Translations under genes and position numbers: made by a program
Notes under the pieces: generated by a model
The model's database searches: none
The model's input: only the letters and a program-made list of their open reading frames with translations
Told to the model about the DNA's origin: nothing
NCBI GenBank assembly: GCA_963717295.1
Contig: OY970330.1
Coordinates: 7,932,822 to 7,996,821, forward strand
Source: Thermoanaerobaculaceae bacterium
GTDB taxonomy: Bacteria > Acidobacteriota > Thermoanaerobaculia > Multivoradales > UBA5704
Length of the DNA stretch: 64,000 bases
Direction of reading: 5' to 3'
In this document: in pieces, positions 1-64,000 of the stretch
Numbering within the stretch: position 1 is the stretch's first letter
How the letters are laid out: every line of letters begins with the position of its first letter

Positions 1-511
1 CCGGCCACTCGCGGTCCTTGGCGTTGAGGACGGGAGAAACGACGGGCCACTCGATGCCGATCTCCGGATCGTCCCAGCGCACACCGATCTCGTCGTTGGG
101 GGCATAGAGGTCGGTGCACTTGTACTGCACGGTGGCCGAGTCGCCGGTGACGCAGAAGCCGTGGACGAAGCCGGGCGGCACCCAGAGCTGGCGGTTGTTC
201 TCGCCGGAGAGCACGGCGCTCACCCAGCGGCCGAAGGTGGGGGAGCCGGGCCGGATGTCCACCGCGACGTCGAAGATCTCACCGTTGAGGGCACGCACCA
301 GCTTGCCCTGGGGCTTCCGGAGTTGCGCATGGAGACCGCGCAGGACGTGGCGATGGGAGAACGACTGGTTGTCCTGGACGAAGGTGCCGGGCAGGCCGGC
401 GGCCTCGAACTTCTCCCGGTGGCAGACCTCGAAGAAAAAGCCGCGGTCGTCCTTGAAGATGTCGGGCTCGATGAGGACGACGTCGGGGATTTCGAGCGGT
501 ACGAACCTCAT
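1..511 (-). CDS. rmlC: dTDP-4-dehydrorhamnose 3,5-epimerase RmlC (3' end cut by window edge)
   Basis: Minus-strand translation from ATG at ~509-511 reads [28 protein letters not shown]...RGLHAQ...[21 protein letters not shown]...VPPGFVHGF, the RmlC cupin pattern. Start overlaps rmlB stop (ATGA). Confidence 0.8.
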
Positions 512-1608
512 GCTTTGGCTCCCAGGCCGAGACGCTCGCGGCCGTACGTCCCGGTCTGCACGGCCTCGCACCAGGAGCGGTTGGCGAGATACCAGCGTAC
601 GGTGGCGCGCAGGCCCGAGGCGAAGTCGTGGCGCGGCTCCCAGCCGAGCTCGGCGCGGATCTTGGTGTCGTCGATGGCGTAGCGGCGGTCGTGGCCGGGA
701 CGGTCGGCGACGAAGGTCTTCAGGTCCCGGTAGGCGGCGATGCCGCGGCTCGCGAGGGCGGGGTTGTCCGCCGCCGGCCGCTCGCTCTCCAGGATGTCGC
801 AGAGGGTGTCCACGATCTGCAGGTTGGTGCGTTCGCTACGGCCCCCGAGGTTGTACTTCGCCCCCGGTTTGCCGTGTTGCAGCACGGTGAGAATCCCCCG
901 GCAGTGATCGTCCACGTAGAGCCAGTCGCGGACGTTGCCGCCGTCGCCGTAGATGGGTAGCGGCTTGCCCTCCAGGGCGTTGAGGATCATCAAGGGGATC
1001 AGCTTCTCGGGATATTGATGGGGGCCGTAGTTGTTGGAGCAGTTGGTGAGCAGCGCCGGCAGGCCGTAGGTCTCGTGGAAGGCCCGCACCAAGTGGTCCG
1101 CCCCCGCCTTCGAGGCGGCGTAGGGGGAGTTCGGGGCGTAGGGCGTCGTCTCCGAGAAGGCGCCGGTGGGCCCCAGGCTGCCGTAGACCTCGTCGGTCGA
1201 GACGTGGAGGAAGCGGAAGCGCTCGCGCTCGGCGGCCGGCGCGGCGGCGAGGAAGGCGCGGGCCGCGTCCAGCAGCTCGAAGGCGCCGACGATATTGGTA
1301 CGGATGAACTCGGAGGCGTCGTCGATCGAGCGGTCGACGTGGCTCTCGGCGGCGAAGTTGACGACGGAGGCGGGGCGCTTCTCGGCGAACAGCCGGCGCA
1401 CCGTGGCCCGGTCGGCGATGTCCCCTTGCACGAACTCGCAGCGCGCCTGGAGGCGGGAATCGTCGAGCACGTCCGCCAGGCTTTCCAGGCTGCCCGCGTA
1501 GGTGAGCTTGTCGAGGATGAGCACGCGCGCCTCGGTCTCGGCGAGGGCGAGCCTCACGAAGTTGCAGCCGATGAACCCGGCGCCGCCGGTGACGAGAATC
1601 GTATCCAT
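508..1608 (-). CDS. rmlB: dTDP-glucose 4,6-dehydratase
   Basis: 366-aa ORF with N-terminal Rossmann motif [23 protein letters not shown] catalytic YxxxK and dTDP-glucose dehydratase-like C-terminus. Adjacent to rmlC. Confidence 0.9.
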
Positions 1609-1752
1609 TGGATTTGGGCCGCTCCCCGAGTGTGGAGCCGCCGGGGGAGTATAGCGGTATACGCGTCAGGCCTCGCCTCCGTCGTAGAATCGGCTGGCCC
1701 GGCGGCCGGGCCCCATCCAAGGAGATCCTTCCATGCTCAGAGGTTTCACGCC

Positions 1753-2565
1753 GTGACGCCGATTCAGGCCGTCGTCCTGTCGATCGTCCAGGGAGTCACC
1801 GAGTTCCTGCCCATCAGCTCCTCGGGCCACCTGATCCTCGTCCCCTGGTTCCTGGGCTGGCCCGATCAGGGGCTGAGCTTCGACATCGCCACCAACACGG
1901 GGACGCTGCTCGCCATCGTGGCCTACTTTCATCGCGACCTGCGCGACCTGATCGCGGGCGTCTTCAGCGGCGCGCCCCTCTCGCGGGACGGCGAGTTCGT
2001 GCCCCGCGCCATGGCGCTCAACCTCGTCATCGGAACCATCCCCGCCGGCCTCGCCGGGCTCGCCTTTCACCACATGATCGAGCACGAGGCGCGCAACCCG
2101 CTGCTCATCGCCGGCACCACCTTCACCTATGGCCTGCTGCTGCTGCTGGCCGACTTCGTGGGCCGCAAGACGCGGGTGCTCAAGGATCTCTGGTGGCGGG
2201 ACGCGCTGATCATCGGCATCGCGCAGGCGCTGGCCCTGGTGCCGGGCACCTCGCGCTCCGGGATCACCATCACGGCCGCCCTGCTCCTCGGTCTCACCCG
2301 GCCGGCGGCGGCCACCTTCACCTTCCTCCTGAGCGTGCCGATCGGCGTGCTGGTGGCGGCCAAGAAGACGAAGGACCTCCTGGAGACCGGCGCCAGCGGC
2401 CACGATCTGGCCATGATGGGCATCGGCGTGGTCGTCTCCGGCCTCGTGGGCTACGGTGTCATCGCCTGGCTGCTCAACTGGCTGCGCCGCCGGAGCCTGA
2501 CCGTCTTCGTCGTCTACCGGGTGCTGCTGGCGATCGTGATCCTGACGGCGATGTACTTCCGCTAA
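1753..2565 (+). CDS. uppP: undecaprenyl-diphosphatase (UppP/BacA)
   Basis: MTPIQAVVLSIVQGVTEFLPISSSGHL... with 8 predicted TM helices. GTG start at 1753 is in frame with the 1015..2565 ORF; the upstream part of that ORF is an opposite-strand artifact over rmlB. Confidence 0.85.
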   Translation: MTPIQAVVLSIVQGVTEFLPISSSGHLILVPWFLGWPDQGLSFDIATNTGTLLAIVAYFHRDLRDLIAGVFSGAPLSRDGEFVPRAMALNLVIGTIPAGLAGLAFHHMIEHEARNPLLIAGTTFTYGLLLLLADFVGRKTRVLKDLWWRDALIIGIAQALALVPGTSRSGITITAALLLGLTRPAAATFTFLLSVPIGVLVAAKKTKDLLETGASGHDLAMMGIGVVVSGLVGYGVIAWLLNWLRRRSLTVFVVYRVLLAIVILTAMYFR

Positions 2566-2651
2566 GAAGATGAGGAATTCATATTGACAAAAGCGTATGA
2601 CTCGACTAGAGTTCCGAATGCGGGGAGGCAAATCCTCCTCTCATCCCTCCC

Positions 2652-2686
2652 AAAAAAGGAGCGCACAGCGCTCCTTCTTTTTTTGT
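2652..2686. terminator. bidirectional rho-independent terminator between convergent uppP and CHI-like gene
   Basis: AAAAAA-GGAGCGC-ACA-GCGCTCC-TTCTTTTTTT: perfect 7-bp stem, A-run on one side and T-run on the other. Confidence 0.6.
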
Positions 2687-2713
2687 CCGGGAGATGAGCG
2701 AGGGGGCGAATCC

Positions 2714-3268
2714 TCACCCCCCAAGCAGGGCCTTCTTGAAGTCCTGGCCGGGATCGGGATTGGGGCCGATCCAGGTGGAGAGGATGGCATCGCCCACGGG
2801 CTTGCCGGGGAGCGTGCCCTTCACCTTGCCGTTGACCTCGACCTGGGTACCCTCGCCGGGGACGTAGGTCAGCACCAGCTCCTTGCCCTTCTCGATCGGC
2901 TCCATCCAGCCGCAGAGCGTCGTGAACTCCTTCTTCACCTCGGCCGGGGCATTCGGGGTGTTCGCCGCCAGGCCGTCGTTCCAGGCGTCGCACATCTGCG
3001 CCTTGCTGACGCCGTAGAGGAAGTGCATCACCTGCCGCCGCGGACCGTCGGCGCCGAGGATCTTGGCCGCGGACTTCTCCTTCTGGGGAAGGTAGAGCCC
3101 GGCGACGTAGACCTTGATGAAAAACTTCGTGCGCAGGGCGATGCCGTTGAGCGTCAGGCTCTGGCCTTTCACCTCGGCCTTGTCGGGCAGGGTGACCCCG
3201 GCGAGCGAGGCGGCACCGGCGGGCACGGTGAGGAGCAGGGAGAGGAGGGCTGAGTATAGAATTCGCAT
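2714..3268 (-). CDS. secreted chalcone-isomerase-like (CHI-fold) family protein
   Basis: Signal peptide MRILYSALLSLLLTVPAGAA. Motif LTLNGIALRTKFFIKVYVAGLYL resembles the CHI-family GxGxR..K..KVYAxGLYL core. Confidence 0.5.
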   Translation of the reverse strand: MRILYSALLSLLLTVPAGAASLAGVTLPDKAEVKGQSLTLNGIALRTKFFIKVYVAGLYLPQKEKSAAKILGADGPRRQVMHFLYGVSKAQMCDAWNDGLAANTPNAPAEVKKEFTTLCGWMEPIEKGKELVLTYVPGEGTQVEVNGKVKGTLPGKPVGDAILSTWIGPNPDPGQDFKKALLGG

Positions 3269-3369
3269 CGGTTCCTCCAATGAAGGTTGGCTCTTGGGGA
3301 GCGTTCAGCGGCAAGTCTAGCCGAATTCTCAAGGCAACTCCGCGGCCGCCGCCTCCGTATCTGACGATC

Positions 3370-3993
3370 ATGAAGACAGACGCCGAGCTGGTCGCCAGTA
3401 CTCTGCGAGGCTCCCAGGACGCCTTCCGCGAGCTGGTGGTGCGCTTCGAGCGGCCGGTCTACACCCTCGTGCAGCGCATGGTCCAGAACCCGGCGACCGC
3501 CGAGGATCTGGCGCAGGAGGTCTTCCTCAAAGCCTACCGCCGGCTCGACACCTACGATCCGCAGTGGAAGTTTTCGAGCTGGCTGTTCAAGATCGCGCAC
3601 AACACGACCATCGACCACCTGCGCCGGGGCGTGCCGGAGACGGTGCCCCTGGAGTCGGAGGACGAGGACCGGGGGAGTCTCTCCGCCGTGCTGGCGGACG
3701 AGACGGGCGAGAGCCCGCACGCGGCGGCGGAACGGCGGGACTTGGGGCGCTCGCTGGAGCGGGCCCTCTCGCACCTGCGGCCGGAGTACCGCGTGGCGGT
3801 CGTCATGTTCTACGCTCAGGGCGCCTCGTACCAGGAGATCTGCGAGGTCACCGGCCTGCCGCTCGGCACGGTGAAGACCAACCTCCACCGGGCGCGCAAG
3901 GAGCTGGCCCAGGTGATGACGGCCCTCGGCTGGGGGCCGGGGGGCACGGCACCGGCGGGTCCCGCTGAAACCGGAAACGCCCGCGCCTCGTAG
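3370..3993 (+). CDS. RNA polymerase sigma-70 factor, ECF subfamily
   Basis: Region 2 (ATAEDLAQEVFLKAYRRLDTYDP) and region 4 (YRVAVVMFYAQGASYQEICEVTGLPLGTVKTNLHRARKEL) motifs. Confidence 0.85.
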   Translation: MKTDAELVASTLRGSQDAFRELVVRFERPVYTLVQRMVQNPATAEDLAQEVFLKAYRRLDTYDPQWKFSSWLFKIAHNTTIDHLRRGVPETVPLESEDEDRGSLSAVLADETGESPHAAAERRDLGRSLERALSHLRPEYRVAVVMFYAQGASYQEICEVTGLPLGTVKTNLHRARKELAQVMTALGWGPGGTAPAGPAETGNARAS

Positions 3994-4019
3994 GGCGGCT
4001 CAGAAGGAGAAATGACGGA

Positions 4020-4571
4020 ATGCGCCCCCATCCCCAAGACACCCAAGACGCCCTGAACCGCTGGCTCGCCGCCGAGCAGCTCGACAGCTCCGATGCCGCT
4101 GATCGTGCTCTGCGCGAGTTGTTCGAGGCCCTGCCCCTGCTCGCTCCGGCCGCCGGTTTCGCGGACCGGGCGTTCGCCCGGGCCGGGTTTCGGCCGGCGA
4201 AGCGGGACGTCTTCGCCTCGCTCGGACTCCGCCTGGTGCTGGCCGCCAGCCTGGTCGCCCTCAGTCTGGGTGCGATCTGGCTGCCTCCGGCTCTGCGGGC
4301 CCTCGGCGGCTGGTTCGGAGGGTTGTTCAGCCTGAGCGGCGTGGTGGGGTTGGGGACGCGGGGAATGTCCGAGGCCAGCCGTGGGCTGGCCTCGGTCCTG
4401 AGCCTGGGCGAGTGGCTGTTCTCGCTCGGTCAGGCCCTTTCCGGGCTGCTGTTGGCGCCGCGGGTCATGGCGGCTCTCGCCACATGTCTGCTCGTTTCGG
4501 GCCTGGCTTTCCGTTTTCTCCGCGCCCACATCTCTGGTGAGAGGAGTTTTAGCTATGTCGACCCCATCTGA
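4020..4571 (+). CDS. putative membrane anti-sigma factor
   Basis: Immediately downstream of the ECF sigma. N-terminal cytoplasmic segment followed by TM helices. No recognisable catalytic motifs. Confidence 0.45.
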   Translation: MRPHPQDTQDALNRWLAAEQLDSSDAADRALRELFEALPLLAPAAGFADRAFARAGFRPAKRDVFASLGLRLVLAASLVALSLGAIWLPPALRALGGWFGGLFSLSGVVGLGTRGMSEASRGLASVLSLGEWLFSLGQALSGLLLAPRVMAALATCLLVSGLAFRFLRAHISGERSFSYVDPI

Positions 4572-6174
4572 TTGGCAACGGTCCGCCGGCAAGAGATTTT
4601 TCCGCGCCGCGGTCGTTTTCTTGAGCCTCGGCGCGTCCGGGGCGATGTTTTCCGCGTCTCTCGCGGCGCCGCAGCCCGCCAGCAACCCGCCGGCTTCGGC
4701 GGAGGAGAGGACGAATCTGCGTCAGACCCTCGAGAGCCGGTACGAGGTGCTGCCGGTGCAGGGCGGCATCGCGCTCAAGCCCCGCCAGCCCAAGGCGGGA
4801 ATCCGTACCATCGAGGTGACCTCCGACGGCGTGGCGGTCAACGGTGAGCGGGTGACCGCCCGCACGCTGCACGACTGGCTTGGCACCGACGCCGACCTGG
4901 TGCTGCGCCTGCAGAGCTTGAGCGCGGCCGAGCAGCGGCAGACCTTCGGCCTCGAAGGCGGCGCCCCCGCGCCGGCTGCCCCCGCGGCCCCTCCGGCCCC
5001 CGCGGCCTCTCCCGCGGCGGAACCGGGCGAATCGGCCGGCAAGGACGGCGAGGCCGAGGTGAGCGACGAGCCCGCGGCCGAGGAGACTCCGGAGGCCTCC
5101 GCCCCCTCCGCGCGTCACGGCGACCGCCATACCTCCGGCAGCCGCGTCAACGTCGGCGGCAGCGTGACCGTCAGCAAGGACGAGGTGGCGGAAGAGGTGG
5201 TGGCCGTCGGCGGCTCGGCGACGGTCGAGGGCGAGGTGGAGAGGGACGTCACGGCCATCGGCGGCTCCGCCCGTATCAACGGCAAGGTGGGCGGCGAGGT
5301 GGTGGCGGTGGGCAGCGGCGTCTATCTCGGCCCCAACGCCGAGGTGGAGGGGGACGTGACGAGCGTCGGCGGTACGGTCCACCGGGAGCCGGGAGCGAGA
5401 GTGCAGGGCAGGACCAACGAGGTGGGCATGGGTATCCTGCCGTTCGGCCGCCACGTGCACTTCGGCCGCTACGGCCACGATTGGGAGCCCTGGGGCGGCG
5501 TCTCCCGGGTGATGAGCAGCACCCTGTTCACGGTGCTCATGGGGCTGCTCGTCTGCCTGGTGCTGCTCATCGCCCGCGCGCCGTTGGAGCGGGTGGACCG
5601 CCAGCTCGTGGCCCGGCCCTGGCCGTCGGCGGCTACGGGGCTCGCCGGGTTCGTCTTCTTCTGGCCGCTGGTGGCGGCGATGACCATCCTGCTGGCCATC
5701 ACCATCATCGGCTGCGCGCTGTTCCTGCTCTACCCGTTCCTGTTCCTGTTCGTCGGGCTGCTTCTCCTCCTGGGCTACTCGGCGTCGGCCTACCGTCTCG
5801 GCCGTCTGGTGGAGGGCCGCTTCGGCCGCAACTTCGGGAGCCAGTACGTGGCGGCGCTGGTGGGCGTGCTGCTGATCCAGGTGTGGTCCATCCTCGGCCA
5901 CATGCTGGACCTGCTGCCCGGCCCTCTCGGCTTTTTCGCCGCGATGGTGGGGCTGTTCGGATTCCTGGTGCAGGCCGTGGCCTGGATCGTGGGTTTCGGC
6001 GCCGTCATCCTCGCCCGCTTCGGCCTCGAGCCGGGCTACTGGCAGGGGCAGGGGCCGCCAATGGCGCCGATGACACCCGCTCCCGTGCCTCCAGATTCCT
6101 ATCAGGAGCCCGGCGAGCCGCTGCCGCTCTCCGACTCGGAGCCGCCGGCCGAGTGGCAGGAGCCGCCGCTGTAG
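4555..6174 (+). CDS. membrane protein with DUF4097/bactofilin-like beta-helical repeats (LiaG/YvlB-like)
   Basis: Signal/TM segment, Ala/Pro-rich linker, tandem repeats VGGSVTVSKDEV..VAVGGSATVEGEVERDVTAIGGSARINGKVGGEVVAVG, then 4-5 C-terminal TM helices. Third gene of the ECF operon. Confidence 0.5.
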   Translation: MSTPSDWQRSAGKRFFRAAVVFLSLGASGAMFSASLAAPQPASNPPASAEERTNLRQTLESRYEVLPVQGGIALKPRQPKAGIRTIEVTSDGVAVNGERVTARTLHDWLGTDADLVLRLQSLSAAEQRQTFGLEGGAPAPAAPAAPPAPAASPAAEPGESAGKDGEAEVSDEPAAEETPEASAPSARHGDRHTSGSRVNVGGSVTVSKDEVAEEVVAVGGSATVEGEVERDVTAIGGSARINGKVGGEVVAVGSGVYLGPNAEVEGDVTSVGGTVHREPGARVQGRTNEVGMGILPFGRHVHFGRYGHDWEPWGGVSRVMSSTLFTVLMGLLVCLVLLIARAPLERVDRQLVARPWPSAATGLAGFVFFWPLVAAMTILLAITIIGCALFLLYPFLFLFVGLLLLLGYSASAYRLGRLVEGRFGRNFGSQYVAALVGVLLIQVWSILGHMLDLLPGPLGFFAAMVGLFGFLVQAVAWIVGFGAVILARFGLEPGYWQGQGPPMAPMTPAPVPPDSYQEPGEPLPLSDSEPPAEWQEPPL

Positions 6175-6192
6175 GGCAGGATCTCGGTCAGG

Positions 6193-6225
6193 ACGGCTCG
6201 CCGGAAGGTCCGGCGAGCCGTTCCG
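6193..6225. repeat. 33-bp hairpin direct repeat, copy A (identical to recD2 3' end copy B at 8022-8054)
   Basis: ACGGCTCGCCGGAAGGTCCGGCGAGCCGTTCCG vs ACGGCTCGCCGGCAGGTCCGGCGAGCCGTTCCG, 32/33 identical. Confidence 0.75.
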
Positions 6226-6667
6226 AATCACGGCCCCTTGGACCGGCGTAGCACCAACGCCGGCGATACTTGGTCCCGCTCCACCGGACCCTTGCCTCAT
6301 CGCAGGTTACTGCTCGGCGTAGCAGGTGAATCGGGGCTGTTTAGCCGAATGCTGCAGCGCGATCCGCCCGCGCCAATTCTCACAGAGAGTTTAGTTAGGT
6401 CCGGAATCCGAGCTTCCAAAGACTTCGGGTAGGGTAACCGCGAAAAGCGCCCCCCACGGCACGCTTAACACATGCCGGCCTTGGTATTGACGCGGTTTAG
6501 AAACCGGGGTACAGTTCTAACCACCCGAAGAATGAAGCAGATAACCAAGCCTGAGGGATTCTGGATTTGAGCTGGGCTGAGTCCTAAGGACTTGGCGGAG
6601 AAGTTCAGAGTAAAGTTCGGCGCCGATACGTGGAATTCGAGTCTAGCTAAGCTAAAGGGAGGTAGAA

Positions 6668-7270
6668 ATGACATCCAATACGGCATCGCCAATTTTCAAT
6701 GTTTTCGGACTCCGGCCGGCCCTCAGAGGAAAAGTGAGCTTAATCGTGATCACCCTAGTCGGGGTACTCGTAACCCCATCAGTTCTATATTCGGCAGAGC
6801 AAAGCTCCTCACCTGCAGTCGAACTGGGTAATAGCGGGAAGAACGCTCCGTCGACATCAAAATATCAAAGTGCGGCAGGGAGGTATCTTGAGCCTGGAGA
6901 AGTTACCGACCTAGCTGAGGAGCGGAGCACTGCAACACCGTCACTTTTGGTTGGGAACGCGGCCGCCGGCCCGTTTCTCGTCTCCGCCGCACAATACGGC
7001 ATTGTCAGTCTTAGTCAAACTACAGGCGCGATCAATTTCTGTGCAGGTTATACCTACCTGAATTCAGGTATGCCATTTGGAAAGTGCAAAAAGATCGGAA
7101 CTATTTCGCCAACAGGACTCTTGGGTAACGCTAGAATAGATGCGACATCGAATACCCATGCCTTCGTCACAAATACTGCCACTGGGCTGGTTGTTGAATG
7201 CTATCTCGGTTTCAACTCTGGTAGTGGCGAGCCTGTCGGGAGTTGCATTTCGCAGCAGCTACAACCATAA
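6668..7270 (+). CDS. hypothetical secreted protein (low-GC islet)
   Basis: Strong RBS AAGGGAGGT 6 nt upstream of ATG. Signal/TM LIVITLVGVLVTPSVLYSA. About 48% GC against ~68% background. No recognisable domain. Confidence 0.55.
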   Translation: MTSNTASPIFNVFGLRPALRGKVSLIVITLVGVLVTPSVLYSAEQSSSPAVELGNSGKNAPSTSKYQSAAGRYLEPGEVTDLAEERSTATPSLLVGNAAAGPFLVSAAQYGIVSLSQTTGAINFCAGYTYLNSGMPFGKCKKIGTISPTGLLGNARIDATSNTHAFVTNTATGLVVECYLGFNSGSGEPVGSCISQQLQP

Positions 7271-7419
7271 AGATAAAAAGCGGCCGCCGAACAGCTCCCC
7301 TTGGCTGGCGTGATGAGGTTGATAAGGAAAGAGAAGATCTACATCTCGCCGGAGCAACAGGATCGTATCGCGTCGATTCTCGCTCGCCTTGGCGATTTAG
7401 GGAGCCGGACGGTCCGCCG

Positions 7420-8005
7420 TAGGCATACGGTGGTGGAATGTACGGATACGGCGGCTCGTCGTCAGCATCGGCGGCCCGATGTACGGATACGGCGCCACGT
7501 CGTAAGCATCGGGTGGAGCGTCGTATCGATACGGCGGCCCACCGTATCGATACGGCATGACGCCGTCAGCATCGGCGGCCCGATGTATGGATACGGCGCC
7601 ACGTCGTATCCATCCGGCGTCTCGTCGTCACCATCGGCGGAGCGTCGTATCGATACGACGGCTCACCGTATCGATACGGCGTGACGCCGTAAGCATCGGC
7701 GGCTCGATGTATGGATACGGCGCCACGTCGTATCCATCCGGCGGCTCGTCGTCCCCATCGGCGGAGCGTCGTATCGATACGACGGCTCACTGTATCGATC
7801 CGGCGTCATGCCATAAGCATCAGGCGGCCCGATGTATGGATACGGCGCCACGTCGTATCCATCCGGCGTCTCGTCGTCCCCATCGGCGGAACGTCGTATC
7901 GATACGACGGCTCACCGTATCGATCCGGCGTGACACCGTAAGCATCGGCGGCCCGATGGATGGATACGGCGTTACGTTGTATCGGTACGACGTCGGTGAT
8001 CTCCA
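7420..8005. repeat. tandem array of ~124-bp palindrome-rich repeat (about 4.5 copies)
   Basis: GCATCGGCGGCCCGATGTATGGATACGG recurs at ~7466, 7569, 7693, 7817, 7942. Each unit carries perfect palindromes CGTCGTATCGATACGACG and CCGTATCGATACGG. Period is not a multiple of 3 and ORFs are open on both strands. Confidence 0.85.
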
Positions 8006-8020
8006 CGGTTGTGCTGCCAT

Positions 8021-10225
8021 TCACGGCTCGCCGGCAGGTCCGGCGAGCCGTTCCGCCAGCCGCGTAAAGCGCGCCCGCACCCGCCGGTTTCCCACCGCGA
8101 TCCTCAGCGCCTTCTCCTCTCCCACCAGCACGGCCAGCCGCTTCGCCCGGGTCAGGGCGGTGTAGAGCAGGTTGCGCTGCAGCATCACGTAGTGCGTCGA
8201 GTGCAGGGGGATCACGACGCAGGGGTACTCGCTGCCCTGCGACTTGTGGATCGAGCAGGCGTAGGCGAGGACGAGCTCGTCGAGCGAGCCGTGATCGTAG
8301 ATCACCTCGCGGCCGTCGAGCGCCACGGTCACCAGCTGGTCGACCTCGTCGATGGCCACGATGCGCCCGATGTCGCCGTTGAAGACCTCCAGGTCGTAGT
8401 TGTTCCGCACTTGCATCACCTTGTCGCCCACCCGCAGCGTCTGGCCGCCGCGGGTGATCTCGACCCCCGAGGGATTTAGCAGGTCGCGCAGCACGGCGTT
8501 CAGGTTCTCGGTGCCCAGGGGGCCGCGGTTCATGGGAGTGAGCACCTGGATCTGTTCCACGGGATCGAGGCCGAACTTTGCGGGAATGCGGCGGGCGACG
8601 AGCTGGGCGAGCGTCTCCACCAGCTCCTCGGGCTGGGCGCGCTCGATGAAGAAGAAGTCGCCGTCGCTGTCCACCGACTCCAGGATGGGCATCAGCCCCT
8701 GGTTGACCCGGTGGGCGTTGACCACGATCAGGCTGCGCTCGGCCTGGCGGAAGATCTCGGTGAGGCGCACGACCTCGATCGAGTCCGAGCGGATGAGGTC
8801 GGCGAGCACCCGGCCCGGCCCCACCGAGGGGAGCTGGTCGACGTCGCCGACGAGGATCAGGCGGCCGTGGTCCGGCACCGCCCGCAGCACGTGGTTGGCG
8901 AGGACGGTGTCGAGCATCGAGGCCTCGTCCACGATCAGCAGGTCGCAGGAGAGCGGATGATCGCGGTTGCGCTGGAACTGGCGGGTCTTCGGGTCGATCT
9001 CCAGCAGGCGGTGGAGGGTCGTGGCCTCGGAGCCCGTGGCCTCGGCGAGGCGCTTGGCGGCGCGGCCGGTGGGAGCGGCGAGCAGCACCTTCTGGCGCTT
9101 CTTTTCGAGGATCTTCACCAGCCCACGCACCAGCGTGGTCTTGCCGGTGCCGGGGCCGCCGGTGATCACCAGAACCTTGCGGGTGAGGCCGGCGCGCACG
9201 GCCTGGCGCTGCTGGCGGGCGAGCTCGATCGTCTCGCTCTTCTCGAACCAGTCGAGGGCGCGGTCGACGTCGATCTCCAGCGGCAAAGGCGGCTGGATGA
9301 GCAGGGCCCGCAGCCGCGCCGCGACACCGGTCTCGGCGGTGTGGAGGGACCTGAGGAAGACCGCTTGATCCTCTGGCGCGTCCAACGGTTCCAGAACGAT
9401 CTGCTCGGTGTCCGCCAGCGCCGCGAGGGCTTGGTCCACCAGGGCGGCCGGGGCTTCCAGCAGCTTCTCGGCCTCCTCCAGCAGGGTCTTTCTCGGCAGG
9501 TAGACGTGTCCGCGGTCCCCGGCCTGGCCCAGCAGGTAGAGCGAGCCCGCCTCGATGCGCTGCGGCGCCGTGGGCGGAATGCCGAGGGCGGCGGCGATCT
9601 TGTCCGCCGACTTGAAGCCGATGCCGTGGATGTCCGTCGCCAGCCGGTAGGGGTTCTCCCGCACCAGCTCGGTGGCATGGGCGCCGTAGGCCTTGTAGAT
9701 CTTGATCGCGTAGTGGGTGGAGACGCCGTGCGACTGGAGGAAGATCATCACCTCCTTGATCTCCCGCTGCTCCTCCCAGGCGCGCAGGATGTCGCGGCTG
9801 CGCTTGGGGCCGATCCCCTCGACCTCGACCAGCCGCTCCGGCCGGTTCTCGATGACGTCGAGCGTCTCCAGGCCGAAGGTCGCCACCAGCCGCGAGGCCA
9901 TGACCTTGCCGATGCCGCGGATCAACCCGGACCCCAGGTACTTCTCGATCCCCCCCACCGTCGCCGGCGTCACCGTGGCGTAGGAGGCGACCTTGAACTG
10001 CTTGCCGTACTTCGGGTCCTGGATCCAGATGCCGGTGAGCCGCAGGTTCTCGCCGGGCTGCACTCCCAGGAGGTTGCCGACCGCCGTCACCAGGTCGCGC
10101 TGGCCGGGCACGGTGAGGCGCGCCACCGTCCAGGCGTTCTCCTCGTTGCTGAAGACGATCCGCTCCAGGACCCCTTCGACGGTGGTCTGGGAGCTGGGCG
10201 GCTTGGGATCGAAGGGAAGAGTCAT
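8021..10225 (-). CDS. recD2: ATP-dependent RecD-like DNA helicase RecD2
   Basis: 734 aa. N-terminal OB/HhH region, Walker A VITGGPGTGKTT, Walker B LLIVDEASM, C-terminal SH3-like region VGDKVMQVRNNYD..VFNGDIG and helicase motif VI. The 918-aa ORF 7806..10562 overlapping it is an artifact. Confidence 0.9.
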   Translation of the reverse strand: MTLPFDPKPPSSQTTVEGVLERIVFSNEENAWTVARLTVPGQRDLVTAVGNLLGVQPGENLRLTGIWIQDPKYGKQFKVASYATVTPATVGGIEKYLGSGLIRGIGKVMASRLVATFGLETLDVIENRPERLVEVEGIGPKRSRDILRAWEEQREIKEVMIFLQSHGVSTHYAIKIYKAYGAHATELVRENPYRLATDIHGIGFKSADKIAAALGIPPTAPQRIEAGSLYLLGQAGDRGHVYLPRKTLLEEAEKLLEAPAALVDQALAALADTEQIVLEPLDAPEDQAVFLRSLHTAETGVAARLRALLIQPPLPLEIDVDRALDWFEKSETIELARQQRQAVRAGLTRKVLVITGGPGTGKTTLVRGLVKILEKKRQKVLLAAPTGRAAKRLAEATGSEATTLHRLLEIDPKTRQFQRNRDHPLSCDLLIVDEASMLDTVLANHVLRAVPDHGRLILVGDVDQLPSVGPGRVLADLIRSDSIEVVRLTEIFRQAERSLIVVNAHRVNQGLMPILESVDSDGDFFFIERAQPEELVETLAQLVARRIPAKFGLDPVEQIQVLTPMNRGPLGTENLNAVLRDLLNPSGVEITRGGQTLRVGDKVMQVRNNYDLEVFNGDIGRIVAIDEVDQLVTVALDGREVIYDHGSLDELVLAYACSIHKSQGSEYPCVVIPLHSTHYVMLQRNLLYTALTRAKRLAVLVGEEKALRIAVGNRRVRARFTRLAERLAGPAGEP
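8022..8054. repeat. 33-bp hairpin direct repeat, copy B (encodes RecD2 C-terminus ...RLAGPAGEP and likely its terminator)
   Basis: Matches copy A at 6193-6225. Confidence 0.75.
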
Positions 10226-10314
10226 ATCCGCGGGAGGGGATCAGTTTATGACAGATGGCGACTTCCGGGCTCGCACCCCCATCCCGGTCCCGATTGTGCC
10301 AAAATGACCGCCTC

Positions 10315-11703
<1,389 letters not shown>

Positions 11704-11724
11704 GGAAGACGGAGGAGCGAGCTC

Positions 11725-11940
11725 ATGGAGCTTCACACGGCGGTGATGATCCACAACGGGGTCATGGGAATGAAGGGCCAGCGGGGCGTTCTCTTGCAGA
11801 TCAGCTCGGACGGCTATTACGAGATCAACTGCACCTTCGGCGAGCGGGTGCACCGCACGCTGCTGCCGATCGACGGCACGGTGCTCATCAGCCTCGAGCC
11901 CGAGGAGCCCACCCGCGCCGATCAGGAGATCGAGCGCTGA
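11725..11940 (+). CDS. small hypothetical protein (71 aa), translationally coupled to pdxJ
   Basis: RBS GGAGGAG upstream. Its stop TGA overlaps the pdxJ ATG (ATGA). No recognised motif. Confidence 0.4.
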   Translation: MELHTAVMIHNGVMGMKGQRGVLLQISSDGYYEINCTFGERVHRTLLPIDGTVLISLEPEEPTRADQEIER

Positions 11941-12716
11941 TGGCCGCGAAGGGCAAGCGCCAGGGCGTCCGCCTCTCGGTCAACGTCGATCACGTCGCGA
12001 CGCTGCGGCAGGCGCGCAAGGCCCCGTATCCCGACCCCGTGGAGGCGGCCCGCATCGCCGAGGACGCGGGCGCTTCCGGCATCACCGTCCATCTGCGGGT
12101 GGACCGCCGTCACATCCAGGACGCGGACGTGGAGCGGCTGCGCGTCAGCGTGCGCGGCAAGCTCAACCTGGAGATGTCCACTTCCGAGGAGATGTTGAAG
12201 GTGGCCTTGAAGACCCGGCCGCACCAGGTGACCCTGGTCGCGGAGCGGCCCGAGGAGGTGACGACGGAAGGCGGCCTCAACCTGATCCTCTATGGCCGGC
12301 GGATCGTCGATGTCGCGGACAGCCTCGCGGCGGCGGGGATCGCCGTCTCGCTGTTCGTCGATCCGGACCCCCGCCAGATCCAGGCGCTCGGCCCTCTTCA
12401 GGAGCACGGCGTCACCGGCTTCGAGATCAATACTGACGCCTACACCCGCGCCACCCTGGCCGCGGCCTCCACGGCGCCGGAGGCGGTCCAGGATCATCTG
12501 CGGCAGATCGCCGAGGCGGTGGAGCAGGGCAGGGCGTTGGGATTGAAGGCCTACGCCGGGCACGGCCTCACGACGGACAACGTCGGTCCCGTTGCCGCGA
12601 TCGCCGGCATGGAAGAGCTGAACATCGGCCACGCCCTCATCGCCCGCGCGGTGATCGTGGGCCTGGAGGCCGCGGTGCGGGAGATGCTGGCGGCGATGTC
12701 AACTGGCACGTCGTAA
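11940..12716 (+). CDS. pdxJ: pyridoxine 5'-phosphate synthase
   Basis: LSVNVDHVATLRQAR...ITVHLRVDRRHI...GHGL, the PdxJ TIM-barrel pattern. Confidence 0.9.
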   Translation: MAAKGKRQGVRLSVNVDHVATLRQARKAPYPDPVEAARIAEDAGASGITVHLRVDRRHIQDADVERLRVSVRGKLNLEMSTSEEMLKVALKTRPHQVTLVAERPEEVTTEGGLNLILYGRRIVDVADSLAAAGIAVSLFVDPDPRQIQALGPLQEHGVTGFEINTDAYTRATLAAASTAPEAVQDHLRQIAEAVEQGRALGLKAYAGHGLTTDNVGPVAAIAGMEELNIGHALIARAVIVGLEAAVREMLAAMSTGTS

Positions 12717-13070
12717 AGGAGGCCAGGGAACCGCGCGCTCCAACTCATCCAGGAGGCGTTGGACGTGCTCGGGATCCATAGGGTTTTCCAATTCCGAGCG
12801 TTGCAAGGCCATCCCGGAAAGCTCGCCGGTGTAAAAGCGGATTGTCTCGCGGTCGAGCTGGTCGATTCGCCGGCCTTCGTGAGCCTCAATCTCCTCCAGC
12901 CAGCGGCAGGCGAGCTCCTGCTCCTCAAGACTCGGCTCGCTGGAAGAGCCCGCCAGGAGTGGGTGCTTGCGGAGATCTTCCGGGGTGAACCAGTGCTCCA
13001 GCGCAATCCGGGTGTAGTAGGTCACGTTCATCAACTGCTCGGAGCTGAGTGTGGCCGCAGCGTCAAACAT
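12699..13070 (-). CDS. hypothetical protein (123 aa)
   Basis: ORF with protein-like composition. Convergent with pdxJ, 3' ends overlapping by 18 bp. Second gene of a 2-gene minus-strand unit. Confidence 0.4.
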   Translation of the reverse strand: MFDAAATLSSEQLMNVTYYTRIALEHWFTPEDLRKHPLLAGSSSEPSLEEQELACRWLEEIEAHEGRRIDQLDRETIRFYTGELSGMALQRSELENPMDPEHVQRLLDELERAVPWPPLRRAS

Positions 13071-13073
13071 CCA

Positions 13074-13568
13074 TCACCTCCAAGTCCAGTCTAGCACGTC
13101 GAAGTGCGACCGCGGCAGGCGGGCGATTCTGTATTCCCGCGAAAACGGATGGGCCCGCTCGGAGATGGGCACCTCTTCGACCCGCTCCGCGACTCCTTGA
13201 AACGGAATGACGAAGAGGAGAGGCCGGAAGGATTCCAGTGGAGCCTTTGAAACGATCTTTTCGAGCTCCCGGTGCTGCTTCGCCGAGATCACGCCGTCGG
13301 CTCGCTTCGCGGCCAGCCCGCTCTTGATCCCACTCCGGTTGTTGCGGATTGCCGCGCTGTGACGGTCCTGACGCTGCACGTCGTCCAGGTACGTCCGGCA
13401 GATGTCGCAGGGAGTCGAGGACGGCGGGGCTTGATTGTCTAGCGCCGAAGTCGCGCCGGCGTTGAAAAAGGGGCTGCACCAGACGTAATGGATCTGTCCG
13501 TAGAAATGCTCGTTGATCCGGTACGCCATCAGTGTATTCACCGAATACAGGACCAGTGGATCGGTCAT
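13074..13568 (-). CDS. hypothetical protein (about 165 aa)
   Basis: ORF starting at MTDPLVLYS. Several Cys (CSPFF, CDIC). Stop 4 nt before the start of the next gene. Function unknown. Confidence 0.4.
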   Translation of the reverse strand: MTDPLVLYSVNTLMAYRINEHFYGQIHYVWCSPFFNAGATSALDNQAPPSSTPCDICRTYLDDVQRQDRHSAAIRNNRSGIKSGLAAKRADGVISAKQHRELEKIVSKAPLESFRPLLFVIPFQGVAERVEEVPISERAHPFSREYRIARLPRSHFDVLDWTWR

Positions 13569-13639
13569 TGGGCTCCGTTCGCCGGAAGAAATGTCGAAGG
13601 AGCACAATTTATCCCAGCCGTCCCGATCCCTGCAAGCCT

Positions 13640-15016
13640 CTACCCCGCCCCCAGCTCCCCGCGAATCGCCGTCGCCAGCTCGGCGGCCAGCTCATCGATC
13701 AGCTCCTGCTCGGGGCCCTCGATCATGATGCGGGCTAGGGGCTCGGTGCCGCTGTAGCGCAGGACGAGCCGGCCGTCGTCGCCGAGGCGCTGCTCCACCT
13801 TTCGGGCGGCGGCGGTTACGGCGGGCAGGGTGTCGAACGGCTGCTTCCTCGCCACCCGCACGTTGAGCAGCACCTGGGGGTAGCGCCGGAACGGCGCCAG
13901 CATCGCCGAGAGCGGCCGGCCGTCCTGGTGCCGCAGCCAGGCGATCTGGAGGGCCGTGAGCAGGCCGTCGCCGGTGCTCGCCAGGGCGCGCTGCACGATG
14001 TGGCCGGACTGCTCGCCGCCGAGCAGGATACCCTCCCGGCGCATCGCCTCCACCACGTAGCGGTCGCCCACGTCGCAGCGTACGAGGCCGATACCCTCGG
14101 CGGCCAGGGCTTTCTCCAGCCCGAGATTGCTCATCGAGGTCGCCACGATCCGCGGCGGCTGGAGCCGGCCGGAGCGGTGCAGGCAGGTGGCCCAGAGGTA
14201 GAGCATGGCGTCGCCGTCGCGCACCTCGCCGCGCTCGTCGGCGAGGATGCAGCGGTCGGCGTCGCCGTCGAAGGCGGCGCCGAGATCCGCGCCCTCGGCC
14301 GCCACTTGGGCCGCCATCTCGGCCGGCGCCGTCGAGCCGCACGCCTCGTTGACGTTGCGCCCGTTCGGCTCGGCGTGGAGCAGGACGACCCGCGCCCCCA
14401 GACGCTCGAAGAGCTCGCCCGCGTAGCCGGAGGCCGCGCCGTTGCCGGCGTCGAGCACCACCCGCAGGCCGGCGAGCGGGTTCTCGCCGGGGAGGGTCGA
14501 GGCCAGGTGGCGCAGGTATCTCTCCCGCAGCTCCGGCTCCACGGCCAGCGCTTCGGGCGGAATCTCAGGGACGGGAGATGTCGGTTGGCCCAGGAGGTCT
14601 TCGAGCGCCGCCTCGTCCTCGTCGCTCCACTTGAAGCCCTCGGGGTCGACGAGCTTGATGCCGTTGTCCGGCCAGGGGTTGTGGCTCGCCGAGACGATGA
14701 CGCCCGCGGCGCATCCAAGCTCGTGGGTGAGCCAGGCCACCCCAGGCGTCGGGATGACGCCCGCGTAGCGCAGCTCGACTCCGGCGGCCAGCAGGCCGGC
14801 GGCGAGCCAGAGGCAGATCTCGGGCGTGCTCTCGCGGGTGTCGCCTCCCAGCACCACCTGCGGCCGCCCATCCTTTCCCTGAGAGCGCTGCCGTAGCGTC
14901 GCGGCCAGGTGAAAGGCGAGGGCGGTCACCGTCTCGCGGTCGAGAGGGGGCTCGCCGAAATGGCCGCGGATGCCATCGGTGCCGAAGAGTCGCTGGGGTT
15001 TGGGGGTGGAGATCAA
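13640..15016 (-). CDS. glmM: phosphoglucosamine mutase
   Basis: FGTDGIRG, phosphoserine loop SASHNP, and the remaining PGM/PMM fold motifs. Confidence 0.9.
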   Translation of the reverse strand: MISTPKPQRLFGTDGIRGHFGEPPLDRETVTALAFHLAATLRQRSQGKDGRPQVVLGGDTRESTPEICLWLAAGLLAAGVELRYAGVIPTPGVAWLTHELGCAAGVIVSASHNPWPDNGIKLVDPEGFKWSDEDEAALEDLLGQPTSPVPEIPPEALAVEPELRERYLRHLASTLPGENPLAGLRVVLDAGNGAASGYAGELFERLGARVVLLHAEPNGRNVNEACGSTAPAEMAAQVAAEGADLGAAFDGDADRCILADERGEVRDGDAMLYLWATCLHRSGRLQPPRIVATSMSNLGLEKALAAEGIGLVRCDVGDRYVVEAMRREGILLGGEQSGHIVQRALASTGDGLLTALQIAWLRHQDGRPLSAMLAPFRRYPQVLLNVRVARKQPFDTLPAVTAAARKVEQRLGDDGRLVLRYSGTEPLARIMIEGPEQELIDELAAELATAIRGELGAG

Positions 15017-15720
15017 CGGGGGTCCTTTCGCGGTTTGACCTTCAAATCCTTGGGCTTCGGCTCGTCGGGCATGGTCATCGGGATCTTGACCGTCACCTTG
15101 GTGGGCTGCACGATCTGGATCAGGGGATCGGGCGCGACCATCGGCACCGACTGCTCGAAGGTGATCGCCCGGCCGTCCAGGCTGATGGGGATCGTGGAGA
15201 GGTGATCGATGCGGGAGATCATGGAGTCCGGCCCCGTCACCAGCACCTGGCTGGGGAAGATCTCCGGCTCGCCGACCATGGCCCCCGCCGCCGGCTCGCC
15301 GGTGAGCTTCGCCACCACCGGCACGCGCTGGGTGATCTCCTTCTCGAGCTCCACCCGGATGCTGGAGGGCTCGATGGAGACCACCTCCAGGCCCTCCGGC
15401 GCAGTGACGCTCTCGGGGCCGAGATTGATGGTGACCATCCCCTCCTGGCGCTGCGACAGCTCTACCGTCACGTCCACCGTCTGCGGATTGAGCCTGCGGA
15501 TGGCCTTTTTGTTGCCGGAGAGCCGCACGTTCACGCTCGACACCGGGTTGATGATCATGAACCCCTGGGGGTGGTTGTAGCTGACGCTGGCCTCGACCAG
15601 CCGCTCGCTGGACGCCAGGCGGTCCTGCAGCGAGGCGTTGAACCAGATGCCGAGGGCGATGCCCAGGGCCAGCAGGCGCAGGCCCCAGGTGCGGGCCGTC
15701 TCGCGGGACTCCTCGTTCAT
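15013..15720 (-). CDS. cdaR: YbbR-domain regulator of diadenylate cyclase (CdaR-like)
   Basis: N-terminal TM then repeated YbbR-like beta domains. Position between cdaA and glmM is the canonical operon order. Confidence 0.7.
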   Translation of the reverse strand: MNEESRETARTWGLRLLALGIALGIWFNASLQDRLASSERLVEASVSYNHPQGFMIINPVSSVNVRLSGNKKAIRRLNPQTVDVTVELSQRQEGMVTINLGPESVTAPEGLEVVSIEPSSIRVELEKEITQRVPVVAKLTGEPAAGAMVGEPEIFPSQVLVTGPDSMISRIDHLSTIPISLDGRAITFEQSVPMVAPDPLIQIVQPTKVTVKIPMTMPDEPKPKDLKVKPRKDPR

Positions 15721-16532
15721 TGGCCCCCCCGCTGCACGCTCAAGGTCAGCAGGTGCTCATAGAGAGCGTTGCGCAGGCCGTGGCTGTCGAGGTCGCGGAT
15801 CATCGCGCCGTCGAAGGCCACGGAGATGATCCCCGTCTCCTCCGAGACCACCACGGCCACCGCGTCCGTCTCCTCGGTGAGGCCGAGGGCGGCACGGTGG
15901 CGGGTGCCGAACTCCTTCGACAGCTCGGGGTTGGGGGTCAGAGGCAGGAAGCAGGCCGCGGCGGCGAGACGGTCGGCCTGGATGATGACCGCGCCGTCGT
16001 GCAGCGGCGTGTCCGGCTGGAAGATGTTGATCAGCAGGTCGTAGGAGACCACGGCGTCCAGGGAGATGCCGTTCTCGATGTAGTTGCGCAAGCCGTGCAG
16101 GCGCTCGATGACGATGAGCGCGCCGGTGCGCCGGGCCGACAGCGTCGTGGCGGCGAGCACGATCTCGCTGAACGACGCCACCACCTTCGTCTGCTTGGCG
16201 AGCCCCCACAGCGGGTTGCGCCCGAAGCTCACGAGCGCGCGGCGGATCTCCTGCTGAAACAGCACGATGACGGCGAACGGCAGCACGATCAGCAGGTTCT
16301 CCAGGATCTTCTGCAGGGTGGGCAGCTCGGCGAGGATCGCCCCGTAGTACACCAGCCCCAGGAAGAAGAGGCCGAGCAGCATCTGCACCGCCCGCGTGCC
16401 GCGGATGAGCAGCAGCAGGTTGTAAATGATGAGGGAGACGGCCAGCACGTCGACGGCGTCGCGCCAGGTGAGGATCTCCAGGAAGCGCAGGAGGGTCACG
16501 ATGCGTCTCCTTGCCGCGCGATCGCCTGCCAC
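15717..16532 (-). CDS. cdaA: diadenylate cyclase CdaA (DisA_N/DAC domain)
   Basis: Three N-terminal TM helices then DAC motifs LHDGAVII and [14 protein letters not shown]. The start may instead be a downstream GTG (~16499) because the ATG at 16532 overlaps folP. Confidence 0.85.
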
Positions 16533-17461
16533 ACGTCCAGGAGCTGCACCGTCTCCGCCACGTCGTGCACCCGCACGACGGCGGCCCCGAGCGCCGCGGC
16601 CCAGGCCACGGCCGCGAGGCTGCCGCCCAGCCGGCGGTCCGGCGGGGCGAGGCCGGCGATATCGGAGTTACCGGCGCCGGGCCTCTGCGCCGCCCGGGCG
16701 AGAAAGCTCTTGCGGCTGGCCCCCACCAGGAGCGGCCGGCCGAGCGCCGCCAGCTCCGGCAGGCGGCGGATCAACGCCAGGTTTTGCTCCCAGGTCTTGC
16801 CGAAACCGAGGCCGGGGTCGAGCACGAGCTGCGACTCGCCGATGCCGGCGGCGGCGGCGCGCGCCATGGCCGCCGCCAGCTCCTCTCGCACCTCGGCCAG
16901 GAGGTCGGTGAAGTGGATGCCCTGCTGCATGGTGGCGAGGTCGCCGCGGCTGTGCATCAGCACCAGGGGACAGCCGGCCGCCGCCACGGCCTCTCCCAGC
17001 GTGGGGTCGGCGAGGCCGCTGATGTCGTTGATCAGGTCGGCGCCGGCGTCGAGCACGCGGCGCGCCACCTCGCCCTTGCGGGTGTCGACCGAGAGGGGGG
17101 CATCGGTGGCCCGGCGCAGCCCGTCGAGCACCGGCAGCAGGCGGGCGATCTCCTCCTCCGGCGGCACCGTGCGCGCCCCCTCGCCGTAGACGCCGCCGCC
17201 GGGGCGGGTCGACTCGGCGCCGAGGTCGAGGGCGTCGGCACCCTCGGCGAGCATCGCCAGACCGTAGTCGACGGCCCGGGCAGGATCGTTCCGGTCATGC
17301 CACAGGCCACCGTCGCTGAAGGAATCAGGGGTGAGATTGAGGATGCCCCAGACCCGCGGGCGCGCTCCCAGGGTTTCCGAGGATACCAGGGGGAGCGAGC
17401 GGCCGCGGGGCAGCCGCAAGGTCCAGGTCCGGGCGGTGTCGGGTAAGGTCGCGGTCGCCAT
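16496..17461 (-). CDS. folP: dihydropteroate synthase
   Basis: Pterin-binding barrel motifs [45 protein letters not shown]. Lies within the fused 991-aa track ORF but starts at its own ATG (MATATL). Confidence 0.85.
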
Positions 17462-17481
17462 CCAGTGGGTGTGGATCGACC

Positions 17482-19471
<1,990 letters not shown>

Positions 19472-19596
19472 GGCTCGGCTACCTCATTGGGCTTCGCATC
19501 TGAGCGCCCGTGGGCGCTGCTCATTCATTTTCGTCGCGATCCGGGACGAAACGTCCCTTCCTCGTGACAACCTCTCGGCCGGTGCGTTCGATTCCC

Positions 19597-20154
19597 TCAA
19601 GCGGCCCCTTCGCCCAGCCGCCCAACGTAGGGAAGATTGCCGAAGCGCCCGTCGTGCTTCAAGCCATAGCCCACCAGCAGCCCTTTGCGATGGGTGGTCA
19701 GGGCGCTGTATTGAAGGTTGAAGGCGGTCTTGCGCTCGTCGGGCATGTCGATCAGGGCCGCGAAGCGAACCTCCCGGGCGCCGTGATCGCGCAGCTGCTG
19801 CTCCAGGTACGGCTCGGTGACGCCGGAGGAGACCACGTCCTTGAGCACCAGCACGCTCTGGCCCGCGATCTCGATGGGGATCGGATACTCGATCCGCATC
19901 ACCTCCGCCTCCTCCTCCCCCTGGGCCGGGTCGGCGCGGTAGGCCACGTCGATGAGCCCGTAGCGCACCGGCTGCTCGATGGCCCGCACCAGGTCGGCGA
20001 GGAAGATCACCGAGCCGCCGAGCAGGGCGATCAGCAGCGGATCCTCGTCCCCCAGCTCGGCGGAGATCCGGCCGCCCAGGGCGGTGACGCTGGCGCGCAC
20101 CTCGGCCTCCTCGAAGAGGATCTCTATACCCGCTTGCGGAATGTCTACTGTCAT
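19597..20154 (-). CDS. hpt: hypoxanthine phosphoribosyltransferase
   Basis: PRPP-binding motif VLVLKDVVSSGVT and the HPRT fold. Start MTVDIPQAG overlaps the tilS stop. Confidence 0.85.
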   Translation of the reverse strand: MTVDIPQAGIEILFEEAEVRASVTALGGRISAELGDEDPLLIALLGGSVIFLADLVRAIEQPVRYGLIDVAYRADPAQGEEEAEVMRIEYPIPIEIAGQSVLVLKDVVSSGVTEPYLEQQLRDHGAREVRFAALIDMPDERKTAFNLQYSALTTHRKGLLVGYGLKHDGRFGNLPYVGRLGEGAA

Positions 20155-21530
20155 GTCGTCGCAACCTCGGCGACCCAGGCGGTCGCGTGTCCAGCCAGAC
20201 GGAAGCGCTGCTCGATTGTAATGCCCGGCACCCAGGCGATCCGTTCGCCGACGCACAGCAGCGGAAGCCGCTCCCGGGCCGCCCGCGGTATGCGGCGGTC
20301 GATGAGCACCTCCTTGAGCCGCCGGCTGCCGCCCGCTCCCAGGGGATGAATACGGTCCCCGGGCCGGCGGTTGCGGATCGTCACGCGATCTCCCTCCGCC
20401 AGGGGCAATGCAAGGCCGGCCCGGTACGGCGACCCCCGGAACATCCAGGGCTCGACCGCGCGGCGGCAGAGGCGCATCCTGACGGAGACCTCCGGGATGT
20501 CCAACTCTCCCGGAACCTCAAGAGTATAGGTGAAGTCGGGGACCGGTTTCCGCGTCTCGGCCGCGCGGCGCAGAACGAGGAGGCCGTCGCGGGCCTCCCA
20601 GCGCCAGCCGCCCCCGCAGTCGCTTGCCGTCCGCCCCGGCCCCCCCAACTGGCGCAGGAGCTCGGCGCGGGCCGCCGCCCCGGCGGGGTAGGGTGCTGCC
20701 GCGCGGCGGTGGAGCCAGGAGAGGGCGAACGGCCACAGCTCGGCCGGCAGCTTCTCGAGGTCCGCCCTCGGGACCGACACGCCGCCGTCCTCCGCCGAAA
20801 CCGTCAGCAGACCGGCGAGCCGGCGGTCGAGCGCGTCGCCCGCTGTGCGAGCGCGGCCGGCCAGGCGTGCCAGGCGGCAGGCGAGGTCCGGATCGGCCGG
20901 ATCGGTCGCATCGTTATCCTGGAGAGCCGGCAGCAGCCGGTGCCGCACCCGGTTGCGCGGCACGGCGAGGTCGCGGTTGGTGGGATCGTCGACCGGCGCG
21001 AGCCCTGCCGCCGAGACGGCGCCGCCGAGCTCGGCGCGCGGTACCTCGAGCAGGGGCCGCACCACCGTACCGTGCACGGGCCGGATGCCGGCCAGCCCCT
21101 CGACGCCGCTGCCGAAGAGGAGGCGCAGCAGCACGGTCTCGGCCTGGTCGTCCCGGTGGTGGGCCGTGGCCACCCAGCGGGCGCCCGCCGCCCGGCGCAC
21201 CTCTTCGAGGAACTCGTAGCGCGCCCGCCGCGCCGCCGCCTCGGGGCTCTCGCCGTCGAGGATCTCCCGCCGGGTGGCGATGAAGGGCACGCCCAGCCGG
21301 CCGGCGAGGCGCGCCGCCGCCGCCGCCCGGGCCGGCGAGCCGTCATCCATGGCATGATCGAGATGAGCCGCGAACAGGCGTAGCGCAAGCCGGGGGGCGA
21401 GCTCGGCCATGCCCCACAGCAGGGCCGTGGAATCGGGGCCGCCGGAGAAGGCCACGACGACGCCGTCCCCCGGGACGAGGAGGACACCGGGGGTCCGGAA
21501 GAAGCCCTCCAGGCGCTGAAGAAGATCCAT
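20151..21530 (-). CDS. tilS: tRNA(Ile)-lysidine synthetase
   Basis: N-terminal PP-loop SGGPDS and the TilS substrate-binding/C-terminal domains. Conserved tilS-hpt-ftsH arrangement. Confidence 0.85.
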   Translation of the reverse strand: MDLLQRLEGFFRTPGVLLVPGDGVVVAFSGGPDSTALLWGMAELAPRLALRLFAAHLDHAMDDGSPARAAAAARLAGRLGVPFIATRREILDGESPEAAARRARYEFLEEVRRAAGARWVATAHHRDDQAETVLLRLLFGSGVEGLAGIRPVHGTVVRPLLEVPRAELGGAVSAAGLAPVDDPTNRDLAVPRNRVRHRLLPALQDNDATDPADPDLACRLARLAGRARTAGDALDRRLAGLLTVSAEDGGVSVPRADLEKLPAELWPFALSWLHRRAAAPYPAGAAARAELLRQLGGPGRTASDCGGGWRWEARDGLLVLRRAAETRKPVPDFTYTLEVPGELDIPEVSVRMRLCRRAVEPWMFRGSPYRAGLALPLAEGDRVTIRNRRPGDRIHPLGAGGSRRLKEVLIDRRIPRAARERLPLLCVGERIAWVPGITIEQRFRLAGHATAWVAEVATT

Positions 21531-21545
21531 GAACGAGATTGAAAT

Positions 21546-21622
21546 TGGTGGCGGTGACGGGACTCGAACCCATGACCTAGCGGTTATGAGCCGCTCGCTC
21601 TAACCAACTGAGCTACACCGCC
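21546..21622 (-). tRNA. tRNA-Met (anticodon CAU), elongator-type (G1:C72); tRNA-Ile2 (lysidine) cannot be excluded
   Basis: Reverse complement GGCGGTGTAGCTCAGTTGGTTAGAGCGAGCGGCTCATAACCGCTAGGTCATGGGTTCGAGTCCCGTCACCGCCACCA gives a cloverleaf with a CTCATAA anticodon loop and encoded CCA. Confidence 0.85.
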
Positions 21623-21811
21623 GGGATTCGCAAGAAGGAAGGGATGGCGACCCCAGGAGAGGTGACAACCCTTCGGCGCGGGCGGATTATACCCGAGAGC
21701 GGCCAGGATGGAAGCCGCGTCTGCGGAAATGCGGGGCAATCGCCTGAAAATACGAAGGGCGCCCGGACAGGCGCCCTTCACTCCCCCCATGGGGCGGCCT
21801 CGCTCGCAGAT

Positions 21812-22138
21812 TTAACGCATAACTTCCTGGCAACTACGGAATTGACCGAAGAACTCCTGCATCGACGTCGACAGTGCATTGTCGTTCAGACGGTAGATCA
21901 CATTCTGGCCCTGGCGCTGGTCGACGACCAGCTCCGCCTCTTTGAGCACCGACAGGTGACGGGAGATCGTGGGCTGGGAAAGATTGAAGTTCCCGACGAT
22001 CTCGCCGACCGTGCGTTGGCGCCCTTCGAGGAGCCGCAAGATCTCCTGTCGTGTGCCGTCCGACAGAGCCTTGAAGACTTTGGTCAGATGCCTTTCCTCA
22101 CGTCTGAAGTCATGGGTGACGCGGTCCAAGTTTGCCAT
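21812..22138 (-). CDS. ArsR/SmtB-family HTH transcriptional regulator
   Basis: MANLDRV...ALSDGTRQEILRLLEGRQRTVGEIVGNFNLSQPTISRHLSVLKEAELV, an ArsR winged helix. Confidence 0.75.
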   Translation of the reverse strand: MANLDRVTHDFRREERHLTKVFKALSDGTRQEILRLLEGRQRTVGEIVGNFNLSQPTISRHLSVLKEAELVVDQRQGQNVIYRLNDNALSTSMQEFFGQFRSCQEVMR

Positions 22139-22339
22139 GTCCGTCTTTCTCCTTCGAGCGGGGTTACATATAGGCCGCCTTCGATGGATAGAGTGTAACG
22201 GGATGCGGATTGAAAGATACTTGATACTGCATGGCAAACAATGCAGATGGCTGCTCAATTAGTGAGCATACAGGTGCAAACTTCTCTATAAACAAAAAGT
22301 TAGGTCGAACCTCGTGTAGCTTTAGCAGGTAGCCTGAGT

Positions 22340-22380
22340 CGAGAAAACGTGACAAGGCTCCTCGTCGAGGAGCCTTGCCG
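22340..22380 (-). terminator. rho-independent terminator downstream of sodA
   Basis: Hairpin AAGGCTCCTCG-T-CGAGGAGCCTT; U-rich tract on the minus-strand transcript. Confidence 0.5.
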
Positions 22381-22409
22381 GAGTGTTTTGGGGGGGTGCC
22401 CCGGGAGGA

Positions 22410-23021
22410 TCAGCCGCGGGCTTTGCCGTAGCGTTGGGCCACCGCGGGCCAGTTGACGGTGTTCCACCAGGCGGCGAGGTAGTCGGGCCGCTTGTTCTGG
22501 TACTTCAGGTAGTAGGCATGCTCCCAGACGTCGATGCCCAGGATGGGCGTCTTGCCCTCCATCAGCGGGCTGTCCTGGTTGGGCTTGGCGACGACCTCAA
22601 GCTTGCCGCCACTCGCCACCAGCCAGCCCCAGCCGGAGCCGAACTGGTTGGCCGCGGCGTTGGTCAGCTTCTCCTTGAAGGCCTCGAAGCTGCCGAAGGC
22701 CTGCGTCAAGGCATCCGCCAGGTCGCCCGCGGGGGCGCCGCCGCCGTGCGGGCCCATGATCTCCCAGAAGAGGGAGTGGTTGGCGTGGCCGCCGCCGTGA
22801 TTGCGCACGGCGGTGCGGATCGCCTCGGGCACGCTGTCGAAACCGCGCAGCAGATCCTCCACGGACTTCGCCTGCAGCTCGGGATGGCTGGCGAGAGCCT
22901 CGTTGAGCTTGGTGACGTAGGTTGCATGGTGCTTGTCGTGATGGATCTCCATCGTCTTGGCGTCGATGTGGGGCTCCAGCGCGTCGAAGCCGTAGGGCAG
23001 AGCAGGCAACTGATAGGCCAT
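22410..23021 (-). CDS. sodA: superoxide dismutase (Fe/Mn family)
   Basis: [32 protein letters not shown]...DVWEHAYYL with all four metal ligands. Confidence 0.9.
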
Positions 23022-23248
23022 AAGTCACTTCCCTCCTTGGTTTGAAGTCGGGTGGCCGCGGCGGGACCGGACGGGTCGCCGGCACGGTTGAAGGCGGGGG
23101 GCGGGGAGTGGTTGGGATTCGCCTCCCGGCCACGGCTATTCTTACAGAAATTGTCTTCTGGAAATACCCGCGCAGAATCGCCGCAAAAAAGCGAAGGCCC
23201 CCGCGAAGGGGGCCCGGAGGATCGATGGGCTTGAGGAGGGGGTGCGCG

Positions 23249-23404
23249 TCAGCGCAGCTTCTCTTCCACGAACTCCACGTGCTTGCGGACCTTGGGGTCG
23301 TACTTCTTCATCCGCAGCTTCTCGGTGGAGAGCTTCTTGTTCTTCGACGTGGTGTAGAAGTAGCCGGTACCAGCCGACGAAACCAACTTGATCTTCTCGC
23401 GCAT
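23249..23404 (-). CDS. rpmG: 50S ribosomal protein L33
   Basis: 51-aa [54 protein letters not shown]. It falls below the ORF-track cutoff and was found by manual translation. Confidence 0.8.
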
Positions 23405-23449
23405 CTTGAGGTCTCTCTTCTATCTAGACGATTCTAGGAAGCGATGGAT

Positions 23450-23526
<77 letters not shown>

Positions 23527-23591
23527 GCAAAGAGCTTTACTGCCTTGAGCAACTGCTTGAACAACTTCCGCGGCGGTCTCCCTCGACCTCA

Positions 23592-23667
23592 TGGTGGGAG
23601 GTGAGGGATTCGAACCCGCGACCCCCTGCGTGTAAGGCAGGTGCTCTAACCGCTGAGCTAACCTCCC
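23592..23667 (-). tRNA. tRNA-Val (anticodon UAC)
   Basis: Reverse complement GGGAGGTTAGCTCAGCGGTTAGAGCACCTGCCTTACACGCAGGGGGTCGCGGGTTCGAATCCCTCACCTCCCACCA. Confidence 0.85.
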
Positions 23668-23686
23668 CTGCCGCCAAGGAGCGCCA

Positions 23687-23715
23687 ATGATAGGGAAGGG
23701 CGCAGGGGTTGTCAA
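23687..23715 (-). promoter_or_regulatory. sigma-70-like promoter for the tRNA-Val/tRNA-Asp/rpmG transcript
   Basis: Minus strand TTGACA-17nt-TATCAT, about 20 nt upstream of the tRNA-Val 5' end. Confidence 0.45.
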
Positions 23716-23860
23716 CGGGCTTGTGGCTCCGGGGGCGGCTCGGGTATAAAGAGAGCTCCCCGCTTGCCGCACCGGGCTCGTCCTCAAATCGAGGGCCCGG
23801 GATTCCGCCGTTCCCTTTTCGTCGCCGCTTCTCTCTCCTTTCCCGCGAGGAGAGAAGGCC

Positions 23861-24544
23861 ATGCCGCCATTGAAGGGGAAGCGCCGCCGGGACCGGCGGC
23901 GCGAGGATCTGTACGAGTCTTCCTGGGAGGATCTGGTGGGCCGCTACGGCCACCATTTGCGCGGCCAGGTGCGCTGGTCGCTCTACCGCGCCGGCGTCAG
24001 CGCCGAGCCGGACCAGGTGGAGGATCGGGTGCAGGAGGTCTACTGCCGCCTGTTGCCGGGAGGCACGCCGCTGCTGCGGCAACTCCGCCGGTGGAGCGAG
24101 GTGCAGGTCGTGCGCTACCTGGGCCGCATCGCCCGGCGGGTGGTGTGCGACGAGAAGCGGGCCGCCCAGGCGGTCAAGCGCGGAGCCGGTTGCGAGATCG
24201 CCCTCGCCGGGCGCTTGGCCGAGCTCGCCAACCGGCTCGTCGACTCCCGCGGCACACCCGAGGAGCTCGCCATGCTCGCCGAGGCCCGCCGCGCCCTGCT
24301 CGCCCGCTGCCGCCGGCTGGCCTCGGCGTCCATGTACGCCGAGGACCGCCAGCGCAACCTGCGCGTTCTGCGCTGGGCTTTCGTCGAGGGTTGGAGCAGC
24401 CGGGAGATCGTGCGCGCCGAAGGCGGCCTCCTGGCGGTCAGCACCGTCGACACCCTCGTCCATCGGGCTCGGCGGCGCCTGGGCGACGGCTTCACCCTGC
24501 CCATCCGGACGCGCGACAGGAGCGATATGATCGGCGCGCCATGA
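23861..24544 (+). CDS. sigma-70-family (ECF-like) protein with region-2 and region-4 signatures
   Basis: VEDRVQEVYCRLL (region 2-like) and WAFVEGWSSREIVRAEGGLLAVSTVDTLVHRARRRL (region 4 HTH-like). Stop overlaps the next gene's ATG. Confidence 0.45.
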   Translation: MPPLKGKRRRDRRREDLYESSWEDLVGRYGHHLRGQVRWSLYRAGVSAEPDQVEDRVQEVYCRLLPGGTPLLRQLRRWSEVQVVRYLGRIARRVVCDEKRAAQAVKRGAGCEIALAGRLAELANRLVDSRGTPEELAMLAEARRALLARCRRLASASMYAEDRQRNLRVLRWAFVEGWSSREIVRAEGGLLAVSTVDTLVHRARRRLGDGFTLPIRTRDRSDMIGAP

Positions 24545-25503
24545 TCCGCATCTTCACCGCGGCCGCCTGCCGCGAGCACCGCACCCCGCCCGGCTATCCG
24601 GAGAAGCCGGAACGGCTGGCCGGCGTGGTGGCCGGGCTGCGGGAGGGCGGCTGGACGTTCGCTGAAGGCGAGGAAGGCGGAGACGGCCTCGGCGATCCGT
24701 CCCCGGTCCGCGAGGCGGTGCTCGCGGTTCACGACGCGGTCTACGTCTCCCGTTTCGAGCGCGCCGTCGGCCGCGGCGACTCGCTCCTCGACTCGGCGGA
24801 TAACCCGCTGTCCCCCGGTACCTGGCGGGCCGCCTGGGCGGCGGCCTCGGCCGCGGTGGCGGCGGCGGACTGGGTGGCGGCCGGCGGCGACCGCACGGCG
24901 CTGGCCGTGGTCCGTCCCCCGGGCCACCACGCCGAGCGCTCGACCGCCATGGGCTTCTGCTTCTTCAACAACGTCGCCGTCGCCGCCGAGCACCTGCGCC
25001 GCCTGGGCGCCTCGCGGGTGGCGATCTTCGACTTCGACGTCCACCACGGCAACGGCACCCAGCACCTCTTCGAGGCGCGCTCCGACGTCCTCTATGCCAG
25101 CACCCACCAATATCCCTTCTACCCCGGCACCGGCGCCGCGAGCGAGACGGGCGTGGGCGCCGGCGAGGGCTTCACGGTCAACGTCCCCCTGCCCGCCGGC
25201 ACCGGCGACGAGGGCTTCGCCGAGGCGATCGAGAGTCGCATCCTCCCCGCCCTGCGGCGCTTCGCCCCCGACGTCCTCCTGCTCTCCGCCGGCTTCGACG
25301 CCTGGCAGGCGGACCCCCTGGGCGGCATGCGCGTCACCCGCGACGGCTTCCGCGTCTGGGGCGACCGGTGCGCGAAGCTGGCGGCGGAGATCTGCGGCGG
25401 CCGCGTCCTCGCCCTGCTCGAAGGGGGCTACGACCTGCGCAACCTGCCGGGTCTCGTCGAGGGCCATCTGGAAGGGCTGGCGGGCGGGCGTCCCACCCTA
25501 TAG
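24541..25503 (+). CDS. histone deacetylase-family protein (HDAC/AcuC/acetylpolyamine amidohydrolase fold)
   Basis: RPPGHHA, DFDVHHGNGTQ, YPGTG, LEGGY. All are arginase/deacetylase-fold metal-site motifs. Confidence 0.8.
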   Translation: MIRIFTAAACREHRTPPGYPEKPERLAGVVAGLREGGWTFAEGEEGGDGLGDPSPVREAVLAVHDAVYVSRFERAVGRGDSLLDSADNPLSPGTWRAAWAAASAAVAAADWVAAGGDRTALAVVRPPGHHAERSTAMGFCFFNNVAVAAEHLRRLGASRVAIFDFDVHHGNGTQHLFEARSDVLYASTHQYPFYPGTGAASETGVGAGEGFTVNVPLPAGTGDEGFAEAIESRILPALRRFAPDVLLLSAGFDAWQADPLGGMRVTRDGFRVWGDRCAKLAAEICGGRVLALLEGGYDLRNLPGLVEGHLEGLAGGRPTL

Positions 25504-25516
25504 ATAAACGCCAATA

Positions 25517-25545
25517 TTGACTTTCCCGTCGCATCTCAATAAAAT
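25517..25545 (+). promoter_or_regulatory. candidate sigma-70 promoter upstream of the triple-repeat secreted protein gene
   Basis: TTGACT-17nt-TAAAAT in an AT-rich intergenic stretch. About 115 nt upstream of the ATG at 25662. Confidence 0.4.
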
Positions 25546-25661
25546 CCCTGAAAGCTCAGGTAATACTTTAAGGTTGACCCTCTAGGTCTGCGTCTTTCGG
25601 CTGTTTCCGGCGATTCACACCGTAGGTTGCAGGGCGGAGTGGTTGTGGAGGAGGTAGGAGC

Positions 25662-26909
25662 ATGAAGCGCAAAGTCATCCTGTCCGTGCTCGCCGGGGTC
25701 CTGCTCTGCGTGGCCCCAACTCTCGCGGCGGCGCCTTTCGGCTGGTTCGGCGGCGTCCTGGGAGCCGTCGACAACGGCGGCTCGGCGATCATTCCGGTGG
25801 CCGGCTGGGCGCTGGACGACGGCGGCGTCAAGGACGTGGACATCCTGGTGGATGGATCGCTCGTGGGCCGAGCCTTCTACGGCCTGTCCTGGGAAGGTGT
25901 CGCCGCGAGATATCCCAACTTTCCGGACTCGGCGCTTCCCGGCTTCGGCTATTTTCTCGACACCTCCCACTACCTGAACGGCCTGCACACCGTGCAGCCC
26001 AGGGTACGCAGCAAGGCCGGCGAGGTGACCCTGCTCGAGCCTCGGGTGATTCAGTTCACCAACAACGAGGCCACCATGCTGCCGTTCGGCGCCATCGACT
26101 TTCCCAAGGCCCAGGCCGAGCTGCGCGGCACCTGCACCCCCACTCCGCTGACCCGGAAGCGCTTGAGCGTCGTCTCCGGCTGGGCCCTGGACGCCGGCAA
26201 CACCCCCCAGGACTACGGCGTCGGCTACGTGCAGCTCCTCATCGACCGCGCCGTGGCCTTCGACTCCGACCTCGACTGCTTCTCCAGCCCCCTCACCGGC
26301 GGCCTGGCCGAGTGCTACGGCCTGCTGCGGCAGGACATCGAGAGGCAGTATCCCAGCCTCAAGGACAGCCCCCACAGCGGCTTCCGCTTCGTCCTCGACA
26401 TCGGCTCGTTGCTGCCCGCCCCCGGCCAGCTCCCTTCCGAGGCTCCGTACAGTGAGGGCGCGCACCTCCTGACCATCCGCGCCGGCGATCACGCCAACAA
26501 CGCCCGCAACATCGCGGAGATCCCCGTCACCTTCTCGTGCGACGAGGACAACGCGAACGAGAACTCGTTCGGCGACATCGACGTGCCGCTCAACGGGCAC
26601 ATCTACAGAGGTGTGATCACGACCAGCGGCTGGGCCCTGGACTGGGATGGAGTCAAGGCGGTCTTCATTCAAGTGGACGGCACCACAGTAGGCACCGCCA
26701 CCTATGGTTTCCCGCGGACGGACGACGAGCTGGCTTTCCATCCCGGCTACCCGAACAGCCCGGGCCCCGGCTGGCGGTTCTCCTTCGACACCCGCCAGTT
26801 CTCCAACGGCGAGCACTCGCTCGACGTGGTGGTGCTCGACGACTCCACCCCACCCGGAATCAACACCTACATCGGCAAGCGCCGGTTCGTGATCGGCAAC
26901 GACCTGTAG
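25662..26909 (+). CDS. secreted protein with three internal ~130-aa repeats
   Basis: Signal peptide MKRKVILSVLAGVLLCVAPTLAAA. Three copies of a GWALD..V..VDG..VG.A.YG..R.D....YP.....PG..F..DT...NG.H domain. No catalytic motif recognised. Confidence 0.6.
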   Translation: MKRKVILSVLAGVLLCVAPTLAAAPFGWFGGVLGAVDNGGSAIIPVAGWALDDGGVKDVDILVDGSLVGRAFYGLSWEGVAARYPNFPDSALPGFGYFLDTSHYLNGLHTVQPRVRSKAGEVTLLEPRVIQFTNNEATMLPFGAIDFPKAQAELRGTCTPTPLTRKRLSVVSGWALDAGNTPQDYGVGYVQLLIDRAVAFDSDLDCFSSPLTGGLAECYGLLRQDIERQYPSLKDSPHSGFRFVLDIGSLLPAPGQLPSEAPYSEGAHLLTIRAGDHANNARNIAEIPVTFSCDEDNANENSFGDIDVPLNGHIYRGVITTSGWALDWDGVKAVFIQVDGTTVGTATYGFPRTDDELAFHPGYPNSPGPGWRFSFDTRQFSNGEHSLDVVVLDDSTPPGINTYIGKRRFVIGNDL

Positions 26910-27013
26910 GCCGCCCTTCCAGTCGGGCCCCTCCAGACGCCCCGCCGGAACCCGGCGGGGCGTTTTTCATGCTCTCGGGCCATGTTTTTTTGCCGGTGCT
27001 ATCCTTCGCGCGG

Positions 27014-27958
27014 ATGTCTGCGATCGACCGGATCCTCTTCTTCGGCACGCCTGAATTCGCGGTTCCCACCCTTGCGGCCCTCGTGGCGGCCGGGCGGGTG
27101 CCCGTGCGCGTCGTCACGCAACCGTCGCGCCCGGCGGGACGCGGCCAGCGGCCGCTGGACCCGCCCGTGGCCCGCTGGGCGCGCGAGCAGGGAATCCCGG
27201 TGTCGCAGCCCGAGCGCGTGCGCGAACCCGCATTCCTGGAGGAACTGGCCTCGCTGGCTCCCGACCTTGCCGTCGTGGTCGCCTTCGGGCAGATCTTCCC
27301 GCGCGCGCTGCTCGGCCTGCCGCGCCTCGGTTGCGTCAATCTCCACGCCTCGCTGTTGCCACGCTGGCGCGGCGCCTCGCCCATCCAGGCCGCCGTGGCG
27401 GCCGGCGACGCGCGCACCGGGGTATCCACGATGTTGATGGAGGCGGGGCTGGACACCGGTCCCATCCTCCTCGAAGAGGCGACGGAGATCGGCGCTCAGG
27501 AGACGGCCGGCGAGCTCTCCCACCGGCTGGCCGAGGCCGGCGGGCGACTCATGGTGCGAACCCTGCAAGAGCTGGAGGGCGAGCGGCTCGTACCCCGGCC
27601 CCAGTCGCCGGAAGGGGCCACCTACGCGCCACGCCTGACCCGCGAGAGCGGCCGCATCGACTGGTCGCTCGCCGCGCTGGAGATCCACCACCGGCTCCGC
27701 GCCTACACGCCCTGGCCGGGGCTCGCCGCCGAGCTGCGGGACGCGCCGGTGAAGATCTCGGCGGCGGAGGGGATGGAGGGCGGAACGCAGGAGGCTCCTG
27801 GAACGTATCTGGGGTTGCGCGGCGGGCGGCTGGCGGTGGCCTGCGGTAACGGCACCACTCTTGGCATCGCGGAGCTGCAGCGCCCGGGCAAGCGGGCTCT
27901 TCGCGCTTCCGATTTCGCCAACGGCGAGCGCCTGAAGGTTGGAGAGAGGTTCTCCTGA
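27014..27958 (+). CDS. fmt: methionyl-tRNA formyltransferase
   Basis: ILFFGTPEFAVPTL..., the formyltransferase SLLP motif (NLHASLLPRWRG), and the C-terminal tRNA-binding domain. Confidence 0.85.
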   Translation: MSAIDRILFFGTPEFAVPTLAALVAAGRVPVRVVTQPSRPAGRGQRPLDPPVARWAREQGIPVSQPERVREPAFLEELASLAPDLAVVVAFGQIFPRALLGLPRLGCVNLHASLLPRWRGASPIQAAVAAGDARTGVSTMLMEAGLDTGPILLEEATEIGAQETAGELSHRLAEAGGRLMVRTLQELEGERLVPRPQSPEGATYAPRLTRESGRIDWSLAALEIHHRLRAYTPWPGLAAELRDAPVKISAAEGMEGGTQEAPGTYLGLRGGRLAVACGNGTTLGIAELQRPGKRALRASDFANGERLKVGERFS

Positions 27959-27972
27959 GCGGTCAGAATCGA

Positions 27973-29379
27973 ATGTCGAAGCGTCACTTCGCTCCACCCG
28001 CCCACGCCCAGACCGACGCCGGCCGGGGCCGGGCGCCCCGGCGTACGCCGCAGGACAACGTGCGTGCCGCCGCCGCCTGGGTGCTGGAACGCACGCTCCA
28101 GTCGCTGGCGCCGGCCGACTCGTTCCTCGACAGCGCCCTGCCGCGCTTCGACGACCGCGATCAGGGCCTGCTGCGCGAGCTGGTGATGGGGAGCCTGCGC
28201 TGGCTGCGCCGCCTCGACCACATCATCGGGGTGGCGAGCAACCGCTCCTTCTCGCAGATCGAGGCGCCGCTGCACGCGCCGCTGCGGGTGGCGGTCTACC
28301 AGCTCCTGTTCCTCGACCGCGTGCCCGCTCACGCCGCCGTGCACGAGGCCGTGGAGCAGGCACACCAGATCACCCACCGCGGCGGCGCGAGCTTCGTCAA
28401 CGGCGTGCTGCGCCGTATCGCCCGGGCGCCGCGCCTGGAGGACTGGCCCGTCGAGGAGGCCGACTTCGTGCGCCGGCTGGCGATCGAGAAGAGCCATCCC
28501 GACTTTTTGGTGGCGCGCTGGCTGGAGCGTTTCGGTTCCGCGCGCACCCTCGAGCTGCTCGACGCCAACAACCGCGCCAGGCCCATGCAGGTGCTCGCCT
28601 TCCGCGACCGCGGCGGGCGCGAGCTGCTGGCCGAGGCGCTGATCGACGAGGGCATGGAGGTGGAGCCCGCCACCCTCTCGCCGCTGGGCCTCATCGTGCG
28701 CCGCGGCAATCCCCTGACCTCGGGCGCCTTCCAGCGCGGCGAGCTCTACGTGCAGGACGAAGCGAGCCAGGCCGCCGCCCTCATTCCGCCGCCGCGGCCG
28801 GGCGAGTCCATCTTCGATGCCGCCGCGGCGCCGGGCGGCAAGAGCTTCTCCCTGCTCGCCGCCGAGCCGACGGTGAAGCTCACCCTGGCCGACGTCTCCC
28901 TGGGCCGGGCTCACGCCCTGCGCGCCAACCTGAAGCGGCTGCGCCGTCCCCTGCTGCCGCTGGCGATGGCCGATGCCGGCGCGCCGCCGTTCACGCGGCC
29001 GTTCGACCGTGTCGTGCTCGACCTTCCCTGTACCGGCACGGGAACGCTGCGCCGGCATCCGGAGATCAAGTGGCGCATCAGCGAAGGGGAGATCGGCCGC
29101 CTGTCGCGGCAGGCCCTGCGGCTGCTGGAGGGGGCCGCGCCGGTGGTGGCTCCGGGGGGCCTGCTGGTCGCCATCACCTGCTCGCTGGAGCGCGAGGAGA
29201 ATGAGGAGGTGACGGCACGCTTTTTAGCAACTCATCCAGAATTCGCCCCGCTGCCGCTCGACGGTCTGCTCGAAAAGCCAGTGGCCGCTGGAGTCACGGG
29301 TCCGGGAGCCTGGCGCATCCTCACCGGCGCGGACCACGACGGCTTCTCCGTCCAGGTGCTCGCGAAAGCCCGGATCTAG
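27973..29379 (+). CDS. rsmB: 16S rRNA (cytosine967-C5)-methyltransferase RsmB/Sun
   Basis: N-terminal NusB-like domain, SAM motif DAAAAPGGKS, catalytic DLPCTGTGTLRRHPE and ITCSLEREENE motifs. Classic fmt-rsmB pair. Confidence 0.85.
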   Translation: MSKRHFAPPAHAQTDAGRGRAPRRTPQDNVRAAAAWVLERTLQSLAPADSFLDSALPRFDDRDQGLLRELVMGSLRWLRRLDHIIGVASNRSFSQIEAPLHAPLRVAVYQLLFLDRVPAHAAVHEAVEQAHQITHRGGASFVNGVLRRIARAPRLEDWPVEEADFVRRLAIEKSHPDFLVARWLERFGSARTLELLDANNRARPMQVLAFRDRGGRELLAEALIDEGMEVEPATLSPLGLIVRRGNPLTSGAFQRGELYVQDEASQAAALIPPPRPGESIFDAAAAPGGKSFSLLAAEPTVKLTLADVSLGRAHALRANLKRLRRPLLPLAMADAGAPPFTRPFDRVVLDLPCTGTGTLRRHPEIKWRISEGEIGRLSRQALRLLEGAAPVVAPGGLLVAITCSLEREENEEVTARFLATHPEFAPLPLDGLLEKPVAAGVTGPGAWRILTGADHDGFSVQVLAKARI

Positions 29380-29479
29380 GCGGTCCGCACGCGTTCCGGC
29401 TGTATTGACAGCCCCCCCGCGTTGCCTTATCGTTTCTGGCAGTCACTTTCGTTCAAAAAAACGACTAAGGAGGAGAGAG

Positions 29480-29782
29480 ATGGCTGGTAAGGCTGACCTG
29501 GTGAATAGCATTGTGGACGCCGTAGAGGGCATTTCCCGGCGGCAGGCCACCGCGGCATTCGAAGCAGTGTTCTCGGCAATCACGGACGCGCTGAAGGCTG
29601 GCGAGTCCGCCAAGGTTCCCGCCTTCGGCAGTTTCGGTGTCGCCGAGCGCGGGGCACGCAAGGGTCGCAATCCCGCGACGGGCGAGGCCATCACGATCAA
29701 AGCCAGCAAGACCGTCCGCTTCAAGGCCGGCAAAGAGCTCAAGGAGACCGTCAACATCAAGAAGCGGGGCCGGAAGTCCTGA
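29480..29782 (+). CDS. hup: DNA-binding protein HU
   Basis: MAGKADLVNSIVDA...FGSFGVAERGARKGRNPATGEAITIKASKTVRFKAGKELKE. RBS AAGGAGGAG. Confidence 0.85.
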   Translation: MAGKADLVNSIVDAVEGISRRQATAAFEAVFSAITDALKAGESAKVPAFGSFGVAERGARKGRNPATGEAITIKASKTVRFKAGKELKETVNIKKRGRKS

Positions 29783-29798
29783 CTTCTTCGTTCTCCTG

Positions 29799-29840
29799 AA
29801 GCCCCGCGCGCGTGCCGGCGTCGCGGGGCTTCGTGCTTTT
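29799..29840 (+). terminator. rho-independent terminator after the HU gene
   Basis: GAAGCCCCGCG...CGCGGGGCTTC hairpin followed by GTGCTTTT. Confidence 0.55.
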
Positions 29841-29860
29841 AGGCCTCACGCTTTCGGGCC

Positions 29861-30541
29861 TCAGCGGATCTGCCGGTAGAGCCGTGCCAGCCGGTGCGGC
29901 GAGACGCCGCCGAGAAACAGCAGCCAGATCAGCCAGTTGATCGCCACCGTCCGCACCGATCCCAGCTCGAGGAAGCGCCGAGCGCCGGTGGTGACGGGCT
30001 CCTCGATGATCGTGAAACCCGGCAGCCGCCGCAGCCGCCGCATGAAGTCGATGTCCTCGAGCAGAGGCCAGTTGGGGAACCCTCCCAGCGTCTCGAAAAC
30101 CTCCCGCGTCGCCCACTGCGCCTGATCGCCAAGGGGTACTCGCAGCCACCGCGTCCGACGATTGACCAGCCACGAGCCCAGCCGCTGCATGGGGCGGTCG
30201 CCGTCGAAACGCACGAAGAAGGCACCGCCCGGAGCGCCCCCGGCCACCGCGGCGCGCACGGCCCCGGCGCCCCCGGCCGGCAGCGTGGTGTCGGCGTGGA
30301 GAAAGAGCAGGATGTCCGCCCCCTCTTCCATCGCCGCCGAAGCGCCGTGGTTGAGCTGGACTCCCCGGCCCGGCGGGCCCACCACGACGCGGGCTCCCAG
30401 GGATCGCGCCACCTCCACCGTGGCGTCCGCGCTGCCGCCGTCCGCCACGACGACCGCGTCCGCCACCGCCAGGGCGGCGGGCAGGTAGCGGCGCAGGGTG
30501 TCCTCTTCATTGAGAGTGGGCACCACGATCGCCAGTCGCAT
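29861..30541 (-). CDS. family 2 glycosyltransferase (small GT-A, TIGR04283-like)
   Basis: MRLAIVVPTLNEEDTL...VVADGGSADAT...DxD-like HAD motif. About 226 aa. Confidence 0.75.
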   Translation of the reverse strand: MRLAIVVPTLNEEDTLRRYLPAALAVADAVVVADGGSADATVEVARSLGARVVVGPPGRGVQLNHGASAAMEEGADILLFLHADTTLPAGGAGAVRAAVAGGAPGGAFFVRFDGDRPMQRLGSWLVNRRTRWLRVPLGDQAQWATREVFETLGGFPNWPLLEDIDFMRRLRRLPGFTIIEEPVTTGARRFLELGSVRTVAINWLIWLLFLGGVSPHRLARLYRQIR

Positions 30542-30605
30542 GGGGTTCAAGATGGGCAAGATGCTAGCATGCGGGCGGATTCATTCGCCGGAGACGTCAC
30601 TTGCC

Positions 30606-31082
30606 ATGAGCTCGCAAGGTTCCTTCAGCCATCTCGATCCCCAGGGCGCCGCCCACATGGTGGACGTGTCGGAGAAAGCCGTCACCCGGCGCGTCGCCGA
30701 AGCCTCATGCCGCGTGCTGCTCTCCGCCCAGACGTTGATCCGGCTGGCCAACCTCCCCAAGGGGGACGCCTTCGCCGTCGCCCGTCTCGCCGGCATCCAG
30801 GGCGCCAAGCGCACTTCCGAGCTGATCCCTCTCGCCCATCAGATCCCCCTCGACCAGGTGGAGATCTCGATCGATCCCATCCCCGAGGGCGTCGTCATTC
30901 GCAGCCACGTCGTGGTCAACGCCCGCACCGGCGCCGAAATGGAGGCGCTCGTCGCCTGCTCGACCGCGGCCCTCGCCCTCTACGACATGGTGAAGGCCCT
31001 CGAAAAAGGCGCCGTCGTCACCGACCTGCGCCTCGAAGGCAAGAGCGGCGGCCGAACGGGCGTTTTTCGGCGGACGGGATGA
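30606..31082 (+). CDS. moaC: cyclic pyranopterin monophosphate synthase accessory protein MoaC
   Basis: HLDPQGAAHMVDVSEK..., ELIPLAHQIPLD, ALVACSTAALALYDM, the MoaC signature. Confidence 0.85.
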   Translation: MSSQGSFSHLDPQGAAHMVDVSEKAVTRRVAEASCRVLLSAQTLIRLANLPKGDAFAVARLAGIQGAKRTSELIPLAHQIPLDQVEISIDPIPEGVVIRSHVVVNARTGAEMEALVACSTAALALYDMVKALEKGAVVTDLRLEGKSGGRTGVFRRTG

Positions 31083-31098
31083 ATCGGGAGAAAAAGCC

Positions 31099-32301
31099 AT
31101 GACCCGCACCGGCCTCGACCGACTCCTGACTCAGGCGGACCGCTTCGCGGGCCGGCGCTACGGCGTGCTGGCCCATGGCGCGTCGATCACCTCCGCCGGC
31201 GTGCCGATTCACCTGGCGCTCGCGGCCAGCGCGGCGGGGCCGCCGCGGGCCCTGTTCGGGCCCGAGCACGGCTTTTACGGCATCGAGCAGGACATGATCG
31301 CCGCCGAGAGCGGCCGCGATCCGTGGACGGGCGCGCCCATCGTCTCCCTCTATGGCGACTCGGCGCGCTCGCTGCGCCCCTGCCCCTCCGCCTTCGCGGG
31401 GCTCGACCTGCTGATCGTCGACCTTCAGGACGTAGGCTCGCGCTATTACACCTATGCGGCCACCGGAATCTGGGCGGCCGAGGCGGCGATGAGCGCCGGC
31501 TGCGAGGTCTGGGTGCTCGACCGGCCCAACCCGCTGGGCGGCCTGGTGGTCGAGGGCAACCTCCTGCAGCCTGGCTATGAGTCCTTCGTGGGCGCCTTCC
31601 GCCTGCCGGTGCGCCACGGGCTCACGCTCGGCGAGCTGTTCCGTCTGGAGGCGCGCCGCCGGAGCTGGACCGGCGCCCTGGCCAACTTCGCCGTCTGGTA
31701 TCTGGAAGACTGGCGCCGCTCCATGACCTGGGAAGAGACCGGCCTGCCCTGGGTGGCGCCGTCGCCCAACATGCCCACGCCGGCCACGGCCCTCGTCTAT
31801 CCCGGCGGCTGCCTCGTCGAGGCGACGGAGCTCTCGGAAGGCCGCGGCACCACCCGGCCCTTCCAGCTCACCGGCGCGCCGTTCGTCGACCCCAGGCGCC
31901 TGGCGGACGGTCTCAACGGCCGCGGCCTGCCGGGGGTCGTCTTCGTGCCCACTTGGTTCCGGCCGCAGTTCCAGAAGCACAGCGGCGACCTGTGCGGCGG
32001 CGTCGAGCTGCTGGTGACGGACCGCGACACCTTCCGCTCCTACCGCACGGGCGTCGAGCTGCTGGACATGCTGTACCGCCTCTGGACTGAGGAGTTTGCC
32101 TGGCGCGAGGCGCCCTACGAGTTCGTCTCCGGGATTCCCGCCATCGACCTGCTCACCGGCGGCCCTGAATACCGGCAGGCGATCGAGAGAGGAGACGACG
32201 GTGAAGAGCTGGAGGCCTGGATCGCGACGTGGGGGCAAGACGAAGCGGCCTTCCGGGCCGAGCGCCGGGAGATCCTGCTCTACCCGGAAGAGGAAGCATG
32301 A
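31099..32301 (+). CDS. DUF1343-family protein (exo-beta-N-acetylmuramidase NamZ-like)
   Basis: 400 aa with the DUF1343 layout (GVLAHGASIT...LFGPEHGFYG...DLQDVGSRYYTY...). Confidence 0.7.
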   Translation: MTRTGLDRLLTQADRFAGRRYGVLAHGASITSAGVPIHLALAASAAGPPRALFGPEHGFYGIEQDMIAAESGRDPWTGAPIVSLYGDSARSLRPCPSAFAGLDLLIVDLQDVGSRYYTYAATGIWAAEAAMSAGCEVWVLDRPNPLGGLVVEGNLLQPGYESFVGAFRLPVRHGLTLGELFRLEARRRSWTGALANFAVWYLEDWRRSMTWEETGLPWVAPSPNMPTPATALVYPGGCLVEATELSEGRGTTRPFQLTGAPFVDPRRLADGLNGRGLPGVVFVPTWFRPQFQKHSGDLCGGVELLVTDRDTFRSYRTGVELLDMLYRLWTEEFAWREAPYEFVSGIPAIDLLTGGPEYRQAIERGDDGEELEAWIATWGQDEAAFRAERREILLYPEEEA

Positions 32302-32708
32302 AGTCGCCGCACCTCCTGCGGGTGACCCTCCCCCCGGACCGCTTCGCCTCCCTGATCGAGGCCGCCCGCGCCCTGAAGCTTCGCATCGGCTGGCTCGACT
32401 GGTCCGCTGAAAGCTCCGCGCCCTCGGTCCTCGACGGGGCCGCGGATCTGGGAGTCTTCCGCGCCGTCTCCGTGCAAGAAGGACGGACGGTCTCCGTCAA
32501 GCCCCTGCGCGGCCGGCCCGTCCTCAAGGATCTGCTGCGCGAGCACTTCCTTGGCTGTGCTCTCGTCCTGGTGCGGGGAAACGTGGACGCGCCCGCCTTG
32601 GAGCCGGACGGCGACGGCTGGCGCATCGCGCTGCCAGAGAACGCCTCCCGTCGGCTCACGACGGCCGATCTCTCGGAAGCATTGCGCAAGCCGCGTCCCT
32701 GGGACTGA
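32298..32708 (+). CDS. hypothetical protein (136 aa)
   Basis: ATG overlaps the upstream stop (coupled to the DUF1343 gene). No recognisable motif. Confidence 0.4.
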   Translation: MKSPHLLRVTLPPDRFASLIEAARALKLRIGWLDWSAESSAPSVLDGAADLGVFRAVSVQEGRTVSVKPLRGRPVLKDLLREHFLGCALVLVRGNVDAPALEPDGDGWRIALPENASRRLTTADLSEALRKPRPWD

Positions 32709-32853
32709 AGTCCCGAGAGATCCGTGTCGCGTAAGGCGGCGGGCAGCCTCGCATGTGCGTGCGCTCAACGTTGACCTGGATTATGAGCGATGCCTATAAT
32801 GGCACTTGTGTATGGACTGCGCCGCACTGCTGCGACGCTGCTAGACGAGGAGC

Positions 32854-33150
32854 TTGCTTATGCAATCGACCGCCAAAAAAGTGTCGCCGGATGGTTCCGC
32901 GAAAATTAGTTTTCGTAGAGTTTTCAGGCTCTTCGCCATTGTCGGCATGTTCATGATGATAGGTTCACTCTTACCGCTGGCCGCAACTGGAAATTTCTGT
33001 TGCCTCGACGACTGGCAAGGCGGAGGCGTTTGTCCGCCAGGACAGAGGCTGGCCAGCTACTGTAGCGGCGGCACGTGGGCGTGTGAAAATTGTGGGACGT
33101 TCTTTTGTGTGACTGAAGGCAACCGGCCCCCTACAGTTTGTTATCACTAG
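32854..33150 (+). CDS. small Cys-rich secreted or membrane-anchored peptide (10 Cys in the C-terminal 54 aa)
   Basis: Hydrophobic leader VFRLFAIVGMFMMIGSLLPLAA then NFCCLDDWQGGGVCPPGQRLASYCSGGTWACENCGTFFCVTEGNRPPTVCYH. Lower-GC islet. Confidence 0.4.
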   Translation: MLMQSTAKKVSPDGSAKISFRRVFRLFAIVGMFMMIGSLLPLAATGNFCCLDDWQGGGVCPPGQRLASYCSGGTWACENCGTFFCVTEGNRPPTVCYH

Positions 33151-33428
33151 GCACACCAACAGCTCCGGCGAGGCTGGTGGAATGTCCTGCTCCGTAGATT
33201 CCGCAAGAGCCACACGCCTCAATCTTCGCCACCGGATCAATACTCCCAAGACCCATTTGGGACGGACAGTCCCGGGTCATCAATTGGACCGGCGTGGAGT
33301 CTGGAGCCTGAGCACCTGAGGCCCAGCTACCTGGGAGGAGGCTGGCCTGCCTTGGGCGGCTGCTGCCCCAATCGGGAGACGGGATCGAATCGGCCCGGCC
33401 TCGCGGCCGGGCCCCGTTTTCGCCGCAC

Positions 33429-34241
33429 CTAATAGCTGGGCTCGACCGGGCAGAACGCGGTGCAGACGCAGTGCGCCCCGTCCTCGTACTGATGGCAGGT
33501 GATCACTGCTTGTTGTAGCTTTTCAAGACCGCTTTGGTGCGCGGCGGCGAACCCGGCTGCGAAGTTCGAGGTCCCGGGCAGGTAGGTGTCCGGCTGACGG
33601 TCGGCGTCGGTGTCGACCAGGACCATCCCGGCGTGACGCGTACCCCCCCTGCCAGCCTCAAAAGTCCACTTGGCATTCAGCGTCGGCGGGAAGCGGAACT
33701 CGCGGTAGAGCTCGAGCGCTTCCGTGGCGCGGCGGCCGATCGGAGTGAAGACGATTTTGACGTTGACGGAGATCGGAGCCACATAGATACCGCCCTGCTC
33801 GCTCTGGCGCACGATCTTCATGCGCGTGATGGGCTGCTCGCCATTGAGCATCACGGTCACCTTGAACTGGCCGCACGAGGTCTTGATCGGCGCGCTCCCT
33901 TCGAACTGCAACGCGCGGACCTGAATCCGGGTCACAGCCACTCCCTGCCGGTTGAACGTCGCGTCATCCAGGCGCTGGATGATGGTGTCCGTCTTGTTGA
34001 GAGTGCCGGGGACGCCGGTCGCCAGGGGCACGCCGCGGTAGGCGACCCGCTCGGCGAAGGGGGCTGAATTGGCGCAGAAGAAGCCGGCGGGGATGGGATT
34101 CTTGGAGAAATCAGAGAAAGTCATGCCATTGCCGGCGGTGATCCAGGGGTCGATGCCGTTGGTGATGACGCGGTCGGCGGCCAGGACGGACAGAGAGGCG
34201 AGAATCAGCATGAGCACGAACAGGAACGTGATCTTTCGCAT
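33429..34241 (-). CDS. hypothetical secreted protein
   Basis: Signal peptide MRKITFLFVLMLILASLSVLAA. 270 aa, no known domain. Lower GC than surroundings. Confidence 0.55.
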   Translation of the reverse strand: MRKITFLFVLMLILASLSVLAADRVITNGIDPWITAGNGMTFSDFSKNPIPAGFFCANSAPFAERVAYRGVPLATGVPGTLNKTDTIIQRLDDATFNRQGVAVTRIQVRALQFEGSAPIKTSCGQFKVTVMLNGEQPITRMKIVRQSEQGGIYVAPISVNVKIVFTPIGRRATEALELYREFRFPPTLNAKWTFEAGRGGTRHAGMVLVDTDADRQPDTYLPGTSNFAAGFAAAHQSGLEKLQQAVITCHQYEDGAHCVCTAFCPVEPSY

Positions 34242-34468
34242 ATCGTTCTCCTTATTGGAGTTGAGGTATCAGGATCGACGATTCCGCACCACGATCCCCT
34301 CTGCCAGGAAGGAGGCCCACGGGCCGCGCCGTGGAGAGACGAGTCTCCATCCAACCCCTTGGGTGGTATCTCGGAAATACGGATGTGCGATCCTCCTGCA
34401 ATGCTTGGTGCCTACGGAAGGCAAATGCGCGCCTGTCCGCCAGGAGGCGGGTACTTGGGGTCTCAGGC

Positions 34469-36820
34469 TTATGCGGGCTGGGAGCCCGGCAGCGTGAAGA
34501 AAAACGTCGTCCCCACGCGTGGCGTGGAGGCGAGCCAGATTCTTCCGCCATGTTGTTCGATCAGCTTGCGGACGATGGTCAGGCCCGCGCCGCTGCCGCC
34601 GCCGAAAGCATCCGGTGTGTGCAGCCGCCTGAACATCCGGAACACCTGGTCGTAGTGATGGGGAGAGATGCCGATCCCGTTGTCGCGGACGTAGAACACC
34701 GTCTCCGCGAGAGCGGCCTGGGGAACCGTGCTCCGGTCGAGGATCTCGGGCGCGGGCTCTTCCCGTGCCACGAATCCGATCTCGACCCATTTGTGCGGCT
34801 TGTCGTTGTACTTGATCCCGTTGGCGATGAGATTCGTGAACACCTCCCGGATGCGTGCCGGATCGCACCAGATCTCCGGCAGGGGTCTGGCGATGTGGAT
34901 CTCGATGCCGCTCTCCAGGACTCGGGCTCCAAGCATCTCCACCGCTTCCTGCACGATGGACTCCAGTGACGCGCTCGTGAAGGCCGGCTTCAGTCGCCCG
35001 GTTCGTGAGAAGTGCAGCAAGGAGTCCAGCAGGGTATCCATGCGGCTGGTGAGCCGCAGGAGAAGCTCGATCCGCTCGATGGCCTGGGCATCGAGTGCCC
35101 GTCCGGCCTTCGCCTCTTCGAGGAGGTAGCGGGCATGCGTATGGATGCCACGCAAAGGCTCCTTCAGGTCGTGACCCGCGACGTACGCGACCCCATCCAG
35201 ATCCTCACGGCTGCGGGCCAGATCGGCATTCAGAGCCGCGAGCTCTTCGTCCCGGCTGGCGACCAGATCGGTGGCCAGCAGGCGCAGCTTGAGCGCCGCC
35301 TCGATCTCCAGGGGCAGCCACGGCGCGGCATGCCCGTGCACCTGTTCCTGCCACAGCTCGAAGCTGCGGCGCGGGGTCAGCCGGGGACCGTGAGGGCCGA
35401 CGATCTCCGGCTTGTCCTGGGGATTGCCGGCCCACTGGAACGTCTGCTCCTGCTCGGGCCGGAACCAGAGGATCAGGCTTCGCCGCCTGCGCTATACGGG
35501 AATCGCCAGGAGCCCACTGGCCAGGGCCTGGTACTCCGAAGAGGGGGCGAAGTCCTGGGCGAGACGATCCGTGGCCATGATCGGGCGCAAGGGGTCGGCG
35601 AGCTCCGGGCGGCCGCGGAGCCACTCGCCCAGGGCGTTCAGTTGTGATTCGTCCGGCGTCAGGCCGGTGGTGATCCACCGTCCGCGATCGAAGACGGCCG
35701 CGCCGGTGGCTTCGATGCCGTCCAGCAGGTTGGGTTGGCCTCCGGCCATCTCCGCCAGCCCGCCTTCGCCCGCGGCCTTGGCGAGCAGGCCGTGATGCGC
35801 GGCGTCCAGGCGCACGCGATATTGCCGGTGCTCGCGGTCCTCGGCATTCTTGAGCTGAAGCGACACCACCTGCGCCAGAAGCTCCGCCGCCGCCCGCACC
35901 GGATAGGGGAAGGTAGTCTGTGTGTAGTGGTGGCCGGCGATCAACCCCCACAATTCGCCGTCGCGCAGGATCGACATCGTCAGCGACGCCGCGACGCCCA
36001 TGTTGCGCAGGTACTCGGTGTACATCACCGACGCGCCGCGCAGGGCGCAGTGGGTCATCTCCAGCGGCCGGCCGGTGTCCGGGTTCACCAGCGGCACCAT
36101 CTCAGCCATCTCGGCCGAGGCGTCCGGCAGCGGCCGGATCCAGATCTTCTTGAAGATCTCGCGGGCGGGCTTGGGGATGTCGTCCGCCGGGTACCGCAGG
36201 CCGAGCCAGGGGGCCAGGTTGTCGCGCTTGTCCTCGGCGAACACCTCGCCGCTGTCGTCGGGGTGAAACTTGTAGACCATGACGCGGTCGAGGCCGGTCG
36301 CCCGCCGCGCCTCCGCCGCCGCGACTTGAAAAAACTCGCGCAGCGTCGGGGCGGCCTGGAGCCGCGAGATCGTCCTCAGGACCAGTCCGTAGTAATCCAG
36401 GCCCGGACTGTCGCCACGTCCGGCCGGCTCCATCTCGACGAGCAGCACCCCGTCGGCGGAATGGACCGTCACGTCCAGGGCGGCGATCGTCTCGGCGCCC
36501 CTCACCTCGGCCGTAAAAGCGTAGAGCGGATTGCGCTCGACCGGCTCGCTCTCGACCAGACCGCGCAGCCGGGCGGCGTAGCTGTCGCCCAGAATCGTGG
36601 CCAGGCTCTGCCCCAGCAGCGCCTCGGGGGACTTACCAAGCCATTGCTGGCAGTTTTCGCTGACCTGGACGATCGTCAGATCGGCCGGCCGCAACGCCAG
36701 CAGCACGCCGTGGGATTGAATGCAACCGGGAGTCCGGATCGGCTCGGCATCGCAATTGGTGATCGTGACCCCGTGCCGCTTGACGCTGTAAGGGTACGGA
36801 AGATCCGGCGGCTCGCTCAT
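34469..36820 (-). pseudogene. bphP: bacteriophytochrome histidine kinase BphP interrupted by an in-frame TAG (~35492-35494)
   Basis: The upstream ORF 35492..36820 has the biliverdin-Cys motif ITNCDAEPIRTPGCIQSHGVLL and PAS-GAF-PHY modules. The downstream ORF 34469..35341 has HisKA (AGHDLKEPL) and HATPase_c (N, G1, G2 boxes). Both are in the same frame, and the 50 codons between them encode the conserved PHY end LWFRPEQ..QWAGNP..PRRSFELW. Confidence 0.6.
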
Positions 36821-37434
36821 GGGCTCACCCCGGCCACCGTTCGCCAGGAATCGCCGAGACCGGCGCCCGCGACGCTCAGACAGCGTTCGAAGACGGTGAA
36901 CGTCGCGGCAGCCTCCTTCAGGGTTTCGCCGGTTCGCTCTTCATCGTCACCGCAATAGGCTTCCATCGCCGCGCAGAAGCCACGCCACATCACCCCGGAC
37001 TGGCCGCCGTAGCAGGCGTGGAACGAGCCGCCGGACGACGGCTCGACGCCCAGCGTCTCGCGCACCTGGCGGGCGATGATCTGTCCTCCCAGCGTTGCAC
37101 CCTCGAGCACGTAAAGGACCCCGAACGCTCCGGCGAGGGTCGTGGGAGCCGGCGTCTCCTGACGGTGGGGAAGCGCCCGCACCTCGTTGGCGGTCAAGCC
37201 GAGGACGGCCAGATCGGCCCGCAGAAGGTGCGCTTTGCGGCGGACCGGGAAGTCGATCCCCACCGCCAGCCAGTCAAATTGGGACAGGTGATCTTCGAGC
37301 GGAGTGTAAACATCCAGCAGCAGCGCCAGCAGGCGGCGGTACGACTCGACATCCCCGCACCGGGAAGGCAGATCTACCGCACGCTCGGCCCGTCGGTGCA
37401 GGGGCGCCGTATGTTCGCGGAGTCGATCCAACAT
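36817..37434 (-). CDS. bphO: heme oxygenase (BphO-type) supplying biliverdin to BphP
   Basis: MLDRLREHTAPLHRRAE... heme-oxygenase fold. Stop overlaps the bphP start (ATGA). RBS AGGAGGG. Confidence 0.75.
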   Translation of the reverse strand: MLDRLREHTAPLHRRAERAVDLPSRCGDVESYRRLLALLLDVYTPLEDHLSQFDWLAVGIDFPVRRKAHLLRADLAVLGLTANEVRALPHRQETPAPTTLAGAFGVLYVLEGATLGGQIIARQVRETLGVEPSSGGSFHACYGGQSGVMWRGFCAAMEAYCGDDEERTGETLKEAAATFTVFERCLSVAGAGLGDSWRTVAGVSP

Positions 37435-37477
37435 GATGGACGCCCTCCTGGACGCCTCCGCAGGATGGTAGTTACGT

Positions 37478-37690
37478 TCAGTTGTCACCGCCGCACGGTG
37501 GCGGCGGGGCGCAATCCAGGATGACGCAGCGCCCATTGCAGCACTGCTTGTAGCAGCAGATGTAGCCACATGCGTTGGCAGCGGTGCAGTAGGTCGTGCA
37601 CCCCGCGGCGGCCTTCGCAGGGGCGGGGGAGAAGAGTCCGGCCGCGGAACCGGCCAGGGCCAACATCGCTAGCAGGATCAATTTGCGCAT
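37478..37690 (-). CDS. small secreted Cys-rich peptide (about 70 aa; 11 Cys in the mature 45 aa)
   Basis: Signal peptide MRKLILLAMLALAGSAAG then AGCTTYCTAANACGYICCYKQCCNGRCVILDCAPPPPCGGDN. Confidence 0.45.
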   Translation of the reverse strand: MRKLILLAMLALAGSAAGLFSPAPAKAAAGCTTYCTAANACGYICCYKQCCNGRCVILDCAPPPPCGGDN

Positions 37691-37800
37691 GCTCGCTCCT
37701 TCGTGGGTTGAGGAGCCAAAGTATAGCGAAGATCGGGTCACTTCAAGCCGGCCCCCCATCCTCCGGTCAAACTGCAGGTGATTTTTCTCGGTGGCCTTAG

Positions 37801-38388
37801 CTAGCGCGGGTGTGGCGGCACACCAACGATCACCGAATCCCCCACCGCAGCCTCGCCTGGCAGCACCACCCGCATATAGATGCCACGCAGGTTTCTGTGT
37901 CGTAAATCTGGCTTGGATACGAAGCGCAGCGCCTCGGGGCCGAAGCGCGCGTGGAACTTCTGACAGCCGTTATGCGGCTGCGGAGTCACCACGAGGATCG
38001 CGCGGCCCACTCGCACCTGACTGCCAACTGGCAGGTTCGAGACCGAAAGATCGAGATCAACGATCAGATTATCCCCGAACAGCGTCAACGGTTGTCCGTT
38101 CGCAATCAGCGTGGCCACGTCGATCTGCATGACGGTCAGCTGCGCCTCGGGATTCGGCTCGGGCTTGCGCCCCCACGCGTCTCCCGGCAGGCCGGCATCC
38201 GGAGACAGGTGAATCCGGTCGAGCTTCTCCCGCCGGCCGCCGTCTCCGCGCCGGATGAGCATCACGACCCGCCCCGCCGTGCTGGGCGCCGCCGGCAGAG
38301 CGGCGAGGCTGCGTTCCAGATGCTCCAGCGTGGGATGGCGCGCGGGATCTCCGGTTGAGCTCGAATCCACGTGAGGTTGGGAGGTCAT
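37801..38388 (-). CDS. MOSC domain-containing protein (YiiM-like)
   Basis: LFGDNLIVDLDLSVSNLPVGSQVRVGRAILVVTPQPHNGCQKF, the MOSC beta-barrel with its conserved Cys. Confidence 0.7.
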   Translation of the reverse strand: MTSQPHVDSSSTGDPARHPTLEHLERSLAALPAAPSTAGRVVMLIRRGDGGRREKLDRIHLSPDAGLPGDAWGRKPEPNPEAQLTVMQIDVATLIANGQPLTLFGDNLIVDLDLSVSNLPVGSQVRVGRAILVVTPQPHNGCQKFHARFGPEALRFVSKPDLRHRNLRGIYMRVVLPGEAAVGDSVIVGVPPHPR

Positions 38389-38391
38389 GAT

Positions 38392-38778
38392 TCAGACGCC
38401 GCGCTTCTCGGGCCACGCCGCCGCGGCGAGCATCAGCCCGGGAACGATGAAGATGAAGAAGAACGGATTCCCTGTGGCCACCATCGCCCAAACTCCCGAG
38501 ATGAGGTACAGGATGGCAACGATCAGGGCGGGAAGGGGCGACACCGCTTCGCCGCGAAGGCGCGTGGCGAAGATCGCCAGAACGATGATGCCGAAGGCGA
38601 GCATTGCCGCACCCGCGAAGTGCCAGCCGATGGCGAGGCCCTGAATCAGATCGGCCGGAGCCTGGGCCGTCACCAACCGGGCCCGCAAAGCCTTCCAGCC
38701 GAGGAAAGAGTGAGCGGCGCTGCTGAGGACGAGAATCAACCCGGCGATGAGTCCCAACACGGTCCGTACTCGCGTCAT
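38392..38778 (-). CDS. hypothetical integral membrane protein
   Basis: Four predicted TM helices. Start MTRVRTVLG. Confidence 0.5.
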   Translation of the reverse strand: MTRVRTVLGLIAGLILVLSSAAHSFLGWKALRARLVTAQAPADLIQGLAIGWHFAGAAMLAFGIIVLAIFATRLRGEAVSPLPALIVAILYLISGVWAMVATGNPFFFIFIVPGLMLAAAAWPEKRGV

Positions 38779-38857
38779 ACCGCCTCCTGGGTCGAGAGAG
38801 CCGGGAAGAGTCGTCCCCGTCTGCGCTCCAGCGCGCACTTGTCGAGGATACTAGCGC

Positions 38858-38907
38858 CTCCGCCACCAACTTGCGCCGGGGGGAGGCGTTTTGCCAGAAT
38901 GCGGCAA
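38858..38907. repeat. direct repeat DR-L flanking the hicAB cassette
   Basis: CCGCCACCAACTTGCGCCGGGGGGAGGCGTTTTGCCAGAATGCGGCA; near-identical copy at 39446-39494. Confidence 0.75.
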
Positions 38908-38936
38908 GGAACGCGAGGCAACTGCCGGGGGAGGAG

Positions 38937-39129
38937 ATTGAAATTCAGTGAGCTGGTGAGGCTGCTCAGGGGAAACGGCTTTACACTGGTGAAGGAGAAG
39001 GGCTCAATCCGGTACTATGCAAAGGCTGGATGGCCGAACCTCATCCGGGTTGACTACCACGGGCCCAAGGAAGTTCCGACTGGCACATGCCATTCCATCC
39101 TGGCGGCTGCAGGAATCAGGAAAGTCTAG
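38937..39129 (+). CDS. hicA: type II toxin HicA (mRNA interferase)
   Basis: TTG start with RBS GGGGAGGAG. MKFSELVRLLRGNGFTLVKEKGSIRYYAKAGWPNLIRVDYHGPKEVPTGTCHSILAAAGI matches the HicA/YcfA dsRBD fold. Confidence 0.7.
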
Positions 39130-39140
39130 GAGAACTCGAC

Positions 39141-39386
39141 ATGCTCGACCTTCCCTACTCGCTGGTGATCGAGGCGACGAACGAGCCGGACTACTTCGGC
39201 TTTTACTCCCCGGAGCTGGAAGGCTTCTCGGGAATCGGGAGCTCCGTGGAGGACTGCCTCTATAAGGCCAAGTGGGGCATGAAGGAGCACGTGGACCTGC
39301 TCCGAGGGCGCGAGCTTCCTGTGCCGGCGCTCAACCCTGCTCCTACGGTGGTCATCCAGAACGAACAACGCCGGTCCGCGGCCTGA
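39141..39386 (+). CDS. hicB: type II antitoxin HicB (UPF0150)
   Basis: MLDLPYSLVIEATNEPDYFGFYSPELEGFSGIGSSVEDCLYKAKWGMKEHVDLL, an RNase-H-like HicB N-domain. Follows hicA by 11 nt. Confidence 0.7.
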   Translation: MLDLPYSLVIEATNEPDYFGFYSPELEGFSGIGSSVEDCLYKAKWGMKEHVDLLRGRELPVPALNPAPTVVIQNEQRRSAA

Positions 39387-39445
39387 TGCCGCCGCCCCGT
39401 CCCTCTCTGCCGCCTTTCGCGCACCTCTGAGGTACGCCGGCACCC

Positions 39446-39494
39446 TCCCGCCACCAACTTGCGCCGGGGGGAGGCGTTTTGCCACAATGCGGCA
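39446..39494. repeat. direct repeat DR-R flanking the hicAB cassette
   Basis: CCGCCACCAACTTGCGCCGGGGGGAGGCGTTTTGCCACAATGCGGCA. Confidence 0.75.
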
Positions 39495-39541
39495 TAGACG
39501 ACAGGGACTCCCGTTGGGGTCCCGGTGAGAAGAGGTGTCCC

Positions 39542-40669
39542 GTGACTGATCCCAAGACTTCCAAAGTTGATTCCGTAAGCGAGCCCATCAAGTTCTTCCT
39601 CCCCGGGCCGACCTACGTCCCCCAGGACGCGCTGCAGGCCATGACCCATCCCATGGTGGGCCACCGGTCGGCCGGATTCAAGGCGTTCTATCTGTCGCTG
39701 GCTGAGCGGCTTCCGAAGATTCTCCGCACGTCCGGCGACGTCATGGTCGCCACCGGCAGCTCGACGCTCATCATGGAGAGCGCGGTCATATCCTGCGCCG
39801 CCCAGGACGTGCTGAACCTCACCAACGGGGCCTTCTCGGAGCGCTGGCACTCGATCTCCAAGTCCATCGGCAAGGCCGCGGACAAGGTGTCCGCTCCCTG
39901 GGGACAGCCGGTCGATCCGGACGTCGTTCGTTCCGCGTTGCGGCGTAAGAAGTACGACGCCGTCACCGTGGTCCACAACGAGACGTCGACCGGCGTCCTC
40001 TCTCCCCTCGCCGAAATCGCCAAGGTGATCCGCGAGGAGAGCGATGCCATCATCATCGTCGACACCGTCTCCTCCCTGGCCGGCGCCCGGGTGGAGTCGG
40101 ACGACTGGGGGCTCGACGTGGTGCTCGCCGGCACCCAGAAGGCCGTCGCCGTGCCGCCGGGCCTCACCCTCTTCACCCTCTCGGAGCGGGCGGCCGAGCG
40201 GGCGGAGAAGGTGCCGCACCGCGGCTTCTACACCGACCTCCTGCGCTATCGCGACAAGCACAAGGAGGGTGGCTTCATCACCACACCGGCCATTCCGCTG
40301 CTCTACGCCCTGGACGTGCAGGCCACCCGCATCGTCGAGGAGGGCATGGAGGCGCGCTGGGCCCGCCACCAGCAGCTCTATGAGCGCACGGCGCAGTGGG
40401 CCGCCTCCCGCGGCTGCACCTACGCCGCCGCCGAGGGAGCGCGGTCGGTGACGGTGAGCTGCCTGTATCCACCGGAGGGCGTCGATCCCCAGGCCATCGT
40501 CAAGGGGCTGGCGGCGCGCGGCTACACGATCGGCGGCGGGTATGGCGACTGGAAGCCCACGACGTTCCGCATCGGCCACATGGGCGAGGTGCGGGGCGGC
40601 GATCTCGAGGCCCTGCTCGCCGAGATCGATCAGGTTCTGGAGACGGTCGCCGCGCAGGCGGTCCGCTGA
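39542..40669 (+). CDS. serC: class-V aminotransferase, probable phosphoserine aminotransferase (AGXT/SerC-like)
   Basis: PLP-fold class V motifs (VVHNETSTGV, LAGTQKAVAVPPG; K in TQK). Immediately upstream of serA. GTG start. Confidence 0.7.
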   Translation: MTDPKTSKVDSVSEPIKFFLPGPTYVPQDALQAMTHPMVGHRSAGFKAFYLSLAERLPKILRTSGDVMVATGSSTLIMESAVISCAAQDVLNLTNGAFSERWHSISKSIGKAADKVSAPWGQPVDPDVVRSALRRKKYDAVTVVHNETSTGVLSPLAEIAKVIREESDAIIIVDTVSSLAGARVESDDWGLDVVLAGTQKAVAVPPGLTLFTLSERAAERAEKVPHRGFYTDLLRYRDKHKEGGFITTPAIPLLYALDVQATRIVEEGMEARWARHQQLYERTAQWAASRGCTYAAAEGARSVTVSCLYPPEGVDPQAIVKGLAARGYTIGGGYGDWKPTTFRIGHMGEVRGGDLEALLAEIDQVLETVAAQAVR

Positions 40670-40671
40670 CC

Positions 40672-42270
40672 ATGGCGGTTTCAGAACAGAAGCATCGCAT
40701 TCTGATCGCCGATCAGCTCGATCCCTCCGGCCTCGGCCTCTTCGAAAAGGCGGGAGTCGAGATCCATCAGCTCACGGCGGAGGAGAGGCCCCGCCTGCCG
40801 GAGATCCTCGCCGACTTCGACGCCCTGGTGGTGCGCAGCTCGACGCAGGCCACGGCCGATCTGCTCAAGGCGGGCAAGAAGCTGAAGGTGGTGGGGCGCG
40901 CCGGCATCGGCGTCGACAACGTGGACGTGGCCGCCGCCACGGAGCTGGGCATCCTGGTGGTCAACGCCCCGACGGCCAACCTGATGTCGGCCACGGAGCA
41001 CACCTTCGCCCTCCTGCTCTCGCTCGCCCGGCGGGTGGGCGAGGCCGATGCCTCGATGAAGGCGGGAGAGTGGAACCGCAAGCTCACGGGTATCGAGCTC
41101 CAGGGCAAGACGCTGGGGATCATCGGCTTCGGCCGCATCGGCCAGCGGGTGGCGGACCGCGCCCGCGGCTTCGAGATGAAGATCCTGGCCTACGATCCCT
41201 TCCTCGACGCCGCCGCGGCCCGCCGTCTGGACGTGGAGCTGCTGCCGCTGGACGATCTGCTGGCCCAGGCGGACATGGTGACCCTCCATGTGCCGTTCAC
41301 CGAGCAGACGAAGAACCTGCTGAACGCGGGCCGGCTGGCGAAGATGAAGAAGGGCGCCCTGCTGGTGAACTGCGCCCGCGGCGGCGTGGTCGACGAAGCC
41401 GCCCTGCTGGAATCGCTGGAGGCCGGCCACCTCGGTGGCGCGGCCCTGGATGTCTTCGCCGAGGAGCCGCCCAGGGATCTGACGCTGGTGCGCCATAAGA
41501 AGGTCGTGGCCACGCCCCACCTGGGAGCGCAGACCCGCGAGGCCCAGGAAAGGATCTCGATCGAGACGGCCGAGATGGTGATCGCCGCCCTGGCCGGCTC
41601 GCTGGCCGTGGCGGCCGTGAACCTCCCCTTCCGGCCCACGGCCGCGGGGAGCCGGGTGGAGCCGTTCATGTCCCTCGGGGAGACCCTGGGCTGCATGGCC
41701 AGCTCGCTGCTGGGCGAGGCGCCGCAGCGTCTGCAGGTCGACGTCTGGGGGCTCGACGAGTCGCTGCGGGTACCGGTGACGGTGGCGGTGCTCAAGGGGG
41801 CGCTGACGCCGTTCCTGGGCGAGGCGATCAACTACGTGAACGCGGAGAAGATGGCCCAGAGCCGGGGCATCGAGGTGGTGCGTTCGGTCCACAGCGCCCA
41901 GGGCGATTACCCGCAGCTCGTCGACGTCACCCTTTCGGGCGGCGGCCGCAGCATCGAGCTGGGGGGAACGCTCTTCGGCGAACACGGCGACAGCGATCCG
42001 CGTGTCGTGCGCTTCGAGGGCTACCGGCTGGAGTTCCGTCCGGAGGGGAACCTGCTGGTGCTGGTCAACCTGGACAAGCCCGGCGTGGTGGGGAAGGTGG
42101 GCACGCTGCTGGCGGAGCACGACGTCAACATCGCGGACATTCACCTCTCCCGCCGTGGCAACGAGGCCCTCGCCGTTCTGCGGGTCGACCAGGAGCCCAG
42201 CCAGGATCTGGTGGAGAAGCTCGGCGCCCTCGCCGAGGTGAAGTCGGCGCGGCGGGTGCTGTTGGGGTAG
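40672..42270 (+). CDS. serA: D-3-phosphoglycerate dehydrogenase (with C-terminal ASB and ACT domains)
   Basis: NAD motif GIIGFGRIGQ, catalytic R/E/H residues of the 2-hydroxyacid dehydrogenase family, and a C-terminal ACT domain. Confidence 0.9.
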   Translation: MAVSEQKHRILIADQLDPSGLGLFEKAGVEIHQLTAEERPRLPEILADFDALVVRSSTQATADLLKAGKKLKVVGRAGIGVDNVDVAAATELGILVVNAPTANLMSATEHTFALLLSLARRVGEADASMKAGEWNRKLTGIELQGKTLGIIGFGRIGQRVADRARGFEMKILAYDPFLDAAAARRLDVELLPLDDLLAQADMVTLHVPFTEQTKNLLNAGRLAKMKKGALLVNCARGGVVDEAALLESLEAGHLGGAALDVFAEEPPRDLTLVRHKKVVATPHLGAQTREAQERISIETAEMVIAALAGSLAVAAVNLPFRPTAAGSRVEPFMSLGETLGCMASSLLGEAPQRLQVDVWGLDESLRVPVTVAVLKGALTPFLGEAINYVNAEKMAQSRGIEVVRSVHSAQGDYPQLVDVTLSGGGRSIELGGTLFGEHGDSDPRVVRFEGYRLEFRPEGNLLVLVNLDKPGVVGKVGTLLAEHDVNIADIHLSRRGNEALAVLRVDQEPSQDLVEKLGALAEVKSARRVLLG

Positions 42271-43811
42271 CTTTTAGATTTAGACAAACCTCTCCCTCTT
42301 CTCCCAGCCTCCCCCCCGGCCGCCGGGATGGGTGGCCCTTTTGCCATCATCTCCGAGAGAGGGGGAAGGTTCGCGAGGTCGATGTCCACGATATCCTTGT
42401 GGATCGTGATCCGCTTCAGGAGGCTCTCGACCACCCGGCGCTTCTCCGGGATGTCCATCGTCTGCCACTTGTCCGCGAGGTCCCGGGTTTGGCTCACGAT
42501 GTCCTCCTCCATGACGTTCCGGATTTTGAGGAAGTCGATCTCCCCCTGAAGGCGGGCGATCTCCCCTCCTAAGGCGGCGAGACGCTCCTCAAGGGGTCGG
42601 TGCTTCTCGCGGAAGCCATCGACCGAGAGGGCGTCCTCCTGGTAGAGGCGGTAGAGCTTGTCGGCCTCCTTCGTGAGCCGCTCCCGCTCCCGGAAGAGTG
42701 CCGAGAGAAGCTCCTCCCGCCCGGCGAGAACCTCCGCGCCCTGGGCGAGCCAGGCGGCGATGGCCTCAGGCGAGAAGGTGAATTCCCGGAGTTCGTCCCG
42801 GAAGAGGTTGTCGAGGTCCACGATCGGGATCTTCGTGTGGCAGGCCTTGCAGACGTACTTCGGGGTATTCGAGCGCACGTACATCTTCTCTCCGCAGGCG
42901 CAGTACGCGTAGCCCGCGAAGACGTAAACGGCCCGCTTCGCGACCGGTTTCCGGGAAGCCCTGCGCCCGAGAAGGAGCGCGTTGCACTGCTCCCAGAGTT
43001 CCTCGGAGACGATCGCCGGGCAGGGCACCCAGATCCACTCCGCCTCCGGCTTCTGGACCCTCTGGCCCTTGACGAGCCTCGTGTAGCTCACGCGGCGCAG
43101 GCCCTTCGCGGTCGGGTCCACGATGAGCTTCTCCACGGTCGTATCCCGGAAGAGCTTGCCCTTCCGGCCCCTATGGCCGGCCTGGTTCAGGATCTCTGCC
43201 ACGGTTTTGAGTCGCCGGTGCTCCTTGAAAAGCTCGTAGATGAGGCGGCGAAGCGGAGCCTCGTCCGGGCTTACCTCCAGGCGCTTGTCTACCCAGCGGT
43301 ACCCGAGGGGGGCGACGCCGCCCATGGGCTTCCCGAGCCGGGCGCGCACGGGGATCGAGGCCATGACCCGGGAGGCGATCTCCTCGCGCTCCCACTCGGC
43401 CATCGCCGCAATCATGGTGTAGAAGAGGCGGCCGTGCGGGGTCGAGGTATCGATCGACTCCTGGAGGGAGACGAGGTCCGCCCCGTGCTCCCGGAAGAAC
43501 TCGGAGAAATCCAGGAGTTCCTTCGTGTTCCTCGCGAGTCTCGCGAGCTTCGAGAAAATGAGGCCCGCGATCCGCCCGCGGCGCACGTCGGCCATCATCC
43601 GCCTTGCCTCCGGGTGCTCCATGACGGACTTGCCGGAGACGCCTTCGAGGCGGTAGACCTCGCGGACCTCCCAGAGGCGGGACTCCGCGTAGCTTTTGCC
43701 CCGCATCTCGTGGTGCTGCGGGCTCTCGCCCTGGGCCTGGTCTTCGGTCGAGACCCGAATCCAAACGCCCACGGGCTTTGTCTCAGCCCTCGGATCGTTC
43801 GCGCGTTCCAT
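42141..43811 (-). CDS. large serine recombinase (phage-integrase type)
   Basis: N-terminal resolvase domain VGVWIRVSTEDQ (catalytic Ser), recombinase domain, zinc-ribbon Cys cluster (CACGEKMYV..YVCKAC) and coiled-coil. The ORF lacks a stop until 42141, so its last ~43 codons overlap the serA 3' end on the opposite strand. Confidence 0.85.
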   Translation of the reverse strand: MERANDPRAETKPVGVWIRVSTEDQAQGESPQHHEMRGKSYAESRLWEVREVYRLEGVSGKSVMEHPEARRMMADVRRGRIAGLIFSKLARLARNTKELLDFSEFFREHGADLVSLQESIDTSTPHGRLFYTMIAAMAEWEREEIASRVMASIPVRARLGKPMGGVAPLGYRWVDKRLEVSPDEAPLRRLIYELFKEHRRLKTVAEILNQAGHRGRKGKLFRDTTVEKLIVDPTAKGLRRVSYTRLVKGQRVQKPEAEWIWVPCPAIVSEELWEQCNALLLGRRASRKPVAKRAVYVFAGYAYCACGEKMYVRSNTPKYVCKACHTKIPIVDLDNLFRDELREFTFSPEAIAAWLAQGAEVLAGREELLSALFRERERLTKEADKLYRLYQEDALSVDGFREKHRPLEERLAALGGEIARLQGEIDFLKIRNVMEEDIVSQTRDLADKWQTMDIPEKRRVVESLLKRITIHKDIVDIDLANLPPLSEMMAKGPPIPAAGGEAGRRGRGLSKSKSYPNSTRRADFTSARAPSFSTRSWLGSWSTRRTARASLPRRER

Positions 43812-43919
43812 GCTCGTTCCTCCTTGGCGTTACAGGGTGGGGATTTTGGAAAAGGACTCCCGTCATGATGGAGGTCAGGCGCGCACGAAAAAAGGCGGCA
43901 GGTTCCGCCCCCTTCCGCC

Positions 43920-46913
43920 CTACGGCTTCTCCTTCTTCCCCATGCGCCTGAGACTCTTGCCGATAACATCTTTGAGCGCTTGGTAGCGGGCGGCCTCTTC
44001 TTCGGGATCGACCGGGGTGCGGCGGACCCTCACCTTGTATCCGCCGACGACCTTCTCCCTCGTTACGGGCCGCATGGAAAGCATCGTGAAGAGTTCCTCG
44101 GGCGAGAGGAAGTGCACCCGGGCGAGATCGGAGGGCGGGAGCTTGGCCTTCAAGGCGGCCTCGATCTTTTGAAGGCGCGGACGCTTCAAGGCCAGGATCG
44201 CGACCTCATGAAAGCCGGCCTCAAGGCACTTCAAGGCGTTTCCGACCTCTTGGGCCACGGTGGAGGTGACCGAGATCTCGCAGGCGAGCGAGAAGTCGTC
44301 GGTGCGAAGCGCCACATCGACCTTGCCTTTGCCCTCCGGGATCTCCTCCTCGACCACGGCGCGGTAGCCGTGGGACTCGCCCCAGCGCTTCACGAGTTCC
44401 TGGAGGTACTGGTGCTCGGGGCCGCCGCGCCCCAAGGGCGGGACGGGCTCCTCTTCACGCGTCGCTCTCTTCGGGGGCGGAGGCGGTTGCGGTGCAGCGG
44501 TCGGTATTGGCGCGGGAACTCGCGGCGCTTCCGGCTCTACCGCCGGAGGCGGAGCCTTGCGCGCCGGCTCCGCTCTCTGCTGTGTCTCCTCTCTCCTTAC
44601 GGCATACCGCTCCCGGGAGCGTGCGGCGACCCTCTCGCGCCGCTCTGTGGCGACCTCGGCCGGAACCGCCGGCAGGAGCCGGGTCGCGAGGTTGCAGTCG
44701 CCCTGGGAGTTGTCGATCCGCGCGATGGCCTCTCCGACCCTGAGGCTCGTGAGGTCGGCCGGTCCGAAGAAGGACAGTCCCTCAGAGAGAGCCTTCGCAT
44801 CCCGGTCGCCCACCCGGAAGGCGATGCGCGTGCCGGCGTTCCCCAAGAGTGCGGAGGAGACCTCCGGGGCCTTCGCTTCAAGCTGCCGGAGATCCTGATG
44901 GGCGAGGGTGAGCCCCAAGCCGTACTTCCTGGCTCCCGCAAGGAGCTGCGCCATCGAAGCGGTCGCGACCTCCTGGCACTCGTCGGCGTAGAGGAAGAAA
45001 GGCCGGCGCTCTTCCCGCTTCACCTCCTGCCGGCTCATGGTGATCTGGTGGAACTTGGAGACGAGGAGGCTCCCTAGGAGTGCGGCGTTCTCTTCGCCGA
45101 TCGCACCTTGAGAGAGTCTTGCGAGGAAGATCTGCCCCCGGTCTACGACGGAGCGCAGGTCGAGGCGGCTTTCCCTAGCCCCTACGATCTGGCGCACGGT
45201 TTTCGAGCGCAGGAAGCCATCGAGACGAGTGAGGATCGCGCCCACGCTTTTGCCGGCCGCAAGCTGGAACTCGTGCCGGAAGTATGAGGAGAGGTACGGA
45301 TCGTCCACTGCGGCGAGGAGCCGCTCTCGGGTCGGACGGTCCACCAGGAACTCCCTGAGATCAAGGAGGGTCGCGCCCGGCGTTTCGAGGAGCACCAGGA
45401 CCGCGTTCCCCAAGACCGAGGTCATCTGGTCGCCCCAGGAGGTCGAGAAGCGGCGGAAGATGCCTACGAGGTCCGAGGCGAGGAGCGTGCGCTCAAGCTC
45501 GGAGTGGGCTTCGAGGATGTTCCAGGCGAGAGGGTGTTCGGCATCGGCCGGGTCGAAGAGGATCGCGTCGCCCTGTCTCTCCTCGGGGATGCGTCCCAGG
45601 ATCTCGTCTACGAGATCGCCGTGGGGATCGAGGAGGGCGACTCCCCGGCCCGCCTCTATGTCCTGCGAAATGAGGTCGAGGAGGAGGGTTGACTTGCCGC
45701 TTCCCGAGGCGCCGATCACGTGCAGGTGCCGGAGGCGCAGATCATTCGGGAGCCTGACCGCCAGGGCTCGGCCGTGATGCAGGTTCTCGCCAAGGAGAAT
45801 CCCCGGGCCTTGAGACAGTGCGGGCGCCGCTTTCGAGCGCCGTATTTCCCTCTGGAGCTTCGGGACCCGGACCGAGGCGCTCGGCAGGTGGGCGAAGGCG
45901 GCAAGTTCGTCGCTTCCGAGGATCATTCCCGGCCGGCGCGAGGTGCGCGAGCAAATCTCCGCCATAGCCTCTCCGCCCTCAAGGGTGGCGAGAGGCAGAA
46001 GCTCGTTCCCGGCGGGAGTGCCGAAATGAGTCAGGGCGCCCGCGAGATCGCGGACGATGCGCCAGGCACCGGTCGTGTCCGTGCTCTTCGCGGCCACCCG
46101 GAGACAGGCGGCAAAGAGCGGGCGGGAGACCTTCTCCCGCGCCTGCTTCGTGAGTTCGGGGTAGTCCACAAAGATGGGCTCGCCGCCAGGAGCCACGACC
46201 GACCGCATGACGCTCTCGGTCCAGGGCTCCCTTACCCGCTCAAAGAGGACTTGCACGAGCCCCGCCTCCCCGGGCTCAAGCTCGGCCATCGCTCCAAAGA
46301 GCGGTAGCAAGGGGTCAGGATCGAGGGAGCGGAAGGAGGCCAGGGGCAGCATGAACTCGCGCGCCAGGCCGAAGTGGAGGAGGACGGTTTCGCCTTGCTC
46401 CCTCGTCCATGCCTCACGCAGTCCCTCCGGCTCCGCTTGGACCCCGACTTCGGGGAAGAACGCGCGGAGCTGGTTTCCAAGAAGCGCGGCATCCGGCACG
46501 CGGGAGATCACTTGTACCTTGAGGCTCTCGGGGAGCCCTACGATCTCGAAGGCGAGCGGCAGCTCCGCGGCGGAGAGGGCGAGGAGGAAGCGCTCGGCGC
46601 TTTCCGCTTTGACCGCCGCTTCAGAGGGCAGTGAGACCGCACACTCGACGAGCGCTTCGTCGCTCTCGAAGGTCTCCGGTTCCGGCTCCTCGGTCTCCGG
46701 TATCGCGGGCTCCGGCCGGCGCGGCGCGAAGAGGCGCCCCAAGAGTCCCGGCCGGTGGCCGTCGTCCTGGGCTCGGGGAAGAAAGTATCCGGGAAAGGGA
46801 CGGAAGGGCGGCTCAAGAGCGACCGGCCAGGGAAACTCCTGCCAGCCGCGCCCCCTCAGTTCCCAGGCATAGAACTGCTCGGTCAGGCGATCGGGCAGGG
46901 ACGGTTCAGGCAT
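43920..46913 (-). CDS. TraD/TrwB/HerA-like conjugative P-loop ATPase with a C-terminal nuclease-like domain (997 aa)
   Basis: Walker A HVIGASGSGKST and Walker B FLYADECQE; LLDPHGDL motif shared with T4SS coupling proteins. Pro-rich linker, then a C-terminal ~150 aa segment (KGKVDVAL...ACEIS) that resembles a PD-(D/E)xK core. Confidence 0.55.
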   Translation of the reverse strand: MPEPSLPDRLTEQFYAWELRGRGWQEFPWPVALEPPFRPFPGYFLPRAQDDGHRPGLLGRLFAPRRPEPAIPETEEPEPETFESDEALVECAVSLPSEAAVKAESAERFLLALSAAELPLAFEIVGLPESLKVQVISRVPDAALLGNQLRAFFPEVGVQAEPEGLREAWTREQGETVLLHFGLAREFMLPLASFRSLDPDPLLPLFGAMAELEPGEAGLVQVLFERVREPWTESVMRSVVAPGGEPIFVDYPELTKQAREKVSRPLFAACLRVAAKSTDTTGAWRIVRDLAGALTHFGTPAGNELLPLATLEGGEAMAEICSRTSRRPGMILGSDELAAFAHLPSASVRVPKLQREIRRSKAAPALSQGPGILLGENLHHGRALAVRLPNDLRLRHLHVIGASGSGKSTLLLDLISQDIEAGRGVALLDPHGDLVDEILGRIPEERQGDAILFDPADAEHPLAWNILEAHSELERTLLASDLVGIFRRFSTSWGDQMTSVLGNAVLVLLETPGATLLDLREFLVDRPTRERLLAAVDDPYLSSYFRHEFQLAAGKSVGAILTRLDGFLRSKTVRQIVGARESRLDLRSVVDRGQIFLARLSQGAIGEENAALLGSLLVSKFHQITMSRQEVKREERRPFFLYADECQEVATASMAQLLAGARKYGLGLTLAHQDLRQLEAKAPEVSSALLGNAGTRIAFRVGDRDAKALSEGLSFFGPADLTSLRVGEAIARIDNSQGDCNLATRLLPAVPAEVATERRERVAARSRERYAVRREETQQRAEPARKAPPPAVEPEAPRVPAPIPTAAPQPPPPPKRATREEEPVPPLGRGGPEHQYLQELVKRWGESHGYRAVVEEEIPEGKGKVDVALRTDDFSLACEISVTSTVAQEVGNALKCLEAGFHEVAILALKRPRLQKIEAALKAKLPPSDLARVHFLSPEELFTMLSMRPVTREKVVGGYKVRVRRTPVDPEEEAARYQALKDVIGKSLRRMGKKEKP

Positions 46914-46930
46914 CGCTTACCGCCAGCGGC

Positions 46931-47611
46931 TCAGCTCCTCCTGCCGCGTGGCTCAAAGGTTATCTTACGCGCCTCCTCGGAGAGTCCGCGCACGCCTTGG
47001 GCCGTGGTCACTTGGTCGATGGCCTCCGTGACCGCGTGATGCACCGATTCCCGGAACATGATTGCGGTGTCCTCGTTGAAATATGTGGCCGGACGGAAAA
47101 TGAGACCGTAGACGAAGCCCGTAATCGGCATCGAGAGGACGGTGGGCTCAAGGCCGCGGTCCCCGTAGCGGACGAGGAAGCCGAGAGCGAGAAGGAGGCC
47201 AAAGAAAAGGATGGGCTTGAGGAGGAGCCCGGCGCAGCCAGGGCTGGGTTCGACTCCCTCAGTACCCCCGGACATACTCCGGTAGAGGAGGTATCCCACG
47301 AAGAGACAGACGAAGATGAAGAGGAGATCGAGGAGCACCCTTGAGATCTTTGCGAGCCACCAGGAGAAGAAGTACCCGGTGCCGAAGGGCGCGGCGCAAA
47401 TATCGAAGTTCAGGCCCTCGCGGCTTACCCGGAGATACACCCGCTTCCCCGCACCGAGGCCGCCCTGTTTCCATTCCACCTGGGAGATATTGAGGTCGGG
47501 GATCTCCCGCCGGGCGATGCCGGCTTTGACCAGCTCGTAGAAGTCCAGGGATGAGGTCGAGAACCCCTCAATCAGGCTGTGCCAATGACCCTCCACCTGC
47601 GGCTTGCCCAT
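46931..47611 (-). CDS. hypothetical membrane protein
   Basis: Central TM helices (LLDLLFIFVCLFVGYLLY, ILFFGLLLALGFLV). Directly upstream of the 997-aa ATPase. Confidence 0.45.
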   Translation of the reverse strand: MGKPQVEGHWHSLIEGFSTSSLDFYELVKAGIARREIPDLNISQVEWKQGGLGAGKRVYLRVSREGLNFDICAAPFGTGYFFSWWLAKISRVLLDLLFIFVCLFVGYLLYRSMSGGTEGVEPSPGCAGLLLKPILFFGLLLALGFLVRYGDRGLEPTVLSMPITGFVYGLIFRPATYFNEDTAIMFRESVHHAVTEAIDQVTTAQGVRGLSEEARKITFEPRGRRS

Positions 47612-47832
47612 GGCTTGGCTCCTTTCCGAGACAGATGTCTATATCTATAAGTGTACGGAGGAGAGGGGCTTGGTGTCCAGTGCAGGCGTAGTCATTTGAC
47701 CCTCGCAGTTGAGGGGAAGATGGGTATGCCGCGCGCGCGGAGGCACATCTTCCTTCGCGCCCGTTACTATGGCCGGAGCCGCGTCCTTTCGACCGAGCCG
47801 CACGTAGATATCCAGCTTCTGAGAATAGCCCA

Positions 47833-48306
47833 TCATGCCCGATCTACTAGCGCCGCAGCGAATCCCAAGGCGTCGAAGACGTTCATGCGGGCGTCCTCTG
47901 TCGTCCAAGCCTTGCGCTTCCTGGGGAGTCGCTCGGCGAGGGCCGGAAAGATCTCCGCGAGCCGGAGTGCCACCTCAAACTTGCTCTTCCCGGGCGCGAA
48001 GGCGTCTCTGACCCCAAGGCGGGACATCCGTTCCGTTGCCAGCCCTCGCTTCAGTGCCAGGAGTTCAATCGAGCGGATCTCCTTACCTGCTCGCTTCCGG
48101 CGTCGGCCGCCAGGGGCGGCAAGATCTTCGATCACGAGCAGGGTGGGCTCGTAGCGCGAGAGTAGCTCGTCCACCTTGCGAAGCAGACCGCCAGTCTTTG
48201 CGGGTACGACCCTCTCGCCCCAATCCACAAGGAAATTAGGCGGTTCGAGGACAGCAAAGGCGAAGCCCCTTGAGGTCGGATCTATGGCGAGAATGGTTTT
48301 TGTCAT
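47833..48306 (-). CDS. RuvC-like (RNase H-fold) resolvase-family protein, paralog 1
   Basis: MTKTILAIDPTSRGFAFAVLE...LLVIEDLAAPG resembles the RuvC/YqgF N-terminal motif IxGIDPG...hhhE. Paralogous to 62149..62649. Confidence 0.5.
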   Translation of the reverse strand: MTKTILAIDPTSRGFAFAVLEPPNFLVDWGERVVPAKTGGLLRKVDELLSRYEPTLLVIEDLAAPGGRRRKRAGKEIRSIELLALKRGLATERMSRLGVRDAFAPGKSKFEVALRLAEIFPALAERLPRKRKAWTTEDARMNVFDALGFAAALVDRA

Positions 48307-48307
48307 C

Positions 48308-48625
48308 TCACACTGCATGGCGAGAAGCAGAGCCGACTCTCTGCCGTTTCTCTTCCTTCGCTTCGAGTCTCCGCCGCCGCTTTGCGACTTGCTCCGCGAT
48401 CTCCTCGCATCTGCCGCGGAAGAGCGTGCAGACGGGGACGCCAAGAGCGGCCTCGTACGCAAGCCCGGTCTCAAGGGAAGGCGTGCGGTTCCCGGATTCG
48501 TAGCGCGACACCTTCACGCCCGTAGAGGCGCCGAGGAGATAGGCAAGCCGCGCCTGAGTCAGATGGGCGTGGCGGCGATAACTGCGGAGGTAGTAATTAA
48601 GTGGCCGTCGTTGAATGTGTTTCAT
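48308..48625 (-). CDS. XRE-family helix-turn-helix regulator
   Basis: LTQARLAYLLGASTGVKVSRYESGNRTPSLETGLAYEAALGV, an HTH_XRE motif. Confidence 0.7.
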   Translation of the reverse strand: MKHIQRRPLNYYLRSYRRHAHLTQARLAYLLGASTGVKVSRYESGNRTPSLETGLAYEAALGVPVCTLFRGRCEEIAEQVAKRRRRLEAKEEKRQRVGSASRHAV

Positions 48626-48981
48626 GGCAGCACAAAAAAGAGGCGGCTGGCGGGGTCGTCGGTTGAAAGCTGAGCGGGAACTTCAGACGAGAGGAAAGAT
48701 CGGAGAGAAACTCAGAGAGCTTATTCTGCACGCAGCAGAAAGCCCACGATCTGACCAATTTACTCCAACATTATACGTTAATGTCGAATGGGTGTCAAGT
48801 TTCAAGCGCAAGGGTTTTTGAACATCGCCAAAAAGAAAGCCCCAGGATTGCTTCCTGGGGCTGATACGAATGGAATTGGTTTGAGGTGCAAACGGACTTC
48901 AGGCTGCTATGTCAATCGCGACCGGAGCTGAGGCATACTCCTCGCCGACGAGGCCCAGGCGCTGGGTACCCAGGCAAGCCC

Positions 48982-49464
48982 CTATAGACCTCCCGCCATG
49001 GCTGCTTGCGCTCTCGCGTACTGCTTCGCAGCCCACTCCACCCGTCTCTTGAGCGCTCGATCAGTCGCAAGGGTTTGTTGCGCCTCCTCGCGCTTGATCA
49101 AAACCTCCTCGGGTGTGCGGGAGGGTCGCCAGAGCACTTTCTCCAGATCGGGCCCCATGTGGCGGCACCACCTTCGTTTCTGTGCGCCTTGCCGCCGCAG
49201 CGAATCGACGGTGACATTGGCGGCGACTTGACGCACGTAGGGCAGGCAGTTCAGCTTGTCTTCGGCCCTCGACTTCCAGAGTCCCAGCAACACTTCCTGC
49301 ACCAGGTCTTCGATGCACTCCGCCGAGAGCTGCCGCCCGAATCTCGCGGCGGTTGTGGTGACAGTTCGCCGGATCGCCGTGAGGTGCTCGGGGGTGGGCG
49401 CCATGTCACGCCGCCGTGCCGCTCTTCTCATGCAATGGGTAAACTTCGGCCTACGCTCCTTCAT
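48982..49464 (-). CDS. ECF-like sigma-70 family protein (start uncertain)
   Basis: CIEDLVQEVLLGLWKS (region 2.2-like) and a C-terminal basic HTH-like region. Several candidate start codons. Confidence 0.45.
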   Translation of the reverse strand: MKERRPKFTHCMRRAARRRDMAPTPEHLTAIRRTVTTTAARFGRQLSAECIEDLVQEVLLGLWKSRAEDKLNCLPYVRQVAANVTVDSLRRQGAQKRRWCRHMGPDLEKVLWRPSRTPEEVLIKREEAQQTLATDRALKRRVEWAAKQYARAQAAMAGGL

Positions 49465-49514
49465 TAGGAACTTTCCTCCTTTCGTCTGGAATGGGAGAGG
49501 TGTTGCGGGTGAGG

Positions 49515-49751
49515 CTAGATGAGGCCAGCTAAGACGATGCCGCTCCGGACCGTAGTCGTGCCGCAGACCTCGCACCAGCCTTGCCGCTGGTCGGGCTCGA
49601 CTTCAGCCGTGTAGAGGCAGCCGGGATTCATGCAGATCCCGGGCACCACATCATCCAGGGCGTACTCCTCGATGTACTCCCCGACCGTGAGAGCCCACTG
49701 GTCGGCCAGTTCGTCAAGCTTCGAGAACTCCTTTCGTGCGGCGGAAAACAT
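49515..49751 (-). CDS. small zinc-ribbon protein (78 aa)
   Basis: MFSAARKEF...CMNPGC...CEVCGTT, a CxxxxC...CxxC arrangement. Upstream of the ECF-like sigma. Confidence 0.4.
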   Translation of the reverse strand: MFSAARKEFSKLDELADQWALTVGEYIEEYALDDVVPGICMNPGCLYTAEVEPDQRQGWCEVCGTTTVRSGIVLAGLI

Positions 49752-50026
49752 GAGAGGCTCCTTTCTGAAAAAGGTTTTTAAGAAACCGGATTCAGGGTAA
49801 GGGCGGGAGCGAAGCGAGAAAAGGCGGCACAAAGTGCCGCCTTGAAGAGGAGAGGAATTTTGTCGTCCTATCGATCAGCTTCGACGAGGCAGTGAAATAC
49901 CCGGCAACACACGAGCCGAGCCTCACGGCTCCCCGCGGGTATACATACCCCGCTACATACAAGGTATGTACGGGTCCCGCCCGAGGCGGACCGCCGAATC
50001 CCCATACGGGGATTCAAAGTACTGGC

Positions 50027-50173
50027 TCCCCACCGCTGTCGGGCTGCGCCCGACTGGCGTGGTTTCCTGACGGCTATCGGGTCTCGATCTTTCCCTATCG
50101 GTCGGCCCTTTGACCAAACCCCGCCAGTCGGGCGCACCGGCCTCGATACTCGGCCTTCCCGACAGCGGTGGGG
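50027..50173. other. nested imperfect inverted repeat; candidate oriT (or attachment site) upstream of the coupling-ATPase gene
   Basis: CCCCACCGCTGTCGGG / CCCGACAGCGGTGGGG outer arms (16 bp) and GCGCCCGACTGGCG / CGCCAGTCGGGCGC inner arms (14 bp), about 60 nt apart. Small hairpins TACATAC-AAG-GTATGTA and CCCC-ATAC-GGGG lie just upstream (49940-50016). Confidence 0.45.
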
Positions 50174-50428
50174 CACTGGCTTACGAAGGGCCGACGCTTC
50201 GCGTCACTACTGGCGAAGGCGTCGAAGCTCTCCGCCTTGGCAGGAAGGAAACCACGCGCGAGACTTACGCTCGCGCCTACCTCTCTTGCCGCGCCCGCTC
50301 GGTCACCACACGCCGTATTGCGGGCGTCACCGTGGAGCTTCCAGGCACGGGTTCTGCGGTCCTCCCTAGCGGGGAGGACACTGGCTCCCCATGGGGAGGG
50401 GAAGAGAGGTCGGGCGCCTTCCTATCCC

Positions 50429-51709
50429 ATGGACCACACCCCTATCGCAATCGGCACCCGCACGTATTGGGTTTCGGATGACCCGAAGCTTGTTTTGCTG
50501 CATCCCGAGGACCGGGCACAGCACCTCTATGTCGTCGGAAAGACGGGGCTCGGCAAGAGCACCTTGCTTCGGAACCTCATCCTCCAGGACCTCTATGCCG
50601 GGCGAGGTGTGGGTCTCCTTGATCCTCATGGAGACCTCGCGCGCGATGTATTGGACGCGATCCCGCGCGGACGCACGAACGACGTGCTCTATTTCAACCC
50701 CGGCGACCTCGCGCGTCCCGTGGGCCTGAATCTCCTGCCCAGGGTTCCGCGCGACGAGGAACATCTTGTCGTGGCCGGAGTCCTCTCCGCCTTCCGGGGG
50801 ATCTGGGGCTCGAGCTGGGGACCGCGCCTCGAATACATCCTGGGACATGCCCTGGCGGCGCTCCTTGACCACGGCCAGCTCACGATCCTCGCCCTACCTC
50901 GTCTCCTATCGGACGACGCCTTCCGGGAGCGCCTCACGGCGCGTGTTCGAGATCCGATTGTCCGTGCCTTCTGGCGCGACGAGTACGCCCGCTACGAGAA
51001 GCGCTTTCGGCTTGAAGCCATCGCCCCGATCCAAAACAAGATCGGGCGCCTCCTCTCGAACGCTCCGATGCGGAACATCATGGGCCAGGTGAAAAGCCGC
51101 TTCGACGCGGGATTCCTCATGGACCGGAGCCGGATCATGATCGCCAATCTCTCGAAAGGCGTGATCGGCGACGACCATGCCCGTCTCCTTGGGGCGCTTC
51201 TCCTCTCGCAGTTCCAATGGGCGGCGATGCGGAGGGCGGCGTTGCCGTATGCTGCCCGCACCCCCTTCCACCTCTACATCGACGAGTTCCAGAGCTTCGC
51301 GACCGATGCCCTCACCTCCATCCTCGCGGAGGCCAGGAAATACGGGCTCGCCCTCGTTCTCGCCCACCAGTACCTCGATCAGCTCACCGACGAGATCCGG
51401 CAAAGCGTATTCGGCAATGCCGGCAACCTCATTGCCTTCCGGGTGGGCCAAGCCGATGCCCGTATCCTTGAGGACGAGCTCGGCGGCGACGTGAAGATGG
51501 GGAACCTCGTTTCCTTGGGGAAGCACGAGATCTATGCCCGGCTCCTGGACGAGGGCCGGATGCGGGAGCCCTTCCGGGGCAAGACCCTGGCGCCCGTCCG
51601 GGGCACCGCGACCGGCCGGCGGGAGGCGGTGATCCGGCAATCGCGGGAGCGGTATGGTAGGCCGCGGGCGGAGGTGGAGGGGAAGATCGAACGGTGGCTT
51701 GGCGGCTGA
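50429..51709 (+). CDS. TraD/TrwB-like conjugative coupling P-loop ATPase (paralog of the 997-aa protein's core)
   Basis: Walker A YVVGKTGLGKST, LLDPHGDLARDVL, Walker B HLYIDEFQSF. Aligns with residues ~380-800 of the 43920..46913 product. Confidence 0.6.
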   Translation: MDHTPIAIGTRTYWVSDDPKLVLLHPEDRAQHLYVVGKTGLGKSTLLRNLILQDLYAGRGVGLLDPHGDLARDVLDAIPRGRTNDVLYFNPGDLARPVGLNLLPRVPRDEEHLVVAGVLSAFRGIWGSSWGPRLEYILGHALAALLDHGQLTILALPRLLSDDAFRERLTARVRDPIVRAFWRDEYARYEKRFRLEAIAPIQNKIGRLLSNAPMRNIMGQVKSRFDAGFLMDRSRIMIANLSKGVIGDDHARLLGALLLSQFQWAAMRRAALPYAARTPFHLYIDEFQSFATDALTSILAEARKYGLALVLAHQYLDQLTDEIRQSVFGNAGNLIAFRVGQADARILEDELGGDVKMGNLVSLGKHEIYARLLDEGRMREPFRGKTLAPVRGTATGRREAVIRQSRERYGRPRAEVEGKIERWLGG

Positions 51710-51756
51710 CCACGCCGCCTTTGCGGGCCATCGGCCGGCCGGTACGCTGACTCCCA

Positions 51757-52764
51757 ATGTCCCATCTCCAGACCCGCAGACCCCGCTTCGATCGTGCACC
51801 GGTGCGCGGCATCATTCTTACGCCCCGCGACCTCGAGATTCTCCGCGCCGTCTGTCGCCACCGGCTCCTTCGCTCTACTCATCTCGTAGCTCTCTCCGGA
51901 GGAAGCCCCCAGGCGACGCTTCGCCGCTTACAGCTCCTTTTCCACCATGGCTACCTCGATCGGCCGCCCATGCAACTCGACTGGTACGCGCGAGGATCGG
52001 AGCCCATGGTCTATGCCCTCGGGACTCGGGGTGCGGAGGTTCTCGATACCGAGGGTGAACTGAGGCGGGGCGGTGTGCGTTGGGACACGAAAAACCGCAA
52101 CCTCTCCCGCGTCTTCCTTCATCACACGCTCGCGGTCGCCCAGGTCATGGTGGCCTTCGAGGTCGCTTGCCGGAGGCGCGAGGGGGTGCAGTTCATCTCG
52201 CCGGAAGACGTGCTTGCCGGAGCGCCACCTGAGACTCGGCGTCTGCGCCTTCCCTTCCGCTGGCAGGTCGAGGTCCGCCAAGGCGGCAAGCTCTACCATC
52301 TGGGCGTCGAGCCGGATCGGGTCTTCGGCCTGCACTTCGAGGGTGTGCCGGAGAACCGGAGTCGAGCGTTCTTCTTCCTCGAAGCGGACCGGGGCACTAT
52401 GCCAGTTGAGAGGAAGGGCCTCGTGCAGACAAGCTTTCTCCGCAAGATCTTCGCGTACCGAGAGACCTGGCGGCAGGGACTCCACAAGGAGCACCTCGGC
52501 ATCCCGAACTTCCGAGTCCTCACTGTAACGACGAGCGAGGAGCGGGTGGGGCACTTGGTTGGGGCGTGTCGGTCGTTATCCGGAGGCGGCTCGCGCCTTT
52601 TTCTCTTCACGACCGGGGAACTAGATCGCGAAGACATTCTCGCCCAATGGTGGGAGAGTGGGAGGGGCGAACTCGTGAGACTCTTCGGGGCCACCCGAAC
52701 CTCCCCGCCGGAAGTGAAGGATACACATCTCTTGGAGGGGCCGATGACCTCCTCCGAGACTTAG
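51757..52764 (+). CDS. replication-relaxation family protein (Replic_Relax, putative relaxase-like)
   Basis: N-terminal wHTH ILTPRDLEILRAVCRHRLLRSTHLVAL and overall Replic_Relax layout. Adjacent to the coupling ATPase. Confidence 0.6.
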   Translation: MSHLQTRRPRFDRAPVRGIILTPRDLEILRAVCRHRLLRSTHLVALSGGSPQATLRRLQLLFHHGYLDRPPMQLDWYARGSEPMVYALGTRGAEVLDTEGELRRGGVRWDTKNRNLSRVFLHHTLAVAQVMVAFEVACRRREGVQFISPEDVLAGAPPETRRLRLPFRWQVEVRQGGKLYHLGVEPDRVFGLHFEGVPENRSRAFFFLEADRGTMPVERKGLVQTSFLRKIFAYRETWRQGLHKEHLGIPNFRVLTVTTSEERVGHLVGACRSLSGGGSRLFLFTTGELDREDILAQWWESGRGELVRLFGATRTSPPEVKDTHLLEGPMTSSET

Positions 52765-52966
52765 GTCCAACCACTAGTCGTCTGAGTCCGCGCGCACGAG
52801 ATCTCTCTAGGCGACATCCTCGGAAACTCACAGCTTCAGTGCCGGAGCGGGAACCGAGTGTGCTAGACTGCCAGAAGTTGCGGCTTTTAGCTAAATAGCT
52901 ATAAGCAAGATGCGCTGTGTGTCTTGGCCCTATAAGTTTGCATGAATCCTCAAGGGGTGTGCAGCA

Positions 52967-54970
52967 ATGCAAGACGGTTCGAGTGGCAGAAAAAGATCTT
53001 CCAATTTTCAGATAGCTCGCCTCACAGATCCTGAAGCAGTGAATGTCCGCCAATATGGAGGAAAGATTTCGAACCTTGCCCGTCTAACTACGATAGGTAG
53101 TCGTGTCCCTTCAGGCTTGGCACTCGGCAAACAAGTGCTCGCCTATTTTCTTAGTGAAAACGAGATTGACCTCGCGGCTCTCGACCAAATTCATAGCCGC
53201 GGCATGATTTTCCTTGAATCAGCTCTAAGCGAAGCACAAACGTGGCAAGAAAGGATCGTCTCAACTATCCGGGATGGAAGATTCCCTCCGGATATACAGG
53301 CGACGCTCCTTGATGAGTTATTCGACGGTCGTCGATATGCGGTTCGTTCCTCGTGTGTAGTAGAGGATTCCTCCTCTACCTCGTTCGCAGGACAGTACAT
53401 GACGGTTCTCGGTGTTTCGGGTCACAGCGCACTTCTAGACGCAATTCGTTCATGCTGGTCATCTCAATATGACGGTCGGGTTCTCACTTATGCTCTCTCT
53501 CGCCGTGGAATGCCTGTTCTCATTCCATCCATGGCGATTCTGATCCAGGAAATGCTGGAGCCGGAGTTTGCTGGCGTTTGCTTTTCTGAGGGTCCGACTC
53601 CACGAACTAGAGACTTCACAATTGTCGAGAGTGTTGATGGTATTGGAGAAGCGCTAGTTAGCGGTGAAAAGACACCAGCACACTTCGAGGTTGCGAAGGA
53701 TGGCTCCATTCATCGCGCATTGGTTAATCCCGCGACTGGAAAAGTCCCGACCGAGAACCAAATTGTAGCTGTTGCCGACGAGGCAAAACGAATTTCTACA
53801 GCCTTCGGTTCTCCCCAGGATATTGAATGGGCAATTGCCAATGACCAACTTTTCCTTCTTCAAGCACGACCAATAACAGTTCTCGGAGGCCAAAGAACGG
53901 CATCCATTCCTACATTCGGTGGAGACCAGACTAAGAGACCTTCTCTTGGCGGTGAACAGGTTGTCGCGACTTCCGAGATCCTTCGCGACGATCTTCATGA
54001 GTGGCTGATCGCGCGGATCGATCCACTCGTCTATCGGGGAGCGGCCTACCTGCTTTCGAAACAGCATGAGGATGGGTCTTGGAAGGTTGAGGGTCATCCA
54101 GAGTGGGATTGTGTTGCCACGGCTCTGACGGTAAGACTATTGCTAGACGGTGGTGTTCCGAGCATGTTGACGTGGTCACTACCAGGGCGGGCGAATGACG
54201 CACCTGCTCTCGGAGTTCAGGCTGCAATAGGCTGGTTAGTAAGAAATATAAAAGAGGATGGCAGTTGGGGAACTGATCTCTGGGATACCTGCCAAGTAAT
54301 CAGAGCTCTCCTACGCTCGGGATTCACCCTTGATGAGCCTATTCTAGCCTCAGCGTTTACTCAAGTGACATCGCAATTGGCCAGGGGGATGACCAGTGTC
54401 GCAGAGCAAGAATGGGCCGGTGCCGGCTTTCTCGCTGTTGTTCTGCAACTCCTACATGACGCTCGAAAGCAGCCAATGCTCGATGATTTCATGTCCCTTC
54501 TCCTGGAAGCGCAAACAGCAGAAGGCGATTTTCCTGCGTTCTACCGCGGCAGTCGCGACCCAGTTCCATCGGAATGGCACACGGCCCAAGCGATCACTGC
54601 TCTTAGTCACTGTTGCGCTGGAAAAGGCGATGTAATGACTGCCGTGCAAAGAGCACAGGATTGGCTTGTTTCACGCCAGCATGGCAACGGTTCATGGGGA
54701 GTTAGCGCTGGGTCCTATTCCCATTTCAATACGTTCTTCACATCCTATGCCATCGTCTCTTTCTCAAACGAAGACCTCCCTCGAAGCGATACCGTGACGA
54801 AGGCCCTAAGGTGGTTACGCGGAAAACAACTGGCATCCGGCGCATTTGGCGACATTGCATCATCGTTGATGGCATTGAGCGCCTTCCAACATGTCCGAGG
54901 GCGAATATTTTCCCTTGATATGCCAATCCCTCTTTTTCTGAGAATCCAAAGTTGTCTTAGTAAGGCATGA
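52967..54970 (+). CDS. fusion protein: PEP-utilizing-enzyme ATP-binding (PPDK_N / ATP-grasp-like) domain + alpha/alpha-toroid domain with QW motifs (terpene cyclase / prenyltransferase-like)
   Basis: N-terminus VRQYGGKISNLARLTTIGSRVPSGLAL resembles GGKGANL..LG.PVP of PEP synthase/PPDK/rifampin phosphotransferase. C-terminus has QW-like repeats KQHEDGSWKV, NIKEDGSWGTDLWDT, SRQHGNGSWGVS, GKQLASGAFGD. About 50% GC. Confidence 0.6.
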   Translation: MQDGSSGRKRSSNFQIARLTDPEAVNVRQYGGKISNLARLTTIGSRVPSGLALGKQVLAYFLSENEIDLAALDQIHSRGMIFLESALSEAQTWQERIVSTIRDGRFPPDIQATLLDELFDGRRYAVRSSCVVEDSSSTSFAGQYMTVLGVSGHSALLDAIRSCWSSQYDGRVLTYALSRRGMPVLIPSMAILIQEMLEPEFAGVCFSEGPTPRTRDFTIVESVDGIGEALVSGEKTPAHFEVAKDGSIHRALVNPATGKVPTENQIVAVADEAKRISTAFGSPQDIEWAIANDQLFLLQARPITVLGGQRTASIPTFGGDQTKRPSLGGEQVVATSEILRDDLHEWLIARIDPLVYRGAAYLLSKQHEDGSWKVEGHPEWDCVATALTVRLLLDGGVPSMLTWSLPGRANDAPALGVQAAIGWLVRNIKEDGSWGTDLWDTCQVIRALLRSGFTLDEPILASAFTQVTSQLARGMTSVAEQEWAGAGFLAVVLQLLHDARKQPMLDDFMSLLLEAQTAEGDFPAFYRGSRDPVPSEWHTAQAITALSHCCAGKGDVMTAVQRAQDWLVSRQHGNGSWGVSAGSYSHFNTFFTSYAIVSFSNEDLPRSDTVTKALRWLRGKQLASGAFGDIASSLMALSAFQHVRGRIFSLDMPIPLFLRIQSCLSKA

Positions 54971-54992
54971 AACTCAAACGAGGATCTCCAAA

Positions 54993-56099
54993 ATGAAAGA
55001 CTTTAGTCCCCCCTTTCTCTCTTCGCTCGTTCCCATCTTAGAGGTCATTCCGAATGACCTGCTTCCTTGGATTGCAGAAAAGCATATGGGTTACCTGGAC
55101 GACCGTATCCATAAGATAGATATTCTTACAGACTATCTAGCCGAATGTGATTCGGTTGCCGCCCAACGCAAGGAGTTCATTGCGTTTGTCGATGGATGGA
55201 CCCGTCAGGAGTGTGTTGACTTCCCTGTTTACATGACTGAATATCGTTCTCGGTATACCGAAGTGCGGGTTGGTGTAGAGGCGCAATGCGAACGTATCCT
55301 TGACGATGAAGAACTTTGGAAATCACCCGTAACGCTCTTGGAATTTTGGCGCGACTTCACCCTGCTCAATGAACTTGACAGTCTCCATGGGATGTTTCTC
55401 ACCTCCGGCCGTTGGTACGTTAACGTCATGCTTCCAGTGGTGAAGGAATTGGTACAGTGTTCATTGCCTAACGAGATATCACCGGGCGATCGAGTCAATC
55501 TCTCATACTTAGTCGCTCGGCGGGTAATTACCCCTCGGTTCGCAGAGGTGCCGGCCGAATTTCCTTCCCATCTAGAGCGCCGATTTTCCTCTCTCTTCAT
55601 TCCCGTCTTGCAGTACTTTGATAGGCAGTTATTGTTTTTATTTGAACAGATGTCTGATCTTCCCCTGCCTGACGATTATTCGATCCGGAAATTTGCGATG
55701 GATGTAAGCAGCAACCCCGATCCCTATCGAAACCTGTTGAGCCAAGGGATTTACCCGCCGTTCGCTTGGCATGAACTCTATTCGAGTAAAAGGCAGCGTC
55801 GCCCTGGAAAGAGTTTTGAAGAAGCAACGGCTAGATTTTTGGAGAGCGTGACGGAAGAGGACCGTCCGCGCGCTGACCAAGCGCTGGAGTTTCTTCGCTA
55901 TATGAAAGCATTTGAACTGAACTACAATAATTATAATTACAAGGGCAAGTTTGGCTTAGTTTCCAAATATTTTTACTGGCGCACAAGTCAACTTCTAAGA
56001 TCAGAAGACGTCTCGCCTTTTCTCGACGCTATCTTAGGCGATCGTTTTTTTGAAGCTCTTGGAGTGCTTGAGCGCGCTCTTCTGGCGAAAGGAGTTTAG
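54993..56099 (+). CDS. hypothetical protein (368 aa), low GC, inside the cargo operon
   Basis: Stop/start spacing of 22 nt from the upstream gene and 3 nt to the next. No recognisable motif. Confidence 0.5.
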   Translation: MKDFSPPFLSSLVPILEVIPNDLLPWIAEKHMGYLDDRIHKIDILTDYLAECDSVAAQRKEFIAFVDGWTRQECVDFPVYMTEYRSRYTEVRVGVEAQCERILDDEELWKSPVTLLEFWRDFTLLNELDSLHGMFLTSGRWYVNVMLPVVKELVQCSLPNEISPGDRVNLSYLVARRVITPRFAEVPAEFPSHLERRFSSLFIPVLQYFDRQLLFLFEQMSDLPLPDDYSIRKFAMDVSSNPDPYRNLLSQGIYPPFAWHELYSSKRQRRPGKSFEEATARFLESVTEEDRPRADQALEFLRYMKAFELNYNNYNYKGKFGLVSKYFYWRTSQLLRSEDVSPFLDAILGDRFFEALGVLERALLAKGV

Positions 56100-56102
56100 G
56101 AG

Positions 56103-56429
56103 ATGGTAACCATTATCGGAATCAGTGCGTCGTCGGGTAGGGCGAAAGGCACTGCGAAGTGGATTCACACTGCTGAAGATCTTGAGGCATTTCAGGTTGG
56201 CGATATCCTGCTTGCCAAAATGACATCTCCTGATTGGGGACAGATCTTTCAAAAGGCAGGAGCAGTTGCGACAGAGCAAGGAGGGATGCTTTGTCACGCT
56301 GCGATCGTTGCCAGAGAGGAAGGAATTCCTGCTGTAGTAGGTCTCGGAGATGAGCTGGCGCAGATTCAGAATGGTACAGTGGTTACGGTGGATGGTGATG
56401 AAGGTACGGTGGAAGTAGAGATTGCTTGA
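56103..56429 (+). CDS. stand-alone PEP-utilizing enzyme mobile (phosphohistidine swivel) domain protein
   Basis: GGMLCHAAIVAREEGIPAVVGLG matches the PEP-utilizers signature (phospho-His in GG..SHAAIvARE.GiPaVvG). 108 aa. Confidence 0.65.
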   Translation: MVTIIGISASSGRAKGTAKWIHTAEDLEAFQVGDILLAKMTSPDWGQIFQKAGAVATEQGGMLCHAAIVAREEGIPAVVGLGDELAQIQNGTVVTVDGDEGTVEVEIA

Positions 56430-56460
56430 AGTAGCCGTCGAGTAGGCATATCATCAAACC

Positions 56461-57042
56461 ATGAAAGGAACGCAAATGGCCAGCATAGAAGTGTTATATG
56501 AGGGTTACGTTAAGGAAGGCGATGGTGGTGACATCGTGCGCAACACTGTCTGCCTCGTGCTGGATGATAACGTGAAGATGGTTGTCGATCCTGGTCTCGT
56601 AGAATCGCCGAGCATCCTGCTCAATGCGCTTGGGCGCTTCAATCTAACTGCTGACGACATCACTCACGTCTATGTGACTCACTATCACATGGACCACGTA
56701 CGCTATGTCGGTCTCTTTGCAAAGGCTATCGTAGTCGACTACAAATATTTCTATGATGGCGAACTATGGGGTGAGCACGAAGGAGATGGGCATTCGATAA
56801 CTAAGAATATCCGAATACTTCATACTCCCGGCCATACGCTGGACGACTCCGCGCTCCTGGTAGATACCGAAGATGGAGTAGTTGCAATTTCGCATATCTG
56901 GTGGTTTCAAGACAGAACACCTGAGGATGACCCAATGGCAACTGACCAGAGTCTTCTTGACGCCTCTAGAACCAAAGTGGAGGCAGTGGCTCAATGGATT
57001 ATTACGCCACACGGTGGCAGAATCGAGATCACGAAGAAGTAA
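56461..57042 (+). CDS. MBL-fold metallo-hydrolase
   Basis: THYHMDH (HxHxDH) plus downstream His/Asp ligands (HTPGHT, D..ALL). Confidence 0.7.
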   Translation: MKGTQMASIEVLYEGYVKEGDGGDIVRNTVCLVLDDNVKMVVDPGLVESPSILLNALGRFNLTADDITHVYVTHYHMDHVRYVGLFAKAIVVDYKYFYDGELWGEHEGDGHSITKNIRILHTPGHTLDDSALLVDTEDGVVAISHIWWFQDRTPEDDPMATDQSLLDASRTKVEAVAQWIITPHGGRIEITKK

Positions 57043-57493
57043 ATGACACTAGTCCAAGGAAACAAACAGGAAGGTATCGGAAGTGCTGATGCAAGTGTCG
57101 GGGAGGAGCCCCCCCCGCGCTTGCTGCTCGTCCGAGAATGTTCCCGATCTTGCTCGGCGACAGTTAGGCCTGTGCATAAGAAGTAGTTGATGCCAGAGTA
57201 GGCACACTCTTCCCAGGATCGACGGCGAGGCAGCCGTCCGAAGCGGGGGAAAGGTCCAAGCCATCGCCGGGGAAGTAGACGAGCCTGCTTACTGATGGAC
57301 TGTACTGGTCTGCCGCTGCTACCAGCCGGTCCCGAGGAAGATTGGCGCTTCGCGAACCGGGCGATCTGCATCCATTGGGGGAGAAGGATTCGGGTCGAGA
57401 CCCTTCCTAGACTGCCAAGCTGTTGCGAACTTACATTGAGATATCCCTCTTAGCCGATTTCCGGTTTAGATATCAGGGCTGTAGACTATGTAA

Positions 57494-60073
57494 ATGCCGA
57501 CTTCCCCAGACGTTTCGACTGAAATTCTCCAATGGTCGCAGGATCGCCCCGGTTGGCAACGGGACGCACTTCGGCGGCTTCTCTCGACAGGAGAGATTTC
57601 AACCACCGAGATCGATCAGCTCCTTCTCCTGTGCAAGGCGGCCAGGGGACTTGCGCAGCCCACCTCTCCCAATGTCCTCACCCGGAGCCATCTTCCTACC
57701 AAGAGCACCGGCGGGGACTCGACCTCGTTGGTTACTCTGACCCACCATTGCGGCGCGAACGCCTTGGCGTCCGAACAAACCATCGCATTCGGCCCACGCC
57801 TCACGATCGTCTATGGCCAGAATGCCGCGGGCAAGTCAGGCTACACAAGAATTCTCAAACAGGCATGCCGGTCGCGGGCCACTGAAAAGATTCTGGGCGA
57901 TCTTCTCAGCGGTGCATCGCCGGTGAAACTACAGGCCACAATCTCGTTCCGGCACGGCGCCGAGGAAACTCCAACGCTGTGGGCAATGGGCGATCCGCCT
58001 TCGGATGCTCTTGCGGCGGTTAGTGTATTCGACTCGGGCTGTGCGCCGGTTTATCTCCGGGATAAAACCGATGTCGCCTTCCGTCCCTTCGGCCTTGATA
58101 TATTCGACCGGCTGGCTTCCCTTTGTAGCGAACTGCGCAATCGACTCGAAAGCGAGAAGGTAAAGCTGAACATGCTCGCCTCGCCACTTCCGACATTTGC
58201 TGAGGCAACGAAGGTCAGATTCTTTATTGATCATCTGTCTTCCCTCACGAAACCGGAAGACCTTAGAAGCTTGGCCATCCTCTCGTCCACTGAGAGAGCA
58301 CGCCTTGAAGCGCTGCGAGGACACCAGCGTGATCTTCTCTCCGCCGATCCTAAGGCCCGGGCCAGGGAGCTAACCTCAAGAGCCGACCGTGTTGACTTAC
58401 TCAAGCGGCATATAGCGGATCTATTTGCGGTTCTACGGGGAAGCGCGCTATCAGATCTTCAAAAGTCGGCTGAGGCACTTCGGGCGGCGCAAGCATCACT
58501 CGCTCTCTTGAGGACTACAGCATTAACCCCCGACTTGCTTCCTGGCACAGGAGAGGAGAACTGGCGGAAGATGTGGGAAGCAGCCGAGGGATTCTCAGGA
58601 ATAGCTTATCCCGACTCCCCCTTTCCCGCTCTGACAGATGATGCGCGATGCCCTCTCTGTCAGCAGGAGATAGGCGTGGAGGCTGAAGCACGACTTCGGC
58701 ATTTTGCCGAATATGTCGCATCAACGGCTCAAACGCGAGTACGCGAGGCGGAGAGAGCATATGGAGCGTCTCTTTCCCTGTTAAACCAAGCGGTGATTGT
58801 CCGGCCCGATATTGAGTTGGCGATTAGCGAGCTCCGCCTAGAGAATGAGCAACTTGCCCAGAGCGTCCAAGGCTTCTTGCAAAACGCTGGACAAACTCGA
58901 AAAGGGATCAATGAAGCTCTAGCACAAGGCGTGGGATTCTTGGCAAGCGTGGTCCAGAGTCCCGAAGCGGAATTGCAGGCAGCTGCCTTGAGCCTTCGCG
59001 AACGAGCCAAACAACTATTGGCCGAGCAGCCAACGATGAATCCCGAAGCTATAAGCGAGCTGAAGGAGCTAGAGGCCCGTTTGACCCTTGGCGAGCATAT
59101 GGACGCTGTCCTTGAGGCGATTGAACGCAAAAAGCAATTGGCGGCCTACGAGCTGTGCCTATCCGACACGACAACCCAAGCAATAACTCGGAAGAGTACG
59201 GAGTTGACAACCCAATTGGTGACAGATCAGCTCAAGGCTGGATTCCAGGAGGAGTTGAAGGCTCTAGAGTTTAATCATCTCGCTGTTGCGGTCCAGCCAG
59301 CGGGAGGCGCCAGAGGAACGCTGTTTCACCGGCTTATCTTCACCAACGCACCAGGAGTCACTATCACCAATGTACTTAGCGAGGGAGAGTCGAGGACTCT
59401 TTCGCTCGCTTCTTTCCTCACAGAGCTAAAGACCGCCGAGAGTCGCTCCGCAATCATCTTTGACGACCCCGTTTCTTCGCTGGATCATATGTGGCGGGAG
59501 AGAATAGCTCGAAGACTTGTCGCAGAAGCTGCGACGCGTCAGGTCATCGTGTTTACTCATGACATTCTCTTTCTAAGATTCCTCGCAGACGAAGCGACAA
59601 GGTTTGGCGTAGACTGCAAGCATCAATATATCCAGCGTGACACTCAGGTCGGTATATGCACGGAAGACCTCCCGTGGATTGCCATGAATACCTCTGCCCG
59701 TATCAGAAGAATGCGGGAGCGCTATCAGGAAGCCGAGAAGCTCTTCCGCACCTTCCCCGAGAAATACGAGGACGCGGCTCGCGGTATTTATCGCCTCCTT
59801 CGAGAGGCATGGGAGCAAGCAACCACAGAAGTTCTCCTCAACGATGTTGTTCAGCGATATCGTCCGAGCATCGAGACCAATAAAGTAAGGCTTCTACATG
59901 ATATTACTCCTGATGACTGCAAGGCGATCGAAGCAGGAATGACAGAGTGCTCACGTTGGCTCCACGATCAGCCTGCCGCCGACGGCACCCCTTTTCCAAG
60001 GCCAGATGCCCTCAAAAGCCGGATTGATGACCTTGACGGATTAGTGAAAGCCATTAAAAAGCGACGCCCTTAA
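57494..60073 (+). CDS. large ABC/Rad50-like ATPase with a coiled-coil CxxC zinc hook; RloC/PrrC-like candidate anticodon nuclease (859 aa)
   Basis: Walker A GQNAAGKSGYT, long coiled coil containing DARCPLCQQEI (zinc-hook-like), ABC signature LSEGESRTLSLA, Walker B AIIFDDP, H-loop VFTHD, then a ~170-aa C-terminal domain containing R..E...H spacing. Confidence 0.45.
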   Translation: MPTSPDVSTEILQWSQDRPGWQRDALRRLLSTGEISTTEIDQLLLLCKAARGLAQPTSPNVLTRSHLPTKSTGGDSTSLVTLTHHCGANALASEQTIAFGPRLTIVYGQNAAGKSGYTRILKQACRSRATEKILGDLLSGASPVKLQATISFRHGAEETPTLWAMGDPPSDALAAVSVFDSGCAPVYLRDKTDVAFRPFGLDIFDRLASLCSELRNRLESEKVKLNMLASPLPTFAEATKVRFFIDHLSSLTKPEDLRSLAILSSTERARLEALRGHQRDLLSADPKARARELTSRADRVDLLKRHIADLFAVLRGSALSDLQKSAEALRAAQASLALLRTTALTPDLLPGTGEENWRKMWEAAEGFSGIAYPDSPFPALTDDARCPLCQQEIGVEAEARLRHFAEYVASTAQTRVREAERAYGASLSLLNQAVIVRPDIELAISELRLENEQLAQSVQGFLQNAGQTRKGINEALAQGVGFLASVVQSPEAELQAAALSLRERAKQLLAEQPTMNPEAISELKELEARLTLGEHMDAVLEAIERKKQLAAYELCLSDTTTQAITRKSTELTTQLVTDQLKAGFQEELKALEFNHLAVAVQPAGGARGTLFHRLIFTNAPGVTITNVLSEGESRTLSLASFLTELKTAESRSAIIFDDPVSSLDHMWRERIARRLVAEAATRQVIVFTHDILFLRFLADEATRFGVDCKHQYIQRDTQVGICTEDLPWIAMNTSARIRRMRERYQEAEKLFRTFPEKYEDAARGIYRLLREAWEQATTEVLLNDVVQRYRPSIETNKVRLLHDITPDDCKAIEAGMTECSRWLHDQPAADGTPFPRPDALKSRIDDLDGLVKAIKKRRP

Positions 60074-60079
60074 GGCGCT

Positions 60080-61615
60080 CTAGTCGCTTAGGCTAATGCT
60101 TCCATTGTTCCCTTGGGAACTGACAAGCATCAGCATTAACTGTCGCAGAAGCTTATCCCAAGTTCGAGGTACGTCTCGGTGTGGGGCACCAGACCAATTT
60201 TTTACCCGCTCGGCAACTAGTTTCGCTTCCGGAAGCGCTGTAAAATCAATCGTCTTTTGATTCACTTGCCAGTTCGAGGTGAACAGAGCGACCAATTCGC
60301 GCTTTTCATCGTTCGTGCCCGATTGATACAGAGAATACGCGGAATCCAGCCGTTCGAGGAATTCGGTGAGCTTCTTCGGTCCGCTCCGCTCCGGATCGTC
60401 CAACGCAGCAAGCTTCTCTTCGAGCGCCTGCTTTTCGGCAATGAGTGCCGCCTTCCGTTCCTCGAAGAGATCGCGGTCGAGGAGCCCGTCCACCACCGCA
60501 TCGGCGAGGCGTCCGCGGCGCACCGCAAGCTGGCTGAGTTGCAGTTCAATCGTCTTTCTTTCTCTGGTCGCGTCATCCTCTTGGGTTGCCGTGAGGCTCC
60601 CGATCTTCTCGCGAATGTAGTCTCGCTCCTCCGGATCGAGCTGGCCGGCTTGAAGGAGCGGGGTGAGCTTCACCTCCGGCCCGTCCTCCCGCACGCTCGT
60701 GGTCGGACAGGTTCTCGTGTGGCAGCGGTAATAGACGTAGCCCTTCTGTCGCTCGCCGATCAAGGCATAGCCGCAACCTGTGCAATGGAGCGTCCGCCGG
60801 AAGAGGAAGTCGTGCATCACAGGCCGTGCGGAGAGCTTGCCGTCTAGGGCGGCCTGCACTCGCTCGAAGAGCGACCGCGAGATCAAGGGCTCATGAATGC
60901 CCTCGTAGACCTCGCCGCGCCGCTTGATCTTGATGAGCCCTACGTAGAAGGGATTGCGGAGAATGCCCGCGAGGCTGTTGATTGAGACCTCGCGGCCCAG
61001 GCGGTTCCTGAGGCCCTGCCGGTGCAGCTCCTCTTGGAGGGTGTGCAGGGTGTATCTGCCGGTTGCATAAAGCTCGAAGGCCCGCCGCGCGAGCGGCCCC
61101 TTCAAGGGATCGATTGTCTTTGGCTTTCCCGCGCCGCAGTCCAGGTATCCAATCGGCGCCTGCATCGGGAAGATGCCCTGACTTAGGCGCCCGTTGATGC
61201 CCTTCAAGGTCTCCTCGCGGAGATTGCGGATGAAGTCGGCGGCGACAACGGCCTGGATGTCGGCCGACAGGCGCCCGCCTCGGGTTTGGAGGTCGAGCGT
61301 CTCGTTTACGAAATGCACGGCGACGCCGCGGTCGATGAGTTCGCCGAGTTCCGCCCAGTCCCGGAGGTTCCGGGCACTGCGGTCAATCTTGTGGATCAGG
61401 ACCCCTTTGGCTTTGCCCTGCCGCAAGAGCCGGAGCATCTCCGTCCACTCCCGTCGGCCGCGCTTGGCGGCCGTCTCCCGCTCCTCAAACCAGCGCGCGA
61501 CCTCGAAGTGATTGCGCTCCGCAAAGCGCTCGATCGCGGCTCGCTGTTCCTGAAGCGAGACATGGCGCTCGCCTTGTCGGGGCGTCGAGACGCGGATATA
61601 TCCATAGAACATCAC
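60080..61615 (-). CDS. large serine recombinase (second copy, distinct sequence)
   Basis: YGYIRVSTPRQ (catalytic Ser in the resolvase domain), recombinase domain, Cys cluster CTGCGYAL...YYRCHTRTC, and a C-terminal coiled-coil. Confidence 0.85.
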   Translation of the reverse strand: MMFYGYIRVSTPRQGERHVSLQEQRAAIERFAERNHFEVARWFEERETAAKRGRREWTEMLRLLRQGKAKGVLIHKIDRSARNLRDWAELGELIDRGVAVHFVNETLDLQTRGGRLSADIQAVVAADFIRNLREETLKGINGRLSQGIFPMQAPIGYLDCGAGKPKTIDPLKGPLARRAFELYATGRYTLHTLQEELHRQGLRNRLGREVSINSLAGILRNPFYVGLIKIKRRGEVYEGIHEPLISRSLFERVQAALDGKLSARPVMHDFLFRRTLHCTGCGYALIGERQKGYVYYRCHTRTCPTTSVREDGPEVKLTPLLQAGQLDPEERDYIREKIGSLTATQEDDATRERKTIELQLSQLAVRRGRLADAVVDGLLDRDLFEERKAALIAEKQALEEKLAALDDPERSGPKKLTEFLERLDSAYSLYQSGTNDEKRELVALFTSNWQVNQKTIDFTALPEAKLVAERVKNWSGAPHRDVPRTWDKLLRQLMLMLVSSQGNNGSISLSD

Positions 61616-61616
61616 T

Positions 61617-62051
61617 TCATTTTGGTGTGGTTTCTTTTGAGGAATCGACCTTTCCTGCCATGCTAGGACAGGAGGCGTGACTCGTCAACGTGAGGAATCG
61701 CTCGTATTCCTTTGGGTCGCTTGAGATCCGCTCATACATACGGACGATCAATGCGGCGTAGCTGGTGTACCAAGTATCAAGCGACGCATATTCGGCCTCG
61801 GTGAAGCCGGGAAACATTTTCTTCAAACTCGCGAGCGCTGGCGTGGGCGTGACATCCGGCATGGAACGGAGCGTACTTGCCAGATGCGACGCGCAAAAGG
61901 CGCCGGCCGCCGCGTGCTTCGTTTTCTCTCTCAGAGTAAAACCCTTCGTGCATCGGACATAAAACCGATTTGTTAGCCAAGGCGGAAACTTTTGCCGTCT
62001 TTTTTCCTGTAACGGGGACGATACCCTGAGACCCGCCATGAGCACGATCAT
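61617..62051 (-). CDS. hypothetical protein upstream of, and overlapping, the recombinase start
   Basis: Protein-like composition; 2-nt gap to the recombinase ATG. Start uncertain. Confidence 0.3.
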   Translation of the reverse strand: MIVLMAGLRVSSPLQEKRRQKFPPWLTNRFYVRCTKGFTLREKTKHAAAGAFCASHLASTLRSMPDVTPTPALASLKKMFPGFTEAEYASLDTWYTSYAALIVRMYERISSDPKEYERFLTLTSHASCPSMAGKVDSSKETTPK

Positions 62052-62148
62052 CGCGCGGTCTCGCTTTTCAATACTCCTCCCCGACATCCGCGCGGGTCCT
62101 CTGCGTTTTTTTAAGCACGCAGTCATCACTAACCACCACCCTCTTTCT

Positions 62149-62649
62149 ATGTCACAAACTCCTACCCACCCGACTCGCATCTTCGCCTTGGACCCCACGA
62201 CCAAAGGCTTTGGCTACGCCGTCCTTGAACTGCCTTTTCGCCTCGTCGATTGGGGCCTTGCCCATGTCTCCGGCGAGAAGGAATCCGGCGCCGTCGCCCG
62301 CTTTGAGGCGCTTCTTGATCAGTTCCGGCCGGATCTAGTGATCCTTGAGGACTCTGCAGCCCCCGGCTCGCGCCGCCGCCCCAGGGTGCGCAAGCTCTTG
62401 GGCACGCTGGTAGAGACCTCTCGCGAGCGCGGCATCGAGGTACAGGCTCTCCCGCGGCTCGCCGTCATCGAGTGCTTCTCCTCGCCGGACGAGCGCGCCA
62501 CGAAGTACTCGATCACCAAGCGCCTTGCCGAGACCTTCCCGGAACTCGCCGAGAAAGTGCCGCAGCGCCGCAAGATCTGGCAGAGCGAGGACGAGCGCAT
62601 CGCGACCTTTGACGCCCTGGCCTTGGCGGTGACCTACGCGATGAAGTAG
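62149..62649 (+). CDS. RuvC-like (RNase H-fold) resolvase-family protein, paralog 2
   Basis: MSQTPTHPTRIFALDPTTKGFGYAVLE...LVILEDSAAPG. Paralog of 47833..48306, with a conserved C-terminal ...AE.FP.LAE..P..RK.W..ED.R...FDAL motif. Confidence 0.5.
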   Translation: MSQTPTHPTRIFALDPTTKGFGYAVLELPFRLVDWGLAHVSGEKESGAVARFEALLDQFRPDLVILEDSAAPGSRRRPRVRKLLGTLVETSRERGIEVQALPRLAVIECFSSPDERATKYSITKRLAETFPELAEKVPQRRKIWQSEDERIATFDALALAVTYAMK

Positions 62650-62768
62650 CAGTCACACCGCAAAGGTACGAGTCACGCAAGACGGCTCCGGGAGCCGTCT
62701 TTTGCGTTTTGATTCCGGCCTCTACTCTGACCGCAGAACCTCACAATCTGAGAAGAAAGGAGGATGCG

Positions 62769-63719
62769 ATGTCACAGGGTTTCGTGTCGTTTGCGGAGGT
62801 GAAGCGTGCGGTCACAATGGAAGCGGTCCTTGTCCGCTACGGACTCAAGGAGATCCTCGTTCCCAAGGGCAAGAATCTCGCAGGGCTGTGTCCCTTCTGC
62901 AAGGGGAAGTCAGCGCGGCAGTTCCAGGTGAATCCCGTAAAGAACGCCTGGTACTGCTTCGGCTGCAAGGCGGGCGGGAACATCCTGGATTTCGTCGCGA
63001 AGCACGAAGGGGTGAGCGTACGCACCGCGGCCTTGAAGCTCAATTCCTGGTTCGAGCTCGGGCTCGCGGAAGAAGCAGAGAAACCTTCGGCGCCTTCCGC
63101 CCCCGCCGAGACGCCAAAGGTCGCTGAGGAGCCACCTCCCGCCGCCGAGGAGACCTTGCCCGCCGAAAATCCGCCCCTCACCTTCACCCTCAAAACCCTT
63201 GACCCGAACCACGCGGAGCTTGCAGCCCTGGCGCTCAGGACGGAGACCATCGAGCGTTTCGGCGCGGGGTACTGCTCGAAAGGACTCCTCAAAGGCCGGC
63301 TTGCGATCCCGATCCACGGCGACCGCGGGGAACTCTTGGCCTACGCCGGCCTTGCGGTCGAGGAGGGCGAGACCCCGCGGTATCTCTTCCCGCCGAAGTT
63401 CCACCCGCCTCTCGAAGTCTTCAACCTGCATCGCCTGATCGATGTCGCCGAGGAGACGGGACCGCTTTATCTTACGTCCGAGATCGAGGGGGTCCTCAGG
63501 CTCGCCGAAGAGGGAGTCGCCTCCGCGCTTGGCCTTTTCGACGGGTCGCTTTCCCCGAAGCAGGAAGAGACGATCGTGGGCGCCCTTTCGCTCTACGAGG
63601 GCTTCCTCCTCGTGGGCGAGGGCTTTGAAGACCGCACGATCGCCCGCCTCGCGCGCTACGCGACGGTGTCCTGGGTTCCCGATCTCCCCGCGCAATCGGC
63701 GACCGGCGTCTCCGCCTAG
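62769..63719 (+). CDS. DNA primase-like protein with N-terminal CHC2 zinc finger
   Basis: CPFCKGKSARQFQVNPVKNAWYCFGCKAGGNILDFVAKHEGVS, the DnaG-type CHC2 zinc-binding motif. The C-terminal part may be a degenerate Toprim. Confidence 0.55.
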   Translation: MSQGFVSFAEVKRAVTMEAVLVRYGLKEILVPKGKNLAGLCPFCKGKSARQFQVNPVKNAWYCFGCKAGGNILDFVAKHEGVSVRTAALKLNSWFELGLAEEAEKPSAPSAPAETPKVAEEPPPAAEETLPAENPPLTFTLKTLDPNHAELAALALRTETIERFGAGYCSKGLLKGRLAIPIHGDRGELLAYAGLAVEEGETPRYLFPPKFHPPLEVFNLHRLIDVAEETGPLYLTSEIEGVLRLAEEGVASALGLFDGSLSPKQEETIVGALSLYEGFLLVGEGFEDRTIARLARYATVSWVPDLPAQSATGVSA

Positions 63720-63837
63720 TCCGCCCTCCCGACTTACCCCGCACCAAAGAACCTCTTGGCCCGAAACCAACCCCGACCATCGCGGTCGGCTGCGGTCGAG
63801 CTGTGTCACGACGCAGGTCACATGAGAAGGAGTCCCT

Positions 63838-64000
63838 ATGCACCGTAAAGCCACGGTGACCTCATATTTCGACACGAGGGTGAGCGTTCCGATGATCCGC
63901 CTCCGCGGCCGGTGGCTCATGCGTGCCGGTTTCCGTAAAGGCGATGCCCTGCGGATCGAAGTCGTGGAAGGGCGCCTGATCCTCACCCGACCCGGAGATC
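63838..64000 (+). CDS. SymE-like (AbrB-fold) toxin-family protein, 3' end cut by window edge
   Basis: RBS GAGAAGGAG. MHRKATVTSYFDTRVSVPMIRLRGRWLMRAGFRKGDALRIEVVEGRLILTR resembles the SymE/SpoVT-AbrB swapped-hairpin motif. Confidence 0.45.
   Translation, partial: MHRKATVTSYFDTRVSVPMIRLRGRWLMRAGFRKGDALRIEVVEGRLILTRPGD

Follow-up and report, generated by a model that had tools for sequence, protein, structure and literature searches.

The closest described relatives of the protein considered here, though distant ones, are the RloC proteins of Geobacillus kaustophilus and Acinetobacter baylyi (Pfam family AAA_13; COG 'wobble nucleotide-excising tRNase'), together with PrrC, an anticodon nuclease encoded in the EcoprrI locus of E. 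coli. A broader common logic, whereby an ABC or SMC-like ATPase senses a DNA or phage cue and then licenses a toxic nuclease, is found in Lamassu (LmuB/LmuA), PARIS (AriA/AriB), OLD and Septu; OLD and AriB are tRNases, and LmuB, like the protein discussed below, is a CxxC-containing SMC-like protein (PMC12663957). For RloC itself, orthologues have been defined by the joint presence of ABC motifs, a CXXC motif and an ACNase triad R-X3-E-X36-52-H (Davidov & Kaufmann 2008, PMC2610378); according to the same source a Ser often precedes the His of the C-proximal motif, and linkage to R-M was seen in 8 of 72 cases.

The subject of this analysis is a protein of 859 amino acids encoded in a window of 64,000 nucleotides (by which is meant the whole stretch of DNA that was analysed). 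In common with RloC it is a single polypeptide having a split ABC head, a coiled-coil insert with a CxxC hook followed by Q, and a helical C-terminal domain, and both stand alone, are laterally mobile, are linked to type I R-M only sometimes and fall within the PADLOC family PDC-S06. The reading we prefer, to which a probability of roughly one half may be attached, is that it is an RloC-type defence module, complete in one protein, which travels as cargo on an integrative conjugative element (ICE) and is equipped with a proposed RNase effector. With PrrC it shares the fusion of an ABC ATPase to a C-terminal domain (in PrrC a HEPN-type nuclease), and part of its family is embedded beside hsdMSR; however, PrrC has neither coiled coil nor zinc hook and is always R-M-linked, whereas the present protein has a coiled-coil and hook insert of ~390 aa (as judged from an AF2 model) and there are no hsd genes beside it in the window. 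In Lamassu, PARIS, OLD and Septu the effectors are of Toprim, Cap4 or HNH type and are mostly separate proteins, whereas the putative effector here is fused and helical.

The gene, its setting and the layout of the protein

The reading frame can be taken as a real gene, rather than an ORF arising by chance in GC-rich DNA, because it has 1441 homologues (E <= 1e-5); the best 120 of these 1441 are all ~860 aa long and show at least 52% identity across their full length. It lies, as the initial annotation had proposed, in low-GC cargo, the GC content being 48-58% across ~53-60 kb as against 65-70% in the surroundings. Upstream are PPDK_N, PEP-utilizer and MBL genes, with T4 coupling protein and Replic_Relax genes farther upstream, while downstream there is a convergent recombinase gene (Table 1). 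Scanning for promoters and terminators around the gene gave nothing exceeding chance.

Table 1 Features of the gene, its product and the adjoining recombinase gene, in window coordinates.
Feature	Nucleotides	Strand	Residues, basis or remarks
Gene for ABC protein with predicted zinc hook, PADLOC PDC-S06 (model PDLC04891)	57494..60073	+	ATG start, 859 aa + stop
N-terminal ~80-aa three-helix domain	57494..57733	+	AF2 helices 7-15, 20-32, 37-50
N-terminal half of ABC ATPase head	57734..58093	+	Walker A; Foldseek SMC/Rad50 heads, E 2e-8
Walker A, GQNAAGKSG	57815-57841	+	Residues 108-116
Ascending coiled-coil arm	58094..58645	+	Residues ~201-384; AF2 helical; best structural matches SMC/Rad50 coiled-coil heads
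Predicted zinc-hook apex, CPLC then conserved QQ	58646..58669	+	Invariant Cys; hhalign to CPFCQQ of classical RloC
CPLC	58649-58660	+	Residues 386-389
Descending coiled-coil arm	58670..59269	+	Residues ~393-592; AF2 helices 395-590
C-terminal half of ABC head	59270..59662	+	Pfam AAA_13, AAA_21, SMC_N; invariant motif residues
Signature, LSEGESRTL	59375-59401	+	Residues 628-636
Walker B, IIFDDP	59453-59470	+	Residues 654-659
D-loop, SSLD	59474-59485	+	Residues 661-664
H-loop, FTHD	59552-59563	+	Residues 687-690
C-terminal ~136-aa helical domain, putative effector	59663..60070	+	AF2 domain model, pLDDT 86
LREAWE (R770, E774)	59798-59815	+	Helix 2 of C-terminal domain
CSRWLHD (S820, H824, D825)	59948-59968	+	End of helix 3 of C-terminal domain
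Large serine recombinase gene	60080-61615	-	Convergent to the 859-aa gene

The split ABC head described in the initial annotation was found with all of its motifs; the signature and Walker B lie 512-546 residues past Walker A, where that annotation gave about 550. Its estimate of ~170 aa for the C-terminal domain agrees with the 169 residues that are left after the H-loop, and the coiled coil with a central CPLC is seen in the full-length AF2 model (mean pLDDT 83), where long helices at residues 202-371 and 395-590 flank the CxxC and an all-helical tail occupies residues 733-857. Full-length Foldseek searches returned the heads of Rad50, SMC, RecN and JetC.

Residues G113, K114, C386, C389, G631, D657, D658, P659 and H689 do not vary among 116 close and 83 distant relatives, a statement that excludes positions of the K567 type for the distant set; S662 and D664, both in the D-loop, are invariant in the alignment of relatives as well. 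All of the ABC motifs by which an RloC is recognised (Walker A, signature, Walker B/D-loop and switch His) are present and conserved, and so too is there a coiled-coil insert; the CXXC at its centre is predicted to be a zinc hook and to bind zinc. As to the RloC architecture that had been proposed, the split head, coiled coil, CxxC and extra C-terminal domain all stand, but the N-terminal domain of ~80 residues has no counterpart in RloC. This domain has no Pfam match, nor did PHROGs or NCBIfam give anything specific to it; its conserved residues are W14 and S15 together with the run W21, Q22, R23, D24, A25, L26, R27 and R28.

Family membership and homology of the scaffold

Among PADLOC models much the strongest match is to PDC-S06 (model PDLC04891; 691 bits, E 6.1e-208), extending over residues 9-858 and positions 5-857 of a profile of 858, and the second-best is PDLC04893. 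A better match to some other SMC/ABC defence ATPase or to a housekeeping ABC family, which would have told against the initial annotation, was not found, the remaining PADLOC matches being weak (mad3 45 bits, LmuB 42 bits, AriA 38 bits) and those in NCBIfam all far under their cut-offs (RecF, for instance, 27.6 bits against 172). PDC-S06 is a computational candidate family that lumps together 13 HMMs, among them models of classical RloC (PDLC04886 and others) and models (PDLC04888, 04891, 04892 and 04893) of a clade of ~860-aa proteins to which the present one belongs. The papers found in a literature search merely list PDC-S06, and that search found no phage-defence or nuclease assay for the ~860-aa clade or for PDC-S06 as such; to annotators the ~860-aa family is just 'AAA family ATPase', to PADLOC it is an untested candidate, and among the best 120 of the 1441 homologues no source gives the name RloC.

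A useful point of reference is a classical RloC of 736 aa from a Citrobacter plasmid, having CPFC and MRNILE-x40-SH motifs, whose homologues carry the name 'wobble nucleotide-excising tRNase'. It too falls in PDC-S06, but its match to AAA_13 is full-length and the PrrC model covers its nuclease domain, whereas for the 859-aa protein the match to AAA_13 (PF13166; 56.1 bits, gathering cut-off 36) is limited to the region from hook to H-loop (residues 384-703, positions 256-583 of 713), as compared with positions 3-712 and 349 bits for classical RloC, and the match to PrrC (19.6 bits) to residues 646-707, around Walker B. More sensitive comparison using hhalign aligned the 859-aa protein's family with classical RloC at 99.4% probability (E 1.8e-21) over query residues 81-837, setting ARCPLCQQ in register with DDICPFCQQ; the match begins just beyond the additional ~80-aa domain of the ~860-aa clade. 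Judged by sequence, then, the scaffold of ATPase and zinc hook is homologous to that of classical RloC.

The C-terminal domain as a putative effector

AF2 places helices in this domain at residues 733-753, 755-786, 790-794 (a short one), 806-821 and 837-857. The predicted arrangement corresponds to the HEPN layout, a bundle of four helices in which an insert, here bearing the short helix 790-794, separates helix 2 from helix 3 (criteria for the HEPN superfamily being taken from Anantharaman et al. 2013, PMC3710099). The top Foldseek matches in the PDB were the HEPN toxins 2hsb, 7ae9, 7bxo_H and 5yep_C, all of them weak (E 0.06-0.5, TM 0.4-0.5) and listed together with generic four-helix bundles. 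Going by the model, the tail looks like a diverged HEPN RNA-cutting domain.

Conservation within the domain is concentrated in polar residues that, again in the model, are placed where a HEPN active site would sit. In the 83 distant relatives (26-45% identity) there is no variation at R770, W773, S820 or H824, and conservation reaches at least 90% at E774, D825 and R788, the last of these belonging to the insert that follows helix 2. The same level of at least 90% holds for the acidic residues E778 and E779, which like E774 lie in helix 2. The ACNase triad that the initial annotation had proposed looking for is present to the extent that R770-x3-E774-x49-H824 fits the R-X3-E-X36-52-H rule with conserved residues, but the pattern is a loose one whose equivalence to the RloC residues is only putative, and the protein's own motif is atypical, SRWLHD with a single His as against R-H-S-H-S-D in RloC. 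At the end of helix 3, where the invariant H824 lies, the sequence reads R-W-L-H (Rx2H), which represents a deletion of two residues relative to the canonical R-x4-H of most close relatives (SRWxRGHD, that is R-W-x-R-G-H), and it is the second His, the invariant one in classical RloC, that is missing. S820, though invariant, is four residues ahead of the His rather than adjacent to it as in the RloC pattern, and since hhalign puts the R-x3-E of RloC closer to R788 than to R770, the mapping of residues is ambiguous. The HEPN Arg (R821) is not kept family-wide, being replaced by K, A, T or S in distant members; some HEPN families do keep the His without the Arg (PMC3710099).

Similarity of this domain to the ACNase of PrrC or RloC, the comparison that had been fixed in advance as a possible refutation, was not found directly. 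The AAA_13 match ends at residue 703 and the PrrC HMM at 707, leaving the domain unmatched; direct hhalign to the RloC/PrrC nuclease domain gave P 0.44; and jackhmmer, run with tails cut 22 residues past the H-loop so as to leave out the ATPase motifs, never joined the query's C-terminal domain family (which comprises at least 2167 clusters at 50% identity and in every case follows this ATPase) to that of RloC, so that in HMMER terms the two are separate families. An earlier joining, obtained with the last 220 residues, was rejected as spurious, having come about through Walker B and the H-loop. Sequence searches of the PDB, with the single sequence and with profiles, yielded no RloC or PrrC structure and nothing for the tail, and PHROGs, NCBIfam and Pfam contained nothing specific to it. 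Matches of the tail to PADLOC LmuA (E 0.009) and Pfam Imm49 (E 0.12) were judged uninterpretable, and reading its 'HD' doublets as an HD-phosphohydrolase was discarded, the first His (H802) not being conserved in distant relatives.

There is nevertheless an indirect connection, through one subgroup of the C-terminal domain family that carries R-x4-H-[SLT]-H-S-[DE], spaced exactly as in the R-A-I-N-R-H-S-H-S-D of RloC. This subgroup joins the query's domain by hhalign (99.2%) and HMMER (31-46 bits), and aligns with the classical RloC C-terminal domain at P 1.2e-4 with a score of 33.3, a value reached in none of 100 column shuffles (13.3 ± 2.6, maximum 24.7); the similarity spans ~40 columns, centred on a single short motif, and may reflect convergence.

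Taken together these data lend partial support to the initial annotation: the protein is a candidate for RloC-related defence, for which a defence role, a DNA-sensing trigger, RNase activity and a tRNA target may be inferred. ATP would drive dimerisation of the Rad50-like ABC head, the two protomers probably being joined also at the far end of the antiparallel coiled coil, by the CxxC zinc hook. By analogy with RloC, head and coiled coil would serve as sensor and switch, responding to DNA ends or disturbed restriction when phage or foreign DNA enters the cell. The effector would be the C-terminal four-helix domain, acting as a diverged, metal-independent RNase of HEPN type with an active site formed by H824 and R770/E774, and perhaps R788, S820 and D825; once freed by the ATPase switch it would cut host RNA, most likely in tRNA anticodon loops, and translation would halt and the infection be aborted. 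If this is true, a large family related to RloC works as a suicide switch that regulates itself and cuts RNA, thousands of genes acquire a function, and the RloC/PrrC paradigm gains a branch whose N-terminal module is different and whose HEPN site departs from the canonical one.

It may also be suggested, more tentatively, that the ~860-aa clade (PDLC04888/04891/04893) is a distinct and very large sister family of RloC with a re-tooled HEPN effector and perhaps a different trigger or substrate. It would then use its own N-terminal three-helix domain as sensor or adaptor, its effector would have a single invariant His and R-x3-E with no obligatory HEPN Arg, and the substrate may be other tRNAs, rRNA or mRNA; the clade would then stand as a major, so far unstudied branch of ABC-HEPN immunity.

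A more doubtful proposition is that the same sensor is coupled to something other than an RNase, the helical tail being regulatory, an oligomerisation or nucleic-acid-binding element or some other enzyme, in which case the protein might clamp or bridge foreign DNA ends in the manner of Rad50/SbcC, Lamassu or Wadjet SMC, or might recruit a host nuclease in trans. The want of direct similarity to any nuclease family, the Foldseek matches of the tail falling short of significance and the lack of family-wide conservation of the canonical HEPN Arg all fit such a view, as do the facts that the structurally closest scaffolds (SMC, Rad50, JetC) handle DNA and that SbcCD-like pairs (AAA_27 + Metallophos) adjoin the gene in 4 loci. 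Set against these, however, are the resemblance of R770, E774, R788, S820, H824 and D825 to a catalytic site and their conservation down to 26% identity, the RloC His motif of the subgroup just described, and the fact that no conserved partner gene exists that could provide an effector.

Distribution and genomic context

Comparison of 85 loci revealed no conserved neighbour gene, genes of this type standing alone, in settings of mobile elements and defence islands. HsdR lies at most 4 kb away in 11 of the 85, and further neighbours include Dnd, ArdC, HEPN_AbiU2, integrases and T4 coupling proteins. That the gene serves the ICE itself, as a conjugation, plasmid-competition or entry-exclusion factor (sensing, for instance, incoming or rival plasmid DNA) or as a stabilising addiction module, and plays no part in defence against phage, is unlikely, even though in the window and in one other locus (L002) it comes directly after T4 coupling protein and Replic_Relax genes, 4 further loci have TraG/VirD4 beside it, and 139 of the 301 plasmid records that contain the family are conjugative. 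Many members are in chromosomal defence islands devoid of conjugation genes (beside hsdMSR, Dnd, AbiU2 or AAA_15), no fixed placement with respect to transfer genes is seen, and the family is spread, patchily, over many phyla, CPR bacteria included; moreover, the carriage of defence genes as cargo by mobile genetic elements is the commoner pattern. Highly improbable is a housekeeping DNA-repair ATPase, paralogous to SbcC, RecN or Rad50 and present on the element by chance, since the Foldseek and Pfam likeness to Rad50, SMC, RecN and RecF heads that might suggest it is outweighed by the NCBIfam scores already given, by the absence as a rule of an SbcD/Mre11 partner, by a patchy, mobile-element-borne distribution and low-GC location, and by the full-length match to PDC-S06.

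The phosphotransfer operon and serine recombinase that the initial annotation had listed as neighbours are indeed both there, but adjacency to the operon is regarded as coincidental, because the same ICE backbone, with the PPDK/PEP-utilizer/MBL cassette absent, also carries a homologue of 68% identity; that locus, along with the lack of a conserved neighbour, led to rejection of a functional tie between gene and cassette. The ICE in the window would thus bear at least one defence-type cargo gene, independent of the PPDK-like cassette next to it. Elsewhere the ~860-aa family is frequent on conjugative plasmids of Klebsiella and Pseudomonas, clinical ones among them, and the preferred reading of an RloC-type module would, if true, be relevant to phage therapy and plasmid biology.

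The gene and the element that carries it

The gene in question is a real gene; a protein search at E≤1e-5 returns 1441 homologues, and the best 120 of these are all about 860 aa long and 52–71% identical to its product over their full length. The ATPase motifs and both cysteines of the CxxC are invariant in 116 close relatives and likewise in 83 relatives at only 26–45% identity. All of the motifs on which the initial annotation relied, in reading the protein as a candidate RloC/PrrC-like anticodon nuclease, could be located in the translated 859-residue sequence, as could its C-terminal domain of about 170 residues (169 lie beyond the H-loop).

Features of the window and of the encoded protein (window coordinates in nt; AF2, AlphaFold2 model)
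Feature	Position	Strand	Remarks
TrwB/TraD-type coupling protein	50168-51709		upstream of the gene
Replic_Relax protein	51757-52764		upstream of the gene
Four-gene cassette	52967-57042		upstream of the gene; GC 48-52%
Cassette gene			667 aa; PPDK_N fused to terpene-cyclase-like (squalene-hopene-cyclase-like) domain
Cassette gene			368 aa; no assigned family
Cassette gene			108 aa; PEP-utilizers mobile domain
Cassette gene			193 aa; metallo-beta-lactamase; weak Anti-Pycsar_Apyc1 match among precomputed Pfam hits
Zinc-hook ABC protein gene	57494..60073	+	ATG start; 859 residues
N-terminal domain	residues 7-50		three helices (AF2)
Walker A	residues 108-116		GQNAAGKSG
Long helices around CxxC	residues 202-371, 395-590		follow first part of mixed alpha/beta head (AF2)
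Zinc hook	residues 386-389		CPLC
Signature	residues 628-636		LSEGESRTL
Walker B	residues 654-659		IIFDDP
D-loop	residues 661-664		SSLD
H-loop	residues 687-690		FTHD
All-helical tail	residues 733-857		follows second half of head (AF2)
Large serine recombinase	60080-61615	-	convergent; downstream of the gene
CHC2 primase-like gene			downstream of the gene

The 451 bp on the 5' side (57043-57493) are without a called gene, containing only an antisense 126-aa ORF (56991-57371), and a scan of this interval found neither a sigma-70-like promoter nor, ahead of the ATG, an obvious ribosome-binding site; as a rule, rloC genes seem to be poorly expressed (Davidov & Kaufmann, PMC2610378).

Given that its neighbours include a coupling protein, a Replic_Relax protein, a serine recombinase and a CHC2 primase-like gene, the gene is cargo of an integrative conjugative element. 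The low GC content claimed earlier for this cargo, next to a serine recombinase, is borne out (48–58% over roughly 53–60 kb of the window, as against 65–70% around it). The phosphotransfer operon said to lie beside the gene does adjoin it upstream, as the PPDK-containing cassette, but P0006, a 68%-identical homologue in the related element L002, directly follows the same coupling-protein and Replic_Relax pair without any cassette, so that cassette and gene are independent pieces of cargo. The cassette is possibly an anti-defence or small-molecule module. A further small, toxin-antitoxin-like cargo on the same element consists of a SymE_toxin-family ORF with an RHH_1 ORF nearby (16343-16982 in locus L001; about 63836-64475 in the window, at or just past its 3' end).

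Scaffold and family assignment

One PADLOC model of the candidate family PDC-S06, PDLC04891, covers residues 9-858 (E 6e-208, 691 bits), and PDLC04893 gives 553 bits. Other defence ATPases, including LmuB and AriA, which had been put forward as competing assignments, trail far behind (mad3 45 bits, LmuB 42, AriA 38, PrrC 19.6, the last covering residues 646-707 only). Among Pfam families AAA_13 scores above threshold, but only over residues 384-703 (256-583 of 713 profile positions), while NCBIfam yields only ABC noise below its thresholds.

The PDC-S06 reference used here, a distant plasmid match, is a 736-aa “AAA family ATPase” of Citrobacter freundii (3254-5461 in locus L008), and it has textbook RloC features: CPFCQQ, and M-R-N-I-L-E followed after 40 residues by S-H. 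AAA_13 matches it end to end (349 bits), and its E-value against PDC-S06 model PDLC04886 is 5e-250; the PrrC model covers its nuclease domain (437-716; 91-341 of 372 profile positions) with E 1e-18, and NCBI, JGI or UniRef give several of its homologues the name “wobble nucleotide-excising tRNase”. Since a protein of RloC type is thus a member, PDC-S06 is the RloC superfamily, within which our protein belongs to a different branch, a clade of proteins of about 860 aa (models 04888, 04891, 04892 and 04893; hereafter the long clade).

When 83 diverse long-clade members were compared with 43 classical RloC sequences using hhalign, a single alignment placed residues 81-837 on RloC 2-698 (probability 99.4%, E 1.8e-21), with ARCPLCQQ on DDICPFCQQ and all ATPase motifs in register; the ATPase/hook scaffold is therefore homologous to that of classical RloC. 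In the whole-protein AlphaFold2 model, built from the family alignment (mean pLDDT 83), the long coiled coil with central CPLC noted earlier takes the form of long helices on either side of the CxxC. Foldseek matches this model to cohesin and condensin SMC heads, Rad50, RecN and JetC in the PDB, with E down to 2e-8; PDB sequence searches found no relative of solved structure besides weak AriA and Rad50 head matches, and neither these nor Foldseek searches found a structure of RloC or PrrC.

The RloC relationship originally proposed thus holds for the scaffold; the tail has no direct match, and there are some 80 extra residues at the N-terminus. These (residues 1-80, window 57494-57733) have no counterpart in classical RloC and no match in Pfam or PHROGs, yet contain conserved positions (W14, S15, W21, QRDALRRL), and the three-helix domain may act as a sensor or bind a partner. 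Diverged forms of this domain are present throughout the long clade (e.g. “LPYWAKYL”, “NDEWVRYIV”).

The C-terminal domain

Searching 1.84 billion representatives with a profile of residues 724-859 (E≤1e-3) found 2167 clusters at 50% identity, in the best 150 of which the domain is always C-terminal in a protein of about 860 aa or a fragment of one. At 26–45% identity R770, W773, S820, H824 and P835 are invariant, and conservation reaches 90% or more at R736, Y758, E774, E778, E779, R788, T795, D808 and D825. A model of the domain on its own (AlphaFold2, pLDDT 86) has helices at 733-753, 755-786, 790-794 (short), 806-821 and 837-857. The HEPN fold is described as a four-helix up-down bundle, frequently with an insert between helices 2 and 3 and with an acidic residue in helix 2 (Anantharaman et al., PMC3710099), and the predicted tail fits this point by point: E774 lies in helix 2, R788 in the insert, S820 and R821 end helix 3 and H824 starts the loop. 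HEPN proteins also rank first in a Foldseek search of the PDB (2hsb, 7ae9, 7ae8, 7ae6, 7bxo_H, 4nqf and 5yep_C), though only at E 0.06–0.5 and TM 0.4–0.5, with unrelated four-helix bundles next in the list.

Most close relatives have C-S-R-W-x-R-G-H-D here, a canonical Rx4H, while our protein and 12 others of 269 sequences scanned have S-R-W-[LMV]-H-[DN], two residues shorter; distant relatives have K, A, T or S for the Arg and keep the Ser and His-Asp. Both forms recur across many lineages, which makes the short motif a natural variant rather than a product of decay.

The expected similarity of this domain to the PrrC/RloC nuclease fails in direct comparison, the tails of the long clade and of classical RloC, aligned alone, not being significantly similar (hhalign, P 0.44); at this level the result goes against the initial annotation on its own terms. 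Similarly, jackhmmer searches with tails trimmed after the H-loop unite all long-clade members and never reach classical RloC, nor does the reverse search succeed. R770, E774 and H824 do fit the loose RloC orthologue rule Arg-X3-Glu-X36-52-His (Davidov and Kaufmann, PMC2610378), 49 residues lying between Glu and His.

A further 160 loci were gathered from genome and metagenome contigs, and PADLOC assigns the divergent tails only to models 04888, 04891 and 04893. In 19 members of the long-clade tail family the motif is R-Y-[IM]-[DE]-[AG]-H-[SLT]-H-S-[DE], with the same spacing as Y-R-A-I-N-R-H-S-H-S-D of classical RloC (in which R, N, R, S, the second H and D are invariant). These proteins, natural intermediates, match our tail at 31–46 bits (HMMER) and 99.2% (hhalign), and classical RloC tails over about 40 columns with P 1.2e-4 and a score of 33.3, compared with 16.1 for reversed sequences and 13.3±2.6 (maximum 24.7) for 100 column shuffles. 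This sequence similarity supports a common origin for the His-motif region of the two tails, and hence a diverged tail of RloC/HEPN type. It must be added that the mapping of catalytic residues is ambiguous, because the family-invariant H824 falls on the leading His of RloC H-S-H rather than on the invariant second, and hhalign places RloC's R-x3-E closer to R788 than to R770. The subgroup motif occurs in the C-terminal 150 aa or so of ABC proteins at loci L089-L108, L036, L060, L066 and L070.

Proposed mode of action and the contexts of relatives

In RloC, the nuclease is first kept silent and then turned on by an internal switch made up of a DNA-dependent ATPase and the zinc hook, activation in vivo being by DNA breaks (PMC3458546; PMC3874168). 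What the analysis shows is the architecture, a switch homologous to that of RloC, how well the putative site is conserved and where it lies, and the genomic contexts; by analogy with RloC, the trigger, chemistry and substrate would most likely be as follows. The protein would form a dimer, held together by ABC heads and zinc hooks, and monitor restriction status or DNA ends, and activation would expose a putative HEPN-type RNase site around H824, which would cut tRNA or other RNA and so abort infection. We put the probability of a defence or conflict role at roughly three in four; that the tail is an RNase seems to us evenly balanced, and anticodon-loop specificity is doubtful.

Rather than representing a new kind of system, the protein varies the RloC design and comes from a candidate family that is already catalogued; specialists in defence islands would, in essence, expect such a gene on an integrative conjugative element. 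Surveys do no more than list PDC-S06, and RloC, known from the work of the Kaufmann laboratory, is marked “not tested” in recent defence screens. The long clade is nonetheless large, widespread in the clinic and uncharacterised, with an effector site that deviates from the canon; several “RloC” proteins of 833–895 aa flagged “poor ACNase triad?” in the 2008 orthologue table (PMC2610378) may belong to it.

Clustering all ORFs within 4 kb of the gene at 85 loci revealed no conserved partner. A type I restriction R subunit (HSDR_N, SWI2_SNF2, T1RH-like_C) turns up nearby most often, at 11 of the 85, and there are also an N6_N4 methylase, TraG/VirD4 and an AAA_27 and metallophosphatase pair (4 each) and HsdM (3); integrases, transposases, Dnd, ArdC, HEPN_AbiU2 and an AAA_15 ATPase also adjoin relatives. 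This resembles the picture for RloC genes, with R-M linkage in 8 of 72 and ArdC linkage in two (Davidov and Kaufmann, PMC2610378). The homologue P0066 (locus L003) starts 7 bp 3' of hsdR in an hsdMSR operon; upstream of it (L003 2916-7994, ENA contig_30591) hsdM is broken up over three ORFs (HsdM_N, N6_Mtase, N6_Mtase), followed by hsdS and hsdR, a decayed R-M system beside an intact RloC-like gene that is reminiscent of the “cryptic type I R-M” contexts of RloC described in 2008.

The family is present in many phyla and in 301 plasmid records (Klebsiella 111, Pseudomonas 45), 139 of them conjugative, in which its members invariably bear the annotation “AAA family ATPase”. An identical homologue of about 871 aa (31.4% identity to our protein) occurs on many Klebsiella, Pseudomonas, Raoultella and Aeromonas plasmids, and in many Klebsiella plasmids all that is left is a 138-aa N-terminal remnant (our residues 10-146), which suggests recurrent truncation.
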